Source of the DNA: Parcubacteria group bacterium | GTDB lineage: Bacteria > Patescibacteriota > Minisyncoccia > Moranbacterales > UBA2206 | Length of the DNA: 64,000 bases | Assembly: GCA_041674205.1 (NCBI GenBank) | Contig: JBAYWF010000003.1 | Coordinates: forward strand, 47,221-111,220 | Direction of reading: 5' to 3' | Shown: positions 1-64,000 of the stretch, piece by piece | Numbering within the stretch: position 1 is the first letter of the stretch | How the letters are laid out: each line of letters starts with the position of its first letter | Translations under genes and position numbers: made by a program | Notes under the pieces: model-generated | Databases searched by the model: none | What the model was told of the DNA's origin: nothing | Seen by the model: only the letters and a program-made list of their open reading frames with translations

Positions 1-43
1 TTTTTTCATATTTTTATTTAAATAATTTTTATCCTAGGAACGA

Positions 44-670
44 TTATTCAGCCGCGCCATCCTTCGCCTCGACTTTCTGTCCGCGCAAAGCTTGGATGTC
101 AGGCCGCACGGTCTTCAACATATAATTGCGGATGTCCGCCGCGTCAGCGCGTACGGTTTTCATCATAGCCCTAGCTTCAACCAATCCGCTCTTGAACTCG
201 CCATCAGACTGTCCACAAACCAGATTTTTCGTATCGCCTATCTTTGCGGCTTGCGCGGCATAGTCATCGGAAAATTTCTGGATTTTTTCCTTCAGCACCG
301 CCAAATCAGACTGGATTTTCGATACGTCATATCCCTTATCCTCCAATTTCGCCATAAATTTTGAAATTCTGTCCACCATATTGCCATAGACCGACATATG
401 CTTCTCTTTCCGATTCCCAATATTGGCGGATCCGTTATCGATCCTTTCCTGGATGCGGGCGCATCGTTGTTCGCGCGTCTCCTCCCGGTTCTGTTGCCTC
501 TCCTCTTTCCGATCTCCGATGGCGGTTTTTTTCTCCGCTCGCACTTCTTCCCTCTTTTCCTGCCTTGCCTGCCGATCCGGATTTTGCGTTACGACTTCCT
601 CCTGGGCGAAAGCCACGCCGGACATCGCCATTGAGGCGGCCACCAGCGAAACTAATAGGCTTCTTTTCAT
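44..670 (-). CDS. hypothetical secreted protein with charged Arg/Glu/Lys-rich region
   Basis: 208-aa ORF; N-terminus MKRSLLVSLVAASMAMSGVAFA resembles a Sec signal peptide; rest is low-complexity charged sequence; no catalytic motif recognised. Confidence 0.5.
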   Translation of the reverse strand: MKRSLLVSLVAASMAMSGVAFAQEEVVTQNPDRQARQEKREEVRAEKKTAIGDRKEERQQNREETREQRCARIQERIDNGSANIGNRKEKHMSVYGNMVDRISKFMAKLEDKGYDVSKIQSDLAVLKEKIQKFSDDYAAQAAKIGDTKNLVCGQSDGEFKSGLVEARAMMKTVRADAADIRNYMLKTVRPDIQALRGQKVEAKDGAAE

Positions 671-808
671 AATTTTGTTTTTTATCCGGCCGGACGACCG
701 CTTCGCGACGCCGACTGGATGATTTGTTTAATGATTATCTTTTTTGCCAGACGCACGCAAGTCCGCCCGGCAAACCCTGCCTATATGATAGCATAATCCC
801 AGCTCGGT

Positions 809-2155
809 TCAAACGCTTTTACCGCGCAGTCCGATCAGCTTTATCGTAAGCCAAATAACCAACACCCCGTCCGCGGCTATTCCTCCCAGCACCATCGCCC
901 AGGCGATGGAAAGGTACCCGAAACCGAAAAGGTAAACAAACAGATATGCCAGCGGGACCGCCACGAAAAATATCCTGACCAGGTTGGCTACCAATCCCGG
1001 AACTCCGGTTCCGATTCCCTGCAACGCCCGGGTAGCCGTCATCATAATCGCCATTAATGGAAAAGTCAGGACATCCACCCGCAGATACCCGCCGCCCAAC
1101 GCCAGCAGATTTTCATCCGCCGTGAAGATACGCAAAAAAATCTCCGGCCAAATGAAAAAAATGATCCCGATCGATGCGGAAAAAGCGGACGATATCCCAA
1201 TCGCGTACCAAACAATGTTCTTCAACAGATCATAGCGCTTAGCGCCGTAAAACATTCCGGTCAAGGTCAGCAGAGCGACGGAAAAACCGACGGGCAGCAG
1301 GATCGCCACGCTCTCCAGGCGCGAAACCAGTCCGAAAGATGCCACGTAGTCAGTGCCGAAATGGGCCATCAGCCTGTTCAAAAAAACCACATACATCGAA
1401 ATGAGCACTATCATAAAAGCCGACGGGACCCCGATGGAAAAGTTTTCCCGGATTATTTCCCAGGAAAAGCGAAAATAGAGCGGATCCAATTTGATATATG
1501 ATTTTTTCTTAAGATAATAGATGGAAACGACGAAGGCGGAAAAGGTGGCGATGAGCGTCGCCAACGCCGCCCCCAAAACTCCCAGATGGAAACCGTAGAT
1601 AAGGATCGGGTCCAAAATGATATTCACCGCCAGACTGAAAATCTGGATTTTCATCGACAACAAAGTATCGCCCTCGGAAGAAAATAGGCTGTCGATGGTG
1701 AAAGCTGGGAACATGAATAATGTCCCAATAAAAATGATCTGCAAATAACTGACTGCCAATTCCAAAACGTCCCCGGACGCTCCGAACAAAACCAGCGTCG
1801 GACGTAGAATAAAAAAACCTGAGGCGGAAACCACCAGAGCGGTGGCGACGGAAATCGCGACCGCGTGCAAGGCGGAATTTTCAGCCTTCACCTTGTCCTC
1901 AGCCCCTAAAAAACGCGCGACCATCGAACCCATTCCGGTGCTTATGCCGGAGTTGATCGCAATCAGGATAAAAAACAGCGGGGAGGCGAATGACAAAGCC
2001 GCGATAGCTTGAGCGCCCAGCCGGCCGACAAACGCGGTATCGGCTACGCTATAGGCCGTCTGGACCGCCATACTGACCAAGACCGGACCAGCCAGCACGA
2101 ACAAAGCCCTCTGGGGGCTGGCGATGAATTCCTTGAGACGGTTATTGTTTTCCAT
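809..2155 (-). CDS. MATE family multidrug/oligosaccharidyl-lipid efflux transporter
   Basis: 12-TM protein; N-terminal block LAGPVLVSMAVQTAYSVADTAFVGRLGAQAIAAL is typical of NorM/DinF MATE transporters; start moved to internal ATG (MENNNRLKE) at 2155. Confidence 0.85.
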   Translation of the reverse strand: MENNNRLKEFIASPQRALFVLAGPVLVSMAVQTAYSVADTAFVGRLGAQAIAALSFASPLFFILIAINSGISTGMGSMVARFLGAEDKVKAENSALHAVAISVATALVVSASGFFILRPTLVLFGASGDVLELAVSYLQIIFIGTLFMFPAFTIDSLFSSEGDTLLSMKIQIFSLAVNIILDPILIYGFHLGVLGAALATLIATFSAFVVSIYYLKKKSYIKLDPLYFRFSWEIIRENFSIGVPSAFMIVLISMYVVFLNRLMAHFGTDYVASFGLVSRLESVAILLPVGFSVALLTLTGMFYGAKRYDLLKNIVWYAIGISSAFSASIGIIFFIWPEIFLRIFTADENLLALGGGYLRVDVLTFPLMAIMMTATRALQGIGTGVPGLVANLVRIFFVAVPLAYLFVYLFGFGYLSIAWAMVLGGIAADGVLVIWLTIKLIGLRGKSV

Positions 2156-2218
2156 AATTGGATCATACCAAACAAAAAAGACCTTGCAAATATCATACAA
2201 AGTCTTTTTCGGAAAATT

Positions 2219-3535
2219 CTATTTTCTTTTTATTTCATCCATAGCTACCGGCATGAATTTTTTCAAAACTTCCGGAATCTTAATCGAACCGTCGGCTTGC
2301 TGGTGATTTTCCAAAATAGCGATAAATATCCGCGGGCTTGGCAAGGCAGTATTGTTCAGCATATAAACAAATTTCTTATTGCCTTCCTTATCGGAATATT
2401 TTACATTCAAACGACGCGCTTGCCAATCCGTAAAAATACTAGCCGACCCGGTTTCGCCATAACGACCGAGTCCCGGCATCCAAGCTTCAAGGTCATATTG
2501 GCGATATTTTCCAGCACCCAAGTCCCCCGTGCAAATTGCCAGTTGCCGATAGGGCAAGCCCAATTCCTCATGCATTTCACGGGAAATCGCTATCATTTCA
2601 TCTTGCAATTTCTCCGCTTCCCCATTGTCAGCTTCGCACAAAATGACTTGTTCCACTTTCATAAATTCATGCACGCGATACATACCCTTGGTGTCTTTGC
2701 CATAACTGCCGATTTCACTGCGATAACATTGCGAATAACCGCACAGCCGCATTGGCAATTGGTCTGCTTGCAAAACCTCGTCGGAATAATAAGCCAGCAA
2801 GGACGGTTCAGCTGTCCCGACCAAAAATTTATTATTCTTGCTGATTTCGCCGGTCACTTCTTTTTCAGAAGAGGCCACTTTATAAATCTCATCGATTTCT
2901 TGGTTATATTCCAAGCCTTTGAAATAGCCGCTGCCAAACAAAGAAAATTCTTTCACCAAAGTTGGTACGATCATCGGAGCATATCCCCTGACCATCATCT
3001 TGTTGATCGCATACATCATAAAACCCATCATCAAAGACACGCCTTCGTTCTTCACATAATAGCCCCGGTAGCCACCAACCTTCGCACCTCTTTCCAAATC
3101 AAGAATGTCCAAATCCTTGCCAAGCTGAATGTGGTCTTTTGGCGTGAAATCAAATTGCGGAACATTATCACTGCGATAGATTTCCACGTTATCATCTTCG
3201 CTTTTTCCGATCGGCGTATCGGAAGAAACGACATTCGGCACCCTAACCATCAAAGTTTCGAATTCATTTTTTATTTTTTTATATTCCGGTTCGACAGCGG
3301 CGATTTTTTCCTTGACTTTCTTGCCCTGTGCGATAACGATTGACTTATCGGCAGCGGATTTAATTTCTTCATTCAGCTTATTTTTTTCGCCGCTCAAACT
3401 TTCAATTTCCTGCAGCAATGCCACTCTTTTTTCGTCCAATACCAATAATGCATCCAGATCCAAATCTATACGCTTCTGAGCGATAACTTTTCTTATCTCT
3501 TCCGCATTTTCCCTGATGAATTTGATGTCCAACAT
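2219..3535 (-). CDS. serS: seryl-tRNA synthetase
   Basis: 438 aa; N-terminal coiled-coil arm MLDIKFIRENAEEIRK... then class II aaRS core; length and motifs match SerS. Confidence 0.95.
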   Translation of the reverse strand: MLDIKFIRENAEEIRKVIAQKRIDLDLDALLVLDEKRVALLQEIESLSGEKNKLNEEIKSAADKSIVIAQGKKVKEKIAAVEPEYKKIKNEFETLMVRVPNVVSSDTPIGKSEDDNVEIYRSDNVPQFDFTPKDHIQLGKDLDILDLERGAKVGGYRGYYVKNEGVSLMMGFMMYAINKMMVRGYAPMIVPTLVKEFSLFGSGYFKGLEYNQEIDEIYKVASSEKEVTGEISKNNKFLVGTAEPSLLAYYSDEVLQADQLPMRLCGYSQCYRSEIGSYGKDTKGMYRVHEFMKVEQVILCEADNGEAEKLQDEMIAISREMHEELGLPYRQLAICTGDLGAGKYRQYDLEAWMPGLGRYGETGSASIFTDWQARRLNVKYSDKEGNKKFVYMLNNTALPSPRIFIAILENHQQADGSIKIPEVLKKFMPVAMDEIKRK

Positions 3536-3605
3536 AAAATAATCCTTAGCTTTGTTATATTGCCTAGTCTATACCAGTTTTTTAAAAAAATCAAAAACAT
3601 CCGGA

Positions 3606-4235
3606 CTATGCACGCTTTTTCATAATGACCTTTCTATAGATGCCATATTTGGAAAAAAATTCCCGCATCAACATCGTGATTGAAAACGATACGCCGATCG
3701 CCAATTCGAAATTGAAAAACATCAAGGCATAGAAGGAAAACGCTCCGGCAAACGCCGCCATAATATACGTCGATTCATGTTTGAAAGCATAAGGCGTGTC
3801 GCCCATCACCGCGTCCCGGATCACACCCCCGCCGAATCCGGTCACCATACCCATAAAAACCGAAACGAGAAAGGCGATGATGCTCCAGGATGGATCAGCC
3901 GGAAAAAGATGCTTATGCGCGATGGAAGTCCCAATGATTACGAAGGTCGCCAAGCCGATAGAATCCAACAGACGGAACCAGGAATAACCTTTTTTGAAAA
4001 CATGCGGAACCGCATAGGTCGCCACCGAACCGAAAAATGCCACCAAGAGATAGTTCGAATCCTCCAGGTAGAAAAGCGGCACCCGGCCGATTGCCAGGTC
4101 GCGGAATGTCCCGCCTCCGACTGCCGTAATGGCGCCCAAAATGACCACACCGAAAATATTTAATTGCCTTCCCCTGGCCTTGAAAGCTCCGCCGATCGCA
4201 AAAGCCAAAGTTCCGAGAAGATCAAGATAATACAT
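3606..4235 (-). CDS. UPF0126/TRIC-like membrane protein (duplicated glycine-transporter domain)
   Basis: 209 aa polytopic membrane protein with two repeats of the G-rich UPF0126 helix (GTLAFAIGGAFKA ... GIGLATFVIIGTSIA). Confidence 0.65.
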   Translation of the reverse strand: MYYLDLLGTLAFAIGGAFKARGRQLNIFGVVILGAITAVGGGTFRDLAIGRVPLFYLEDSNYLLVAFFGSVATYAVPHVFKKGYSWFRLLDSIGLATFVIIGTSIAHKHLFPADPSWSIIAFLVSVFMGMVTGFGGGVIRDAVMGDTPYAFKHESTYIMAAFAGAFSFYALMFFNFELAIGVSFSITMLMREFFSKYGIYRKVIMKKRA

Positions 4236-4788
4236 ACTGGTTGAAAAAATTCACAAAATAAACCGCGGATGCGCCATAAACTATGCCCAGAATCGCGCCC
4301 GCTATCACATCGCCTGGATAATGCATCCCATTATGCAATCTGGCATAAGCCATAATCAAAGCCCAAACGGCGGCAACCGGCCAGACAGCCGGGAAAAAAT
4401 ATACGATAACCGACAGCGGAGCCAAATTGGCCGACATATGGCTTGATGGGAAAGATGAATCGCTGAGCATCCGGCCGATAGGAAAAATCTTGTCCGGATG
4501 GGCTATATAAGGCCGGATTTTATTGAAATATTTACGTAACAAACGCTTGAATATTCCTTCGGTGATAGCGAAATGCAAGCTGGCCGCCACTATCATAGTT
4601 ATCGATATGATTTTTCCGTTTTCCGCGAAGAAAAATACGGCGATCGTAGCCAATGTCCAAAAAACCGCCAGATACAACATCCGACTTACGAAATCCGTCA
4701 CACGGTCGACTGCCGTTCCCCGTCCCCACCGGTTAAAAAATTTTACGATATCCAATCCCATTTGTTTTATATTTTTTATATTAATCAA
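4222..4788 (-). CDS. PAP2 superfamily phosphatase (membrane)
   Basis: PAP2 signature motifs KxxxxxxRP (KIRPYIAHP), PSSH (FPSSHMS) and SRxxxxxHxxxD-like HYPGDVIAGAILG. Confidence 0.75.
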   Translation of the reverse strand: MINIKNIKQMGLDIVKFFNRWGRGTAVDRVTDFVSRMLYLAVFWTLATIAVFFFAENGKIISITMIVAASLHFAITEGIFKRLLRKYFNKIRPYIAHPDKIFPIGRMLSDSSFPSSHMSANLAPLSVIVYFFPAVWPVAAVWALIMAYARLHNGMHYPGDVIAGAILGIVYGASAVYFVNFFNQYVLS

Positions 4789-5770
4789 AAAATTTGATCA
4801 AATACCTTTTTGGTTGCAATTCCCGTTTTATTTCATCCTTCCATCCCGGTTCAATATCGGAAACCCTTTTTATTCCTCCGCCATACCGGCAAAGCGGATC
4901 GATAACCCTGGACTTGCAGTAGACTTCCGCGTCATAATCATCAGGATTGTTTTCATAGCCCTGGCTATTATTCAGATTTTTCCATAAAGAAGCCAGTCTC
5001 GCATCTCCAGCCAAGCGACGGTTTATTTTGCCGATGACTTCATCGTCCGTAGTGTATAAATCATCTTTCGTAACATAGCCCATATCCAAAGCATATCTCA
5101 AATAATCCCCTAGCCGGCGAAACATTACGGCACTCGTTATTCCGGAATAATAATTATCGTTCAGGATATGGAATAGTTGGGCATATCCATACGCCAAATC
5201 AAAATCCTTAATTATCCACTTCCCGTCCTGGACGATAAAGTTTTCCAAAATATTCCCAATTTTCCCCATATCCGCCACTTTATACGCCAGCAATCCCCGC
5301 AGGGAATAATCGATCCTATCGGCGCACAAATCAGGCAATTGGTTTTCCAAAAGCGGGAAATTTTTTTCATCCATAATATATCCCGCATCAAATCCGTATT
5401 TCTCCAAAATCTTAGGTATGCTTGAGTTTAGGACATATTCCGTGAAATAGTTGTCCTGGTGGTTTTGTTCTTTTTCCGAGCCTTCGGACAGGGCGTAATC
5501 TACCGCGTGGGAAAAAGCCGAATGGGACACATCATGGATCAATCCGGAGACCTGCTCCTCGATCGGCGCGCCGAATTTCCGCAATAACAGATATACTCCC
5601 ACTGAATGCTCAAACCGCGTATGTTTGCTGCCCGGGTGGTACGGTTCGAAGTAACCGGCCAAGCTGATTTCCTTCAGTCTTTGCAATTCGTAACTGTTTA
5701 TCAGCTCTAAAATCACCGGCTCATCGATCAGCGCTTGTCCGTAAATTTTATCTTGATAGACCATAACCAT
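4781..5770 (-). CDS. HD-domain phosphohydrolase (dNTP triphosphohydrolase-like, COG1078-type)
   Basis: HTRFEHSVGVYLL ... LIHDVSHSAFSH matches the H..H...HD metal-binding pattern of dGTPase/SAMHD1-like HD hydrolases. Confidence 0.7.
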   Translation of the reverse strand: MVMVYQDKIYGQALIDEPVILELINSYELQRLKEISLAGYFEPYHPGSKHTRFEHSVGVYLLLRKFGAPIEEQVSGLIHDVSHSAFSHAVDYALSEGSEKEQNHQDNYFTEYVLNSSIPKILEKYGFDAGYIMDEKNFPLLENQLPDLCADRIDYSLRGLLAYKVADMGKIGNILENFIVQDGKWIIKDFDLAYGYAQLFHILNDNYYSGITSAVMFRRLGDYLRYALDMGYVTKDDLYTTDDEVIGKINRRLAGDARLASLWKNLNNSQGYENNPDDYDAEVYCKSRVIDPLCRYGGGIKRVSDIEPGWKDEIKRELQPKRYLIKFFD

Positions 5771-5788
5771 TTTTTTACTTGTTGCTTG

Positions 5789-6460
5789 TTATATTATTCC
5801 TTTTATTTCCTGATTGAATCTCTTGAAAAAACCATGCATAAATTCCTGTCTTCCCTTAGCGATTTTTTTGCCTTCCTTGGTCAGGATTTTTTTATAAATA
5901 AATCTTAGTTTCTTATAATATTCCAAAAGCGACGAATCTTCCCTGGTATATGAATAGTCCTTGCCATCATCAGCTAATCTTTTTTCGTTTCCCGTATACA
6001 AATTGTTCGAACCGGCACTGCCAGCAAACAAGAAAGCGCGCGCAGCCCCGATCGCGCCGATTGAATCGATCTTATCCGCATCAAAAATAACTTTGGCTTC
6101 TAACGTTGTTGGTATATGGCTATTGCGGGAGCGATGCGCCTGGATGCAATGAAAAATATTTTCAATTTGATCCTGACTTAATTTATATTTTTTCAAAATA
6201 TCCTTCGAGATTTCCGCGCCTTTCTCCGCATGGCAAATCTTGCCTTTGTTGGCCATTTCTTCTTTGCGACCGATATCATGCAAAAGCGCGGCCGCTTCGA
6301 CGATGAACAAATCAGCTTTCTCTTTTTTACCGATATGCAACGCCAATGCCCGCACCCGCTCCACGTGCGTCCAATCATGGCAGCCGCTCGCTCCGACAAA
6401 ATATTTTTTGGCTTCGGTTTCGATTTTAGAAATCAATTCTTTTTTTTGAATCTTATCCAT
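5789..6460 (-). CDS. HD-domain metal-dependent phosphohydrolase
   Basis: HDWTHVERV ... LLHDIGR HD motif; 223 aa. Confidence 0.75.
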   Translation of the reverse strand: MDKIQKKELISKIETEAKKYFVGASGCHDWTHVERVRALALHIGKKEKADLFIVEAAALLHDIGRKEEMANKGKICHAEKGAEISKDILKKYKLSQDQIENIFHCIQAHRSRNSHIPTTLEAKVIFDADKIDSIGAIGAARAFLFAGSAGSNNLYTGNEKRLADDGKDYSYTREDSSLLEYYKKLRFIYKKILTKEGKKIAKGRQEFMHGFFKRFNQEIKGII

Positions 6461-6465
6461 ATAAT

Positions 6466-6828
6466 TTATTTTTTCACTTTTTTGGCCATCCGGCAGCCCC
6501 TCGCAAACTCCGCTTTCTCCATATTGAAAACTTCCAGCACTTTATATTTTCCTCTGGTCCACACTTCACCGTCTTGCATAAAATGCGTAACTTCCACCAA
6601 TTCCACGTTGGCCACCGGCTGGGAAAAAGATCCGCCCTTGTCCACAGTCTTGATCAAAGACACTTCGCCTTCAAACCAATAGATGCGTTGTTCTTTTTTG
6701 AGAAAATCATAAATTTTGCCGGCTTTCAATTTTTCCGGCACGCATTCCTCGCCTTTCCTTCTGCCTTTTTTGAACTCCGCGATATCGCGCAGCGCCAGAT
6801 CCGGATTGAATTCCACCTTGACACCCAT
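6466..6828 (-). CDS. hypothetical protein (possible small beta-barrel PUA/ASCH-like fold)
   Basis: 120-aa ORF in operon context between HD and PAP2 genes; no confident motif. Confidence 0.4.
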   Translation of the reverse strand: MGVKVEFNPDLALRDIAEFKKGRRKGEECVPEKLKAGKIYDFLKKEQRIYWFEGEVSLIKTVDKGGSFSQPVANVELVEVTHFMQDGEVWTRGKYKVLEVFNMEKAEFARGCRMAKKVKK

Positions 6829-6846
6829 AAAAAATTATTTGAATAT

Positions 6847-7395
6847 TTATTCTGATTCCCTGTCTTTAATATATCGCCTAACCAGATAAACCGCAACTTG
6901 CACGTAAATCAGGCCGAGCAACGCCCCGCCCAGGACATCCGACGGATAGTGCATACCGTTATGCATCCGGGAAAGTCCAGTCAGGACGGCGAACACGGCC
7001 ACGGCCTTCCAATATCTCCGGCAGAAATAGGCCAGCACGCCCAAAGTCGAAACTACGCTGGACATATGGTTGGATGGGAAAGAAGTGCTGACGCTCCGCG
7101 TTCCCAAAGGGGAAATTTCCTGGGGATACGCGATATATGGCCTCTCCCTCACTCCCAAATATTCGGGCACGACGACTTTTAAAAAACCTTCGCTGACGGA
7201 ATAATGCAAAGCCACGGAGACAAGAAGAGCTAAGATGAATTTGCGGAAATTGATTCTGTCCCCGGACAGACTGAACGATCCGGCCGCCAGGAACAGCGCG
7301 ATGAAAAGACCGTTATAACTGACGATGACCGAAAGCTGGTCGGCGACCGTCCCCCGCCCCAAATGGTTGAAAAATTCCGCGATTGCAAAATCCAT
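6847..7395 (-). CDS. PAP2 superfamily phosphatase (second paralog)
   Basis: KxxxxxxRP (RERPYIAYP), PSNH (FPSNHMSS), HYPSDVLGGALLG motifs. Confidence 0.75.
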   Translation of the reverse strand: MDFAIAEFFNHLGRGTVADQLSVIVSYNGLFIALFLAAGSFSLSGDRINFRKFILALLVSVALHYSVSEGFLKVVVPEYLGVRERPYIAYPQEISPLGTRSVSTSFPSNHMSSVVSTLGVLAYFCRRYWKAVAVFAVLTGLSRMHNGMHYPSDVLGGALLGLIYVQVAVYLVRRYIKDRESE

Positions 7396-7420
7396 CGATA
7401 AATAAACTATGGAGAAAAAA

Positions 7421-8020
7421 TTAAGATTTCAAATATTTTTCAATAAATTTTTTTATGCCGTTCGTCCGATGGCTTATCAGATCCAACTCCTCGTTGCTAA
7501 GCTCGGCGTAATTTTTGCCAAATCTTGTCACGTGCAATACCGGATCATAACCGAAGCCGTTATCGCCTTTCATCCCATCCACGCCATCCACGATAAAACC
7601 TTCGGTTGCGGTTTCCAAGAACCATTCTTCTTCGCTTTGCGGATCATAGGTCGCCACTACTCCGATATATCGGGCGCTGCGCTGATCCTTGGGAATACCC
7701 TTTAATCTCTCAAGCAACTTCAAGCATCTCTCATGATCGGTGCCCGCATGCCAACGCTTGGCATGGATGCCGGGCTCGCCACCCAGCGCGTCCACGAAAA
7801 GCCCCGTGTCATCCGCTATAGCCAATATCCCGGACATTTCCGCATATTCCCTGGCTTTCTTTTGGGCATTATGCAACAAATTATCACCGTCTTCCTCCAC
7901 ATCGAAATCGATGCCCACGTCGGACAAAGCCAAAACCTCGGCATCCACGCCTGATTCCCGAAAGACCCTTTTGTACTGCGCCAATTTATTCCGATTGTTC
8001 GTCCCAATTAAAATTTTCAT
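7421..8020 (-). CDS. rdgB: non-canonical purine NTP pyrophosphatase (ITPase, RdgB/HAM1 family)
   Basis: MKILIGTNNRNKLAQYK ... ADDTGLFVDALGGEPGIHAKRW is the Ham1/RdgB signature. Confidence 0.9.
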   Translation of the reverse strand: MKILIGTNNRNKLAQYKRVFRESGVDAEVLALSDVGIDFDVEEDGDNLLHNAQKKAREYAEMSGILAIADDTGLFVDALGGEPGIHAKRWHAGTDHERCLKLLERLKGIPKDQRSARYIGVVATYDPQSEEEWFLETATEGFIVDGVDGMKGDNGFGYDPVLHVTRFGKNYAELSNEELDLISHRTNGIKKFIEKYLKS

Positions 8021-8044
8021 ATTTTATCCATATCTCCGCGTTTT

Positions 8045-8512
8045 TTAAATCCACCCTAATTCTTGATACATTTCCTGGCTTGGAGGCGTAAGCGGAATAT
8101 TTTTCAAATCATTCTTCCTGACCCATTTCGCCTCCGCCAGATCATCGCCTGGCCGGAGCTCTCCATCCGCATAATCACATAAATATTCCAAAAAATAAAA
8201 ATGGATCATTTCTCCCTGTTTGCCGATAGCTTCACCTTGTCTTGGCTCGGAACGATATTCCGGAACGATATTCCGTATATTTTCAATTTCAATTCCTAAT
8301 TCTTCCTTTATTTCCCTTCTTAACTCATTTTTAAAATAAATATTTTCCAAATCACCTTTCGCATATAGCTCCTGCGCCAACTCAAAATCATTTGCGCCGC
8401 CGCCCGGAGTGTGCCAAACATCAGGATAAGGAGCGGCGCCCTTAGCCTTTTTACCCAGGATTATTTCATCCCCTTTCCGGACTATGCCGCAAACGATATA
8501 TCGATAATCCAT
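8045..8512 (-). CDS. Nudix hydrolase
   Basis: Nudix box GGGANDFELAQELYAKGDLENIYFKNELRREIKEELGIE (Gx5Ex7REUxEExGU). Confidence 0.85.
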   Translation of the reverse strand: MDYRYIVCGIVRKGDEIILGKKAKGAAPYPDVWHTPGGGANDFELAQELYAKGDLENIYFKNELRREIKEELGIEIENIRNIVPEYRSEPRQGEAIGKQGEMIHFYFLEYLCDYADGELRPGDDLAEAKWVRKNDLKNIPLTPPSQEMYQELGWI

Positions 8513-8516
8513 AGGG

Positions 8517-9965
8517 TTATTTTTCCTTCATCGCCGGGAAAATGACGGTTTCACGGATCGATTTATCCATCAGGAAAGAAAAGACCCGTTCGCTCATACC
8601 GAAACCGAAAGCCGGCGGCATGCCGATTTCCAAAGCTTCGACGAAATCGTCATCGATCATTTGCGCTTCAACATCTCCGGCTTCGCGCATTTCCATTTGC
8701 TGTTCGAATCTTCGCTTCTGATCGATTGGGTCATTAAGTTCCCCGAAAGCATTGCACAACTCGCTCTTGCCAGCCACTATTTGAAAACGCAAAACTTTCA
8801 TCGGATTTGCCGGATCGGTCTTGGCCAAAGGCGAAATCTCCAAAGGATGGCCTACCAAAAAACAAGGCTGGACCAATTTTTGCCTGACGGTTTTTTTGTA
8901 AAGCGTGTCAATCATACGCCCCTTGCCATAGCCCGGTTCGTATTTTATGCCCAATTCGTCCGCTTTCGCCCTCAATCCCTCCAAAGATACGTTTTGGCTC
9001 AAATTGATGCCTGTTTCTTTTTCAAATTCAGTAAAATAATCCACGATTGGAAAATCTTTTGACCAATCGACTTCCGCCCCTTCGTATTTATGGACATAAC
9101 CGCCCAAAACGTTGAAGGCGATTTCTTTGTATAATTTTTGCGCGAATTCCATTCCCTTGGACATATCGGAATAGGCCCAATAAAATTCCATATGGTCGAA
9201 TTCCTGCAGATGATCGCGGTCCATACCCTCATTGCGGAAAACGCGCCCGATTTCGAAGACCCGTTCATATCCGCCCACCAGAAGCCTTTTGAGCGGAAGC
9301 TCCAGCGAAATACGCAAATAAAAATCCTGATCCAAGGCATTGTGATGCGTCACGAACGGTTCAGCGTCAGCTCCGCCCGGAGTATGTTCGAACACTGAAG
9401 TTTGCACCTCCAAAAATCCTTCATCCACTAAATTTTTCCTGATAGTCTGCCAGAAAACGTTTTTCTTGCGGAACAGCTCCCGCGTTTCCGGATTGGCCAG
9501 CAGATCCAAATACCTTTTGCGCAACAGTTCTTCCTCATCCTTGATGCCGAAATGCTCGGTCGGAATCGGCCGCATATTTTTCGACAGCATCGTCCAGTCG
9601 TGGACCTCCAAAGTTTTCTCTTCCTGTTTGGTTTTGAAAAGCTTTCCGGTCACCTGCACGAAATCCCCCAGCTCGACGTTTTTGGCGAATAATTTATATT
9701 TCGCCTCATCGATATTGTTCTTATTCAAAAACAATTGGATCTTGCCTGAACCGTCTTCGATATGGGCGAAAGTCGAGCCGCCCATCGGCCGGAACGACCG
9801 CACGCGCCCCACCAAGGTCAGTTCTTTTTCCCCCAATCCGTCGAATTTATCCAGAGCCTCGGCATTGGCCATATCGCGCCGGGTTTTTTCCGGATAGGCT
9901 TCCATTCCGAACGCCCGAATATTGTTTAATTTGTCCAATTTTGTCTGCAGGATATCTTCCCTCAT
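8517..9965 (-). CDS. lysS: lysyl-tRNA synthetase (class II)
   Basis: 482 aa; N-terminal OB anticodon-binding domain then class II core with FEIGRVFRNEG motif 2. Confidence 0.95.
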   Translation of the reverse strand: MREDILQTKLDKLNNIRAFGMEAYPEKTRRDMANAEALDKFDGLGEKELTLVGRVRSFRPMGGSTFAHIEDGSGKIQLFLNKNNIDEAKYKLFAKNVELGDFVQVTGKLFKTKQEEKTLEVHDWTMLSKNMRPIPTEHFGIKDEEELLRKRYLDLLANPETRELFRKKNVFWQTIRKNLVDEGFLEVQTSVFEHTPGGADAEPFVTHHNALDQDFYLRISLELPLKRLLVGGYERVFEIGRVFRNEGMDRDHLQEFDHMEFYWAYSDMSKGMEFAQKLYKEIAFNVLGGYVHKYEGAEVDWSKDFPIVDYFTEFEKETGINLSQNVSLEGLRAKADELGIKYEPGYGKGRMIDTLYKKTVRQKLVQPCFLVGHPLEISPLAKTDPANPMKVLRFQIVAGKSELCNAFGELNDPIDQKRRFEQQMEMREAGDVEAQMIDDDFVEALEIGMPPAFGFGMSERVFSFLMDKSIRETVIFPAMKEK

Positions 9966-10107
9966 CGTAGTGTTTCACAATTAGTATTTAGCACCCGTCA
10001 TTGATTGAATTCTACCGTAAAGAGCGGATAAAATCAAATATGGCGTAAACAAAACCGGGCCTGGACATCGCCCTGGACCCGGTTTACGATTTCAAAAAAT
10101 AATCCGG

Positions 10108-10563
10108 TTATTTCACATCCAGAATCCTATATCTCACTTTACCGCCCGGCGTATCGATTTCAACCTCATCGCCTTTTTTCTTGCCGATGAACCCCTTGCC
10201 CAGCGGAGACTCGTTGGAAATTTTCATTTCCGCCGGACTGGCTTCGTTGGAACCGACGATTTGAAATTCCATATCAGACCCGTTGAAATGGACGATCACT
10301 TTCGATCCCATCTGTACAGAGTCCGTAGTCTGGTCGCGGGTCACCACAGTTACTTCCTTGAGCATAAAATCCAATTCGGCCACGCGCGCCTCGTTTTCCG
10401 CCTGTTGCCTCTTGGCTTCGCTATATTCGGCATTCTCGCTCAAATCACCCTGCTCTTTAGCCTCTTTGATAGCATTGGCGATTTCCTGACGCACCGTCGT
10501 CTTCCTATGCTCCAATTCCTCTTTGATTTTCTTTAAACCTTCTTCAGTTACGAATTTCACCAT
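10108..10563 (-). CDS. greA: transcription elongation factor GreA
   Basis: MVKFVTEEGLKKIKEELEHRK ... GDLSENAEYSEAKRQQ N-terminal coiled coil plus FKBP-like C-domain. Confidence 0.95.
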   Translation of the reverse strand: MVKFVTEEGLKKIKEELEHRKTTVRQEIANAIKEAKEQGDLSENAEYSEAKRQQAENEARVAELDFMLKEVTVVTRDQTTDSVQMGSKVIVHFNGSDMEFQIVGSNEASPAEMKISNESPLGKGFIGKKKGDEVEIDTPGGKVRYRILDVK

Positions 10564-10597
10564 ATCAATGTCATTAAAAAATTATCCTATGTTGCCT

Positions 10598-10626
10598 AAT
10601 AAAATTTACTGTCCTCGGGGGACAGT
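10598..10626 (-). terminator. intrinsic terminator candidate downstream of the PBP2 gene
   Basis: 7-bp stem ACTGTCC/GGACAGT with short loop, T-run following on the minus strand. Confidence 0.5.
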
Positions 10627-10708
10627 AATTTAAAATATCAAGACTATTATAACAGCTGTAAAATTATTGTCAATCCGGGCTTTTTCAGGCCTATCCAGGC
10701 CTCCCAAA

Positions 10709-12592
10709 CTACTTGCCGCGGTTGAAATAATAATCATACACTTCCTTGGTAACCGGCACTCCGGAAGAATGCCCTTCTCCGCCGCCTTCCGCGATGATAG
10801 CCAAAGCGATTTCAGGATTGTCATATGGAGCGAATGAAACGAACCAACCATGGGTTTTTCCTTCGCCTCCGAATTGCGCCGTGCCGGTCTTCCCCGCCAC
10901 CTCGACGGACAAATCCTTGAGTGGCTGGGCTGTTCCGTCAGTCACGGTCTTGCGCATACCTTCCCGGATAACCTGCATAACCGATTTATCGATAAAATCT
11001 TTTCTGATTATACTAGGATTAATATATTCGGATTGGCCGTCGCTCTTTTTAATTTGGCTGACTATCTTAGGAGAATACAATGTCCCGCCATTAGCCAGGG
11101 AGGCCGTGTAATTCGCCAATTGCAAAGGCGTAGCCGTTATATAACCCTGGCCAATTGAAGCGTGGTATGAATTACCGATAAACCATTTTTCCTTGAATTT
11201 ATCCGATTTCCACTGTTCGTCCGGAATGAATCCAGTTGACTCCCCAGGCAAATCGATGCCTGTCGGGCTGCCGAAACCGAAAAGATTGTCATACTTTTTC
11301 ATCCGGCCCATGCCCAGCCCGGCAATGTTGCCATAGCCGCCTCCTATGGAATAGAAAAAAATATCATTACTTTCCGCGATAGCCGTCCTGACATCGCTTG
11401 CGGCGTGCGCTTTCCAGTCACCAAACCGGAAAGTGCCAATATTGATGCTGCCGCCCATCCCATCGATGATTGTCGACGGGCTGATCGTACCTTCCGAAAG
11501 GGCGGCGGCGGCGATAGACATCTTTAAAGTCGATCCAGGAGGATATTCGCCGTCGACAGCCCGGTTCAGCAAAGGCAGGTCCTTGTCCGAAATGATAGCC
11601 TGATATTCGTCATTGGAAATCCCTCGCGCGAACAAGTTATTATCATAATTCGGAAAACTGACCATAGCCAGCACCCCGCCGTTCCTCGGATCGATGGCTA
11701 CGGCGGCGGCGGTCCGAGTACCGGTCGTTTCCAAGATATTCGCCATGCTGTCGTACAATTTTTTTTGCAATCCCGCGTCGATATTCAAGACCAGGTCATT
11801 CCCTGCTTGCGGATTGATGATGCCCAAATTCTTTTTCATATTTCCCATCGAATCGACTTCGACCTGTTTGGCACCGGGCACTCCGCGCAATTCTTTTTCA
11901 TATTTTTTTTCCAAAGCCGTTTTCCCGATATAGTCCGTCATGACATAGCTGGTATCACGGTTCATTTCCTCCCGGGTTATCTTGCCATCATAGCCGATAA
12001 TCGTAGAAAATATATTGCTATCCTCATAATTCCGGATGGCAGTATTATCCACCGATATCCCCGGCAAATCTTTGGCTTTTTCCGCTAGAAGCAAAGCTTG
12101 CTCCTGGGTGATATTTTCCGCCAATAGGATCGGATCGGATGATTTCCGATTCTGGCTCTCGATCGCAGTTTCCACATTCCCTTTTTCCAATTTCAAGATT
12201 TCCGCCACTTGCCCGGCTATCCCGATTCTCAGCCCAGGTTCATCCGGCAAATCGATTGGTACGATAACCGCATCGATACTCGGGATATTTCCGGCTAAAA
12301 CCTGTCCGCCCCGATCTAATATTTTTCCTCGCGGAGCTTTGATTACGATCGAGCGGATCCGATTACCTTTGGAAACATCCGAATAGTATCCGCCTTTGAC
12401 GATATCCAGATACGCCACCCTAGTCATCAAGGCTCCGATAAAAAAAATCATAACGAACCACAGGACATCGAGTCCTTGCCGCTTGAAAGGCGTTTCCATG
12501 ACCGCCTCCTCTTTTTCGGTAACGGTCATTATGGAATCTTCGATTTCCATCCCCTTAGCCATCCGCCGCCGATTGAAATACTGATCGAACAT
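10709..12592 (-). CDS. mrdA: penicillin-binding protein 2 (peptidoglycan D,D-transpeptidase)
   Basis: 627 aa, N-terminal TM anchor, STLK (SxxK) active-site motif, and KTGT; sits downstream of mreBCD. Confidence 0.9.
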   Translation of the reverse strand: MFDQYFNRRRMAKGMEIEDSIMTVTEKEEAVMETPFKRQGLDVLWFVMIFFIGALMTRVAYLDIVKGGYYSDVSKGNRIRSIVIKAPRGKILDRGGQVLAGNIPSIDAVIVPIDLPDEPGLRIGIAGQVAEILKLEKGNVETAIESQNRKSSDPILLAENITQEQALLLAEKAKDLPGISVDNTAIRNYEDSNIFSTIIGYDGKITREEMNRDTSYVMTDYIGKTALEKKYEKELRGVPGAKQVEVDSMGNMKKNLGIINPQAGNDLVLNIDAGLQKKLYDSMANILETTGTRTAAAVAIDPRNGGVLAMVSFPNYDNNLFARGISNDEYQAIISDKDLPLLNRAVDGEYPPGSTLKMSIAAAALSEGTISPSTIIDGMGGSINIGTFRFGDWKAHAASDVRTAIAESNDIFFYSIGGGYGNIAGLGMGRMKKYDNLFGFGSPTGIDLPGESTGFIPDEQWKSDKFKEKWFIGNSYHASIGQGYITATPLQLANYTASLANGGTLYSPKIVSQIKKSDGQSEYINPSIIRKDFIDKSVMQVIREGMRKTVTDGTAQPLKDLSVEVAGKTGTAQFGGEGKTHGWFVSFAPYDNPEIALAIIAEGGGEGHSSGVPVTKEVYDYYFNRGK

Positions 12593-12594
12593 AT

Positions 12595-13134
12595 TTATCT
12601 TTTTATCACTACCCGGTTATTTTGATAAGCGAAAATCTTGTCCAGTTTTTTAAGCGGCCAATACAGAATCGCGAATACGCCTAAATTATACAACAGTTTT
12701 AAAAAAAATCCCTGGCCAAAAAACTCCGGGATATGCCGGAATAATCCGCTTGGCTGCCCGTCTATTCCCGCAGCGAATCCGATAATCGCCTGATTAACCG
12801 TCGTTCCGACCAAAACCAGGATAATCAGCATAAAAAATTTCCAAGCGAACTGTGGTACCAGGAACCGCTTGCTAAGGGAATTTATGATGAAAGCCACCGC
12901 GACGAACGAGAACACGTTCAGTCCGACCGGCTGGAAAGACGCGATGTCCGCCATCAACCCGCCCAGGATCGCCCATTTCAAAACCGAATTGAAATCGGCC
13001 CGCGCTATCCAAACCATAATGATAATCAGCGTGACATCCGGAACCGACCGGCCCGTAAAAAAAATCGGCAAGAATGAGACCTGCACGATAGTCGCTAAAA
13101 AAAGAATCAGGCTGATTGCGATATTTTGCATCAT
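12595..13134 (-). CDS. mreD: rod shape-determining protein MreD
   Basis: 179-aa polytopic membrane protein immediately after mreC, overlapping it by 4 nt. Confidence 0.7.
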   Translation of the reverse strand: MMQNIAISLILFLATIVQVSFLPIFFTGRSVPDVTLIIIMVWIARADFNSVLKWAILGGLMADIASFQPVGLNVFSFVAVAFIINSLSKRFLVPQFAWKFFMLIILVLVGTTVNQAIIGFAAGIDGQPSGLFRHIPEFFGQGFFLKLLYNLGVFAILYWPLKKLDKIFAYQNNRVVIKR

Positions 13135-13940
13135 TGGTTTTTTACGGCAAAAACAAGATCCAGTTTTTGGTATCTTATCCTAGGTATCACGATGGCCTGC
13201 TGGAACAGCTTGTCAGGTGAAGCTTTTATTTCTTGGATCCGGCCGATCAGAAGACCTTTCGGAACTTCTCCGCCCAAACCGGAAGTTATGACCGTATCGC
13301 CTTCGTTCAAAGCGTCCGTCTGCGCCACCATATCCATAATCAGACCCAGTCCGTATGTCCCTTTGATCAACCCCCGGGCGCTGGTTTCAAGGTCGTTTAC
13401 ATTTACCGCGCTTTCGGAATCGGTCAGCAACCTGACCTTTGAACTGTCGGGACCGACCTCATCCACTTTCCCGACCAAAATCCCGTTGGAAACGATGACC
13501 GGCATACCAGTCCGGATCCCGTCCGAACCGCCCTTGCCGATCATCAGCCAACTGCCTAAGCCTTGCGGATCTTGGCCGATAACGAAACACGGTTCCAAAT
13601 CGAACTTATCCCTCGGCGCCAATTTCAATTGCTCGCGCAACATCTCATTTTCTTTCTTAGCTTCCTGCAGCGATACCACTTCGGAAACCAAAGAATCGTT
13701 TTCCCGTATCAGCCTTTCATTGTCGCTTTTCATTTCTCCGATCGAGCCTAGGAAAGAAAAAGTTTCATCCACGCCCCGGCCGAGCATATAGAAAGATTTC
13801 TGGAACGGATAGGCGACTTCTAAAAAAATAATCCTGACCGGATCGAATATCCCCTTCGGATTCCAAAAAACCAGCAAGAAACAAATTGCTGATATAATAA
13901 ATAATTTTATTATCTTGGATGAAAAATACTTTCTTGGCAC
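13131..13940 (-). CDS. mreC: rod shape-determining protein MreC
   Basis: N-terminal TM, coiled coil (LQEAKKENEMLREQLKLA), then beta-rich domains; follows mreB. Confidence 0.85.
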   Translation of the reverse strand: MPRKYFSSKIIKLFIISAICFLLVFWNPKGIFDPVRIIFLEVAYPFQKSFYMLGRGVDETFSFLGSIGEMKSDNERLIRENDSLVSEVVSLQEAKKENEMLREQLKLAPRDKFDLEPCFVIGQDPQGLGSWLMIGKGGSDGIRTGMPVIVSNGILVGKVDEVGPDSSKVRLLTDSESAVNVNDLETSARGLIKGTYGLGLIMDMVAQTDALNEGDTVITSGLGGEVPKGLLIGRIQEIKASPDKLFQQAIVIPRIRYQKLDLVFAVKNQ

Positions 13941-14026
13941 AATAAAAATTTTCAGTTTTAAATTTTAAATCAATTTAAAATTATCAAATTAATAAATTTT
14001 TAAAATTTCGTCATTCAGATTTCATT

Positions 14027-15112
14027 TTAAATCAATGATCTTTCATGTTGGTTTTCCATCAGCACGCCCTTCAAGGCTTCCAAATCCTCAAGGACGATAC
14101 CCGTACCGCGCACTACCGCCGTCAACGGATCCTCCATCATGCGCACCGGCATATCGGTCTGATCGGCTACCAGACGGTCCAAGCCGCGGATCAGGCTTCC
14201 GCCGCCTGCCAATATTATCCCGCGTTGCATGATGTCAGCCAGCAACTCCGGAGGGGTTTCTTCGATCGTTGATTTTATATTATTGACGACGATGCGGATC
14301 GAACGGGAAAGGGCTTCGCGCACTTGGGTATCGTCTATGATAATCTCTTTGGGCAAACCTGTCACCAAATCCCGGCCGCGCACCGGCATCTGCATCTTGT
14401 CTTTTAGCGGACAGGCACTACCGATGGCGATCTTGGTATCTTCAGCGGTTTTTTCCCCGATTAAAAGATTGAATTCATCCCGGCAATAGCGGATGATATC
14501 CTCGTTCATTTCATCTCCGGCGATACGCAAATTCCGCGAGGTCACCACTCCGCCCAATGAAATGACCGCGATGTCCGTCGTCCCGCCTCCGATATCCACG
14601 ATCATATTGCCTGCCGCGTCCTGCACCGGCAAACGGGCGCCGATCGCCGCCGCCATCGGTTCATCGATCAGATAGGCTTCACGCGCGCCGGCATTCATAG
14701 TCGCGTCAATCACCGCGCGTTTCTCGACTTCCGTCACGTCCGACGGTATGCCGATCACCACCCTTGGACGCGGAAATAAAGTGAAGCTGTCGCGATGGAC
14801 CTTGTCGATGAAATACTTAAGCATCTGTTCGGTCACTTCGAAATCACTCACGACGCCATCCACCAAAGGACGCGTCGCCACGATATGCCCGGGAGTTTTC
14901 CCGACCATTTTCTTCGCTTCTTTTCCGATCGCTAAAACTTGGCCGGTCTTTTTGTTAACCGCCACCACCGACGGTTCGTTGATAACGATCCCCTTGCCTT
15001 TGACATATACCAAAGTGTTCGCCGTACCCAAATCGATGCCGATATCCTTGGACAGATTGCCGAATATTTTGCCTGTCAGATCTTTGAATATATTTTTAAA
15101 TTTATTCCCCAT
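14027..15112 (-). CDS. mreB: rod shape-determining protein MreB (actin homolog)
   Basis: IGIDLGTANTLVYVKGKGIVINEPSVVAV actin-fold phosphate-1 motif; 361 aa. Confidence 0.95.
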   Translation of the reverse strand: MGNKFKNIFKDLTGKIFGNLSKDIGIDLGTANTLVYVKGKGIVINEPSVVAVNKKTGQVLAIGKEAKKMVGKTPGHIVATRPLVDGVVSDFEVTEQMLKYFIDKVHRDSFTLFPRPRVVIGIPSDVTEVEKRAVIDATMNAGAREAYLIDEPMAAAIGARLPVQDAAGNMIVDIGGGTTDIAVISLGGVVTSRNLRIAGDEMNEDIIRYCRDEFNLLIGEKTAEDTKIAIGSACPLKDKMQMPVRGRDLVTGLPKEIIIDDTQVREALSRSIRIVVNNIKSTIEETPPELLADIMQRGIILAGGGSLIRGLDRLVADQTDMPVRMMEDPLTAVVRGTGIVLEDLEALKGVLMENQHERSLI

Positions 15113-15305
15113 AATATGAAAACGAAATCCGTTCTTATTTAAGAATTTTTTGAATCAGGTTTGATTTTTCCCTCTTTCCAAGTCCGATGCCGGGCCGGAT
15201 TGCCCTTTCCAACTCCGACAGGCCTCTGTCTATCATACTTCACTAGGCATCCATTGTCAAAAACAAAAAACGGCCAACCCGAGCCGACCATTTCCCGATA
15301 AGATG

Positions 15306-16430
15306 CTATTTTATGAATTTAAACACATCCCGCAAGGTCACCGCTATCATCAAAAGTATCAGCAGCATAAAGCCAACCGTATGCATCGACTGTTCCGCTT
15401 TTTGGCTGATAGGACTGCCCTTGACCTTCTCAATCAAGATGAACATAATCCGTCCGCCATCCAAGGCCGGAATCGGCAACGCGTTGATTATAGCCAGATT
15501 TATGCTGAGCATCGCCGCAAATTGCAATATATGGACGAATCCCAGAGCCGCCACCTGCTTAGTCAGGATCGCGATACCGATCGGACCGGAAACATCCGCC
15601 CCAACTCCGTGTCCGGTAAAAATACTCGCCAAAATTCCACCCAGCGACACCAGGATTAATATCGTCAAATCATATACCGCGATCGCCCCCTTCCAAACAG
15701 CCTGATACGCCGGATATTTGACGACGACCGTCTGAACCAGACTGACTCCGATCACCCCTTGTCCGTCTTTTTCTTCAGGCGTCGCCCTTATCGGAATGAT
15801 TTCATCCCCCCGCTTGACATCAAAACCCACTTCTTTATTACTATTTATCTTGTTGAAATTTTGAAAATCGGATATGTTGCCGAACACGACCCGGCCATCG
15901 GACGATTTGATGATTTCGTCGCCGATTTTCAAGCCGGCCCTTTCCGCTGGCGATCCAGGCATAATCTGGCTGATTTGGATTTTCGAACCAGGCACGTCGG
16001 TTCCGGCGTTATAATCGATCGCCTCCGGCGCCCCGATCATCAGGCTAAGTGAAATAGCGAACCAGGCGAAAACCAGATTCATCACCACGCCAGCGGCCAA
16101 AATCTTAATCCTCGGCCAGGCTTTTTTAGCGGCAAAACTATCCGGTTCAGCCACGCCGCTTCCATCCTCACCTTTGATTTTCACAAAACCACCCAACGGT
16201 ATCCAATTGATCGAATAGACCGTATGCTTCGATTCGATATCTTTGTTCCCCCAAACGAACTTGAACTTGCCAGTTTCTTCATCCCGCACGAAACCGGCCA
16301 TCCGCGGAGGAAAACCAAAACCGAATTCATCCGCTTTGACTCCGTTCCGGCGAGCCGTTACGAAATGGCCGAGCTCATGCACGAAAATCAGGACACCCAG
16401 GATGACTATGAATAATATTATCGTTACCAT
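15306..16430 (-). CDS. rseP: RIP metalloprotease RseP (site-2 protease, M50 family)
   Basis: HELGHF HExxH in first TM, PDZ domain in middle, LDGG motif near C-terminus. Confidence 0.9.
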   Translation of the reverse strand: MVTIILFIVILGVLIFVHELGHFVTARRNGVKADEFGFGFPPRMAGFVRDEETGKFKFVWGNKDIESKHTVYSINWIPLGGFVKIKGEDGSGVAEPDSFAAKKAWPRIKILAAGVVMNLVFAWFAISLSLMIGAPEAIDYNAGTDVPGSKIQISQIMPGSPAERAGLKIGDEIIKSSDGRVVFGNISDFQNFNKINSNKEVGFDVKRGDEIIPIRATPEEKDGQGVIGVSLVQTVVVKYPAYQAVWKGAIAVYDLTILILVSLGGILASIFTGHGVGADVSGPIGIAILTKQVAALGFVHILQFAAMLSINLAIINALPIPALDGGRIMFILIEKVKGSPISQKAEQSMHTVGFMLLILLMIAVTLRDVFKFIK

Positions 16431-16447
16431 TTATTTTTTTAATCAGA

Positions 16448-17005
16448 TTAAACCGTCATTATTTCTTCTTCCTTTTTGACCCTGATTTCTTCCACTTTTT
16501 TGTTGTATTCGTCGATCGCTTCTTGCAATTTATCCTTGCCGGCAAATTTGTCGTCTTCACCCATCAATCCTTCTTTTTCCATTTTTTGGATTTCATCCCA
16601 AGCGTCCTCCCGCTGCTTGCGGATAGCGATCCGGGCATCCTCCGCTTTTTGATTCAGGACTTTTACCAAATCTTTTCTCCTTTCTTCGGTCAGGGCCGGA
16701 ATATTGATCCGGATAACCTGTCCGTCATTATTCGGATTTAAGTTTAATTGCGATTCGCGGATGGATTTCTCGATGCCTGCCAAACTGCCTTTGTCCCAAG
16801 GGGAAATCATAATAGTTCTCGGTTCCGGAACCGAAATGCTAGCCACTTGTTTCAAGGGTGATTTAGCGCCATAATAATCCACCATCAAGCCGTCCACCAT
16901 CGTCACTGAAGCCCGGCCGGTCCTCAATTGCCCCAACTCCTCTTTGAAATGTTCGATTGATTTCTCCAGTTCCGGTTGTTTTTTGTCGATTATCTCCTTA
17001 TACAT
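16448..17005 (-). CDS. frr: ribosome recycling factor
   Basis: 185 aa; MYKEIIDKKQPELEKSIEHFKEELGQLRTGRASVTMVDGLMVDYYG is canonical RRF. Confidence 0.95.
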   Translation of the reverse strand: MYKEIIDKKQPELEKSIEHFKEELGQLRTGRASVTMVDGLMVDYYGAKSPLKQVASISVPEPRTIMISPWDKGSLAGIEKSIRESQLNLNPNNDGQVIRINIPALTEERRKDLVKVLNQKAEDARIAIRKQREDAWDEIQKMEKEGLMGEDDKFAGKDKLQEAIDEYNKKVEEIRVKKEEEIMTV

Positions 17006-17035
17006 ATCGGTAATTATATAAAAATTATTATTTGG

Positions 17036-18091
17036 CTATTTTTTCCTCAAGCCTAGATATAGGACATCCGGCTCGGTCGAATATTTCATGACGCTGATAT
17101 TTTTCGTGGTTTGCAACTGGAAAGGGATCCAATTCACTCCGCCGTCCAGCGACTTATATGTCGCTTGCGCCGCCCCATATGCGATTTCATCCGAATTGGC
17201 CGGATTGATAGCCAGCGCTTTCACCGGAAAAGCGTTCGCGTCACCTAGCGGCTTCACCGTTTCCCAACTGGATCCGGCATCCTTGCTCCTGAATATCCCC
17301 GCCTGGCCGGCCGCATAAATCCAATTGGCGTTCAGCGGATCGGTTTCAATCACCCCGATACCATGGTTGACGGCATCATTTTCTATCCCTTCGATGGAAT
17401 TGCCGCCGTCCCTACTCCGCAGGATGCTGCCGCTTAACAGATTGAGATATAGCAGGTCGCTACTCGCGCTGTCAATCGCGATTTTCAAAACCGGACTGCT
17501 GGACGCGTAAATATTTTTCCAAGAAACTCCGGCGTCGACACTTTTGATTATTTGGTTGTCGCTCGTGGTGGCATACAAGATGCTGGGATTTTTTTTATCC
17601 AAAGCCAGGGAAATGACCAATGGTCCGTTGGAAGGAGCGGTATAGATTTCATTCCATTCATCGCCACCATTTATACTCTTGAATATTTTTCCCCGGTCCT
17701 GCCAAACTCCGCTCGCGTATATTACGCGGCTATCCGCCGGATCGATCGCCAATCCATAAGCTTTATCAGCTTCAAACGGGACAAGACTCCAATTATCCCC
17801 GGCATCATCGGTTTTCAAAATTCCATTCTTGAGTGTCCCGACCAGGATGCTTTTGGCATCAAACGGATTGGACGCCACACTGACGACATCCACCGCGTCC
17901 AAATTCACCGCTTCTCCGGTTTTACCTTTGAATTCCCAGCTTCGCCCCCCGTCAACCGATTTCAGGATACTGCTGCTTTTTATGGCGACAGGTTGCGCTT
18001 CCTTGACATCCGGTTCGGCCGGAGCCGAAGAACAGCCAGCTAAAGATATGGCTACGAAAGGCAACAATGCAAATATCAGATATTTATTCAT
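17036..18091 (-). CDS. BNR/Asp-box repeat lipoprotein (sialidase/Ycf48-like beta-propeller)
   Basis: start moved to MNKYLIFALLPFVAISLAGC (lipobox LAGC); at least six S-x-D-x-G-x-S/T-W Asp-box repeats (SVDGGRSW, SINGGDEW, SVDAGVSW, SKDAGSSW, SLDGGVNW). Confidence 0.75.
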   Translation of the reverse strand: MNKYLIFALLPFVAISLAGCSSAPAEPDVKEAQPVAIKSSSILKSVDGGRSWEFKGKTGEAVNLDAVDVVSVASNPFDAKSILVGTLKNGILKTDDAGDNWSLVPFEADKAYGLAIDPADSRVIYASGVWQDRGKIFKSINGGDEWNEIYTAPSNGPLVISLALDKKNPSILYATTSDNQIIKSVDAGVSWKNIYASSSPVLKIAIDSASSDLLYLNLLSGSILRSRDGGNSIEGIENDAVNHGIGVIETDPLNANWIYAAGQAGIFRSKDAGSSWETVKPLGDANAFPVKALAINPANSDEIAYGAAQATYKSLDGGVNWIPFQLQTTKNISVMKYSTEPDVLYLGLRKK

Positions 18092-18147
18092 TGAATTGAT
18101 TATAGCATAAAATACAAAAAATCCCACCCGGGGATTTTTATAACGTG

Positions 18148-18220
18148 TGCGCCCACCAAGACTCGAACTTGGGACCGTTTGCTTAAAAGGCAACTGCTCT
18201 ACCGACTGAGCTATGGGCGC
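18148..18220 (-). tRNA. tRNA-Lys (anticodon UUU)
   Basis: minus-strand sequence GCGCCCATAGCTCAGTCGGTAGAGCAGTTGCCTTTTAAGCAAACGGTCCCAAGTTCGAGTCTTGGTGGGCGCA folds as a cloverleaf (7-bp acceptor, GCTC/GAGC D-stem, CCAAG/CTTGG T-stem, TTCGAGT T-loop); anticodon loop CTTTTAA; no encoded CCA; one G-A mismatch at the top of the anticodon stem. Confidence 0.85.
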
Positions 18221-18351
18221 AAAATGACAATTTCAAAATTCAGATCTCAACCCTATATTTTAAATTTACTCAAAACAATAACTAGTTATCAAAAAGATAA
18301 CCTTTTGCCATTATAGCATCCTTTCCAAACCCGTCAATACTTCTTCCTATC

Positions 18352-18852
18352 TCAGCGGTTCAACCGCTTGTGGATGAAAAACATAAAGGCCATCGGGATG
18401 ATCATCCAAGCCAAATGGGCGTTTTCCGTGGCCAGATACCCATATGCCATCGGAGATACGTATTCCAGCGCCACGTTCTTGGGAGCCATCCATAAAACAA
18501 GGCTGAGTAAGAAAACCACTTCCAAAAAACTCATCACGAACACGCGCCACAAAAAACCGGAGCCTGATCCGGAAATATATATTTCAAACAATTGTTTGCT
18601 GATCAAGGTCAGGATTATGATGGCTGCTAAAAAGAAAACCAACTCATAGACATAATCCGTAAAGTATTTGGCGGGCACGCTCATCGTGACCGCGAAAGCC
18701 ACATAAATATTGATGAGGATCGTAATCAGCTTGTAACGCCCGATGAACATCCCGAAAACGAAACTCAGGATAGCAACCACGATAAACAAGGATATGTCCT
18801 GCGTCAATTGGGGCGACACGCCGAAACCCACTAATATTTTGCCGATATCCAT
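18352..18852 (-). CDS. hypothetical polytopic membrane protein
   Basis: 166 aa, 4-5 predicted TM helices; directly downstream of the SPFH gene (18-nt gap), probably co-transcribed. Confidence 0.5.
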   Translation of the reverse strand: MDIGKILVGFGVSPQLTQDISLFIVVAILSFVFGMFIGRYKLITILINIYVAFAVTMSVPAKYFTDYVYELVFFLAAIIILTLISKQLFEIYISGSGSGFLWRVFVMSFLEVVFLLSLVLWMAPKNVALEYVSPMAYGYLATENAHLAWMIIPMAFMFFIHKRLNR

Positions 18853-18868
18853 CGTTATGTTTTAATCT

Positions 18869-19660
18869 TTATTTGTTTAGGATATTTTCCTTTGCCATAA
18901 ACTGCCGGATGTCATTCACCGTCGACATAAATTGCGCCGGGAAAATGATAGTGGAATTTTTCTCCACGCTGATTTCCGCCATAGTCTGCAAGTTGCGCAA
19001 TTGCAACGCGATCGGATGGGCCGCCATCACATCCGCCGTCTCAGCCAGTTTCTGGCTGGCCAGCAATTCCCCTTCCGCCGCGATAATTTTGGCCCGCTTT
19101 TCCCTTTCCGCCTCGGCTTGTTTGGCCATCGCCCTTTGCATATTTTCCGGCAGCTCGATATCTTTGATTTCCACCACCGAAACGACTACGCCCCAAGGTT
19201 CGGTGCTGGCATCCAAGACCGCGCCGATTTCCTTATTGATCGCATCCCGCTCCGACAAGATTTCATCCAACTGGAAACGGCCGACGATGTTGCGCACGGT
19301 CGTCTGGGCTATCTGGTTGATGGCGTTCATCACGTCCGCGATCGCCACGATGCTTTTTTCCGCGTCCACGATCTTATAATAAGCCACTGCGGAAACGTCC
19401 ACTGAAACGTTATCCTTAGTGATAATTTTTTGAGCAGGGATCGGCAAAGTGATGGTTCGGAAGTCGATTTTCCGCATCTGATCGACATATGGAATGATCC
19501 AGTTCAAACCAGGCTGGCGGCTGGAAATTATTTTCCCGAAACGAAATACGACTCCGATTTCATATTGTTGCACCACCCGGAAACCAGGCAAGATGAAAAA
19601 CGCGAAAATTACAAGCAACAATGGGAATGAACCGGCGATGAACGCAATCATAAAATTCAT
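18869..19660 (-). CDS. SPFH/band-7 (stomatin-prohibitin) family protein
   Basis: N-terminal TM then RVVQQYEIGVVFRFGKIISSRQPGLNWIIPYVDQMRKIDFRTITLPIPAQKIITKDNVSVDVSAVAYYKIV SPFH domain. Confidence 0.9.
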   Translation of the reverse strand: MNFMIAFIAGSFPLLLVIFAFFILPGFRVVQQYEIGVVFRFGKIISSRQPGLNWIIPYVDQMRKIDFRTITLPIPAQKIITKDNVSVDVSAVAYYKIVDAEKSIVAIADVMNAINQIAQTTVRNIVGRFQLDEILSERDAINKEIGAVLDASTEPWGVVVSVVEIKDIELPENMQRAMAKQAEAEREKRAKIIAAEGELLASQKLAETADVMAAHPIALQLRNLQTMAEISVEKNSTIIFPAQFMSTVNDIRQFMAKENILNK

Positions 19661-19861
19661 TTAGTTTATTATGTTTTTATTATAGAACTATTTGCCGAAT
19701 AAACAAGGCGTCCTGATCCGGTTTTTGCAGTTAAAAAAATAGGAGCCGCACTTCCAGCTCAGCATTGCCGGCTGTCCTGGTTTTCAGGTGCACGCATATG
19801 GCACGAAATGGCTGTTTCCGAATACCCGCTAGCCATCTGTAGACGTTTTAGGTTTTCTATT

Positions 19862-20467
19862 TCAGGCACCGAACTCACCCTGGACAGCGGCCGGCTTTCT
19901 CCTGAAAAAACAAACACTCCAAACGCTGATATTCGCAACCAATATCACTGCCGGATATGCGATCGTCACAAGATTATAATCGGCGATAGAAATAATCGCC
20001 AGGACATTGATTGCCGCCATCATAAACCAAAAGGAGAGCGTTTCACTCCAAGGATCCGCGAAAGATTTCCTGATTGTCGGAGCATATCCCAATCCATCGA
20101 TAATCGCGACCATCAGCACCGCCAACAACGGGCTTTCCAACAGCCACCAGATGATGACAGCCAACAAGGCCGCGGCAAAGACGGCCGTATCGCCCCGGGT
20201 GATGTTTTTCGTGCCATACTTTAACGACAACAAACCGACTGCAGCGACTAAAACCGTGTCAGCGGCAAAACTGAAAGCCGCGTAGTTTCCGCCGCTATGC
20301 CAAATCGCCGTTGCCGCCGTCCCTTCCGTAATCACCCAGACCACCCAGGTGTATAGATGCGGTTTCGTCTTATTGCGGAAAATATCCCGGAAATACGGGA
20401 TATACGCATATACGGTCAAAGCCGTCGCGAGCAACGAAGCTGCTAATTTGAAATCCGGATTACCCAA
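19862..20467 (-). CDS. hypothetical integral membrane protein
   Basis: 201 aa, about 6 TM helices; no motif recognised. Confidence 0.45.
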   Translation of the reverse strand: MGNPDFKLAASLLATALTVYAYIPYFRDIFRNKTKPHLYTWVVWVITEGTAATAIWHSGGNYAAFSFAADTVLVAAVGLLSLKYGTKNITRGDTAVFAAALLAVIIWWLLESPLLAVLMVAIIDGLGYAPTIRKSFADPWSETLSFWFMMAAINVLAIISIADYNLVTIAYPAVILVANISVWSVCFFRRKPAAVQGEFGA

Positions 20468-20544
20468 TGCTTATTAGCGGAAAAATAATTAATTGCGCGT
20501 TATTTCCATATTGATCCGGGTTGCCCTCCTGTGCGCTGGCGCTA

Positions 20545-21366
20545 TCAGGACTTAGCTCCTTCACTCCGTGTATTTTTAATTATCTGGCTTAATTTTTTAT
20601 GCAATTCCTGAGAAGCCGCTAGGAATGTAAAATTATCCTCGGCCCTATCCAGATGATTTGCATAATCAATCGGATTTCCAAAAAAATCGGTATAAATTCC
20701 ACCTGCCTCTTCGATGACAACTTGCTGGGCGACATTATCCCAAATTTTGCTGGTGCGGTTCAGGAAAGCCCCATATTTTCCTTTGGCAACCATCGCCACA
20801 TCAAAAGCGCTGTTGCTTGTCCTGAGATTACGGATGTTTAAAACAATTTCCGCCAATAGTTCGCATTCGTTCCTCGTAAACTCCGGATTTTCTTGATGGC
20901 CATCGATACCGTATGCCACCAAAGAATTTTTCAAATCAGCCTCCCGGCTAATCACAATTTTTTCTCCGTTGCAATATGCGCCGTGGCCTTTTTCCGCGAC
21001 ATAGATTTCCGAATAACTCGGCAAGGCGATGCCACCCGCGACCGGCACATCGTCCTCCAGCAATCCGACCATTATCCCATACAAAGGGACTCCGCTGGCA
21101 AAATTGCTCGTGCCGTCGATTGGATCGACAACCCAAGTCAGATTGGATTTCTTATTTATGACTCCGGCTTCCTCATCGATGATATTATGCGTTGGAAACC
21201 GTTCTTGTATTTTTTCCACTATCGCTTGGCCGATTTTCAAATCAGTCTCCGTCAGAATCTGGTTATTATCCTCCATCTTCGCAACCCCGGACACCTTGCC
21301 GAAGCTATTCCTGGCTATCCCAGAAACCTCCTCTAAAATTTCAACTATGAAATCACCGTATCCCAT
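20545..21366 (-). CDS. inositol monophosphatase family protein (SuhB/CysQ-like), core-genome copy
   Basis: WVVDPIDGTSNFASGVPLYGIMVGL metal-binding motif; about 75% aa identity to the cassette copy at 39709-40515. Confidence 0.9.
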   Translation of the reverse strand: MGYGDFIVEILEEVSGIARNSFGKVSGVAKMEDNNQILTETDLKIGQAIVEKIQERFPTHNIIDEEAGVINKKSNLTWVVDPIDGTSNFASGVPLYGIMVGLLEDDVPVAGGIALPSYSEIYVAEKGHGAYCNGEKIVISREADLKNSLVAYGIDGHQENPEFTRNECELLAEIVLNIRNLRTSNSAFDVAMVAKGKYGAFLNRTSKIWDNVAQQVVIEEAGGIYTDFFGNPIDYANHLDRAEDNFTFLAASQELHKKLSQIIKNTRSEGAKS

Positions 21367-21413
21367 ATAATTAAAACTTAAATATTTACTCTTCCCTTAT
21401 ATATCGAAAACAC

Positions 21414-21683
21414 CTACTCCTGGACTCTTTCGTATCCGGTTTTTGCCAGCCATCGCTTGAAAGGTTCGGCCTTGGGAGAAGGGATTGATTGGATAATACG
21501 GAAAATTCCTTCTGTATTCGCACAATCAGTTTCACGCATTTTTCCATCAACAGCTAACATTTTCAACTGTAGACAAATTGTCGACGGTTCAAATCCATCC
21601 TCATCTTTTACTCTAATTTTCATCTTAAACCAATAATCACGAGAATTGACGCTGTCCGTAAGCGCCTCGACCACATCCACCAC
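21414..21683 (-). pseudogene. truncated Bro-N domain (phage antirepressor) fragment
   Basis: C-terminal half of a Bro-N domain (NTEGIFRIIQSIPSPKAEPFKRWLAKTGYE); in-frame stop two codons upstream of the Met, N-terminal half missing; sits in an AT-rich gene-poor stretch. Confidence 0.55.
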
Positions 21684-21944
21684 CGAAAACCACCATTCAC
21701 CCTAATAAATCTTCTTTCTGATCTCCTTGCCCTTAAAAATCACAATTTGAGTATTTTCCAATATATTATTTATTTTTTTCATATTTTTTTGTTAGCTTGC
21801 TATAGTGATATAATACCACTATACGCAGCTGGCTGTCAACTTATCTCAAAAAAATTCCGACTTTTGTTGCTTTTGAAAGGCTAAGTCGCGATTCAGCCGT
21901 TCAGTTTGAAGATTTAGTCCCGAGAACTAATCATAAAATCTGGG

Positions 21945-22226
21945 TTAAAATACACCGCCTTCGACGCCTTGGCTTTCAAGATATTCCTTCTCATTTTCAT
22001 TTATAAACAAAAAGGCATTGTGTTCATGGGTAATCATTCCACCGATCATCTCTCCACTTCTTTCAAAATAGCGGATACCCCTGTTTGCCTCAATTCTACG
22101 CCCAAACCAAGCGTTTGGCAAAATAAAAAAGCTGTCTCTCAGCTTTCGGTTAAAAAAATAAGGACCTGCCAATCGAACTAGACTGGCAGGTCTTGGAAAA
22201 GAAGGGCGGATCCCATAGTTGATCAA
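21945..22226 (-). CDS. hypothetical small protein (doubtful)
   Basis: 93-aa ORF in AT-rich noncoding-looking region; no motif; could be spurious. Confidence 0.2.
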   Translation of the reverse strand: MINYGIRPSFPRPASLVRLAGPYFFNRKLRDSFFILPNAWFGRRIEANRGIRYFERSGEMIGGMITHEHNAFLFINENEKEYLESQGVEGGVF

Positions 22227-22235
22227 GCGCGAATT

Positions 22236-22733
22236 CTACTTCTGCTGATTCAACTCTTCCTGCAACCTTTCATCCGCCGCTACGACATCCGCCGCAGCGT
22301 ATTGCCTGGCATCATGCAATCTGATAGCCACATTCTTGTCAGTCAGCGCTAAAATCTGAGCCGCCAAATAGGCTGCGTTTTTAGCCCCATTGATGGCTAC
22401 AGTAGCCACGGGCATACCTGGCGGCATTTGAACCGTAGAAAACAATGCATCTACTCCAGTCAAGGCCGATCCATCCAGAGGCACACCGATAACAGGTTTG
22501 ATCGTCTCGGCCGCCACCGCCCCAGCCAAATGGGCCGCCATACCCGCACCGCAAATGAAAATTTGACACCCCGCAGCTTCCATATCATCCACTAGCTGTC
22601 GGGTACGCTCAGGCGTGCGATGAGCGCTGGCTATATGCATTTTGCAACTGACCCCCAGTTGATCCAACACTTCCTTCGCCGGCAACATCTTTTTCTTGTT
22701 AGACTCACTCCCCATCAAAATCAACACTTTCAT
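22236..22733 (-). CDS. purE: N5-carboxyaminoimidazole ribonucleotide mutase (PurE family)
   Basis: MKVLILMGSESNKKKM...HRTPERT... canonical PurE; start moved to ATG at 22733, preceded by a perfect AGGAGG Shine-Dalgarno. Confidence 0.9.
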   Translation of the reverse strand: MKVLILMGSESNKKKMLPAKEVLDQLGVSCKMHIASAHRTPERTRQLVDDMEAAGCQIFICGAGMAAHLAGAVAAETIKPVIGVPLDGSALTGVDALFSTVQMPPGMPVATVAINGAKNAAYLAAQILALTDKNVAIRLHDARQYAAADVVAADERLQEELNQQK

Positions 22734-22960
22734 AAGCCACTTCCTCCTTTTGCACGCAGGCATTTAAGATTGAAAAACGGTAATCAAACACTTTGGTTAA
22801 ATTATCTCTTCTTTTCGATGCGGATCCCCTCCATTTTTAAGGTTCTAATAAAAAAACGGCTGCTCTCTTGAGCTTGTAGCGATTTTTCGTAAATTAAGCC
22901 TAGCTTATTGCCCGGCAAAAAGCAAGACTATCCAAGCACAGTATTGTAAATATTTTGAGA

Positions 22961-23002
22961 TGCAAAAAAAATTTAAACGGCCAAATCACGATCCAGCCGT
23001 TT
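22961..23002 (-). terminator. intrinsic terminator downstream of the Pif1-like helicase gene
   Basis: AAACGGC(14-nt loop)GCCGTTT stem followed by T8 on the minus strand. Confidence 0.55.
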
Positions 23003-23102
23003 AAAAAATATGGAAAAATCCGTTTGAGATGTCAGTTTGGAAAATCAAGTAGGCGCCGACTACGAACGCGGAAAAACAAAGTCAACATCCTGGCGCGACA
23101 CT

Positions 23103-24389
23103 TTATGCGGGCTTCTTTTTCAATTGTCCCAACTCAGTCAGGTTGCGGGCGTTGTTTCTTGAAGATTCGGCCAAGAGTTTGTCGAGAGCGAAGACTTTCG
23201 GATTGACTTGCAGGGCGCGGTCATTGATGCCCAAAAGTTTGATGCCGGCCAGCGTGCGGACGCGTGAAAGAGCGACATAGCCCATACCGTATTCGAAAGA
23301 TTTGCTGAGATCCATTTCCACCGCGTCCAAGGTCATACCCTGGCTTTTGTGGACGGTGATCGCCCACGCCAAGCGGAGCGGAATTTGCGAAACGGAAGCC
23401 AAAGATTCGTCGTTTTCTTCAATCATCCACTTCTCCGGCGTCGCCACGATGGCTTTGCCGGACACCGTTCGCACGATCGGCATCCCTTTCTTATCAAAGC
23501 CCTCCACTTCTCCCAAAGTGCCATTGACATAGCCGCGGTCAAAATTGTTTTTTACGAACATCACGATCGCACCTTTTTTAAGCGCTAAATTTTCCGGCGC
23601 CAGACACCCTTTCTTCACCGCGGCGACCAGATATACATTACCGCTCTCCGTCATCCGGAACAACTTGGCTTCGCTTTTTATTTTCGCCAATTCCGCGGCA
23701 TTGATGGCGTCCACATTGGCATTATGGGTGAAAAGCCGCGTCGGTCTGAGAGTGTTTTCGATTTCAATGTTAGTGCGCGAAATCAAAAGTTTCTTGGTTT
23801 TTTCGTCGCACGATCGGGTTCGGATGTCATTCAGGATTTTAAGCATCTCCCGATCCTCTTGGCGGTGCTGCTCTTCCAGATAACAAACCTTCGGATCCAT
23901 TTCCCGCCAGGCGTCGGATTCGATGACGAAGCGCGCTTCCTCTCTGAATTTGGTGACCGGCGGCAACTGGAAAAAATCCCCGCACAGGATGACTTGCAAT
24001 CCGCCGAAAGCCAGGAAAGGCTCTTTGAAACTTTTACAAATATTATTGACGATGTCCAACTGATGGGCGTGCAACATCGAGATTTCATCGATGATCAAGA
24101 CTTTGGTTTTTTTGAAGCGCTCTTGCTGATAACCTCTTTTTTTGAGCTTATCGAAATCAGCCTCGTTGAAAGTTTCACTGATGCCCATACCCGACCAACT
24201 GTGGATCGTCTGCCCGTCCATATGGGTGGCGGCGATGCCGGTGGAGGCCGTCACGGCCACTCCGATATTCCGGCTTTTGAGATAATCGATATATTGTTTC
24301 AAAAGATAGGTCTTGCCGGAGCCGGCCGGACCGGTCAAAAAGACATTATATCCGAGTTTAAGAATTTCAAGGGCGGTTTTTTGTTTCAT
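23103..24389 (-). CDS. Pif1/RecD-like SF1B DNA helicase
   Basis: Walker A LTGPAGSGKTYLL, AAA_30/PIF1 layout, 428 aa. Confidence 0.8.
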   Translation of the reverse strand: MKQKTALEILKLGYNVFLTGPAGSGKTYLLKQYIDYLKSRNIGVAVTASTGIAATHMDGQTIHSWSGMGISETFNEADFDKLKKRGYQQERFKKTKVLIIDEISMLHAHQLDIVNNICKSFKEPFLAFGGLQVILCGDFFQLPPVTKFREEARFVIESDAWREMDPKVCYLEEQHRQEDREMLKILNDIRTRSCDEKTKKLLISRTNIEIENTLRPTRLFTHNANVDAINAAELAKIKSEAKLFRMTESGNVYLVAAVKKGCLAPENLALKKGAIVMFVKNNFDRGYVNGTLGEVEGFDKKGMPIVRTVSGKAIVATPEKWMIEENDESLASVSQIPLRLAWAITVHKSQGMTLDAVEMDLSKSFEYGMGYVALSRVRTLAGIKLLGINDRALQVNPKVFALDKLLAESSRNNARNLTELGQLKKKPA

Positions 24390-24557
24390 CCCGCGCTGCT
24401 TTTCCAGTATGATTTATATTTCTAAATTATCCTGGAAAACATACAATAATTAATTCCCCGCCCATAGAACGGCTTTGCGACACGATCAATTTGGAAAACC
24501 AGCGCGGGATCCCATTCCTTCCAGTCCGCGCTCCCTTTCGCTTTTTCCATTGCGGAT

Positions 24558-25664
24558 CTAGATGCCTTGGTTTTTCAATTTTTCCAACAAATCTTTCTGT
24601 TCGCGGCTCAAGCTTTTCGGAACCTTGACCACCACCGTCACCAATTGGCTGCCCACGCCGCGGCCATTCAGTTCCGGCACGCCTTCACCCTTGACGCGGA
24701 AGACCTCGCCGGATTGCGTGCCAGCCGGAATTTTCAAAATCAAGCTGCCTTTGACGGTTTCGATTTCAATTTTACCGCCCAATGCCACCACGGAAAAAGG
24801 CACGGATTCGGTGCTCAAAATATCCTGGCCCTTGCGTTTGAATTTCCTATGCGGCAAGACGCGCAGATTGATATATAAATCGCCGGCTGGCGCGCCTTTC
24901 TCACCCGCCTCGCCCTGGCCTTGCATCGACATCGTCTGGCCATCGGCGATTCCGGCCGGTATATCCAATTGGATCTTTTGCTCCTCTTTGACCCTTCCGT
25001 CGCCTCCGCACTTGGAACATTTTTTCTCATAAATCTTGCCTTCCCCATGGCATTCTGGACATTCCGACACTTGCGAAAAACTGCCGAACAAACTGCGCCG
25101 CATCGTTTCCACCTGGCCTGAACCCTTGCAAGTCGGGCAAGTTTTCATATCGGCATGGGGTTCGCCGCCGGTGCCGTGGCAACGATCGCACGCTACCCGT
25201 TTATACAAATCCAAATTTTTTCTGATCCCGGTTACCATTTCCGCAAAAGTTATTTCCACATCCACCTGGATATCGGCGCCGCGCGAACGCCGGCGCGCCC
25301 GGGAACCGCCTCCGAAAATATTGGAAAAAATATCATCAAAACCTTCTCCGCCGAATTCAAAACCGCTGTTCTGTCCGCCGAAGCCTTGGAAGCCGGAAAA
25401 ATCAAAACCGCCGAAGCCTTGTCCGCCGAAGCCGTTGCCGGCGCCGCTGCCGCCTTCGAAAGTTTGTCCGAATTGGTCATACTGCTGGCGTTTGCTCTGA
25501 TCCGATAAAACCTGGTAGGCTTCATTTATCTCTTTGAACTTAGCTTCATCCCCGCCTGACTTATCCGGGTGGTGCTTATGCGCCAATTTCCGATAAGCCT
25601 TTTTGATTTCATCATCCGTCGCACCCTTGGAAACCCCTAAAATATCATAATAATTCTTCGCCAT
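24558..25664 (-). CDS. dnaJ: molecular chaperone DnaJ
   Basis: J-domain ([31 protein letters not shown]), G/F-rich linker, four CxxCxGxG zinc-finger repeats; start moved to MAKNYY (ATG 25664). Confidence 0.95.
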
Positions 25665-25765
25665 ATATTTTAAATACGCTTTATTCTTACCAATCCAATC
25701 TAGCACGGAAACAACAAATTAGCAATCCCTCATCAAGAGTGCTAAGGACTCGGTTCCAACTTCCC

Positions 25766-26833
25766 TCATTCGATAATCTCCATTTCAACCGGAACCCGTA
25801 TGATGCGTACCAATCCGGTCCTTCTGAAAATCCAAAATGCCGATCCAGCCAACAGAATCCAAATCGGACTCAAGGCCGAGCCTAAAGACAAAACCGTCAG
25901 GAACAATCCGATGGCCATTATGGCCGGCAGTGAAGATGTTTTCCCCGGAGCCACCGATTCCGAGCTGAAATATTGGTCGATTTTCCGGTTTACGATGCCC
26001 GAAAAAACATCCGCGATTTTTTCATCACCGGTCAGATCGCTACCGTAAATTTCTGAAAATTTACGCCTTCCTTCCTGCAAGATCAAGATTTGCTGTTCCC
26101 GCCCCAGTTCCACGCTGGTATTCGCGGCTTTTTTCAAAGTTTCATCTTTCAATATTTTCTTTTGCGCGTCCGTCAAACCAGGGTTGGATTTTTCAATCGC
26201 CTGATCGATCTGGATGTCCATAGCGCTCGAAATTACCACGTCATTCCCCTGCCCTTCCTGTATCTGCGATATGAATTGATCGACTGTCAACCCCTCCTGG
26301 CTGATATCCTTTAAATCCGGATTCAGCAACGTCAAAATTTTGGAAGTCAGATTTCCCGAAATTGAGCTTACGCGGAATTGCGGAACGATGCGGTCCGCGT
26401 CAAAATTTTTCGCCGAAGCGTAATATTGGCTGGCAATCATAAAAGAAACCGCCAACAGGACTAATGTGTTGCCGGCGCGGATGGATTTCCATAGGCTTAC
26501 CCAGATATTCAGTCGCACATCGTCCATTATCCTGGTTATCCCCCAAGCCAAAAAAACATAAGCCGCGAAAACCGCATTCAAATGTCCAAGGCTGTGCACG
26601 AAAATGAAACTCAACAAAATGGAAGCTGAAAACAGCCATTGCAATATTTCAGTCCGCTTGATAACGATGGCATTCAGATATGCCAGCACGAAGTAGGCCG
26701 AAAAGAAGCTTACTGGCACCGCCCAGATGCCAGCCCCCGGAACATTCACCGCCCGATCGACCGAACGCCAGGCCAGAAAAGAAACTATCAGAAAAAGAGC
26801 CGCCAAAACATATTTTAGGATTTTTGTTTTCAA
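25766..26833 (-). CDS. hypothetical membrane protein
   Basis: 355 aa; N- and C-terminal TM clusters around a hydrophilic central region; no motif. Confidence 0.45.
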   Translation of the reverse strand: MKTKILKYVLAALFLIVSFLAWRSVDRAVNVPGAGIWAVPVSFFSAYFVLAYLNAIVIKRTEILQWLFSASILLSFIFVHSLGHLNAVFAAYVFLAWGITRIMDDVRLNIWVSLWKSIRAGNTLVLLAVSFMIASQYYASAKNFDADRIVPQFRVSSISGNLTSKILTLLNPDLKDISQEGLTVDQFISQIQEGQGNDVVISSAMDIQIDQAIEKSNPGLTDAQKKILKDETLKKAANTSVELGREQQILILQEGRRKFSEIYGSDLTGDEKIADVFSGIVNRKIDQYFSSESVAPGKTSSLPAIMAIGLFLTVLSLGSALSPIWILLAGSAFWIFRRTGLVRIIRVPVEMEIIE

Positions 26834-26842
26834 ATTTGGGAA

Positions 26843-27292
26843 TTATTTATTAGAAAAACGATAGACATTCGTTTTGCGGCGCTCGAACCCGATCGACTGG
26901 TAGAGCTGGTTGGCGATTTTCCTCTGCGGCCGGCTGGTCAGATCGATATATTTCATCCCTAGGGCCCGGCTTTTATCCAAAAGGATCTGCATTATTTTCC
27001 GTCCCAACCCCTGGCCGCGGTATTCTTCATCAACAACGACATCTTCGATGCTGCCGCAAAAAGAAAATATTTTCCGAAGCGGTATCAATGTCCCCATACC
27101 GACCAGGACGTTTCCCTGGGCAGAATCGCGTATCGTCATTATTATCCCGGAATGCATGACCTCCTTGATTCTTCTATAATCCACCGCGGCAGCCTCCGGA
27201 TTTAATTGCTTCAGCAACCCGTTCACCGCCGAGATATCCGCCGCCTTGATATCGTTTTCCCCGATCAAAAATTTGGCTGGTATTTTTTTCAT
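26843..27292 (-). CDS. GNAT family N-acetyltransferase
   Basis: VDEEYRGQGLGRKIMQILLDKSRALG acetyl-CoA binding motif A (Q/RxxGxG/A). Confidence 0.85.
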   Translation of the reverse strand: MKKIPAKFLIGENDIKAADISAVNGLLKQLNPEAAAVDYRRIKEVMHSGIIMTIRDSAQGNVLVGMGTLIPLRKIFSFCGSIEDVVVDEEYRGQGLGRKIMQILLDKSRALGMKYIDLTSRPQRKIANQLYQSIGFERRKTNVYRFSNK

Positions 27293-27437
27293 CTTGTTTC
27301 CGGCTAAATATTAGCTTTGCCTGAATTCTACAATAAAATCACCGCACACACAAACGGCGGAATTCCGGGAAAATTAAAAGGGAGGCATCGGATGAATCCG
27401 ACCCTCCCTAGGTTGATCTTTCTGGGGCTGCCCTTTT

Positions 27438-27809
27438 TTACTTTTTAGGAATAAAATACAACAGCAGCTCCCCAATCCGGAGACTGGACGACATTCTATC
27501 CAGAAACTCTCCGAAATTGAGCTTTCCGCCTTCGCGCATTTCTAAGACATACTTATCAATGCGCCCCTCTGAGTCACGCTCTTCTTGGATTGAAAGTTTT
27601 ATCGACCTCGCAAAAGCGTCCTCTATTTCTTTTTGCAAAACGGAGATATCGTCCGTGAAAGAGTTCTCCACATTTAGGATAATTTTTACATCCATTCCCT
27701 GTGAAAAAATTTTAGCATACTTCATATTGCCATCGTTAAATATCACTCTGACATATCTGCCCTTAGGAGAATTAATATCTCCTTTCACTGTTGCCGTATT
27801 CATACGCAC
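27438..27809 (-). CDS. hypothetical protein
   Basis: 123-aa ORF, no motif recognised. Confidence 0.4.
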   Translation of the reverse strand: MRMNTATVKGDINSPKGRYVRVIFNDGNMKYAKIFSQGMDVKIILNVENSFTDDISVLQKEIEDAFARSIKLSIQEERDSEGRIDKYVLEMREGGKLNFGEFLDRMSSSLRIGELLLYFIPKK

Positions 27810-27899
27810 CCCCGTGCTGATAAATTTTTAAAAAACACTCTCATTAAGTAACTGTGATTTATACCGCAAAAAAACCTTCCTGTCAATAGGTACTACAAA

Positions 27900-28196
27900 T
27901 CAAAAGACACCTTCGGTCAAAAAACCGTAAAAGACGTACAAAAACGCGCAATTTTGCAGAATCAGCAAAGGGATCCCGATGATGAAATACCATTTCCGGG
28001 TTTTGTGGCGGAAAGCGAACATCCCGGCATAAACCCCGATACTGCCGAAAACCGTAGCCATAAAAAACAACAAGCCTTCGGAAATCCTTTCCGCGCCCGC
28101 TTTCCGCGAGTTGAGTTTGTCAAAAAGCATAATCAAAAAAGCGGCGGCGTTGATCGCTAGGAAGAAAATTATGACGCCTAGGGAAACGGGATCCAT
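27900..28196 (-). CDS. DUF1294-like small membrane protein
   Basis: 98 aa, two TM helices flanking KLNSRKAGAERISEGLLFFMATVFGSIGVYAGMFAFRHKTRKWYF, resembling the DUF1294 core. Confidence 0.55.
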   Translation of the reverse strand: MDPVSLGVIIFFLAINAAAFLIMLFDKLNSRKAGAERISEGLLFFMATVFGSIGVYAGMFAFRHKTRKWYFIIGIPLLILQNCAFLYVFYGFLTEGVF

Positions 28197-28210
28197 CGGA
28201 GTTGTTATAT

Positions 28211-30007
28211 TTATCTTTTTAGAACCGCCAAAAAAGCGTCCGACGGGATGCTTACGCGGCCGATGCTTTTCATTTTCTTTTTTCCTTTTTTCTGTTTTTC
28301 CAAAAGTTTCCTTTTACGCGTGATGTCCCCGCCATACAGTCCGCTGGTCACGTCCTTGCGGAAAGCCTGGATGCTTTCGCGCGCGATCACTTTGCCACCG
28401 ATAGTCGCCTGCAGGGCGATTAGAAAATTCTGTTTCGGAATCGAGTTCTTCAGCTTCTCCACGATCGCCTTGCCTTCCGAATTGGCCTTTTCCCTCGGCA
28501 CGATGCGCGAAAAAGCGTCGAATTTTTCCCCCGCCACCAGGATATCAAGTTTCACCAGGTCATTCGGCCGGTAATCCTTGATTTCATAATTCATCGAAGC
28601 ATATCCGGAAGAAGCGCTTTTCAAATCATCATGCAGATTGGTGATGACATCCGTCAAGGGGCAATCGAACGTCAAGATGATCCGCTCACTGTCGATATAT
28701 TCCGTATTCGAATATTGCGCCCGCGTATTGCGCATCACTTCCATAATCGAACCCAGATACGCGGCTGGCGAAATGATGTCCAGCTTGGCATAGGGTTCAT
28801 ATATATTGTCGATCACCGACGCGTCCGGCATTTCGGTAGCGGAATAAATTTTTATCCGTTCAGTTTTCCCTTTTATTTCCACTTCATACACGACGCTCGG
28901 CGTGGTGATGGTCGGACTGATTTCAAATTCCCGCTCCAGCCTGGATTGGATGATTTCCAAATGCAGCATCCCCAGGAACCCGCAACGGAAACCGCGCCCC
29001 AAGGCCTGGCTCGACTCCGGCTCGAATTCAAAGGCCGCGTCATTGAGCTTCAACTTGTCCAAGGCGTCGCGCATAAAATTGTAGTCGTCGCCCTCGATCG
29101 GATAAAAAGAAGCATACACCATCGGCGTCACTTTCTTGTAGCCTGGCAAACTTTCCACCTTGCCGCGGTACCCGGCCAAGGTGATCGTATCGCCCACCCG
29201 GCAATATTCCACGCTTTTGAAACCGGTAGCCAGATAGCCGATATCGCCGGCCGTCAGATTGCCTATCTTTTGCATATCCGGTTTGAAATAACCCACTTCC
29301 ACCACATCGCTGTCGGCCATTCCCGCCATCATCGCCACTTTGTCATCACGTTTCACACTGCCATCCAACACCCGCACATACGCCACCACGCCTTTGTACG
29401 TATCGTATTTCGAATCGAAAATAAGCGCCCGCAACGGTTTGCCGGCATCGCCCTTCGGATACGGTATGGTCTTGACGATTTCTTCCAAGAGTTTGTCCAC
29501 GCCCAAACCGGTTTTGCCGGAAACTTCAAAAATATCTTCTTCTTTGCAACCCAGGACATGGATGATTTCTTTCTTCACTTTCGGCGCGTCGGCGTTCGGC
29601 AAATCCACCTTATTGACCACGGGAATGATTTCCAAACCTTGCTCGATGGCCAGATACAGATTGGACAAGGTCTGTGCCTGCACGCCCTTGGTCGCATCCA
29701 CCAGAAGCACCGCGCCCTCCACCGCCGCCAAAGACCGCGAAACCTCGTAGCCGAAATCCACGTGTCCCGGCGTATCAATCAGGTTCAAGACATATTTTTC
29801 GCCGTTGAGTTCGTAATCCATCCGCACCGGCTGCAGCTTGATGGTGATGCCGCGCTCCCGCTCCAAATCCATCTGATCCAAGAGTTGCGCCTTCATATTC
29901 CTTTGTTCCACGGTGTGGGTCAGCTCTAAAAGCCGATCCGAAAGGGTCGACTTGCCGTGGTCTATGTGGGCGATGATACAGAAATTCCTAACGTTCTTTT
30001 GGCTCAT
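28211..30007 (-). CDS. lepA: elongation factor 4 (LepA)
   Basis: MSQKNVRNFCIIAHIDHGKSTLSDRLLE ... 598 aa translational GTPase with LepA C-terminal domain. Confidence 0.95.
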   Translation of the reverse strand: MSQKNVRNFCIIAHIDHGKSTLSDRLLELTHTVEQRNMKAQLLDQMDLERERGITIKLQPVRMDYELNGEKYVLNLIDTPGHVDFGYEVSRSLAAVEGAVLLVDATKGVQAQTLSNLYLAIEQGLEIIPVVNKVDLPNADAPKVKKEIIHVLGCKEEDIFEVSGKTGLGVDKLLEEIVKTIPYPKGDAGKPLRALIFDSKYDTYKGVVAYVRVLDGSVKRDDKVAMMAGMADSDVVEVGYFKPDMQKIGNLTAGDIGYLATGFKSVEYCRVGDTITLAGYRGKVESLPGYKKVTPMVYASFYPIEGDDYNFMRDALDKLKLNDAAFEFEPESSQALGRGFRCGFLGMLHLEIIQSRLEREFEISPTITTPSVVYEVEIKGKTERIKIYSATEMPDASVIDNIYEPYAKLDIISPAAYLGSIMEVMRNTRAQYSNTEYIDSERIILTFDCPLTDVITNLHDDLKSASSGYASMNYEIKDYRPNDLVKLDILVAGEKFDAFSRIVPREKANSEGKAIVEKLKNSIPKQNFLIALQATIGGKVIARESIQAFRKDVTSGLYGGDITRKRKLLEKQKKGKKKMKSIGRVSIPSDAFLAVLKR

Positions 30008-30118
30008 ATAGTCTCCATCTTAGCCTAGAATCGGAGAATAATCAAGGATTTGGGACAAGCGGATCGGAATAATCTTTAAAGCTTAACTTCCCTGCGCATA
30101 TTACGGTTTTTTTATCTT

Positions 30119-31219
30119 TTATTTTTCAACACGCTTTAAAACTTTGACAATCCCCGCATATGCGTCGACTTCTATCAAATCCCCATCATGCAGGACTTGG
30201 GTCGCATTCTTAGTGCCCACGATACAAGGAATATTGAATTCCCGAGATACGATGGCGGCGTGGGAAAGCATGCCACCCTGGTTGGTGACTATGGCAGCTG
30301 CTTTTTTGCAAGCCATCATCAATTCCGGTCCGGTTGTCTCGACAATCAATATTTGTCCGCTTGCCATCGAACCTATGATTTCAATCCTTTCATTCTCATC
30401 CACGTCAAGAATATCGCTTTTGAGAACCTTTGCCGTTCCGCGAACCCTGCCCTTATTCGCGATATGGCCAACGATAGTGTTTTCTCCTGTTTTATCTTCC
30501 ATATTCCGTATGATTTTTTTAGCATCTTCGCCAAATAAAATCCGCATTTTATTATCAAGGAAGATTGCGACATAAGCTGTCCGCCTATCCCCTAATTGCT
30601 TCTGAACGACTTTTTCACCTTTAAAAAGCAGCAGGACCTCTTCAATGGAATAAAGTTGCAGGTCATTGGACGGTACGGTAAATTTTTTTGAAAGCTTGGC
30701 TATAAGCCTATGGAAATAACTGCTTTTTTCAAAAGACATCCTATTGATGAATCCCTTGGCTCTCAATCTGAAATCTCCAAAATCACCGAAGTTTTTTTCA
30801 ATATTGTTTTGCGCCCCATCGGCATAAAAAAATTCAGTTTTGGAATAAAAGAAATAAAACTGGGCTACGAGTTCTAGAAATTTTTTAACATCCTCCTGTT
30901 TTATATTTTGAGTTTCGATTTCCAACGTGTTTTTGAAGAAAATTTCCGATCTTTCCATATATTCCTCGAAGTTTTTTCTAAATCGTCCTATATCCGGTTT
31001 GCTTTTATAAAATCTCCCGCCTTCGCTAAGGGCAAGTCCTAGTTTTTGTTTGGAAATATATCTATCAAGTGTTTCGCCATCGAAAACCGCCAACAGATCC
31101 ATTGATCGGTAAAACTCAGAAAACAGCTCGAGCCCTAAAAAATAAGGCGCGCTGACTTTCCCGCCAAAAAGCCTTTGATAATTATCAAGGTCTATTTTAT
31201 TAATATTTTTTTCAACCAT
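30119..31219 (-). CDS. PEP-utilising enzyme mobile (phosphohistidine swivel) domain protein with uncharacterised N-terminal domain
   Basis: C-terminal about 90 aa ILIVETTGPELMMACKKAAAIVTNQGGMLSHAAIVSREFNIPCIVGTKNATQVLHDGDLIEVDAYAGIV is a PEP-utiliser swivel domain with the phospho-carrier His; N-terminal about 270 aa unassigned; AT-rich. Confidence 0.7.
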   Translation of the reverse strand: MVEKNINKIDLDNYQRLFGGKVSAPYFLGLELFSEFYRSMDLLAVFDGETLDRYISKQKLGLALSEGGRFYKSKPDIGRFRKNFEEYMERSEIFFKNTLEIETQNIKQEDVKKFLELVAQFYFFYSKTEFFYADGAQNNIEKNFGDFGDFRLRAKGFINRMSFEKSSYFHRLIAKLSKKFTVPSNDLQLYSIEEVLLLFKGEKVVQKQLGDRRTAYVAIFLDNKMRILFGEDAKKIIRNMEDKTGENTIVGHIANKGRVRGTAKVLKSDILDVDENERIEIIGSMASGQILIVETTGPELMMACKKAAAIVTNQGGMLSHAAIVSREFNIPCIVGTKNATQVLHDGDLIEVDAYAGIVKVLKRVEK

Positions 31220-31257
31220 ATATGAATATCATTAAAAAAAATAATCGTTTTTGTATT

Positions 31258-31695
31258 TTAGTTGTTAGCATTTGCCAGATAATCGCCTATGATTATTTTA
31301 TGATCAAACGCAAGTTCGTCCGGCAAGCCATCCAGCGGAAACCATTCGTATCCAAGGGCGTCATCACCGGCTTTTGGACTGCCTGAAATTGTCACAGCAT
31401 ATGCCATATCTATGACTTGTTTGGGATGCCTATTCGGTTTGCCGTAAACCCCGATAAGCTTGATCGACTCGACTGCGACGCCTAATTCCTCTTTGACTTC
31501 CCTTATGACGGATTCCTCCGTCGATTCATCCCATTCCACATATCCGCCAGGCAAAGCCCAAAAACCTTTGAACGGATTCGCGCCTCTCTTGATAAATAAA
31601 ATCCTATCATCTTTTATGATGACCGCGTCAATCGAAACGCCTCGATTGTTGAAGCGACCGCATTCAGGACATTGTTCATCGTTTGATAATTCCAT
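31258..31695 (-). CDS. Nudix hydrolase with N-terminal CxxC zinc ribbon
   Basis: CPECGRF ... GFWALPGGYVEWDESTEESVIREVKEELGV Nudix box. Confidence 0.85.
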   Translation of the reverse strand: MELSNDEQCPECGRFNNRGVSIDAVIIKDDRILFIKRGANPFKGFWALPGGYVEWDESTEESVIREVKEELGVAVESIKLIGVYGKPNRHPKQVIDMAYAVTISGSPKAGDDALGYEWFPLDGLPDELAFDHKIIIGDYLANANN

Positions 31696-31726
31696 TTTGT
31701 TTAAATAAAAATTATAGATTCGCAGA

Positions 31727-31987
31727 TCACAGAAACCAGTAATTGATGATGCCGAACGTGGTTATAATGGTAAAAATAATCGTCGTAATCAAAATCCCGA
31801 TTTGCCCGGCTTGTTTCCAGGCCTTCCATGATGAATATAGCCAAAACGGCTGGGCAAGCAAATTCATTATTAATCCATATTCCGGAAATTTTAACGAAGT
31901 CGCTATTTGCGCGCCGATAGTCAATCCGGGAAGGGCGAATTGGGCGACCTTATTGAATAATTTTCCTTTTGTTGCCGCTTCGTTCAT
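31727..31987 (-). CDS. small hypothetical membrane protein
   Basis: two TM helices; start moved to MNEAATKG (31987) because an attC-like L'/R' motif occupies the upstream part of the longer ORF. Confidence 0.4.
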   Translation of the reverse strand: MNEAATKGKLFNKVAQFALPGLTIGAQIATSLKFPEYGLIMNLLAQPFWLYSSWKAWKQAGQIGILITTIIFTIITTFGIINYWFL

Positions 31988-32157
31988 AAAATTTTTTAAA
32001 AATATTTTGTCTGACGCATCTGCATATCTGAAGTTTAATCCCGACTTTATCACCCAAATCTTAACATGATTAGGGACGCTTGTTAATAGACTGATTTGGA
32101 ATATTCACCAGGCTACGGGATTAAATTCAGGTGGAGCCATTAAGAATTTTAGCTTTT

Positions 32158-32570
32158 TTATATTTCGTTTTCTATGTTTCTAAAATAATTTTTTGCCTCC
32201 AACAATGATAAATTTTCTACCATATTTGATTTATTGACCCATTTAGCTTTAACGATGTCTTTAGCCGTAGGATGGATATGTTCTTGCTCGGATTTGAAAA
32301 GAAACATATAAGTATCGATAATGACCGGATTATCGTTAGCTGCTCGTCTCTTGTAGTTGGGCAATGTTTTTATCAAGGTCAGCTTTTTAATTCCTGCTTC
32401 TTCATAAATTTCCCGTTTCGCCGCATCAATGATATCTTCACCTTTTTCAATGCCTCCTTTTGGAAATCCCAAGCATCAACATCTTTCATTAAAACTAAAA
32501 CGACTTGATTTTTATTATTTACAACTATTCCTCCAGCACTATCAATTATTTTATAGTCGGTTTCATTCAT
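32158..32570 (-). pseudogene. Nudix hydrolase interrupted by a -1 frameshift in a G-run
   Basis: ORFs 32379-32570 and 32158-32472 together encode ...VLVLMKDVDAW | GFPKGGIEKGEDIIDAAKREIYEEAGIK; restoring one G in the GGG run at about 32468-32470 gives a contiguous Nudix box. Confidence 0.7.
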
Positions 32571-32707
32571 AGAGATTGATAAAAATTTGGGTGAAAGAAA
32601 TTTATCCTCTTGATTATTATTTCCCGAAAGCGAAAAAAAGTTTAGATCAAGATGGATTCCTATAACCGCGTATACAGGTGTTATGCGCTGTCGTAATTTT
32701 TTTCGTG

Positions 32708-33157
32708 TTAAAGCAGCCCCTCATTGATTAACTGGAATGATGATTTGCCGGTATGCTTTTTCGTAATCACCTCGCCTGGGTTTTTCAAAATGTCTTTTAT
32801 ACGATCGACTTGTTTTGGTGAAGTATTGCGTGGGATGTCCTTAAAGGCAAAATATTTTATTTTATCAGCCTCTGGATTCAGAACGATTTCTCCGCCGATG
32901 ACTTTGCAGATGTATTGGAACACAATCTCATCCTTATCTGGCTTGCTGTATACGCCTGTTAGCCGCTCAACAACCGTGTTGAATCCAGTCTCTTCTTTTA
33001 CCTCTCGAACGACGCATTCCCAAGGTGTCTCACCATGTTCAAGGGTGCCTCCGGGGAGATTCCACAAATCGCAATCAGTCCTATGGCAAAATAAAATACG
33101 GTTTTCATCGTCGAATATAGCCGCGAATACGCCAATTGTGAAAGTCGGTTTGGACAT
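32708..33157 (-). CDS. Nudix hydrolase
   Basis: WNLPGGTLEHGETPWECVVREVKEETGF Nudix box. Confidence 0.85.
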   Translation of the reverse strand: MSKPTFTIGVFAAIFDDENRILFCHRTDCDLWNLPGGTLEHGETPWECVVREVKEETGFNTVVERLTGVYSKPDKDEIVFQYICKVIGGEIVLNPEADKIKYFAFKDIPRNTSPKQVDRIKDILKNPGEVITKKHTGKSSFQLINEGLL

Positions 33158-33190
33158 TGTTTATTAGATAAAAAATTACGATCACATACA

Positions 33191-33340
33191 ACGTATGCGC
33201 ATCATCCGAAGTTGCACCATGGATTATTGATTAAATTTGTTAATATCGCTTTACTTGATTATATCACTAAACTTGCCATTTCGTCAGCGCAATTTGAGAG
33301 AAGAAATTTTGCACTCCTTGAAATATAATTACGCAAAATT
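33191..33340 (-). repeat. conserved about 150-bp intergenic module (copy 1), shared with 39503-39651; carries a promoter-like TGACGA-18-TATAAT on the minus strand
   Basis: about 85-90% identity to the 39503-39651 copy over GAAGTTGC.C..TGGATTA.TTGATTA.TTTGTTAATATCGCTTTACTTGATTATATCACTAAACTTGCC.TTTCGTCAGCGCAATTTG. Confidence 0.8.
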
Positions 33341-33403
33341 CCTGACTCGTCGTAACTATCATTAAATCGAAATCTGGACGTAGCCTAATAAGCTGTTTTG
33401 TAA

Positions 33404-34024
33404 CTATTTATTTTTGGCGATTAAAAAAATAATTCCCGTGTTTACATATTCTTGTATGGGATTTTCTTCAAGGACAAAATCCAGTATCTCAAATTTATGC
33501 TCAGAAAGCATGTCTTTTATTTCTTTTTCGCAGTAGTAAGAATAGAATTTTTTTGCGTTATCATATCTGTCGTCCGTGATTACTTTTTCGCCACTGCCTT
33601 TTTTTAAATTTATATATAATACGCCACTGGCTTTAAGCACCCTTTTCATTTCCTTCAGTGCTTTTAAGGCATCAACTTTATTCAGATGCAATAATGTGGC
33701 GCTGCACCAGACGCCATCGAACGATTTGTTCTTAAAATTTAAATCTAACATATTCATCACATGGAACTTGGCATCTGGGACGGATGATCGGGCTTTATCG
33801 ATCATTTTTTGAGAAAGGTCGATTCCAGTCGTAACGTATTTGTTAGAAGCAAAAAAATCCGTATCGCGACCAAAGGCGCAACCGATATCCAAAACGCTTC
33901 CATTTTTAGGCAGATACGAAATGAATTTGTCGAGCCAATCTTTGTTTTGCAAGTTCGTCGTGTTTTTAATGTATTCGTCGACATTTTGATCGTAGAAATT
34001 AATAGTATTTTTAATATAATCCAT
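33404..34024 (-). CDS. class I SAM-dependent methyltransferase
   Basis: motif I VLDIGCAFGRD and methyltransferase type-11 spacing. Confidence 0.85.
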   Translation of the reverse strand: MDYIKNTINFYDQNVDEYIKNTTNLQNKDWLDKFISYLPKNGSVLDIGCAFGRDTDFFASNKYVTTGIDLSQKMIDKARSSVPDAKFHVMNMLDLNFKNKSFDGVWCSATLLHLNKVDALKALKEMKRVLKASGVLYINLKKGSGEKVITDDRYDNAKKFYSYYCEKEIKDMLSEHKFEILDFVLEENPIQEYVNTGIIFLIAKNK

Positions 34025-34393
34025 AGATAATTACAAAAAGTTTATTGAGCGGAACCAGATATGCGGCGTTATGCGATGTGGCAAAAGCCGACTCCGATAA
34101 GAAAAAATTGGAAGATTGATTAAAAGTCGGGCTCTCTCTTCAAGTTTTTGCTACTTCTTTATTATATATCAACAGAAGAAAAGGGCAAAAATTCGGGTAA
34201 AAAATGAAATTCAAGTCCAGAAAATACAAGAGGGAATTTCATTTTTTCCTCATATTCGGTGTTGTGCGATGTAAATTTTTTATCTCAATATTTATTGAAC
34301 TAAACTCTGTTTTATTACTAAGAAAATTTGATTTTTGTTTTGGATTTTGGGCAGATGGGTCAGGGGTGAATGCCCAAAATTCAAAACTCCTTA

Positions 34394-35026
34394 TTAAGTT
34401 TTGTTCATCAATCTCAATATTTCCTTTGGGTTATTTGCCACCCTTGTATTACCAACCATACTTTTATCAAGTCCCCAGCCATAATCTACTAATATAATAT
34501 TATCATCATTTATACCAGCTTTTTTTGAAACTTCGTAATCAATAGCTCTATCGCCTATGGATACGATTTCATCTGATGAATAGTTATTCTCTTGTATCAA
34601 ACCTATCATCATATCGCTCTTGCGGGTTTTTTGGTCTGCTCCGCAATAAATTTTTTCGAATAAAATTGTTAGGCCAAATTTTTCTATTTTAGGCAGAATT
34701 TCATTACTATGGGAAGCAGACACCAGATATAATTTATATTTTGTAGCAAGCTCCTTTATCACATTTTCTATATCCTCAAAAACACCATGCTCCATTTTGA
34801 CAATTTCTCTTAAATAAATAGAATTGGCTTCTTCAAAATCTTTCTCTTGGATGCCTAAATTTTTCAAACACTCTTTGTAATTATAGCCATAAACAACCCT
34901 AAATTCTTCCAATGTTTTTGGGCAAGAAACTTTGAAGCGCCTACAAATCATTTTATAAACTTCAAAGACGCTCACAAAAGAGTCTATTATCACACCGTCA
35001 TAATCAAATATAATCGCTTTTATCAT
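34394..35026 (-). CDS. HAD-IA family hydrolase (phosphatase)
   Basis: MIKAIIFDYDGVIIDS motif I DxD, motif II S/T, C-terminal GDRAIDYEVSKKAGI motif IV. Confidence 0.85.
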   Translation of the reverse strand: MIKAIIFDYDGVIIDSFVSVFEVYKMICRRFKVSCPKTLEEFRVVYGYNYKECLKNLGIQEKDFEEANSIYLREIVKMEHGVFEDIENVIKELATKYKLYLVSASHSNEILPKIEKFGLTILFEKIYCGADQKTRKSDMMIGLIQENNYSSDEIVSIGDRAIDYEVSKKAGINDDNIILVDYGWGLDKSMVGNTRVANNPKEILRLMNKT

Positions 35027-35167
35027 AAAAAATACAAATTAAATAGTTTACGTAGCCTCAGCGGAGAAAACACCTTTTCCCCCTCTATAAATAAATTAAA
35101 AATCAAATTTTCTGTCCTTAATTAAATCACAAATCTAAAAATTACCACCAAGATAAAAAAATTATTT

Positions 35168-35244
35168 CGCCGAACGTTTCGCAATATCCGACGTTCGCCT
35201 TAGCGAATGTGGCTTTAGCCCTTGCGGATATTGAGTGTTAGCTG
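35168..35244 (-). repeat. attC-like palindromic site (R'' CAGCTAAC - AC - L'' TCAATATCCGC ... L' GCGAATATCCGAC-like ... R' GTTCGGCG)
   Basis: 9-bp L''/L' complementarity CAATATCCG/CGGATATTG, inner palindrome CGAACGT/ACGTTCG; lies between the IMPase-3 and HAD cassettes. Confidence 0.55.
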
Positions 35245-35329
35245 ATGTATTAAAAATTCTTTTCGCTTTTGTCGTTAGACAAAAGATTTAATTGGGGCAA
35301 ATTTATTTTTTTAATCCTTCCGCTGTGTT

Positions 35330-36157
35330 TTATTTCTTTACAATTCCCAACAACTGCTTAACAATTTTAGCGTTACCTGCAACATAATCTCCTTCATAAA
35401 CATCGCATTCTTTTCCGTCTAAATTAGTCATTATCGCACCGGCTTCAGCGGCAATAAGGCTGCCGGCTGCAACATCCCATGGTTTTTGTTTCAATCTGAT
35501 TAAACCGTCAATTCGACCGCATGCCAAATAACAAAACTCGGCAGCCATTCCACCTTTTCCAAATGTTTCATCAACAATGTGGGTGCTGTCGTAAAATCCA
35601 AAATATTTAACATTGGGAATTGAATTCATTATTCTTTTATCAAGTCCACCAATTTCATCATCTTCACTTCCAGGATAAGTTGAGTAAGTTATAATTGCTT
35701 TTGATAAATCATAGGCTTTGCTTGTGTGTATAGGTTCATTGTTTAAGGTTGCGCCCTTTCCTTTCTCAGCAACAAACATTTCATCTGTTTTTGGTAAATA
35801 GATGACTCCCAAAATAATTTCGCCTTTATATTCTAGCCCAATGGACACCGAAAAAGTATTTCGCTTAGCAATGTAGTTATTTGTACCATCAATTGGATCA
35901 ATAATCCATTTATATTCTGAAATTAACACACTTTTACCTAGTTCTTCACCTAAAAAAGCATGCTTGGGAAAAGATACTTTAATTATTTCAACAATTTTTT
36001 GTTCTGATGCTCTGTCTATTTTTGTTGTCGGATTAGCATGTACGTCATATTGAATTTCGTCAGATTTTACATTGTCAATATTTTCCATCAAAAATCTTCC
36101 AGCTTCTTTGGCTGCTTTTATTGCGGTTTGTCTGAGATTGTTTTCGTTGTTTGTCAT
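35330..36157 (-). CDS. inositol monophosphatase family protein (third, divergent paralog)
   Basis: WIIDPIDGTNNYIAKRNTFSVSIGL metal-binding motif; 275 aa. Confidence 0.85.
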   Translation of the reverse strand: MTNNENNLRQTAIKAAKEAGRFLMENIDNVKSDEIQYDVHANPTTKIDRASEQKIVEIIKVSFPKHAFLGEELGKSVLISEYKWIIDPIDGTNNYIAKRNTFSVSIGLEYKGEIILGVIYLPKTDEMFVAEKGKGATLNNEPIHTSKAYDLSKAIITYSTYPGSEDDEIGGLDKRIMNSIPNVKYFGFYDSTHIVDETFGKGGMAAEFCYLACGRIDGLIRLKQKPWDVAAGSLIAAEAGAIMTNLDGKECDVYEGDYVAGNAKIVKQLLGIVKK

Positions 36158-36228
36158 GGCCTTGGATTAAAAAAATAAATTTGCCTAGATTGAATGCCCG
36201 CTAAGGCCGAAAATAATTTTTTAATATT

Positions 36229-36357
36229 TCAGCTAACGTATCCAAATATCTGAAGTTTGCTGGAGTGTAACGAAAGCAAATTTGGGAGAGAAAATTTTTC
36301 TTACCTTTGAAATTTAAAAGTGAAAAATTTTTGAACCAGATATTTGGTGTTGTCTGA
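36229..36357 (-). repeat. attC-like site (R'' CAGACAAC - AC - L'' CCAAATATCTG - 78-nt centre - L' CAGATATTTGG - ATAC - R' GTTAGCTG)
   Basis: perfect 11-bp L''/L' inverted repeat about 85 nt apart; R boxes fit RYYYAAC/GTTRRRY loosely; stop codon of upstream Nudix 12 nt before R''. Confidence 0.65.
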
Positions 36358-36386
36358 TGTTTTGTCTGCCGTCGTTTTTAAAATCA

Positions 36387-36833
36387 CTAAGCCGCCCAGC
36401 CGAACTCGCCATAATGCACATTCTTGTTAATATTCTCTAGGGCAAGTTTTACTTCTGGTAAAATGTTGTTCGGAAGACCGTCCATATTATACCATTTAAG
36501 CTCGTCACATTTATCAAGTTCCATATTGGTAATATTACCAGCCCATTTTTCAGTACGAAGATAAATATCAAAATATTCGCGATCAGATGCTAATCGATGC
36601 ATAACATGAACCACCTCGAGGTCTTCCGGACTTACCTTAATCCCAGCTTCTTCACTGGCTTCTCGGATAATGCATTGTTTCGTTGTTTCACCACCATCAA
36701 GATGTCCTGCCACCAAGCTATAATTGCCGTCTTGATAGCCAGTGTTGAAGCGTCTGAGAAGTAAAACTTGCCCGTCCTTAATCAGCACAAGGTAGGCGGC
36801 GACGTATGGTTTAAATCTTTCTTTATCAGACAT
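36387..36833 (-). CDS. Nudix hydrolase
   Basis: GNYSLVAGHLDGGETTKQCIIREASEEAGIK Nudix box. Confidence 0.85.
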   Translation of the reverse strand: MSDKERFKPYVAAYLVLIKDGQVLLLRRFNTGYQDGNYSLVAGHLDGGETTKQCIIREASEEAGIKVSPEDLEVVHVMHRLASDREYFDIYLRTEKWAGNITNMELDKCDELKWYNMDGLPNNILPEVKLALENINKNVHYGEFGWAA

Positions 36834-36869
36834 AGTAATGTTGGATTATTAATTAGGCTGACAAAATTT

Positions 36870-37094
36870 CAGATAACGATTAAGAATATCTGAAGTCCTG
36901 CGCTTTTGCTTCTATGCACAAAATCTTAAATATTCCTGACATTTTGTTAATTTTATTATACCCCAAATTACAGCAAAACTGAAAAGCGCGGGATCTGCCT
37001 GCCTGCCTGCCGGTAGGCAGGGGAGAGAAAAATCTATCCCCCTTTTAGTTTTAATTGTGGTAAATTTTTAGAACCTCATATTTGGTGTTCTGCG
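36870..37094 (-). repeat. attC-like site (degenerate; R'' CGCAGAAC ... R' GTTATCTG) with internal GC hairpin CCTGCC/GGCAGG
   Basis: same ACATC-R''-AC-L'' ... L'-spacer-R'-AAA layout as neighbouring sites but weaker L pairing. Confidence 0.45.
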
Positions 37095-37102
37095 ATGTTT
37101 AA

Positions 37103-37624
37103 TTAAGCGGCTTTTAACAACCGCAACATTTTTGTAGGCCATTCAGTATTGCCCCGTTCTATTTCTTCGTGGAAAAATTTTATCATGAGCTGTTTTGGCT
37201 CGTCGGAAAAATCACAATGCTCAATTTCAGGCCAAACTTCTTTATACCACAATCCAATATTGTCATGGCGTAAATTGCACGCACCGCCGTTTGGATCGCG
37301 TTCAATAAACAAAATCCGATTTATATGGTTAGTGACTGAAGCACCAAGACACTGGATGCAAGGCTCAAGCGTACTGTAAAGAGAAATAGCCTTACCATGC
37401 TTCCAAGCTTCACTCAAAAGCTGACTATTTTTTATTATCAAACTATTTTCAGCATGATTGACGAAGGATTTTTGTTTATTGATTTCGTTGCCAGCAGTGT
37501 CAACGATTTTTTCATCAATAGCCAAAACAGCACCCACGGGATAATTGCCAGCCTTGTAAGTTTCACGGGCAATACTGATGGCCGCCTCAAAACATTGTTT
37601 ATCAAATAGACTTAATTCTTTCAT
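37103..37624 (-). CDS. CMP/dCMP-type zinc deaminase family protein
   Basis: HAENSLI (HxE) and TLEPCIQC (PCxxC) zinc-binding motifs of the cytidine/deoxycytidylate deaminase fold. Confidence 0.75.
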   Translation of the reverse strand: MKELSLFDKQCFEAAISIARETYKAGNYPVGAVLAIDEKIVDTAGNEINKQKSFVNHAENSLIIKNSQLLSEAWKHGKAISLYSTLEPCIQCLGASVTNHINRILFIERDPNGGACNLRHDNIGLWYKEVWPEIEHCDFSDEPKQLMIKFFHEEIERGNTEWPTKMLRLLKAA

Positions 37625-37691
37625 GAGATGTAGCTTAATTCAATTTCACTTAACGTTTAGGAATATCAGAAGTTTTTGGCTCTCTTTATTA

Positions 37692-38297
37692 TTATTTGGG
37701 ACACTTTTCGTAGAATACCTTAAAACTTTTTTCTTCGCCATATTTCGTACTCATGCCATTGAGCAATTTTTGAAGGTCTATATCGAAAAATTTTCTATGC
37801 GAATAAGCAGGGTCGCCAAGCGTAACAACAACATTTTTATTTTTTACAGTGACAGAATCTACCACGCAGCTATGGCCATAATTGACCCCGCTTCCAGGTT
37901 TAGCGTAAGCAGCCATGTTAAACGAAACAATAATGTCATTACCAGCTTTTAAGTTTTCGCATAGAAAATTTTTTATGTCGCCTATCTTCGAAGGGTAATG
38001 ACGCTCAACAGCCAGAGATATTTTATGCTTCTTCAAAAATTGCGGTATTTTATAGACCCACGTGCCATAGCCAAGTCTGTCTTGCGGCAGTTTTCCCGCA
38101 ACTTTCATTTTTATATTGAACAATCGTTGATCTTCTGGGGCAATAACAACGCCCAAATCTTTGGCCATTTCATCCTGCGAAATCAAATTCAACCCGCGGC
38201 GCAACATTACCCATTGAATACAGCAAGGCAAGCAACAATATTTTTGCTGGGTAAGCGGGATATAACTTGGCATTATGCGGACTTTATTTGTTGTCAT
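37692..38297 (-). CDS. putative papain-fold cysteine peptidase (C39-like)
   Basis: candidate catalytic Cys in LTQQKYCCLPCCIQWV (Gln upstream as oxyanion residue) and His in NYGHSCVVDSV, resembling the C39 HFVVL motif; weak. Confidence 0.35.
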   Translation of the reverse strand: MTTNKVRIMPSYIPLTQQKYCCLPCCIQWVMLRRGLNLISQDEMAKDLGVVIAPEDQRLFNIKMKVAGKLPQDRLGYGTWVYKIPQFLKKHKISLAVERHYPSKIGDIKNFLCENLKAGNDIIVSFNMAAYAKPGSGVNYGHSCVVDSVTVKNKNVVVTLGDPAYSHRKFFDIDLQKLLNGMSTKYGEEKSFKVFYEKCPK

Positions 38298-38394
38298 AAA
38301 ATTCCCTGGATAATAATTTCAAAATCTGAAGCGTGCAGCATTTTAATGGGACGTAGTGGGATCAGATTACCATATCCTGCGATACAAGCCTATT

Positions 38395-38799
38395 TTAACT
38401 CTCAACTTCTCGCAGGAACTCTTTTAGAGGTTCTACTATGTCGGTCAAATCGACATATTCAATGATTTTATCAGCGACCCCCTTGGCAGTGTCCCGAAGC
38501 TGGACCCCTTTATTGATTATTATGATGATCTTTTTGCCGGCACCAAAGGCGATTCCCGCCTCAAGAGCCCGTCCGGTAGATGAGGTTGATAGGTCGATCA
38601 ATAAAGCATCGCACTCAAGGACTTCTTCCTTGGCGCGATCCATCAATTCCCGTGGATCATAAAACATCTTTTGATAATTTTCAACGTCACGGATAAAACA
38701 AAAGTCATCGAACCCGGCTTCTTTTACCAAGTTGCACAAGTTTTCTATTTCGGATTTATTTTCACCCTCTTTGAAGGGGGCGGTGATAAAAATTTTCAT
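38395..38799 (-). CDS. nucleoside 2-deoxyribosyltransferase-like (PF05014/DUF4406-type Rossmann) protein
   Basis: N-terminal KIFITAPF (cf. KIYLAGPF) and C-terminal DALLIDLSTSSTGRALEAGIAFGAGKKII with the conserved Glu. Confidence 0.6.
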   Translation of the reverse strand: MKIFITAPFKEGENKSEIENLCNLVKEAGFDDFCFIRDVENYQKMFYDPRELMDRAKEEVLECDALLIDLSTSSTGRALEAGIAFGAGKKIIIIINKGVQLRDTAKGVADKIIEYVDLTDIVEPLKEFLREVES

Positions 38800-38827
38800 A
38801 GCGAGAGAGTTAAAAATAGACTTATTT

Positions 38828-38916
38828 CACATAACGTTTCTCGATATCCGACGTTTCAATGAAGTGAAACGAATTGAAATGTGGCTTTAGTCCTCGCGGA
38901 TATTGAGTGTTAGATG
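38828..38916 (-). repeat. attC-like site (R'' CATCTAAC with embedded TAA stop - AC - L'' TCAATATCCGCG ... inner hairpin CGTTTCA/TGAAACG ... L' CGGATATCGA - GAAAC - R' GTTATGTG)
   Basis: R'' is a perfect RYYYAAC; L''/L' 9-bp complementarity; stop codon of Nudix 38910-39488 lies inside R''. Confidence 0.65.
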
Positions 38917-39461
38917 ATGTTTTTGTGTGACACTATTCCACTTAGATATAATAACAATGGCATCAGAGAAGTGCCATCACTAATCTCATTATTAGCGATC
39001 AGTTCTTTTACTTCACTTAATGAAAGCCAATGGATTTCCTTGACTTCGTCTGTGTCGATTTCGGCCTGCTCGCCAGTTTCAACATTACCTAAAATTATGT
39101 GAACATTTTGATTCGACATTCCGTTCGAAGGATTGTAAGAGTAAAGAAGTTTTAATGCCCTCGCTTTAAAACCAACTTCCTCCATTACTTCTCGTTCAGC
39201 GGCTAATAAAATATCTTCACCATTTTCAACGCCACCAGCAGGCAATTCCCATTCAATCTTTTGCGTGGTATAGCGCAAAGACTTGATAAAACAAATTTCG
39301 CTTTTGGCGTTTAGCAATAATACGGCTATTGACTCCTTCGGGTAATCAAGTTGATGATATTTTTCTATAATTTTTCCAGAAGGCATTAAAACTTTGTCGA
39401 TATATAGATTTATCCATTGGCTTTCATAGATTGGTTTTCGATCTAATCGTTTTGGTAGCAT
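38910..39461 (-). CDS. Nudix hydrolase (ADP-ribose pyrophosphatase-like)
   Basis: WELPAGGVENGEDILLAAEREVMEEVGFK Nudix box; start set to ATG MLPKRL (39461); longer ORF begins with GTG at 39488. Confidence 0.85.
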   Translation of the reverse strand: MLPKRLDRKPIYESQWINLYIDKVLMPSGKIIEKYHQLDYPKESIAVLLLNAKSEICFIKSLRYTTQKIEWELPAGGVENGEDILLAAEREVMEEVGFKARALKLLYSYNPSNGMSNQNVHIILGNVETGEQAEIDTDEVKEIHWLSLSEVKELIANNEISDGTSLMPLLLYLSGIVSHKNII

Positions 39462-39496
39462 ATATTTATAATTTAGAGAGTGTCGCACAAAAATTT

Positions 39497-39681
39497 CATC
39501 TAACGTATCGGCACATGCGAAGTTGCGCCGTGGATTAATTGATTATTTTGTTAATATCGCTTTACTTGATTATATCACTAAACTTGCCGTTTCGTCAGCG
39601 CAATTTGGGTTAAAAAAAATTTGCATTCCTTATAAAATCTAATTGCGCAAATTTTTTGAACCGCATGTGCCGTGTTATCGG
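39497..39681 (-). repeat. attC-like site containing the conserved promoter module (R'' CCGATAAC - AC - L'' GGCACATGCG ... L' CGCATGTGCC - GATAC - R' GTTAGATG)
   Basis: perfect 10-bp L''/L' complementarity with a sequence unlike the L boxes of other sites (covariation); R' is a perfect GTTRRRY. Confidence 0.65.
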
Positions 39682-39708
39682 ATGTAAAATTTTTTTAATT
39701 CACTTTTA

Positions 39709-40515
39709 TCAAATAGATTGGGATTTAACAACCTCCAATAACTTTGCATGCAGGGCTGGAGACGACGCAAGAAAGGTGAAATTGTCTTGTGGTTGAGAAA
39801 GGGCATTTGAATAATCAATCGTATTTCCGAAAAAATCTGTATAAATTCCGCCCGCTTCCTCAATAATTATCTGCTGGGCAACATTATCCCATATTTTGCT
39901 CGTGCGATTTAAAAAAGCACCATAATTTCCTTTGGCTACCATAGCAATATCAAAAACACTATTACTGCTTCTTAAGTTTCTAATATTCAAAACTATTTCA
40001 GCTAGCAGCGCACACTCATCTCTTGTAAACTTCGGATTTTCTTGGTGACCATCAATTCCATACGCTACAAGCGCTTTTTTCAAATCGCCTTCTTTGGTAA
40101 TGCAGATTTTTTCGGAATTACAATATGCTCCTTGCCCTTTCTCGGCCACATAAATTTCGGAAAAGTTTGGCAAAGCTAGTCCACCAGCAATCGGAACATT
40201 ATTTTTTAACAATCCAAGCATTATCCCGTACAGCGGCGTTCCGTTGGCGAAGTTGCTAGTGCCGTCAATTGGATCAATGACCCATGTAAAAACTGACTTT
40301 TTATCAATCACTCCAGCTTCCTCATCAATGATGTTATGCTCCGGAAATTTGGCTTGGATTTTTCCAATCAATAATTTACCGATTTCTAAGTCAGTTTCCG
40401 TAAGTACCTGATTATTATCATCTTCCTTGGTGATGCCAGCAACTTTGCCAAAACTTTTTCTTGCAACGTCAGAAGCTTCTTTCAGAGATTGAGTAATGAA
40501 ATCCTTGTATTCCAT
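39709..40515 (-). CDS. inositol monophosphatase family protein, cassette-borne paralog of 20545-21366
   Basis: WVIDPIDGTSNFANGTPLYGIMLGL; lower GC than the core copy; flanked by 35-bp inverted repeats 39672-39708 / 40521-40556. Confidence 0.9.
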   Translation of the reverse strand: MEYKDFITQSLKEASDVARKSFGKVAGITKEDDNNQVLTETDLEIGKLLIGKIQAKFPEHNIIDEEAGVIDKKSVFTWVIDPIDGTSNFANGTPLYGIMLGLLKNNVPIAGGLALPNFSEIYVAEKGQGAYCNSEKICITKEGDLKKALVAYGIDGHQENPKFTRDECALLAEIVLNIRNLRSSNSVFDIAMVAKGNYGAFLNRTSKIWDNVAQQIIIEEAGGIYTDFFGNTIDYSNALSQPQDNFTFLASSPALHAKLLEVVKSQSI

Positions 40516-40548
40516 AATGTTAAAAAAGTGAATTAAAAAAATTTTATT

Positions 40549-40633
40549 TCCGATAACTCGTTTATGCGCGAAATTTGTTTCGTATAATGCTCGATAATTT
40601 GTTTGTTATGCTAAATTATTGCGCGTTATCCGG
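40549..40633 (-). repeat. attC/attI-like boundary site between murJ and first cassette (CCGGATAAC ... GTTATCGG)
   Basis: R''-like CCGGATAAC-GC-GCAATAATTT and R' GAGTTATCGG separated by about 70 nt, immediately after the murJ stop. Confidence 0.4.
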
Positions 40634-40689
40634 ATTTATTTTAATCCCTAAAACTTGCCTGCCGCTTTTTTCTAGAGTATGTACATCTG

Positions 40690-42339
40690 TCACATCCGAC
40701 TCACTTCATCCGTGCTTTCTAAAATGACTTTATTGCCTTTGAATATCTTGCGGGTCAGGGAATTTCTGAACAAGACGTATTCTTCCAGCTTCAAGAAATG
40801 GCTGATGCCGGTAAAAATCACGAATCCCAGGGCCAGCGGAACGGTCAATTGGGTGAAAACTCCCAAAAAAGTATCCAAATCGACCACCGAAGCGACCGCG
40901 TATTTCGCGCCTTGTATCCCGAGGCCGGCCGCGAAGGAAGCGAAAGCGATTTTCGATACCGACAGGATGATGTTTTTATCATCCAAACTCTCGAAGCGAG
41001 CGCGCAAGAAAAAAAGTAACAGCATCATCTGCACCACGTTGGCCAAAGAAAACGCGATCGCCAAACCGACGATCTGGACGCGGCCGATGAGCATTATGAC
41101 CGCCAGGATATTCACGGCCTCCGTAGCGATGGCGATATAGAAAGGGGTCTTGGTGTCTTGCAAGGCATAGAACGAACGGGCCAGGAGCTGCACCGCGCTT
41201 TGCGCGAACAGGCTGAGCGCCAAGATGCCCAAACATTGGAAGGTCAGGATCGTATCGTTCCAATCGAATTTTCCGGCTCCCAACACGACCCGCACGATCT
41301 GCGCCCGCAAGACGACCATAAACACACTGAGTGGGATGACGAAAAACATTATCTGGCGGAAAGTTTCCGAAAAAGCCCTTATGAAATTTTCCTTCTCGTC
41401 ACGCGCGGCATACGTTGACAAGACGGGAAAAACCGCGATAGCGAAAGATATCCCGAACACGCTGAGCGGCACGCTGGCCAAGTTTTGGGAAAAATTGAAC
41501 ACCGCCAAACTGCCGGCGGCCAGCGTCGAAGCGAAGACCGTGATCACCATCAGATTGAACTGGTTGATCGCGATGCCGGTCATCCGCGGCAGCATCAGGG
41601 TGAAAACCTTGCGCACATTCCGGTTTTGCCAGGCCGCCGCCAATCCCCATCGGTGGACATAGCCCAATTTCCGCACCGTCGTATATTGCAGGACCATATG
41701 CATCAAGGCGCCGAAGACCACGCCCCACGCCAGCCCGATCGGCCCCATCAGCCGGACAAACACGGTGATGCCCAGAATGATGCCGATATTATACAGGAGC
41801 GGCGCGATCGAATACACTAGAAAATGTTTCATCGAAGTCAGGACACCACCCATAATCCCGCTGACACCCAATAAAATCGGGCTTAAGAACATTATCCTGG
41901 TAAACAGGACCGCGCTTTCCATCTTTTCCGGGGAAAAACCCGGAGTGATGATCCGCATCAAAAGCGGCGCGGCGATCGCACAGGCCAGCGAAATGATGAT
42001 GATTAAAAACAAAGACAGGTTCATAATCCCGTTGGTCAGCCGCCAAGCTTCGTCATTATCCCCGTCCTTGCTTCGCAATCCGGTGAAAACCGGAATGAAA
42101 GCGGCGCTCATCGAACCCAGGATAAGCAAGCTATAAATCAGATCCGGAATCCGGAAGGCCGCATAATAGACATCCAGCGTGTCCCCCGCTCCGAAATTCG
42201 AAGCCAGCAGGCGATCGCGCACAAGCCCGAGCAGATTGCTCACAAGGCCCGCGACCGTGATTACGAAAGCCGCCGAAATGACCGATTCGGTCGGCCGGGA
42301 TTTCAATATGAAATTAGCTTTGAAAATTTTATCCATCAT
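40690..42339 (-). CDS. murJ: lipid II flippase MurJ (MviN)
   Basis: 549 aa, 14 TM; N-terminal SAAFVITVAGLVSNLLGLVRDRLLASNFGAGDTLDVYYAAFRIPDLIYSLLILGSMSAAFIPVF is canonical MurJ. Confidence 0.9.
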   Translation of the reverse strand: MMDKIFKANFILKSRPTESVISAAFVITVAGLVSNLLGLVRDRLLASNFGAGDTLDVYYAAFRIPDLIYSLLILGSMSAAFIPVFTGLRSKDGDNDEAWRLTNGIMNLSLFLIIIISLACAIAAPLLMRIITPGFSPEKMESAVLFTRIMFLSPILLGVSGIMGGVLTSMKHFLVYSIAPLLYNIGIILGITVFVRLMGPIGLAWGVVFGALMHMVLQYTTVRKLGYVHRWGLAAAWQNRNVRKVFTLMLPRMTGIAINQFNLMVITVFASTLAAGSLAVFNFSQNLASVPLSVFGISFAIAVFPVLSTYAARDEKENFIRAFSETFRQIMFFVIPLSVFMVVLRAQIVRVVLGAGKFDWNDTILTFQCLGILALSLFAQSAVQLLARSFYALQDTKTPFYIAIATEAVNILAVIMLIGRVQIVGLAIAFSLANVVQMMLLLFFLRARFESLDDKNIILSVSKIAFASFAAGLGIQGAKYAVASVVDLDTFLGVFTQLTVPLALGFVIFTGISHFLKLEEYVLFRNSLTRKIFKGNKVILESTDEVSRM

Positions 42340-42343
42340 AAAT

Positions 42344-44746
42344 TTATCTTTGCGTGAACGCGGCGCCTACGAATTTATCCGTCTTGAGATCGGATTCGAT
42401 TTTTATATTATTATTTTCCCGCCTGACCTTTTCCGGATAATTCCAAACCATCTTATAGTTGTCCGGATAGGCGATTTCCGCCGTGAACGCGCTGCCCAAG
42501 CTGCCGGCTTGTTTTTGGGCCAAAAGCGAATACGTGTCCGCCGGTTTGCCTGCACCATCCATACTGAGTTTGAACGGCAACAGATATTTATATTTTATGA
42601 CCACCGTTTCTTGCGGACTGACATAGACCCAGTTGGCAAAAACGGTCTTGCCCGAATCCGCATAAATCCTGGTTCCGCTTTCTTCATCGATTTCCAGCGA
42701 ATCCTCCTCCATCCGCACTTGGGCGTCTTGTTTGAAAGCCAAAGCGCGGTAATCCAAAGGCGGCGTGTCGTATTCGCGCGTCTGCCCCTCAGCTGAAAGC
42801 AAGACGGAGCCTTCCGGGACATAGACCCGCATATAATCCGCGTTGACTTTATTCCACCAATCATGTTCCAAACTGCCTCCCCTATGATGGCGAGTTACGG
42901 TCAAGGTGTCAACCACCGATCCGTCCGGTTGGATTTCCGCCTGATGCTCGATTTTTTCATCGACCACCCCGTCCGTTTTATACCCGTTGATATTCGTATT
43001 GACCACGCTCACATAATCCTTTTGCGTATCCAATATCTCGCCCGACCAGCCCTGCCCGGATAATACTTTTTCAATTTCATAATTTTTGGAATAAATCAAA
43101 ATTTGTTTTTCATCCAAACTCTCCGACAAGACGTCCATAGTCCGGGCGATATCGGAAAAATTCCTGGCGTTGAAAAGTTTGTCCAAAATTTTCGGCGCCA
43201 GATCGGCCAAAATCTGTTTGGGCTTGTTCAGCTCCTTATCATAGTCCACCTCCACTTCGTATTGGATCTTTTCTATGAAATTGTCCTTATCCACCGTCAC
43301 GCCGTATTCCGGCAACTCGATAGGCCCGGTGATTTCCAGCATCTTTTGCATCACGGTCGGCGTCATCGCGATCACGCCGTCCACGGTCGGACCGCCGGTC
43401 TTCTCATAGAACCAGGCGGCCTTCTCAGCCGACTTGGGAAAATCCGGAAACCAATTGCTGTCATGCAAACTCCAAGCCGCCGAAATTTTCTGGATCGGCA
43501 CCGGCGGAATGACTTTTTCCCGCAGCTGGCCGTCCGGATTATATATCCCGTCGATAAAAAATTTCCTCACGTTGCCATTGGAAATATCCAGCACTCCATA
43601 GGTGCCGATGAAACCTCCCGTAGCGCGCATCTCCTGGTTGTTTTGGAAAAGAAACAGGTATTTGCGCATCCCGTTACCGCCCAGCACATCCGTAAAAATC
43701 TGGCTGTTGCCGATAAATTCAGCCAAGAAAAGGTTCGTTTCCGGCAGCTGGCTTTTCAATTCGACAAATTGCGCCTGGCGATCTTCGGGAATATCGTCAA
43801 GATTGACCTTGTCCAAATTATCCTGGACATCCTGCATCAAGATGGAAATTTCTTTCAAATTCTTGTCAGTATCCTGGAATATCCGCAAAAAAGACACGGT
43901 CGGACCGGCATCGCCAGCCAACGGATTCTTGATCGCGTCCAGCGACTGCATAATCCCGCTAGCCAAAATTCCAATCCGGGAAACGTCCTTCCCGACCTGG
44001 GCGATATGGTCGCCGGAGGAAATTTTTGAAAAAAACGGGATGAACCGGGAGGTTTCGACCAAGATTCCGCCCAGACTGTTTATGTCCTGGGATATTTTCC
44101 CGAATTTATCATAGGCCTGGCTGAATTCCAAAGAAGATTTTTGGAAATCACGCCCGGCGATGCCGTCCCTGGCCATAGCCAGATCCGCATACGCATCCTG
44201 TCCGATACCTAAAACATCTTTCTTGACCCCCATGCCCTTATTGAAAAAACCCGTACCCGCGATTACCAAAAATATGGCCGCCGCCACTCCCGCGAAAGAA
44301 AAAAATACTTTTTTATATCGCCGGCTAGGGACATCCTTTTTTTGATCGTGCGCACCGGAAAATACCGTCCGCTTGGCCGCCGCACCCCCGGCATAATCCG
44401 CAAAAATCCGGTCCGGTCCGGCCGCCAAAAAACGCGGTTCGACATTCCTTTTGATTCCTATCTTTACGGCGCCATCCGGAACGGCCGGATGTTCCGGCAC
44501 GTTTTTTTCCCGCCGGACAGGCGCCGGCCGCGATATGGCGCTCCCAGGACGCCGGATATCCCCGAAAGTTGTCCGCCTGGCGGCACCATCCCGGAACATT
44601 CGCGATTGCGAATCAGAGCCTGCCGTCTTTCCAGCCATTCCCATCGGCGAACCGCCGGTTTGGTTAGCCGGCCGGACATCCGACATCCGAAGATTTATTT
44701 TATTTCCCCCCGTCCAGGAACGGGTTTTATTTTTGTTTTCCATCAA
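42344..44746 (-). CDS. DUF4012-like membrane-anchored protein with Arg/Gly-rich cytoplasmic N-terminus
   Basis: 800 aa; single TM near residue 170; motif NNQEMRATGGFIGTYG resembles the DUF4012 NxELRxTGGFIGSY core; sits upstream of glycosyltransferases. Confidence 0.55.
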   Translation of the reverse strand: MMENKNKTRSWTGGNKINLRMSDVRPANQTGGSPMGMAGKTAGSDSQSRMFRDGAARRTTFGDIRRPGSAISRPAPVRREKNVPEHPAVPDGAVKIGIKRNVEPRFLAAGPDRIFADYAGGAAAKRTVFSGAHDQKKDVPSRRYKKVFFSFAGVAAAIFLVIAGTGFFNKGMGVKKDVLGIGQDAYADLAMARDGIAGRDFQKSSLEFSQAYDKFGKISQDINSLGGILVETSRFIPFFSKISSGDHIAQVGKDVSRIGILASGIMQSLDAIKNPLAGDAGPTVSFLRIFQDTDKNLKEISILMQDVQDNLDKVNLDDIPEDRQAQFVELKSQLPETNLFLAEFIGNSQIFTDVLGGNGMRKYLFLFQNNQEMRATGGFIGTYGVLDISNGNVRKFFIDGIYNPDGQLREKVIPPVPIQKISAAWSLHDSNWFPDFPKSAEKAAWFYEKTGGPTVDGVIAMTPTVMQKMLEITGPIELPEYGVTVDKDNFIEKIQYEVEVDYDKELNKPKQILADLAPKILDKLFNARNFSDIARTMDVLSESLDEKQILIYSKNYEIEKVLSGQGWSGEILDTQKDYVSVVNTNINGYKTDGVVDEKIEHQAEIQPDGSVVDTLTVTRHHRGGSLEHDWWNKVNADYMRVYVPEGSVLLSAEGQTREYDTPPLDYRALAFKQDAQVRMEEDSLEIDEESGTRIYADSGKTVFANWVYVSPQETVVIKYKYLLPFKLSMDGAGKPADTYSLLAQKQAGSLGSAFTAEIAYPDNYKMVWNYPEKVRRENNNIKIESDLKTDKFVGAAFTQR

Positions 44747-45867
44747 ACTTTATTCGAGTATATTGCTAAAGTTTCCTCGGCCATTTTTTTCCAGCTATAT
44801 TTCTTAGCCTGGACATAGCCCTTCCCGATCAATTCGTCCCGCAATCCCGCGTCGCTGACGATTCTCCGCATCGCTTCAGCCATCGCCCCGACATCCTTGC
44901 CGTCAAAAAAATGCGCGCTCCCGCCCAAGACTTCCCGCATACAAGGATGATCCGAGGATATGACCGGCACGCCCTTGGACATCGCCTCGAGCGGCGGCAA
45001 ACCGAACCCTTCGTATAAAGATGGAAAAACATTGGCGACCGAGCGATGGAACAGAGTGTCCAATTCGTAATCCGAAACATCCGAAAGGAAAATGATATCT
45101 TCCGCCTGATGTTTCCTAACCGATTTCCGCAACTGCCCGTAAAAATAGTCGTCCTTGCCCACCAACACCAACTGGAAATCTTTTTTTTCTCCGAACGCCC
45201 GGGTGAAAGCCAACACCAGCCTGTCCAGGTTTTTATGCGGATACGCGTTGCCGACATAAATCAGATACGGCTTTATTATACCATATTCTTGCAAAATTTC
45301 CTGGCCATTTCTCCGGCTGAACATACAGAAATCCTCGCACGCTTCATAGGTCACGGTTATTTTATTTTCGACGGACCGGCCGTATTTTTTCACGACGTCA
45401 TCTTTGGTAAATTGCGAAATGGCGATGATATTTTCCGCCCGCATTATCGCCGCCCGAATGACCAGCAGGTACGCGAAAAACTTCACCCGGTAGAAAACCG
45501 GATGCAGCGTGCTGTTTTTGACGGTGGGAAAATGCACCAGCGTCAAATCATGGATAGTCACGATGAATTTTTTGAAATATAACAAAGGGACGTTGAAGTG
45601 GGGAAAATGCATCAGATCCAATCCATACCTGCGCACCATCAGCGGGAAAAATAATTGTTCCCTGAAAGTATACCACCGGTAATCCGCCAAGACTTTTTTG
45701 AAGTTCGGATTCTTAGGCTGGTATTCCTCGAAATTTTCCCGTTGGAGGAAAATCCAATATTCATTGGCCGGATCTATTTTTTCCAAATTCTCCACCAGCT
45801 TCTGGGTATAGCGCCCCAAGCCCTTTTGCCTTATGCCGAAAAAACGCGCGTCGATTCCGATTTTCAT
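44743..45867 (-). CDS. glycosyltransferase family 4
   Basis: EGFGLPPLEAMSKGVPVISSD EX7E motif of GT-B retaining GT4 enzymes. Confidence 0.85.
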   Translation of the reverse strand: MKIGIDARFFGIRQKGLGRYTQKLVENLEKIDPANEYWIFLQRENFEEYQPKNPNFKKVLADYRWYTFREQLFFPLMVRRYGLDLMHFPHFNVPLLYFKKFIVTIHDLTLVHFPTVKNSTLHPVFYRVKFFAYLLVIRAAIMRAENIIAISQFTKDDVVKKYGRSVENKITVTYEACEDFCMFSRRNGQEILQEYGIIKPYLIYVGNAYPHKNLDRLVLAFTRAFGEKKDFQLVLVGKDDYFYGQLRKSVRKHQAEDIIFLSDVSDYELDTLFHRSVANVFPSLYEGFGLPPLEAMSKGVPVISSDHPCMREVLGGSAHFFDGKDVGAMAEAMRRIVSDAGLRDELIGKGYVQAKKYSWKKMAEETLAIYSNKV

Positions 45868-45946
45868 AGCCTAATTATACCACCAAAAACGGCTTGGGAC
45901 TATGCGCGCAAAAACCGAAACCAGGAATTCCGGCCTATGCCGGCTC

Positions 45947-47110
45947 CTACAGTTTATGGATCATCTTCAAAAAATCTTCCGCGGTCCTCAACCAGTTGAA
46001 ATTCCTGGCCTGGGCCAGGCCTTTGCCGACAAGATCATCACGCAATCCGCTGCCTGCCAGCACTTCTTTCATCGCCCGGTATAATTCATCCGGCTTGTGC
46101 GGATCGACCATAATCCCCCCTTTGCCGACGATTTCCGGCAATGAAGAATTGTTCGATGTGATGACCGGCACCCCGCAAGCCATCGCTTCAAGCGGCGGAA
46201 AACCGAAACCCTCGAAAATCGACGGATAGACGAAGAGCGAAGCCAGGTTCATCACGAATTCCTTATCCTCTTCATCGATGAATTTCGCGACTATTATTTT
46301 GTCCCGGTACCGGGAAGCGTTGATTTCGGCGAATATCTCCCCGTTCAGCCAGCCGTCCGATCCCGCGATGACCAATCTGTATTTCGCGATTTCCTCCTGA
46401 TTGGCGTCCGACGCGTCCCGTTGCAATTGGTTATAGGCCGCGATGATGGCCGCGATGTTCTTTCTCGGCTCGATCGTTCCTAAAAAAAGGATAAACTTGT
46501 AGGGCAAGCCGTATTTTTCCTTGACGCGGACCAGCTCGCCGTTATTGCGGTCCAAGACCTTGAATTTTTCCGAAAGGCCGCTATGGGCCGCCCGGATTTT
46601 TTCCGGCTTGATCCGGAAGAGGTTCGCGACGTCTTGCGCCGTAGAATCGGAAACCGCGATGACCCTGTCGGCCCGCCGGCACATTTTCTGCGGATTTATG
46701 AAGACGTGCCATAATCTTCTTTTCCAGGAAAAAGTTTCGGGATATCTGGCGAAAGACAAGTCGTGGATAGTCAAAATCAATTTGGTTTTCCGGCTCACGC
46801 TGCCGAAGATGATATTGGGCATAAAAAAAATATCCGCCCCTCCGATCATTTTGTCTATCTTCGGCCAGTCCAGATACCAAAACAGGAAATTCAAAAGTTT
46901 GTTCGGCCAAGCGAACCTTTTCAGGCTGACATTCGGAAATTCCTTGATCCAGGAAAAATCGACCGCCTCGGATCTGAACGAATTGAAAAAAAGCACATAT
47001 TCGTTGCGCGTATCAAGCTTGAACAGGTTAGTCAAAAGATTGAAGGTATATTCCTCCACCCCGGTATTCCTTCCTTGCGTCAAACATCGAACATCGATTC
47101 CGATCCGCAT
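45947..47110 (-). CDS. glycosyltransferase family 4
   Basis: EGFGFPPLEAMACGVPVITSNNSSLPEIV; start moved to MRIGIDVRCL (47110). Confidence 0.85.
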   Translation of the reverse strand: MRIGIDVRCLTQGRNTGVEEYTFNLLTNLFKLDTRNEYVLFFNSFRSEAVDFSWIKEFPNVSLKRFAWPNKLLNFLFWYLDWPKIDKMIGGADIFFMPNIIFGSVSRKTKLILTIHDLSFARYPETFSWKRRLWHVFINPQKMCRRADRVIAVSDSTAQDVANLFRIKPEKIRAAHSGLSEKFKVLDRNNGELVRVKEKYGLPYKFILFLGTIEPRKNIAAIIAAYNQLQRDASDANQEEIAKYRLVIAGSDGWLNGEIFAEINASRYRDKIIVAKFIDEEDKEFVMNLASLFVYPSIFEGFGFPPLEAMACGVPVITSNNSSLPEIVGKGGIMVDPHKPDELYRAMKEVLAGSGLRDDLVGKGLAQARNFNWLRTAEDFLKMIHKL

Positions 47111-47145
47111 AAGCCTGCAGTTTAAAGATAAATGCCGTCCGGTTT

Positions 47146-47751
47146 TTATTCCAAATAGTGTTTCAACATCACCGCCCAAAATCCAAGGAAAATCCCCAAG
47201 GCCGCCGATGCCAAAAGGATGGCCAGCGCGCCGATCCGATCCTGGATGATGACCGGATCCTGCGCCACGATTTCAAACCAAGCGGCCTCGTTCTGCTTCT
47301 TGTTCAGCAGTTTGATGTTTTTCGTGATGGTTTCCGGTATCGCCGCGGAAATTTTTTCCGCCGATTTTCCATCTTTCGCGGAAAAAGAAACCGCTACGAT
47401 TTGCGCGGAAAGCTTCTCCGCCGTGAAACTTTTGGCCAGCCGGCGCATAGTGAAACTATCCGTCCCGATTCCGGCTTTCCCATAGATATCCACCACGGTC
47501 CGCGGATTTTTCAGCCACTCCACGACGGTTTCGGCGAATTTTTCATCGGCCTGCAAGCGGTAGAAATCATCATAGCGGTAATCGGCGGTCTGTTGGATGC
47601 CGCCGCGGGTGATGTTGAGCGCCAGCGAAGCTGAATATGAAACCGGGCGCAAAGCGAAATACGCGAAACTGCCCAGCACGATCACGATGATCACGCCGAA
47701 AAACAATCCGCCATTCTTCCTGAAAATTTTGAAATATTCTTTCAGTTCCAT
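47146..47751 (-). CDS. Wzz-like polysaccharide chain-length determinant (co-polymerase) protein
   Basis: N-terminal TM after MELKEYFKIFRKNGGLFFGVIIVIVL, periplasmic segment, C-terminal TM; Wzz-type topology. Confidence 0.6.
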   Translation of the reverse strand: MELKEYFKIFRKNGGLFFGVIIVIVLGSFAYFALRPVSYSASLALNITRGGIQQTADYRYDDFYRLQADEKFAETVVEWLKNPRTVVDIYGKAGIGTDSFTMRRLAKSFTAEKLSAQIVAVSFSAKDGKSAEKISAAIPETITKNIKLLNKKQNEAAWFEIVAQDPVIIQDRIGALAILLASAALGIFLGFWAVMLKHYLE

Positions 47752-47802
47752 ATTTTTATTTAAATATTGATAATCCCTCTGGACCGGCAGGAATCCCGAA
47801 AC

Positions 47803-48906
47803 TCAATTCGATTCTTTGAATTTCCCGTATTCACTCTCTATATATTCCTTTATTCTAGCCTTAAAAAGGCTTTTGTCAAATTTCTCGGCCTGCGCACGGA
47901 TATAGGCCGGATCATAGTCGGCATCATTGAATTTGCCGATCGCCTCGACGATGGCTGGCACGGTCTGTTCTTCAAAAAACAAGCCCATTTTCCCCTCTTC
48001 TATATGTTCCGGGATATCACCCCCGCGGAAAGCGATTATCGGACGGCCTGAAGCCATCGCTTCGATAGCCACTATGCCGAAATCCTCCTCTTGCGGGAAA
48101 ATGAACGCCCGGCACTGCGCATAATATCCGGGCAATTCTTCGTCCGAAACGCGCCCTAGGAATTCGATATTGCCTTCCGCCATTTCTTTCAATTTCTGAT
48201 ATTCCGGACCCCGGCCGATTATCTTCAACTGCAAGCCCGTCCGGTTGAAAGCCTGGACCACGAGATCCAATTTTTTGTACGCCATAAACCGTCCGACCAG
48301 GAGGAAATAGTCCCCGCGCTCCGCGCTGGTATAAAATCTCGTGATATCGATTGGCGGATTGATTACCGCGGAATCCCTTTTATAATATTTTTTTATCCTG
48401 CGCGCGATGAAATTGGAATTGGCGATAATCTTGTCCGGCCGATCGGCGCTGACACGGTCCCATATCCGGACATAGTTCATCACCAGCGGTATGAACCTTT
48501 TTATAATCGAAGGGAAATAGAAATCTTCGGTATATTTCTGGCAATCATCCCAAGCGAAACGCATCGGGGTGTGCATATAACAGACGTGCAGCGTTTCCGG
48601 ACCGGTGATGATGCCTTTGGCGAAACTGGATGAATCCGACAAGACGACATCATAGCCGGAAAAATCGAACTGTTCGATGGCCATCGGCATAAATTGCGGA
48701 AAAACCCGGTGCTTCTTCCGGGAAAACGGGATGTTCTGCAAAAAAGACGTCCGGATGTCCTTGCCTTCGAAAAAACCGTGCATCAGTTTTTTGTCATAGA
48801 CCAAGGTGTGGATCGGAGCGTCCGGAAAAACCTCCGTGAAACATTCCAGAACCTTTTCCGCCCCTCCGACTTGGACCAGATAATCGTGAACCAGTGCGAT
48901 TTTCAT
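47803..48906 (-). CDS. glycosyltransferase family 4
   Basis: MKIALVHDYLVQVGGAEKVLE N-terminus and EDFGIVAIEAMASGRPIIAF EX7E motif; start moved to 48906. Confidence 0.85.
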   Translation of the reverse strand: MKIALVHDYLVQVGGAEKVLECFTEVFPDAPIHTLVYDKKLMHGFFEGKDIRTSFLQNIPFSRKKHRVFPQFMPMAIEQFDFSGYDVVLSDSSSFAKGIITGPETLHVCYMHTPMRFAWDDCQKYTEDFYFPSIIKRFIPLVMNYVRIWDRVSADRPDKIIANSNFIARRIKKYYKRDSAVINPPIDITRFYTSAERGDYFLLVGRFMAYKKLDLVVQAFNRTGLQLKIIGRGPEYQKLKEMAEGNIEFLGRVSDEELPGYYAQCRAFIFPQEEDFGIVAIEAMASGRPIIAFRGGDIPEHIEEGKMGLFFEEQTVPAIVEAIGKFNDADYDPAYIRAQAEKFDKSLFKARIKEYIESEYGKFKESN

Positions 48907-48970
48907 ATTTGTTGAATTCGTCGCGATCGACTTTTTCCGAGAGCCGGTGTTTGATTTCAATAACTTCATC

Positions 48971-49156
48971 TTAAACCCGTGAAGGCCTTCTGTTGACTTC
49001 GGCTAGTTTCAATTTCATTCCGCCGATAACTTCCAATATCAAATCGACCTTTTCTGTCAGGCCGGCACATTGCTCGATAGCGATCGCGCCTTGGCTTTTT
49101 ATCTCCTCAAACATCGCCAAGATATGATCTTCCGGATAATTTTTCTTACTTTTCAT
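48971..49156 (-). CDS. small hypothetical protein
   Basis: 61-aa ORF between the GT4 and histidine-kinase genes; no motif. Confidence 0.3.
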   Translation of the reverse strand: MKSKKNYPEDHILAMFEEIKSQGAIAIEQCAGLTEKVDLILEVIGGMKLKLAEVNRRPSRV

Positions 49157-49285
49157 GTTTTTTATTCCTATCTCTCAGCGATTTTCATGAATCAATTATA
49201 CTTCTTTCAAATTTCGATGTCAATCAGCCAAAAAACCCGGAAAAAATTCCGGGTCCGGTCCGGTTTTTCCATTCCGGCAAGCGGA

Positions 49286-51127
49286 TCATCCGACCTGCTT
49301 TGCGATTTCTTTCGGGGTTATGATCGGCAGTTCCACGATGAATTGCGAACCTTTACCTTCGCCTTCCGACTCCACCCAGATGCGCCCGCCGTTGCCTTCG
49401 ATGAAGCCTTTGCACAGATACAAACCCAGTCCGGTGCCGCCGGCATTCAGGCGGCTGGTATCCAAGCCTCTCGAAAATTTAGCGAAAAGATGCGGGATTT
49501 CCTCTTTGGGAATGCCGATGCCGGTATCGGAAATGGTGATCCTGACCACCGGCCCGCTGATGTTTATGCTTTTTTCCTCCGGATTGCTGGTGACTGGCGG
49601 GACATAGCCGGATTTTTCCGCCTGTGTCAGAGCCAAGGTGACGCCGCCCGCCGGGCAATATTTCACCGCGTTATCCACCAGATTGGAAACCGCCTCGCGG
49701 ATGACCTTGCCGTCGATGGTGAGCTCCGGCAATGGGGTTTCCGGTTTTTCATATTTCAAATACAGGCCGTTATCCTTGGCTTTGATGAACAAGGTGTCCA
49801 TCACCTCCTGGCAGAGGTCTTCGATTTTCCATTTGGCGAAATCATATTTCATACCGCCGGATTCGATTTTGGAAGCGGCGAAAAGATCCTCGATCAAAAG
49901 ACCCATATTCTTGATGACAGTCAGGGTTTTGCCCAGCGCGTCCTTCTGCCCGGAAGATATTTCCCCATAGGAGCCTTCTTCGACCATCGACACATACCCC
50001 CGGATGCTGGTAAGCGGTCCGCGCAGGTCATGGGAAGCTCTCGCGATGAAGTCGGTTTTGGCCTGGTCGAGTTTTTTGAGTTCGACGTTAGCTACCGCCA
50101 GTTTGTCGGAAGTTTTCTGCAACTCGTCTTTCTTTTCTCCGAGTTCTTTGTTGGCGATGAACAGTTTCACGTTCTTGACGTTGATCTCCCGGTTGGCGGT
50201 TTGCAGTTCTTCCTTCTGTTCCACTTCTTTCTTGACCGATTTGATGAGATAGTAGCCGAAGACAAAAGACAAAAACAAAGTGATGCCGGTCAGGACCCGG
50301 TTGGTGTTGTTCCTGATAAAAGCGAATTGGGAAGCGATCAGGATGACCTGGGTGGCCACTAAGGCCTGGGCTCCCAGGAGCTTGATGTTGAAAGCTTTGA
50401 ATTTAACGATGAGGTATCCAAGGAAAAGAATGAAAACTGTCATTCCAAATAAGCCATATTGTTCAATCTCAAAAGCATACAGATAACCTTTTTCATCAAG
50501 ATAGCTAGCTAGAAATCCCGCAATAAAAAAAGAAAGGAAAAATAATAATAATCCTATAGAAGCATACCTAATTTTTTTCCTTTCATCTCCCCACGCTTTT
50601 CGATAGCCAAAAAAAGAAAAAATTATAGTTAAAAAAGCAAAGAATAATTCCAAAAAAAATATATAATAATCATAGATTTTTACAATCCCCGGACCAACCA
50701 TTGGCTCACAAATAGGCATATAAAATCCACTAGAATTTTTCAAATTAAACAAAATCGCCGGCATAATTATCATAGCTAGAAATATTTTAAATCCAATATT
50801 AATATCCTTTTTGTTGATAAAAACATAGATAAAATAAAAACACAAAAGAAAAAGCAAGGGATCTAAAATTCCAAGCAGAGACCAGAAAAACATAATCAAA
50901 CTACTATCCACATTTGTCCAAATAATAAGATTGAAAAATGTCCACAAGAAAAAAACAGCTGAAAGGGACAAAAGAATTTTACTCGCCAAATTCCTACTTC
51001 TATAAAAAACAAAAAAACCAAATAGCAAAGCAATCAATGCTGTTGGGATATGTGAGTAGTATAAAAGATGCGGAACTGAGTTAGAAAAAACTAAATATAA
51101 TGGAGCAGGTATGTCAGTACAAAACAT
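49286..51127 (-). CDS. sensor histidine kinase with large polytopic N-terminal membrane domain
   Basis: HisKA H-box ASHDLRGPLTSIRGYV; HATPase_c N/G1/G2 boxes (DNAVKY, DTGIGI, GGTGLGL); about 10 N-terminal TM helices; no response regulator adjacent. Confidence 0.85.
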   Translation of the reverse strand: MFCTDIPAPLYLVFSNSVPHLLYYSHIPTALIALLFGFFVFYRSRNLASKILLSLSAVFFLWTFFNLIIWTNVDSSLIMFFWSLLGILDPLLFLLCFYFIYVFINKKDINIGFKIFLAMIIMPAILFNLKNSSGFYMPICEPMVGPGIVKIYDYYIFFLELFFAFLTIIFSFFGYRKAWGDERKKIRYASIGLLLFFLSFFIAGFLASYLDEKGYLYAFEIEQYGLFGMTVFILFLGYLIVKFKAFNIKLLGAQALVATQVILIASQFAFIRNNTNRVLTGITLFLSFVFGYYLIKSVKKEVEQKEELQTANREINVKNVKLFIANKELGEKKDELQKTSDKLAVANVELKKLDQAKTDFIARASHDLRGPLTSIRGYVSMVEEGSYGEISSGQKDALGKTLTVIKNMGLLIEDLFAASKIESGGMKYDFAKWKIEDLCQEVMDTLFIKAKDNGLYLKYEKPETPLPELTIDGKVIREAVSNLVDNAVKYCPAGGVTLALTQAEKSGYVPPVTSNPEEKSINISGPVVRITISDTGIGIPKEEIPHLFAKFSRGLDTSRLNAGGTGLGLYLCKGFIEGNGGRIWVESEGEGKGSQFIVELPIITPKEIAKQVG

Positions 51128-51169
51128 TTATATTTTTACCTTTAAATAATTAAGTTTCAAATTATTATA

Positions 51170-51667
51170 TTATACATTCATGTATTTTTTATTTTTTTTG
51201 AAATATTCTGGATTTTTCCAATCATTGCCCGTAATTATCTTGCGGCAATTCTTTGATCCACAAAGACAGGGCATCTTATATTCCGGGTCAGTCACTGAAA
51301 ATCCATAGTCATGCGTTAGTTCTTCTCCAGATTTAACATTCTTTATTAAAATCAAACTTCCTTTTTTGTCGTATCCCATATTTGGTTCACAACTATGATT
51401 ACCGAGCCATGCTATCGGCATATAATTCATATTGGGAACTGCATAAAAACCATCTTGGACTTGAGTCCCAAAATGGCCTACAACTTCTTTTGTTATTCTG
51501 TCTAATTTTTCATATACATCCTTACCAAAAAACTTATCAGAATATGAGAAATCATGATCTATAATAATTGTACCTTTTTTTAATGATCTTAAGGCAAACA
51601 AACCTGCTTCACCAGGAAGCATTTTTGATGGCTTAACTCCTATTATTACAGGGGGGAATTTAAACAT
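51170..51667 (-). CDS. SET-domain protein (putative protein-lysine methyltransferase)
   Basis: GLFALRSLKKGTII, NHSCEPN, ELTHDYG and post-SET CLCGSKNCRK are the four SET-domain signature blocks. Confidence 0.8.
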   Translation of the reverse strand: MFKFPPVIIGVKPSKMLPGEAGLFALRSLKKGTIIIDHDFSYSDKFFGKDVYEKLDRITKEVVGHFGTQVQDGFYAVPNMNYMPIAWLGNHSCEPNMGYDKKGSLILIKNVKSGEELTHDYGFSVTDPEYKMPCLCGSKNCRKIITGNDWKNPEYFKKNKKYMNV

Positions 51668-51671
51668 ATTA

Positions 51672-52454
51672 TTATTTTATTAATTTAATTTTTAGATTAA
51701 AATTATTCGCACAATCAATTATATGTTTATTTACACCTGGCGGATAACTCCACCAATAAAAATCCTCATCATCAGTTTGATCTTCCGGATATAAACGCAC
51801 TATCAATGGCCTTAACCCAAATTCTTTCTCCACTCTTTCAATATTCGGCAAAACTATCTTTTCCACAAATCCAGCTTCTCCTTTTTCCCTGTCATCGAAA
51901 GAAAAAGTCTCAAACAAAATTCCGTGAGCAATCAGATGAAGCATCGTGTAATAATAATAACCTGAAACATCTTGAACTTTTTTTCTCCATTCCGGATTGT
52001 CATATATTTCCATTTCATAGCCGGAAATTTTGCAAAGATTGTGATGGAAATCAACCAGTTTTTCTCCATTTTTCAAAACACACTCATTCAATTTCTTTTT
52101 TTCATTCGTATGGAAATCCATCACATCGACAGTCGCTTTTTCGCCATTTTCCAATGTCACACGCAAACGCCCAAGCCCTTTCTTTTCTTCATTAAAAGAA
52201 ACGAAAATATCCTCGCTCTCCTCCCAAGCCAATGGCTCCGCCCCGACATATTTGGCGCATTGGTAGAGAAACACAAAACCATTATCTGGCGAAGCGACTT
52301 GCCGGTTCAAAACCGCCCTCGGCATATCTTTAAAGGGCGGCAAGAACTTATCCCCCAACTCCTCCTCGATCCTCTTCCTCAGCTCGACATCCGCCCAGCG
52401 TTTTTTCAGTTCTTCCCTGGCTTCGTCCAAGGACACATAGATACCATCCGCCAT
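51672..52454 (-). CDS. hypothetical protein, co-transcribed upstream partner of the SET-domain gene
   Basis: 260 aa, 4-nt gap to the SET gene, no motif recognised. Confidence 0.5.
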   Translation of the reverse strand: MADGIYVSLDEAREELKKRWADVELRKRIEEELGDKFLPPFKDMPRAVLNRQVASPDNGFVFLYQCAKYVGAEPLAWEESEDIFVSFNEEKKGLGRLRVTLENGEKATVDVMDFHTNEKKKLNECVLKNGEKLVDFHHNLCKISGYEMEIYDNPEWRKKVQDVSGYYYYTMLHLIAHGILFETFSFDDREKGEAGFVEKIVLPNIERVEKEFGLRPLIVRLYPEDQTDDEDFYWWSYPPGVNKHIIDCANNFNLKIKLIK

Positions 52455-52575
52455 AATTTTACCCTTAAGATTTTCCGCTTTTTATGATTCCATTATACCA
52501 CAAACCCCCGGAATTGATAAAAGACACCGCGACCCGCGCGATGCCTTTTTTTTGTTGCCATATATATATGAGCTC

Positions 52576-53484
52576 TCACTTTTTGTGGTCTATCTTGAAG
52601 CTCGGCGAGGTAACGGAAACCTTGGGAAATTCATTGACCGTGATGCGGATTTTAGCCTTGTCCGTATCTTTTTTGATGATATCACGGAAAGGCTTGTCCT
52701 CCATATCCCAGCCCTTGGTTCCGTCGTTTTTTGTTGAAGATGCCAAGGTATACCAGCTTCCTCCCCCATTCAAGGAATATTCGATCTTGACCGTGGTGCT
52801 TTTGGGGACATTGGTCGTGTCCCAATCGATCGAATGTTCGCGATCGGTTTTCCAGGTGCCGCCGACCGGATCCTTGATGACGATTGACATCTTGGGCGGA
52901 GGCGGAACATATTTCTTGACCGTGAGATTGGCATATTCGTCAGTGTCATCCCTGTTAGAAATATATTTCTGGCCGCTGTCATGACTGATGATTTTGGCAT
53001 AGATATAATACTCGCCCAAATCATCAGGAGTCCGCAAAGGTTCTCCGTCCGAATCTTCGGTTTTCCGGTCTTGTAACATTTCGCCGCCTTGGATTTCATC
53101 GATCCAATCGGAAGCGATGTATTCATCATCACTATCACCGAAGATATAGTCACGAGACCTGTAATAACTGGTTTCCACATCCCTGGCTGGATCGTCTCCG
53201 GTATTTTCCAGTTCGATATGGATATGATAGCGGACGTCCGGCTCCTTAGACAGCTGGTGCTCGGAATAGCGATTACTGTCATCGGAGAGTTCAAGGTGCT
53301 TGACTTTGACGCGGGCGTCAGAAGCGCAATCATCTTCTCCGCCACATTCAGCATCAGGATTTTTTCCGATATCCCACAATAGCTGCCTTACCTCCTGATT
53401 AAGATTGTTTGCCCAGACGTTAGGAACGTTAAACGAAGCAAACAGCAACACGAAAACCATATGACCAACGAAACGTTTTAGCAT
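52576..53484 (-). CDS. hypothetical secreted acidic protein
   Basis: start moved to MLKRFVGHMVFVLLFASFNVPNVWA (signal peptide) preceded by GAGGAGG; Asp/Glu-rich. Confidence 0.5.
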   Translation of the reverse strand: MLKRFVGHMVFVLLFASFNVPNVWANNLNQEVRQLLWDIGKNPDAECGGEDDCASDARVKVKHLELSDDSNRYSEHQLSKEPDVRYHIHIELENTGDDPARDVETSYYRSRDYIFGDSDDEYIASDWIDEIQGGEMLQDRKTEDSDGEPLRTPDDLGEYYIYAKIISHDSGQKYISNRDDTDEYANLTVKKYVPPPPKMSIVIKDPVGGTWKTDREHSIDWDTTNVPKSTTVKIEYSLNGGGSWYTLASSTKNDGTKGWDMEDKPFRDIIKKDTDKAKIRITVNEFPKVSVTSPSFKIDHKK

Positions 53485-53540
53485 TTTTCCTCCTCGAATC
53501 AATTCTGATTTGATTTTTTGTCATATCCGCTACATAGCCA

Positions 53541-53933
53541 TTATGGTATCGGGACGAATTTAACTCTGTACAACACAGGCAATATCCGCTGCAAAATGCT
53601 TGAGATTTGCGGATAACGCTCCAATATGTAGACAGGGAGGCCTGTGTTTTCAAGCAGATTGCAGAAATGACAGGCAACCTCAGGATCGACTCCTTGCGTA
53701 TTGAAAGCCTTTTTTGCTTCCCAAGCCTGGATTGGAGTAAATTTAACTATTTCAGAGCCTGGGATTGATAGATATACTTGGGATTTCTCTTCCACCCAGG
53801 AACGCATCCTATCCATTGAATTGCAGTCGAAGCATTCACATTCAGGCTCTCCAGGATTGTATTTATCCCAAAAAATGACACACACCGAATTGCTTCCCTT
53901 ATCGAACCAAAAAATCACATGAACATTCGACAC
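53541..53933 (-). CDS. hypothetical Cys-rich protein
   Basis: 130-aa ORF with CECFDCNSMD and CHFC motifs. Confidence 0.35.
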   Translation of the reverse strand: MSNVHVIFWFDKGSNSVCVIFWDKYNPGEPECECFDCNSMDRMRSWVEEKSQVYLSIPGSEIVKFTPIQAWEAKKAFNTQGVDPEVACHFCNLLENTGLPVYILERYPQISSILQRILPVLYRVKFVPIP

Positions 53934-54125
53934 TTCTAGACCGCTTTATACAGAAAAAAAATGTCGATTAAAATGCAAAGCGTATGGAATTTCCGTACCA
54001 GGAAAACAACCCGGTGCATTTTTCATTCGTGTAATAGTATGAGACTCGACTCCATCTTTAACATCGTATTCGTTAGATAAATGTGGAGTTTCTCCAAGAT
54101 AACCCTCGTAGTCATTTAGACTATA

Positions 54126-54350
54126 TCAATTATCTGGCATATGCTTCTTTCTCAATTCATCAAACTTATTCCAGAAATCATCCGGATCACAGTTTGAATC
54201 TTGGGATATGTCTTGAATTTTTTTAGCAAGATCATTCAGAAGATTAGGCATCATGCCATCATTACTCGAACTTGAAAACGCATTAATCGCCATTGCAAGT
54301 CCACAAAAAAACAGACCAACCGTAAAAATCAATACCTTTCCTAGCCTCAT
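54126..54350 (-). CDS. small secreted protein
   Basis: 74 aa, signal peptide MRLGKVLIFTVGLFFCGLAMA. Confidence 0.4.
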   Translation of the reverse strand: MRLGKVLIFTVGLFFCGLAMAINAFSSSSNDGMMPNLLNDLAKKIQDISQDSNCDPDDFWNKFDELRKKHMPDN

Positions 54351-54382
54351 TTCTTTCGTCTCCTTCTTTGAATCGATTGATT

Positions 54383-55069
54383 TTAATCCAGCTCACCTTT
54401 AGTTTCCAAGCCGAATCTGCCTCTTAGATATTCAATGAAAACATCCTCCTTGCCAATATCATCATAATATTCAACAGCAATCACATAATGTTGCCAACCT
54501 CCGACCCAAAAACGCATTATGATTCCCATCCTGGAATATTCAATGCTGCCCATATCCTCTTCGAATTGCCCTTCGAGAAGTCCTATTGTTTCATGATTTT
54601 TGAATTTTTCCGACATGATTTGCAAATATGAAATGGAAACACGACCTTTTGGATTGTTGTCTGATAAGTTTTCTGGCACTCCAAACAGATCCTCCCTCCT
54701 TTTTCTTATTTTATACACATCATATCCGTGCAATTGCATTGATGATTCTTTTCTATACAAAGAAACCTCGATGCCAATCTTCTTGAAAAAATCAATAAGC
54801 ATTTGGATATTAATTTCTCGCGAATTATATCTGACACCTATTATATCTTTTCCAAAATTATTCAATTTTTCTACAAAGAAAATTTCATAGATACTTTTTG
54901 GCATCCTCATATTATCCGGTACCCAACAAAGAAAAACATCATGAATAAATTTGCCCAGGGATCCATACTCCTCTATAATCTCCGCCTTGACCGACAAAAC
55001 CTCGAAACCTTCCGGAGCAAATGCCTCACTCCAAAATCCAATTTTATTTGATTCAGTACATATCTTCAT
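54383..55069 (-). CDS. hypothetical protein
   Basis: 228-aa ORF, no motif. Confidence 0.45.
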   Translation of the reverse strand: MKICTESNKIGFWSEAFAPEGFEVLSVKAEIIEEYGSLGKFIHDVFLCWVPDNMRMPKSIYEIFFVEKLNNFGKDIIGVRYNSREINIQMLIDFFKKIGIEVSLYRKESSMQLHGYDVYKIRKRREDLFGVPENLSDNNPKGRVSISYLQIMSEKFKNHETIGLLEGQFEEDMGSIEYSRMGIIMRFWVGGWQHYVIAVEYYDDIGKEDVFIEYLRGRFGLETKGELD

Positions 55070-55190
55070 ACGTTTTCTCCCGATGTGTTAGTTATTATCC
55101 TCTATTCAGAGCTTACTTGACCGGTATTAGATTGTCAAAGGATAACGGGGTCAGGAGCCTTTTTTATGGGCAGGTAATCAGGGTCAGGAT

Positions 55191-55325
55191 CTTTTTAAGC
55201 CGTCCTCCTTGTTTTAGCGTTGAAATCAGACCTAGTTTTTTAACTATCTTTTTTATCCAACTATCATCCCCGAATGGCCGGTTTTTTTAATGGAATATCC
55301 GGTTGTTTCAATTTTTTCTTATTCA
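55191..55325. repeat. about 135-bp direct repeat, copy A (partner at 57831-57965)
   Basis: about 92% identity over ...TTTTAAGCCGTCC.CCTTGTTTTAGCGTTGAAATCAGACCTAGTTTTT.A.CTATCTTTTTTATCCAACTATCAT...GGAATATCCGGTTGTTTCAATTTTTTCTT. Confidence 0.85.
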
Positions 55326-55528
55326 CCTTTTTGTTTTTTGCATAATTTTTATTTGAATAAAAGGCACCTGACCCCATTGTTTCGGAAGATTCAATCTTAG
55401 GAGCTAACCTTCGGGATTAGAGCTATATACATTTGACAGAAAAAGACTGGAAGTGTTACATTACGCTTAATATTACTTTCTTATTAACACGCTATGCCTT
55501 GTTTAACCCGTGTCCTAAAAAATAAAAT

Positions 55529-56536
55529 ATGTTAAGCAAGAAAAATGGATTCAACTCTAATGTAACTTTCGAGCGAATATCCTCTTTGACAAAATATCAG
55601 GTCACAAAAAAAATTGGCGTGCGACGTGATGAGTTGGCTTTTTCGGAAGCTATTGAGCTTGCTAAAGATATTACGGAATATCAAAACCAACTGCGATCTA
55701 TCGGAATTCCAATTCCACCAATCGACGAACTGGATGTAAAATACTTTCCAGAAACTGAAAAAGCTTCAATCGCCCTTTTAACACCTTGGGCTGGCGAAGA
55801 TGTTGAGTCAGTTATTCTTTCATTAGATACGGAACAAGACAAAAAAACAATAGAGTGGATTATAAAAGAAATGTGCCGTATAACATTACTAGCCTGCACC
55901 AAAAGAACAAAGGATGGGGAGTTATCTGTCGGCATTGACGCAAAGACAAATAATTTCACTGTAGCAATAGACAATTCCGGCAGGCGGACTATGTCTTATG
56001 TCGATCAATATCCTCCCCACTATTGGAAAAATGGAGTGCCTCTTTTGGAGTGGGTACCCCTAAAATCCCCTCTTGGCAAAGAATTGAATCGATTTAAATA
56101 TTTTGACTGGCGCGGTGTTTTTCTGACGCTAACATCCCAGTTGTGCCGAATTAGCCCATCGCTTAAAAAACAAGTGGAAGTAATCGCCCTTGATGAATTC
56201 AAGAAATGTTTCGCAGAATCTGAATTTAAAGAGTTCCATAATCAATTCATCGAGCTTCCTTGGATTATTTTCCGTAAAATGTTAGAAAAAAATAAATTAA
56301 CCCAAGCTGAACAGATAATTATGCAGTGCGTTTATGATAAAGTATTTGGCGTCAGATATAGCTTCTACACGCTTCGTGAAATAGCATTGGAGATGGCTAT
56401 GCGTCAATTAATTTCCCTGGATGAATTGCATAAATTATTTTTTGATTTATATTTTGAAGATGAAGAGTTTATGCCAGAACGATGGAAAAGCATCCAGGAA
56501 CGATTGTGTCGATTCGTTAGACGCCCCCTCCCATAA
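55529..56536 (+). CDS. hypothetical protein
   Basis: 335-aa ORF, one of only three plus-strand genes; no motif. Confidence 0.5.
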   Translation: MLSKKNGFNSNVTFERISSLTKYQVTKKIGVRRDELAFSEAIELAKDITEYQNQLRSIGIPIPPIDELDVKYFPETEKASIALLTPWAGEDVESVILSLDTEQDKKTIEWIIKEMCRITLLACTKRTKDGELSVGIDAKTNNFTVAIDNSGRRTMSYVDQYPPHYWKNGVPLLEWVPLKSPLGKELNRFKYFDWRGVFLTLTSQLCRISPSLKKQVEVIALDEFKKCFAESEFKEFHNQFIELPWIIFRKMLEKNKLTQAEQIIMQCVYDKVFGVRYSFYTLREIALEMAMRQLISLDELHKLFFDLYFEDEEFMPERWKSIQERLCRFVRRPLP

Positions 56537-56569
56537 GTTAGAATTAATTTTTAAATTTACTAAATATCT

Positions 56570-57034
56570 ATGGCAAACTACATAAAATGGATCCGGGAAA
56601 GAGTTGGTCACGACCCGATAATACTAAACGCTTCTGCAGCCTTTGTTCTGAATGATGAAAATCAAGTTCTTTTATTGCGCCGCTCTGATCGCAATGAAGA
56701 AGTTTGGGGAGTGCCAGGCGGCATGATGGAAATAGGTGAATCAGCGGAGGATACGATGAAACGAGAAGTATTGGAAGAAACAGGGCTAAACGTAAAAGTT
56801 GAAAAATTTCTTGGAGCCTATACTAAAGACAGGTTTGACTCTTACCCGAATGGGGACAGGGCATATGTGATCCTTTTTGTTTTTGTGTGCCGCGTGATCG
56901 ATGGGGCACCTATCGCTAATAATGAAGAGGCGGCGGAACTGCGCTACTTTGATCCAGATAATTTTCCATCAACCTTCAGACATAAACAAGTTTTGGAAGA
57001 TTATAAATCCAACTTAAGCGGAATAATCAGATAA
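56570..57034 (+). CDS. Nudix hydrolase
   Basis: WGVPGGMMEIGESAEDTMKREVLEETGL Nudix box. Confidence 0.85.
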   Translation: MANYIKWIRERVGHDPIILNASAAFVLNDENQVLLLRRSDRNEEVWGVPGGMMEIGESAEDTMKREVLEETGLNVKVEKFLGAYTKDRFDSYPNGDRAYVILFVFVCRVIDGAPIANNEEAAELRYFDPDNFPSTFRHKQVLEDYKSNLSGIIR

Positions 57035-57065
57035 AGATAATTAAAAACAATTCTATATAAATAAA

Positions 57066-57107
57066 ATGAGCTTTGGTTGTCATACCAAAGCTCATCACTT
57101 TTCTTCC
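57066..57107. terminator. bidirectional intrinsic terminator between convergent Nudix and NMNAT-like genes
   Basis: perfect 12-bp stem ATGAGCTTTGGT/ACCAAAGCTCAT, 6-nt loop, T-rich tracts on both sides. Confidence 0.7.
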
Positions 57108-57112
57108 CCATT

Positions 57113-57721
57113 TTAAAATGATTGTTCTTGCTTGGTACGGTAGACTTCTTCCATCCTAGCCGGACCATTGATTCGCAAGAAAACTTCATAAGCTCCCTGT
57201 GGAATAAATTCTTTCCACGATTCTCCGCCTTCCATAACCTTTTTTATGATTCTTGCATTATGCAGTTTAAAAGGAGGAGAAACGGATTCATAATTTCGTC
57301 CTAGGAGCTCTGGAAATATCTTACCTCTCAACGCGTCAATACTTGCGTCGCCATCTTTTTTTTCTGGCCGTACAATCATGAATTCCGCAGGAGGATATCT
57401 CACGTTGAATTCTTTATCAAAGTACGGTCTTTTTGAAATATCACAGCTGATACGATGGTTCAGCTTACGACCTACTGTCCAGGCGTCCCACATCTCCTTT
57501 ACCTCATTGGGTGTAAAAGGATTTTTGCCTGGCGCATAAGATGTTTTTTCCGATGCTTTAATGTACTCCTCCCACCTTCCGATATCGAACCATTCTGGTT
57601 TTGGCGTGTTGTATACTACGCATATAGTAACAAATTGCCATTTATTGAGAATGGTCTCTACCGTACAAACATGGGCAATCGTGGGAGGCTGAAAGCGTCC
57701 CTGAAACAAAGCGTATTTCAT
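57113..57721 (-). CDS. cytidylyltransferase-like nucleotidyltransferase (NMN/NaMN adenylyltransferase NadM-like)
   Basis: N-terminal ALFQGRFQPPTIAH fits the GxFxPxHxGH nucleotidyltransferase motif of NadM-type NMNATs. Confidence 0.55.
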   Translation of the reverse strand: MKYALFQGRFQPPTIAHVCTVETILNKWQFVTICVVYNTPKPEWFDIGRWEEYIKASEKTSYAPGKNPFTPNEVKEMWDAWTVGRKLNHRISCDISKRPYFDKEFNVRYPPAEFMIVRPEKKDGDASIDALRGKIFPELLGRNYESVSPPFKLHNARIIKKVMEGGESWKEFIPQGAYEVFLRINGPARMEEVYRTKQEQSF

Positions 57722-57821
57722 TGATCCTCCTTTGTGTTTTGGGGAAGAAGGTGGATATTTAAAGTATTATATGTTTGCCTATAGTTGTCAATATGACGTT
57801 TGATTCTAAAAAATAATGGGG

Positions 57822-58049
57822 TTAAGCATATTTTTTAAGCCGTCCCCCTTGTTTTAGCGTTGAAATCAGACCTAGTTTTTCAGCTATCTTTTTTATCCAA
57901 CTATCATTTACGAATAGCCGGCCTTTTTTAATGGAATATCCGGTTGTTTCAATTTTTTCTTCTTCATTTTTTTTGCAAAGTATTCCGAGGTATTCCTGCC
58001 ATAACCGAAGCTTAGCATGTTTTTTACGGCATCTGACCTCTTTATTCAA
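57822..58049 (-). CDS. small ORF whose 3' end lies in direct-repeat copy B (doubtful)
   Basis: 75-aa ORF; homologous frame in copy A is disrupted. Confidence 0.2.
   Translation of the reverse strand: MNKEVRCRKKHAKLRLWQEYLGILCKKNEEEKIETTGYSIKKGRLFVNDSWIKKIAEKLGLISTLKQGGRLKKYA
57831..57965. repeat. about 135-bp direct repeat, copy B
   Basis: see copy A at 55191-55325. Confidence 0.85.
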
Positions 58050-58080
58050 TCGGGGTGCTATGGCATGTTTTGACTGGAAT

Positions 58081-58110
58081 GAAGCGAAAAACCGGTTTTA
58101 GCCGGTTTTT
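58081..58110. terminator. intrinsic terminator after the coiled-coil repeat gene
   Basis: AACCGG TTTTAG CCGGTT hairpin with T-runs on both strands. Confidence 0.5.
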
Positions 58111-58126
58111 TTGAAGTTTACGTTTT

Positions 58127-58648
58127 CTATTTAGCTCTTGCCAACACCAGTTTTTCCAGCTTGACCAATCTTTTCTCAAAAGCCTCCATCTTCTCCGTTT
58201 GATCGATTTTTCCAAGATTCTTTTTCATCTCTTTGAACTCAGATTTCAGATACCGGATCTCGTCATCGATATTGAAGAGATATTCTTTAACCACCTTGAA
58301 GTTTTCATTGGTTTGATCGCGAAATTCAAACAATCCCTTGAAATTTTCATTGGTTTGATCGCGAAATTCAAACAATCCCTTGAAATTTTCATTGGCTTGA
58401 TCGCGAAATTCAAACAATCCCTTGAAGTTTTTGCTTGTCTCATTCCTGAATTCAACCATCTCTCCTTTGAATTCCACAAATTCTTCATTATTGTCATCTA
58501 TTTTTTTATTCAAAGAAGAAAACTGCTCCAAAACCAAAACCAGCTTGGAATTCATATCTTCCAGAACGACGGTCTGCTGATCGCGTTTTGTTTTTTCGAT
58601 TTTCTTTTTCATGCTCCATATTTTAACAAATCGCCTCTGGACAGTCAA
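58127..58648 (-). CDS. coiled-coil protein with tandem 14-aa repeats
   Basis: NFKGLFEFRDQ(A/T)NE repeated 3.5 times, encoded by 42-bp tandem DNA repeats at 58294-58446. Confidence 0.5.
   Translation of the reverse strand: MTVQRRFVKIWSMKKKIEKTKRDQQTVVLEDMNSKLVLVLEQFSSLNKKIDDNNEEFVEFKGEMVEFRNETSKNFKGLFEFRDQANENFKGLFEFRDQTNENFKGLFEFRDQTNENFKVVKEYLFNIDDEIRYLKSEFKEMKKNLGKIDQTEKMEAFEKRLVKLEKLVLARAK
58294..58446 (-). repeat. 42-bp tandem repeat, about 3.6 copies, in-frame within CDS 58127-58648
   Basis: GAAATTCAAACAATCCCTTGAAATTTTCATTGGTTTGATCGC repeated near-perfectly. Confidence 0.9.
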
Positions 58649-58805
58649 ACTTCCGGTTTGAGCCGGTTCTCAGGCATAATTTTCAGGCGGATAATTGGAG
58701 CCAGGCGCCGCAACCTGCGCGATGCCTTGGGAATACCTCCTCATAACAAAGCTTTCTTTTTTTGGCCATTGTTGTTATATTGATTCTATTATTGATAATT
58801 ACCCA

Positions 58806-59294
58806 ATGGAGAAAAACATCATTAAAATCGCCATCGTTATCCGCGACAAAGAAAACCCGGAAAATGTCCTTCTCATTAAGGAAAAGGTTGAAAAAAGCAG
58901 CGTTGCGAAATGGAATATTATAAAAGGAACTTGCGAGACGCAGAAAGAGGATATTTTTGAGGCAGCCGTAAGAGAATGCTTCGAGGAAGCGTCGGTCCAT
59001 ATCAGGATAGAATCTTCCTTGGGCTGTTTTTTTGTTTCAAAAGAAGATGGGTCAACCAGCATCCAATTCAATTTTCTGGCAAGCATCGGCTCGGGGAATA
59101 TCGGAATCCAGGATAAAAATTTCCAAAAGAAGCTAGGTGAAAACATATCGGAAGTGCGATGGTTCGACAAATCAGAAATAGCTGGAATGGATGACTCTGA
59201 ATTTGTTTCACCCCGCACGAAACTTCTTCTCGACAATTGGATGAACGGCCGGACATATCCGCTGGACAGCATATCCGTTATGGAAGAAAAGTAG
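58806..59294 (+). CDS. Nudix hydrolase
   Basis: GTCETQKEDIFEAAVRECFEEASV Nudix box; start moved to MEKNIIKIAIVIR (ATG 58806). Confidence 0.8.
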   Translation: MEKNIIKIAIVIRDKENPENVLLIKEKVEKSSVAKWNIIKGTCETQKEDIFEAAVRECFEEASVHIRIESSLGCFFVSKEDGSTSIQFNFLASIGSGNIGIQDKNFQKKLGENISEVRWFDKSEIAGMDDSEFVSPRTKLLLDNWMNGRTYPLDSISVMEEK

Positions 59295-59381
59295 GAAAAA
59301 AATTATCCTCAAAGGCTGAAGATGTTCAGTCACAACTGTCCGAAATATCCACCGCCATATTTAAAGCACTTTCGGAATATA

Positions 59382-59774
59382 TCACACCCTTTCAAATTCC
59401 TCCTTTATCCATTCCGGGTAAACGCCTTCCAGGACCATATTCTTGTCGATCCAACCATATCCCGTATGTTCGCCGCTCAACTTCAATTCGCCGCCGGCAT
59501 ATTTAGCCAAGAAAGTTATGCCTACCAGATGCAAACCGTCTTTCACGAAACCCCATACTCGCGAAGGACGCCCTATTTCGATATTGATACCCAATTCTTC
59601 CCTGACTTCCCTTTTCAAACTTTCTTCCGCGCTTTCGCCGAATTCCATCCTGCCGCCCGGGATATCGATCCCATTGGGATTTATTTCTTCGGTTCCGCTT
59701 TTATACAAAACCAGATATTTCCCGTCATCGTTTTTTATCAACGCTTTCGTGGCAACGCCGAATTTTCTTTCCAT
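59382..59774 (-). CDS. Nudix hydrolase
   Basis: IPGGRMEFGESAEESLKREVREELGI Nudix box. Confidence 0.85.
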   Translation of the reverse strand: MERKFGVATKALIKNDDGKYLVLYKSGTEEINPNGIDIPGGRMEFGESAEESLKREVREELGINIEIGRPSRVWGFVKDGLHLVGITFLAKYAGGELKLSGEHTGYGWIDKNMVLEGVYPEWIKEEFERV

Positions 59775-59813
59775 TTTTTATTCTAAACCGTTTTAACGCG
59801 GATATTTTTTTAT

Positions 59814-60512
59814 TTATAACTTCCTTTTCAAATACGCATCGATTTCTTTTTCAAAAAAATCAGCCACCTCGGCAAGCGTCGCCGGCTCGATCATTTGCGT
59901 TCCATCAATTTCCGTATTTGAAATATCCTGGGTGTATAGGAGCTGCGCCAAAAAAAGCTTTTCATTGAACAATTCCCCATATGCCTCACTTGATTTTTGC
60001 ACGATATCTTCAAGTTTCGTGATTCTCTTTTTCAAAATCACATACAAATCGACGTAGTCCCGCCAAGCGTTTCGCCTATTCATAGCGTAGGCTTTAGTAA
60101 GCGCCACGCCAAGCGAGGAAATAATCCGCAAAGGGGCATCCGGAAATTCAAGCACGTATTTTTCCAAATCAAAAGGATAGAAAATAAAAGATATTTTTAT
60201 ATCATATTCCGTTATAAACGTGAATTCGTCAGCATTGTTCACTAGCACCTCTTTAACGCGCATTTCTTTTTTAATTTTTGCCGGAAAAGACGCCGGGATT
60301 TCCTTGGCACAAAAAATATCAAAATCATAGGACACCCGATGGCCTAATTGAAGAGCCAGCGCCGTTCCGCCCGATAGATAGCCCAAGGAGCGGAAAGTTG
60401 AAAGTTTTTGAAAAATATTTTCCCTTTCCTGATCAAGGATTTCGAGGTGGAGTTTTTCCATATATGTTTTTAATATATTGCTGGCCGTTTTTGACTTTGA
60501 CACCCAAAACAT
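59814..60512 (-). CDS. AbiEii/AbiGii-family nucleotidyltransferase toxin (DUF1814)
   Basis: YLSGGTALALQLGHRVSYDFDIF matches the GGTAL...R.S.D.D(F/I) core of AbiEii toxins; 232 aa; true start may be the internal MEKLHLEIL. Confidence 0.65.
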   Translation of the reverse strand: MFWVSKSKTASNILKTYMEKLHLEILDQERENIFQKLSTFRSLGYLSGGTALALQLGHRVSYDFDIFCAKEIPASFPAKIKKEMRVKEVLVNNADEFTFITEYDIKISFIFYPFDLEKYVLEFPDAPLRIISSLGVALTKAYAMNRRNAWRDYVDLYVILKKRITKLEDIVQKSSEAYGELFNEKLFLAQLLYTQDISNTEIDGTQMIEPATLAEVADFFEKEIDAYLKRKL

Positions 60513-60744
60513 GTTCGAATAGGTGCAGGACGGACGGCGCGTAGATACCCTTGGCAGGTATTTGGAATTCTTGGCTTATCACATCCCGACCATATTTTTG
60601 AAAAAGTTTCCGCACATCCCGCATCGATCCCAAAGCCAGCGTTTGATGGATAATCAAATGGCGATCCTTGGAAAAATCCAAAACGGCTTCGTTTTTTTTC
60701 AGAAACCAAAAAAGCTTATCCACCTTTAATTTAAGTGCTTCCAT
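60433..60744 (-). CDS. hypothetical small protein, candidate cognate antitoxin of the AbiEii-like gene
   Basis: 103-aa ORF immediately upstream of and overlapping the toxin gene; no motif. Confidence 0.35.
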   Translation of the reverse strand: MEALKLKVDKLFWFLKKNEAVLDFSKDRHLIIHQTLALGSMRDVRKLFQKYGRDVISQEFQIPAKGIYAPSVLHLFEHVLGVKVKNGQQYIKNIYGKTPPRNP

Positions 60745-60794
60745 ACTCGTATATTAGCACAAAACAAGCCAAAAATCAAATCAAAAAGCGCTTT

Positions 60795-62099
60795 TTACAA
60801 CCAGCCTAATTTTTCCAAAAACTCCCGGTCTTTCTTGACGAATTTCATCCCGATATCGGACCGGTAGAACATTTTCGGGATGACGATTTGGTTTATCAGG
60901 TCATAGGTCTTGTCGCGGGCTTCCTCGATCGTTTTTCCGGAACCGGTCACGTGGAGCACGAAGCCTGTCTTGCCAGAAATGTAGTGTTTATCCTGCCCAT
61001 CTTCTTTTTTCCGGGAAACCTCTTCCAAATGGATATGTTTCCAATCATTTTCGTCGAAAGTGTCTTTGAAATTGATTTCCAAACCTTGCGAGGAATATTT
61101 CTGCACGTTCACTTCATATGGGAACGGCGGCACCGCCACCAAGGCCACGATCCCGTATTCCTTTTTGTATTTCAAATCATAGGGCTGGCCGTCCGCGATG
61201 GCTTTCAGGAATTTCCCCCAGGGCGACAGGTGCAGTTCGTCCTGCAATTGCAAAGCTGGAAAACCGAAACGCGCCGTCAATTCCAGCGGATGGGCGCCAT
61301 CTTCGTTGATGATGCAATTGACATCTACATCCCCGCGGAAATTGCCTTTGATCAAAGCCGGTTTCAACTTGTCCAGCAGTTCCTTGAACAGCCGGTTATC
61401 TTCATTGTCGTCATACCACATCAATGTCCCCATCTCGAAAGTTTTCGGCCCGAGATTGCCATTGAACAGCCCCTTGTGTTCGAAGTTGATTTCGATCGGA
61501 CCCGCCCAGTCGGTGCCGTTGAAGTAGCGTCCCACGCCGACTTCCACCCCTTTGACTTTTTTCTGCAAATCGATCGACGCGCATTCTTCCCGGTTGTTTT
61601 CATTGTAATTCCGGAGCATCGAAACGACATCCTTCCCGCTTTTCAAACGCCCGACATAGTTGAAAGTCTTGTCGATGTGGCCGTTTTGTTTGACGACCCA
61701 AGGCCCTTCGTTTTTCTGGACGAAACCGATCACCTCCTCGACACTGCCGAAATTGGTGGACGGGATGATGTTGACTTCGGAAAGGGAGAGGATCTTTTGC
61801 CCGTATTGGCGGTCGTGCTCCAGCCGGTCGCCCATCGCGCTGCCGCCGACCACCGAATAGCCCTTGGCCCGCAAATCGTCCTGGATTTGGCCGAACCCGA
61901 CGCAATCGAACACGATGAGTCCGTCGCTCCCCACCCAGCCCAGCTCGGATTCCCAGTCAGCTATTTTTTCCAACATCCCGTCATAAGCGTGGGCATATTC
62001 CGCCTCTTCGATGAAAATTTTCACTTGGTTCCCCTCTTGTTGCAAACGATAGGCCAGATCGGCGCCGGAAAAATCTTTGGATATTAACAATACGTTCAT
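60795..62099 (-). CDS. PurD-like ATP-grasp protein (phosphoribosylamine-glycine ligase family, divergent)
   Basis: 434 aa; N-terminus MNVLLIS... and C-terminus VTGSGKTIEEARDKTYDLINQIVIPKMFYRSDIG parallel PurD, but the GGREHA substrate loop is replaced by KDFSGADLA. Confidence 0.65.
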   Translation of the reverse strand: MNVLLISKDFSGADLAYRLQQEGNQVKIFIEEAEYAHAYDGMLEKIADWESELGWVGSDGLIVFDCVGFGQIQDDLRAKGYSVVGGSAMGDRLEHDRQYGQKILSLSEVNIIPSTNFGSVEEVIGFVQKNEGPWVVKQNGHIDKTFNYVGRLKSGKDVVSMLRNYNENNREECASIDLQKKVKGVEVGVGRYFNGTDWAGPIEINFEHKGLFNGNLGPKTFEMGTLMWYDDNEDNRLFKELLDKLKPALIKGNFRGDVDVNCIINEDGAHPLELTARFGFPALQLQDELHLSPWGKFLKAIADGQPYDLKYKKEYGIVALVAVPPFPYEVNVQKYSSQGLEINFKDTFDENDWKHIHLEEVSRKKEDGQDKHYISGKTGFVLHVTGSGKTIEEARDKTYDLINQIVIPKMFYRSDIGMKFVKKDREFLEKLGWL

Positions 62100-62124
62100 A
62101 AGGATATTTTTAAAAATTTGATTA

Positions 62125-63042
62125 TCAGAAATTCATACTGAGGAAAACCGCGCCTTCGACGATGAGGCCGATAGCCAGGATCTTGTGCGCCAATCCAACG
62201 GCCGTCATCGACTCCCGGCCCAGTTTCGGAAAAAACAAGGTTAGTAGGATGCCGAATAGGAAAACGAAGGCCGGCTGGAACCCGTTGACCGTCATTACCA
62301 GCGCGATCGGCGCCAGCAGGGTCGCATAGGCGAAAACTCCGTCGGCCACGACGAAAATTATCTCATTGAACGCGTTCAGCGACATCACGCCCCAGCTGTT
62401 CATCCGAAGAACCTGCAGAAATTGCTTGCGATAGGATGAAATTGAAAAATACAGGATCGCGCCCAACAGCACGCTTCCGAAAAAGTCCCAAAAAATCGAA
62501 GTCCAGAAACCGTCCTCCACCGCGATCATTTTGAAAATCACCCCGCCGACCGCATAGAGGAATGAGGCCAACAGCATTAGCGCGGCCACTCTTTTTTTGA
62601 ATTTGAGCTTGCCTTCGATGAAATTCAGCGACAAGATGATCGTGCCGGCGATTATCAATCCGCAAGAAATTATTTGGGCGAGCGTCAAGGTTTCTCCCAG
62701 GAAAAAATAGCCCAGGATAAAACCGAAAATCGGGATGGTCTGGTAGTATGGGATGACGATCGAAGCTTCGTCGTCCTGCAAGGCTTTGAAATACAAAATG
62801 ATGCAAACCACCGTCAGCATCCCGTTCAAAGTCAGCACCGCGATCGTCGTCAAATCCAGGGAAAAAACTCCCGGATCGATAAAATAGATTATCGGCAGGG
62901 TCACGACCGAAAACAAAGACGAAAAAAGGATGAGCGCGCCCGATTCGCCGCCTTTGAAATATTTCTCGATCAGATATTTATCGATGTGGTTGGAAACGGC
63001 ATACAATACCGGACCGACGAGAGCGATGAGAAACCAGCTCAT
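62125..63042 (-). CDS. EamA/DMT superfamily transporter
   Basis: 10-TM protein with duplicated EamA-like halves; start moved to MSWFLIALVG (63042). Confidence 0.75.
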   Translation of the reverse strand: MSWFLIALVGPVLYAVSNHIDKYLIEKYFKGGESGALILFSSLFSVVTLPIIYFIDPGVFSLDLTTIAVLTLNGMLTVVCIILYFKALQDDEASIVIPYYQTIPIFGFILGYFFLGETLTLAQIISCGLIIAGTIILSLNFIEGKLKFKKRVAALMLLASFLYAVGGVIFKMIAVEDGFWTSIFWDFFGSVLLGAILYFSISSYRKQFLQVLRMNSWGVMSLNAFNEIIFVVADGVFAYATLLAPIALVMTVNGFQPAFVFLFGILLTLFFPKLGRESMTAVGLAHKILAIGLIVEGAVFLSMNF

Positions 63043-63133
63043 AGATATATAGCAAAAAGGTCTTAACACTCAAATATTACCACATCCAAGCCAAAACATC
63101 AAAATAAAAAAGGCTTGCCGGAATCCGACCGCG

Positions 63134-64000
63134 CTATAAATATTTCTTTCCCTTCAATCTCTCCGGCAGATAGTCTTGTCCGGCATCCTCGGGATTTTCA
63201 AAATCCGGGGTATATTTGTAGTTTTTGCCGTAGTCCAAGTCCTTCATCAGCTTTGTCGGCGCATTGCGCAGATGGATCGGCACCGGTTCGGCAGGAAAAT
63301 CTTTCGCGTCCTGCCTGGCTTTTTCATAGGCGACATACAGGGCGTTGCTTTTTTTCGATTTGGCCATATACACCGCCGCCTGCGCCAGGTTCACTCCGCA
63401 CTCCGGCATCCCGATATAGCGGCAGGCATCATAGGCGCTGATGGCCTGCTCCAGCGCGAATGAATTGGCGATGCCAATGTCTTCGGAAGCGAAACGGATG
63501 ATCCTTCGCGACACATAGAGCGGATCTTCCCCGCCCTCCAGCATCCGCGCCAGCCAATACAAGGCGGCGTCCGCGTCGCCGCCGCGCATACTTTTGTGCA
63601 AAGCCGAAATTATATTATAGTGTTGTTCCCCCGCCCGGTCATAGAGCAGGCTGGTTTTTTGCAAGGCTTCCTTGATTTCGTTTTTCCCGATCATTATCTT
63701 TCCGATCGCATCTTTTTTTCCGATCGATGCTGCCAGTTCCAAGACATTCAACGCCGTGCGCGCGTCACCATTGGAAAGTCCGGCCAGAAAATCCAAATCC
63801 TCTTCCGCGATCCCTATCTTCATTTTTCCCAAACCCCGCTCTTTGTCCGCCAGCGCCCGGACGGCCAATTTTTTCACATCCGCCGCCTCCAGCGGTTCCA
63901 AAACGAAAACCCGGGTCCGCGACAAAAGCGCGTGGTTGACTTCGAAGCTCGGGTTTTCCGTGGTCGCGCCAATCAAAATCAAAGTACCGTCTTCCACATA
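63134..64000 (-). CDS. rarA: replication-associated recombination protein A (RarA/MgsA AAA+ ATPase), C-terminal portion; continues beyond window
   Basis: MgsA_C helical domain SALHKSMRGGDADAALYWLARMLEGGEDPLYVSRRIIRFASEDIG; ORF open at the window edge. Confidence 0.85.
   Translation of the reverse strand, partial: YVEDGTLILIGATTENPSFEVNHALLSRTRVFVLEPLEAADVKKLAVRALADKERGLGKMKIGIAEEDLDFLAGLSNGDARTALNVLELAASIGKKDAIGKIMIGKNEIKEALQKTSLLYDRAGEQHYNIISALHKSMRGGDADAALYWLARMLEGGEDPLYVSRRIIRFASEDIGIANSFALEQAISAYDACRYIGMPECGVNLAQAAVYMAKSKKSNALYVAYEKARQDAKDFPAEPVPIHLRNAPTKLMKDLDYGKNYKYTPDFENPEDAGQDYLPERLKGKKYL

Follow-up and report, generated by a model that had tools for sequence, protein, structure and literature searches.

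A 64,000-nucleotide stretch of a Candidatus Moranbacteria (CPR) genome, hereafter the window, contains a self-contained accessory cassette of about 2.45-2.6 kb and three genes, lying between two copies, diverged and in direct orientation, of a non-coding relic of about 200-230 bp that we named E. The comparative analysis detected this cassette in four lineages and at three distinct, independent loci, at two of which both flanks are visible. In every lineage with both flanks visible (A, represented by the window, B and C) the cassette is bracketed by direct repeats of 0.1-0.27 kb, with a different sequence in each. The association of the same cassette with different flanking repeats in each lineage makes these repeats look like scars of insertion. 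We tentatively propose, with somewhat less than even confidence, that they were left by a circular intermediate integrating by recombination through shared sequence, in the manner of IS26 translocatable units or e14/icd.

The core repeats of the window and the copies of E to which they belong are:
55192 to 55332, no strand assigned: core direct repeat, copy A.
57832 to 57973, no strand assigned: core direct repeat, copy B.
55144 to 55378, minus strand: element E, copy A, with the end motif inverted on both sides and the left motif additionally repeated in tandem; non-coding, its peptide frame broken.
57814 to 58043, minus strand: element E, copy B, aligned globally to copy A across the whole element.

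Alignment of the two core copies gave 91.5% identity over 142 columns with a single 1-nt gap, and blastn against the whole 64-kb window returned the pair with E-values of 4e-52 to 5e-52. The first-pass annotation had placed the repeats at 55191-55325 and 57831-57965, which is essentially correct, although the right ends fall about 8 nt short, and its estimate of about 92% identity agrees with the measured value (E 5e-52). Under looser scoring the match covers 141/160 positions, starting at 55175/57814, and in a global alignment weak homology reaches 55378/58043 through an indel region; counting the core repeat and this weaker homology, the E copies span about 55177-55378 and 57814-58043. A BLASTN search for additional copies, proposed in that annotation for the genome and run here on the 64-kb window, recovered only these two, and neither blastn nor motif scans of the window and of all loci detected a further copy within the 64 kb, where the repeat is not multicopy. 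Rfam searches with the repeats and the cassette returned no match at the gathering threshold or at E<=1. The same two-copy arrangement is present in an ENA assembly (L001, 99.98% identical), and Logan unitigs of SRR6484325 end precisely at the last unique 31-mers within each copy, with unitig L002 corresponding to 55291-57876 of the window and L015 terminating at 55236. The two-copy state in L001 and the breaks of the SRR6484325 unitigs within the copies indicate that the repeats are not an assembly artefact. L002 does not represent a circular contig, since it has no end overlap and its ends are shared 31-mers.

The 11 mismatches between the core copies (four C>T, three T>C, and one each of A>G, C>A, G>A and A>C) are evenly spread, with exact matches of no more than 38 nt in a row. 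The geometry of the pair, about 140 bp and about 92% identical, a non-coding copy accompanied by one that lies at the 3' end of an ORF, fits the template and variable repeats of a diversity-generating retroelement. That origin is hardly credible, however, given mismatches that are mostly transitions in both directions and not adenine-specific, the presence of an indel, the lack of a reverse transcriptase and the kinase fold of the 335-aa protein encoded between the repeats.

Inverted copies of a motif of about 17-24 nt, GGGGTCAGGnGCCTTTT or (A)ATAATGGGGTCAGGnGCCTTTT (GGGTCAGG in short), bound E. Motif scans located copies at 55150, 55183 and 55359 around copy A. The left motif, GGGTCAGGAGCCTTTT, lies at 55149-55164 and its tandem copy, GGGTCAGGATCTTTTT, at 55182-55197, while an inverted third copy, AAAAGGCACCTGACCCC, missed by the first-pass annotation, lies at 55359-55378 on the right; the 20-nt inverted repeat formed by 55144-55163 and 55359-55378 is 90% complementary. 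A 17-bp duplication previously described as internal to copy A is real but was misplaced, as it lies at and outside the left edge of this copy. The right-hand motif extends into the cassette boundary:
55359 to 55383, plus strand: end motif on the right of E copy A, AAAAGGCACCTGACCCCATTGT, which doubles as the left edge of the cassette.

This motif and the leader that follows it through the ATG are kept in L005, from sister lineage B (30/37 identical, z 10.2, with 0/2000 shuffles reaching the score). The motifs of E copy B are degenerate (left GGGGTTAAGCATATTTTTT, right ACGGCATCTGACCTC), and scans of the window and of the loci found the motif at this locus only, in each lineage. A comparison of the tail motif between the window and L009 was marginal (z 2.0, 106/2000 shuffles).

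In L005 the counterpart of E retains this motif, with the leader and the ATG, and continues as an ORF of 49 codons whose best database matches are Y1_Tnp proteins, the alignments starting at the first residue of both sequences (tblastn E 1e-3 to 0.9). These Y1 targets carry PF01797 (E 7.6e-14 and 3.5e-6), and pairwise BLASTP gave an E-value of 2e-8. Searches of Pfam, NCBIfam and PDB with the 49-aa (L005) and 45-aa peptides returned no match, and the window copies of E contain neither a recognisable domain nor an intact ORF of a known family. Judging from sequence similarity, which links the window copies to a Y1 transposase only indirectly, E most likely arose by deletion from a transposase gene of IS200/RAYT type (Y1 HUH) that had inverted motifs on its flanks. 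Of the features expected of IS200/IS605-RAYT elements, inverted motifs flank E, and the only Y1-like part is the N-terminal 49-codon stump, seen in L005 only. RAYT genes are flanked by inverted REP/REPIN sequences (PMC3116915, PMC3337134, PMC5581495). The Y1-transposase-like ORF of L005 is likewise bracketed by an inverted, hairpin-forming short motif, a compensatory change distinguishing its two copies. Unlike in RAYT/REPIN systems, the motif is not multicopy, occurring at a single locus in 64 kb, the L005 gene is reduced to its stump, and no GTAG/CGTC-type tag was recognised.

The right-hand copy of E overlaps a small open reading frame:
57822 to 58049, minus strand: ORF75, 75 aa, with a TTG start without a Shine-Dalgarno sequence and a frame open across E copy B.

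The last ~47 codons of this frame, stop included, lie within copy B, and in copy A the same peptide is interrupted by a frameshift and a stop, in line with the overlap and broken frame initially described. No match was obtained for ORF75 in Pfam, NCBIfam, PDB or PADLOC, and database searches, including a chimeric query to a 5.8-billion-protein index, returned only the self-match; ORF75 is probably not a real gene. Its C-terminus had been likened by eye to the tails of Y1 proteins, and the corresponding alignment to a Y1 protein was not significant.

The three genes enclosed by the repeats are those reported in the first-pass annotation, namely a 335-aa protein and a Nudix gene on the plus strand and a NadM/cytidylyltransferase-like gene on the minus strand. 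They form two convergent transcription units, each with a promoter-like site, that share a terminator:
55433 to 55462, plus strand: promoter-like site of the kinase-like/Nudix operon (TTGACA, 18 nt, TACATT with TG), conserved in L005 and L018.
55529 to 56536, plus strand: 335-aa protein with a protein-kinase-like fold, from a very rare family.
56570 to 57034, plus strand: Nudix hydrolase, 154 aa (PF00293 E 1.1e-23 with 84 bits, the cut-off being 21; PDB 3smd E 6e-20).
57065 to 57096, no strand assigned: hairpin of a bidirectional terminator separating the two convergent genes, its 12-13 bp stem found on both strands.
57113 to 57721, minus strand: NMNAT-like nucleotidyltransferase, 202 aa, with the motif GRFQPPTIAH.
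57763 to 57791, minus strand: promoter-like site of the NMNAT-like gene (TTGACA, 17 nt, AATACT), conserved in L005 and L009.

The 335-aa protein matched no Pfam family, and its bilobal kinase fold was recognised by a D-x-K-x-x-N catalytic loop and a metal-binding Asp; the family has 6 known members and is absent from the viral contigs of IMG/VR. The NMNAT-like protein matched NF002243 (E 1.9e-8, 34 bits against 127) and TIGR01527 (E 7.7e-6, 25.6 bits against 181), both under the curated cut-offs, and the archaeal NMNAT 1m8j in PDB with an E-value of 0.07; its similarity to archaeal NMNAT is weak but specific, and is located at both termini. It belongs to a small family of 94 representatives in which G8, R9 and H17 are invariant. 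Of the (H/T)xGH and ISSTxxR-type motifs expected of such adenylyltransferases, the window protein has T-I-A-H, with the invariant H17, in place of the former, and presents HNARII at the position of the family consensus HNSxIR. Some family members are fused to Zeta_toxin (P-loop) kinase or Nudix domains. The combination of putative NMN-adenylyltransferase, Nudix and kinase functions resembles that of NadM-Nudix/NadR NAD salvage, from which the cassette differs in its three separate genes, in a kinase that is protein-kinase-like and not P-loop, and in scores below curated cut-offs. We infer that the cassette performs a phosphorylate-then-adenylylate salvage, most likely of NAD (ribosyl-nicotinamide to NMN to NAD), in which the Nudix pyrophosphatase would serve turnover. 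As regards defence systems, the only PADLOC match was the generic Nudix candidate PDC-S07, and a literature search for an NMNAT/Nudix cassette in CPR bacteria found nothing relevant.

The repeats and the cassette lie within a larger island of the window:
48908 to 60795, no strand assigned: low-GC, strain-specific island of 11.9 kb, flanked by the genes for a GT4 glycosyltransferase and a PurD-like protein.

The GC content of the island is 0.32-0.45, against ~0.48 in its flanks. The island is absent in L016 (GCA_030679995.1) and L017 (GCA_034366505.1), where the flanking genes lie 221 bp apart, and the more distant PurD-like relatives P0010 and P0011 show no synteny and were uninformative. It is hence not the case, as had been contemplated, that all relatives share the arrangement, while sister lineage B does share the two-repeat layout with a differently built repeat. 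The earlier view of the bracketed unit as discrete and inserted is supported by the occurrence of the accessory cassette at three loci and by the lack of the island in two close relatives. The cassette adjoins PurD in lineages A and B, lies inside a methyltransferase/PGA_cap operon in lineage C and is found beside an acetyltransferase in lineage D. The conserved block comprises 55431-57791 in the comparison with L005 (85.9%) and 55517-57731 with L009 (74.6%), and extends to L018 (72.6%). Its left edge is ragged between lineages, and lineages C and D lack the left motif.

Searches of Pfam, NCBIfam and PADLOC over 47.8-64 kb detected no integrase or recombinase in the cassette or island, and there is no tRNA or tmRNA near the cassette, the only tRNA of the window being at 18147-18220. 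These results bear on the attachment-site reading of the first-pass annotation, according to which a site-specific integrase would have duplicated its att site and the cassette would be a small genomic island or satellite. The overlap of the repeat with the 3' end of an ORF recalls e14 in icd (PMC13626634), but the lack of integrase and tRNA, the imprecise left edge and a repeat sequence that differs among A, B and C make this reading very improbable.

The flanking repeats measure 142 bp in lineage A (91.5% identity), 118 bp in B (~96%) and ~270 bp in C (85-93%). In lineage B (L005) the two copies are also directly oriented, and the right copy is truncated at a terminator. The interiors of E cannot be aligned between A and B (z -0.3), and the same applies to non-functional spacers, yet the copies within each genome are 91-96% alike, which argues that the repeats arose after A and B diverged; an equally good explanation of the similarity within a genome would be gene conversion between ancestral flanking copies. 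The divergence of the cassette between A and B (14%) is close to that of housekeeping genes (~12%), so that its inheritance in these two lineages looks vertical.

Vertical inheritance also fits an ancient, immobile composite in which two full-length IS200/RAYT-type genes flanking the cassette decayed, their relics being kept alike by gene conversion, and in which the repeats of lineage C are the unrelated remains of tandem PGA_cap paralogues. The two direct relics with the same end motifs at a syntenic locus in A and B agree with such a history, as does the low dN/dS in lineage C, which would suit two once-functional paralogues. We consider it unlikely, since it requires a separate coincidence for lineage C and the cassette has changed locus at least twice. 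Furthermore, the right copy of B is truncated at a terminator and not converted, and the window repeats lack a long identical tract (38 nt at most), which, with their evenly spread mismatches, indicates that any gene conversion was not recent.

In lineage C the repeat is a fragment of the PGA_cap gene, and the layout is X(1-100) / cassette / X(8-381). Of the two copies, the truncated one is still coupled through its native ATGA to the methyltransferase gene upstream of it, and the full one has gained a new N-terminus of 8 codons. Across codons 9-82 the copies present 14 synonymous and 9 non-synonymous differences, for a dN/dS of ~0.2 that is a rough estimate from 23 differences in total, and in their sequence they look like two functional alleles. 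This synonymous excess is a better fit to a copy derived from another functional allele than to decay in situ.

Classical target-site duplications are 2-15 bp long, of fixed length and located just outside terminal inverted repeats. The repeats described here are 118-270 bp long and vary in length by lineage, and the window repeat includes the inverted motif; the proteins encoded by the cassette are kinase-fold, Nudix and nucleotidyltransferase-like, and not a transposase. The target duplication first suggested for this unit is therefore untenable in its classical form, the repeats being far too long and each copy having its own inverted end motif. A broader version, in which each insertion of the cassette duplicates 0.1-0.3 kb of target and the repeats are very long, since-diverged target duplications, is unlikely to a similar degree as the ancient composite. 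Such duplications could arise when a break with a wide stagger is filled in, or when replication switches template, from target to cassette and then to an earlier target point. The differing repeat sequences of the same cassette at two independent loci are in agreement with this process, as is the exact layout of lineage C, with the truncated copy in its native operon, and template switching would fit the ragged left edge and a possible microhomology at the right junction. However, the repeat of the window contains the E end motif, whereas in lineage C the same motif lies on the cassette side, outside the duplicated target. Lineages A and B share the locus and cassettes that are ~86% identical, yet have young, differently built repeats, and would also need independent recent re-insertions at the same site or gene conversion. 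The synonymous excess in lineage C is unlike the decay in situ of one copy. No enzyme of this kind is encoded here, and we know of none that makes target duplications of 0.1-0.3 kb. More specifically, it is doubtful that the cassette, or a trans-acting enzyme (e.g. a Y1 HUH protein encoded elsewhere in the genome) recognising the end motif GGGGTCAGG, inserts by duplicating 0.1-0.3 kb of arbitrary targets.

Under the proposed integration of a circular intermediate, the cassette would travel as a passenger without a recombinase of its own. The circle would consist of the cassette and one copy of a sequence also found in the chromosome (E in the lineage of the window, the PGA_cap gene fragment in lineage C), and would integrate by recombination inside this shared sequence, a Campbell-type event placing one repeat copy on either side. 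The ragged left edge of the cassette argues for recombination over a precise transposase cut. For each new locus the mechanism has to assume one illegitimate event or more, such as the first gain of the PGA_cap fragment by the circle. The same repeats would permit loss of the cassette, or re-formation of the circle, via homologous recombination. The notion of a deletable unit in the first-pass annotation hence stands as a capacity conferred by the repeats, and no deleted form was present in the available assemblies: look-ups of the left-flank gene and ORF75 returned only the two-copy state or no record. Similarly, the available contigs contain no circular or single-repeat form, being in the two-copy state throughout.

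Mobile insertion cassettes consist of passenger genes between IS-type inverted repeats, without a transposase. The inverted motif that bounds the cassette described here (55359-55383 on the left, 57812-57836 on the right) follows this plan, from which it departs in having no short target duplications and in the absence of the left motif from lineages C and D. To our knowledge, no cognate transposase for this end motif has been described.

In the pseudo-compound transposons of the IS26/IS6 family, direct IS copies flank a passenger that circularises together with one copy, and the circle re-enters next to or through another copy without requiring a short target duplication (PMC7986276). The E copies of the window are similarly two direct copies of a small element around passenger genes. 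In contrast to IS26 units, which involve a DDE transposase of the IS6 family, E is ~0.2 kb, has no transposase and appears to be Y1 HUH-derived, so that host recombination alone could act; the repeat of lineage C is a host gene fragment, and the cassette is known from contigs in the two-copy state, with no circle observed. The e14 prophage resides in icd, with the icdC fragment beside it (Hill et al. 1989, summarised in PMC13626634). There too a slightly diverged duplicated gene end flanks the insert, excision recombines the copies into a hybrid, and the interrupted gene, as in lineage C, stays functional through the duplicated part. Unlike the cassette, with its differing targets and no integrase, e14 has its own site-specific integrase and a constant target, and lineage C duplicates the 5' end of a gene instead of the 3' end.

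CPR bacteria have tiny genomes with few recognisable mobile elements, and their exchange of accessory metabolism is poorly known. A three-gene module without a recombinase, found at different loci and flanked by long repeats of local sequence, suggests that cassettes can move into and out of these genomes by a simple, homology-driven route. This module unites two very rare families, the kinase-fold proteins with 6 members and the NMNAT-like proteins with fewer than 100 representatives, and may supply NAD salvage to organisms without de novo cofactor synthesis. Should insertion itself prove to make the repeats, the cassette would represent a new, undescribed mode of recombinase-less mobility in CPR bacteria, and the resulting duplications would keep the interrupted genes functional.

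The direct repeats around the cassette were recovered by both a repeat search and blastn, which aligned 55192-55332 with 57832-57973 at 91.5% identity (142 columns, a single 1-nt gap; blastn E ~5e-52 against the whole window). This agrees with the first-pass annotation, which had described direct repeats of about 92% identity enclosing three genes, all of which are present between the copies. The annotation had proposed a blastn search of the genome for further copies; over the 64-kb window this search returned no third copy. Under permissive scoring the match begins at 55175/57814, and in a global alignment the similarity runs on to 55378/58043 over an indel region of 30-45 nt, indicating that the repeated entity is an element of ~200-230 bp (element E), with an end motif, GGGGTCAGG, inverted at its two ends.

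Copy B makes up the 3' two-thirds of a 75-aa minus-strand ORF (57822-58049; ORF75), and translation showed that the peptide is also present in copy A, broken by a frameshift and a stop, as the same annotation had proposed. The motif GGGTCAGGnnCTTTTT occurs at 55149-55164 and 55182-55197, with a third copy, inverted, at 55359-55378; copy A is thus enclosed by 20-nt inverted repeats, and copy B presents degenerate forms of both end motifs. The 17-bp duplication formerly placed inside copy A hence holds as a duplication of this motif, but it sits at or outside the left edge of the copy and has the third, inverted counterpart. The two-copy arrangement is not an assembly artefact. The same arrangement is found in an ENA contig (318 kb, 99.98% identical), and Logan unitigs (SRR6484325) stop precisely where the 31-mers unique to each copy run out, with unitig L002 corresponding to window 55291-57876 and unitig L015 ending at 55236.

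The interval between the repeats is a compact, self-sufficient cassette, encoding a 335-aa protein with a protein-kinase fold, a Nudix hydrolase and a 202-aa NMNAT-like protein, with the following signals:

55433-55462, plus strand: promoter-like site of the 335-aa and Nudix genes
57791-57763, minus strand: promoter-like site of the 202-aa gene
57065-57096: bidirectional hairpin terminator between the convergent units

Family searches returned no match for the 335-aa protein, whose homologues number only six in a set of 5.8 billion proteins; its AlphaFold2 model reaches a pLDDT of 75 and a pTM of 0.77, and D137-x-K139-x-x-N142 and D159 do not vary across the family. The Nudix assignment is clear (PF00293, E 1e-23; PDB 3smd, E 6e-20). 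The 202-aa protein weakly resembles archaeal NMN adenylyltransferases (NF002243, E 1.9e-8, and TIGR01527, E 7.7e-6, both far below cut-off; PDB 1m8j, E 0.07) and its family is small, numbering 94 representatives in 1.84 billion proteins at E<=1e-3, with a conserved GRFQPPTIAH motif in which the His is invariant. Distant relatives (P0159, P0163, P0194, P0217 and P0185) carry an N-terminal Zeta_toxin-type P-loop kinase or a C-terminal Nudix fusion, and kinase, nucleotidyltransferase and Nudix domains therefore form a recurrent functional trio. The cassette enzymes fall into known superfamilies, of which they are new and very rare members. Their most likely predicted role is a phosphorylate-then-adenylylate salvage route for NAD; alternatively, they may have a nucleotide-sugar role serving the neighbouring glycosyltransferases.

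The database labels of a homologue of the 335-aa protein (P0001) and of the PurD-like homologues read Candidatus Moranbacteria / Moraniibacteriota. In two close relatives (L016, GCA_030679995.1, and L017, GCA_034366505.1; ~87-91% identity in flanking genes), the glycosyltransferase gene whose window counterpart ends at 48907 comes 221 bp after the PurD-like gene. This junction defines window 48908-60795 as an 11.9-kb island, and the low GC of this segment agrees with these limits. The island is a mosaic: L005, a lineage B contig, contains the cassette, the coiled-coil gene and PurD and lacks the extra genes of 58650-60795, and of the coiled-coil gene L016 keeps just the promoter and the opening codons. 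The extra genes lie between the coiled-coil gene and PurD:

58695-59294, plus strand: Nudix gene
59382-59774, minus strand: Nudix gene
within 58650-60795: AbiEii/DUF6922 toxin-antitoxin pair (AbiE)

Three Nudix genes thus fall within 3.2 kb of the window. The coiled-coil gene (58127-58648, minus strand) contains a 42-bp (14-aa) tandem repeat at 58294-58458, of which the L005 orthologue has only two units and the ENA contig one unit fewer than the window, so that tandem copy number varies between near-identical assemblies. Elsewhere in the island, a SET-domain (lysine methyltransferase-like) gene at 51170-51667 adjoins a histidine kinase gene. L016 also lacks a second low-GC island of the window (30050-40684; 10.6 kb, GC 0.32-0.41), and there LepA comes directly after MurJ.

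The cassette was found in four lineages, representing three known independent loci, and it is accompanied by long direct repeats wherever both flanks are visible, with a different repeat sequence each time.

Lineages carrying the cassette and their flanking repeats
Lineage A (the window): PurD locus; repeat with a 142 bp core
Lineage B (L005/L011, MAG JAUXSI010000023.1): cassette 85.9% identical over 2367 nt; same PurD-side context; repeat at L005 475-592 vs 3293-3409, ~96% identical
Lineage C (L007/L009/L010): 74.6% identical; within a methyltransferase / PGA_cap / nitroreductase operon; repeat of ~270 bp, 134 nt at 93% plus 94 nt at 85%, with a 45-nt palindromic insertion between
Lineage D (L018): 72.6% identical to A and 84.9% to C; adjoins an acetyltransferase gene; contig holds the left flank only

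A Logan unitig from another sample (L006) also breaks at 31-mers common to the lineage B repeats. Within lineage C, contig L010 (Ga0075965_132) lacks 117 bp, in frame, in the NMNAT-like gene relative to L009 7960-8075 and is otherwise 100% identical there, constituting a natural 39-codon deletion variant of this gene. In lineage D, a GC-rich, structured-looking leader (L018 1160-1340) without Rfam match at E<=1 lies upstream of the acetyltransferase gene.

The left element of lineage B is similar to E of the window in its end motif, leader and ATG (30/37 identical, z 10.2, 0/2000 shuffles), and continues into a 49-codon ORF starting MPRIIRANVAGMTYHAINRANAGMQIFDNDEDYQLF. The best tblastn matches of this ORF in 7.3 Gb of plasmids pair from residue 1 with the N-termini of proteins bearing an IS200-like Y1_Tnp domain:

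H1: tblastn E 1e-3; PF01797 at 3.5e-6
H2: annotated 'transposase'; PF01797 at 7.6e-14; pairwise BLASTP E 2e-8, 34% identity over 47 aa

Direct searches with the 49-codon stump in Pfam, NCBIfam and PDB returned no match. The interiors of E do not align between A and B (z -0.3), as expected if both hold different deletion derivatives of one parent, in which case B would retain the N-terminus and A a C-terminal part. A likeness of the ORF75 C-terminus to Y1-protein tails was noted by eye only. ORF75 has no homologues but itself and lacks a ribosome-binding site, and E is therefore regarded as non-coding. A Y1 HUH gene, not a DDE gene, is the apparent source of the relic, and E is a candidate member of the IS200/RAYT group. 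The lineage B end motif (L005 464-492) forms a hairpin, GGTCAGG-N13-CCTGACC, and the second one (3283-3311) reads AGTCAGG...CCTGACT, a compensatory change preserving the stem. To the left of E, L005 ~35-250 (minus strand) encompasses a TTGACA/TATAAT promoter-like site, a GC-rich, ORF-free stretch of ~190 nt and an intrinsic terminator; it has no Rfam match and may be a small RNA.

The lineage C repeat is host DNA. Its right copy is a 107-codon PGA_cap stump, still ATGA-coupled to the upstream methyltransferase gene, that ends where ~40 nt of the E tail motif start (L005 vs L009 tail, z 4.3), and its left copy is a full PGA_cap gene whose 8-codon N-terminus is new. Across codons 9-82 the copies present 14 synonymous and 9 non-synonymous differences, a dN/dS of ~0.2 by rough estimate, against ~0.6 expected from in-situ decay of one copy (P(<=9 non-synonymous of 23) ~0.01, hand binomial). 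From their codon differences, the copies look like two functional alleles, which would mean that one of them arrived with the cassette. A 45-nt palindrome (CCACACCTT...AAGGTGTGG; L009 8444-8483 = L007 10623-10662), in frame and confined to the truncated PGA_cap copy, may be a tiny hairpin insertion element.

The first-pass annotation had suggested either insertion by duplication of a target or attachment site, or a unit deletable by recombination between the repeats. Classical target duplication is excluded by the length of the repeats (118-270 bp), its variation between lineages and the lack of a transposase gene in the cassette, and an integrase att site by gene, tRNA and repeat comparisons; a DGR is likewise excluded by mismatch pattern and gene content. 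A duplication arising during insertion, through a staggered break or by template switching, is a rival that we regard as less likely. On its left the cassette has a ragged edge, extending through the motif in A and B, to the -35 box or beyond in D and to between -35 and -10 in C, which argues against a precise enzyme-defined end. Neutral DNA (spacers and E interiors) is unalignable between A and B, yet E copies within a genome share 91-96% identity, which dates the formation or homogenisation of the repeats to long after the A/B split. An ancient composite structure kept by gene conversion is a further rival, to which we assign a similarly low probability, and the remaining readings have little weight.

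We tentatively favour, at somewhat less than even chances, a recombination cycle, the simplest scheme for the ragged edge, the young repeats and the allele-like lineage C copies. A circle bearing the cassette together with a single copy of some chromosomal sequence would integrate by recombination through that sequence, leaving one repeat copy on either side of the cassette, and recombination between the two copies would restore the circle and a solo site. The scheme gives no account of how, at each new locus, a host fragment would first be captured.

IS26 translocatable units behave in this way (PMC7986276), and icd/icdC flank e14 in the same geometry (PMC13626634). In its working, the structure in the window resembles a pseudo-compound transposon in which relics stand in place of the flanking IS copies. 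It falls outside that family, since it lacks a transposase and its relic is seemingly Y1 HUH, not DDE. The unusual point is that long, locally different flanking repeats recur around one recombinase-less cassette in CPR genomes, a finding that would gain importance if the duplications were made by the insertion event itself.
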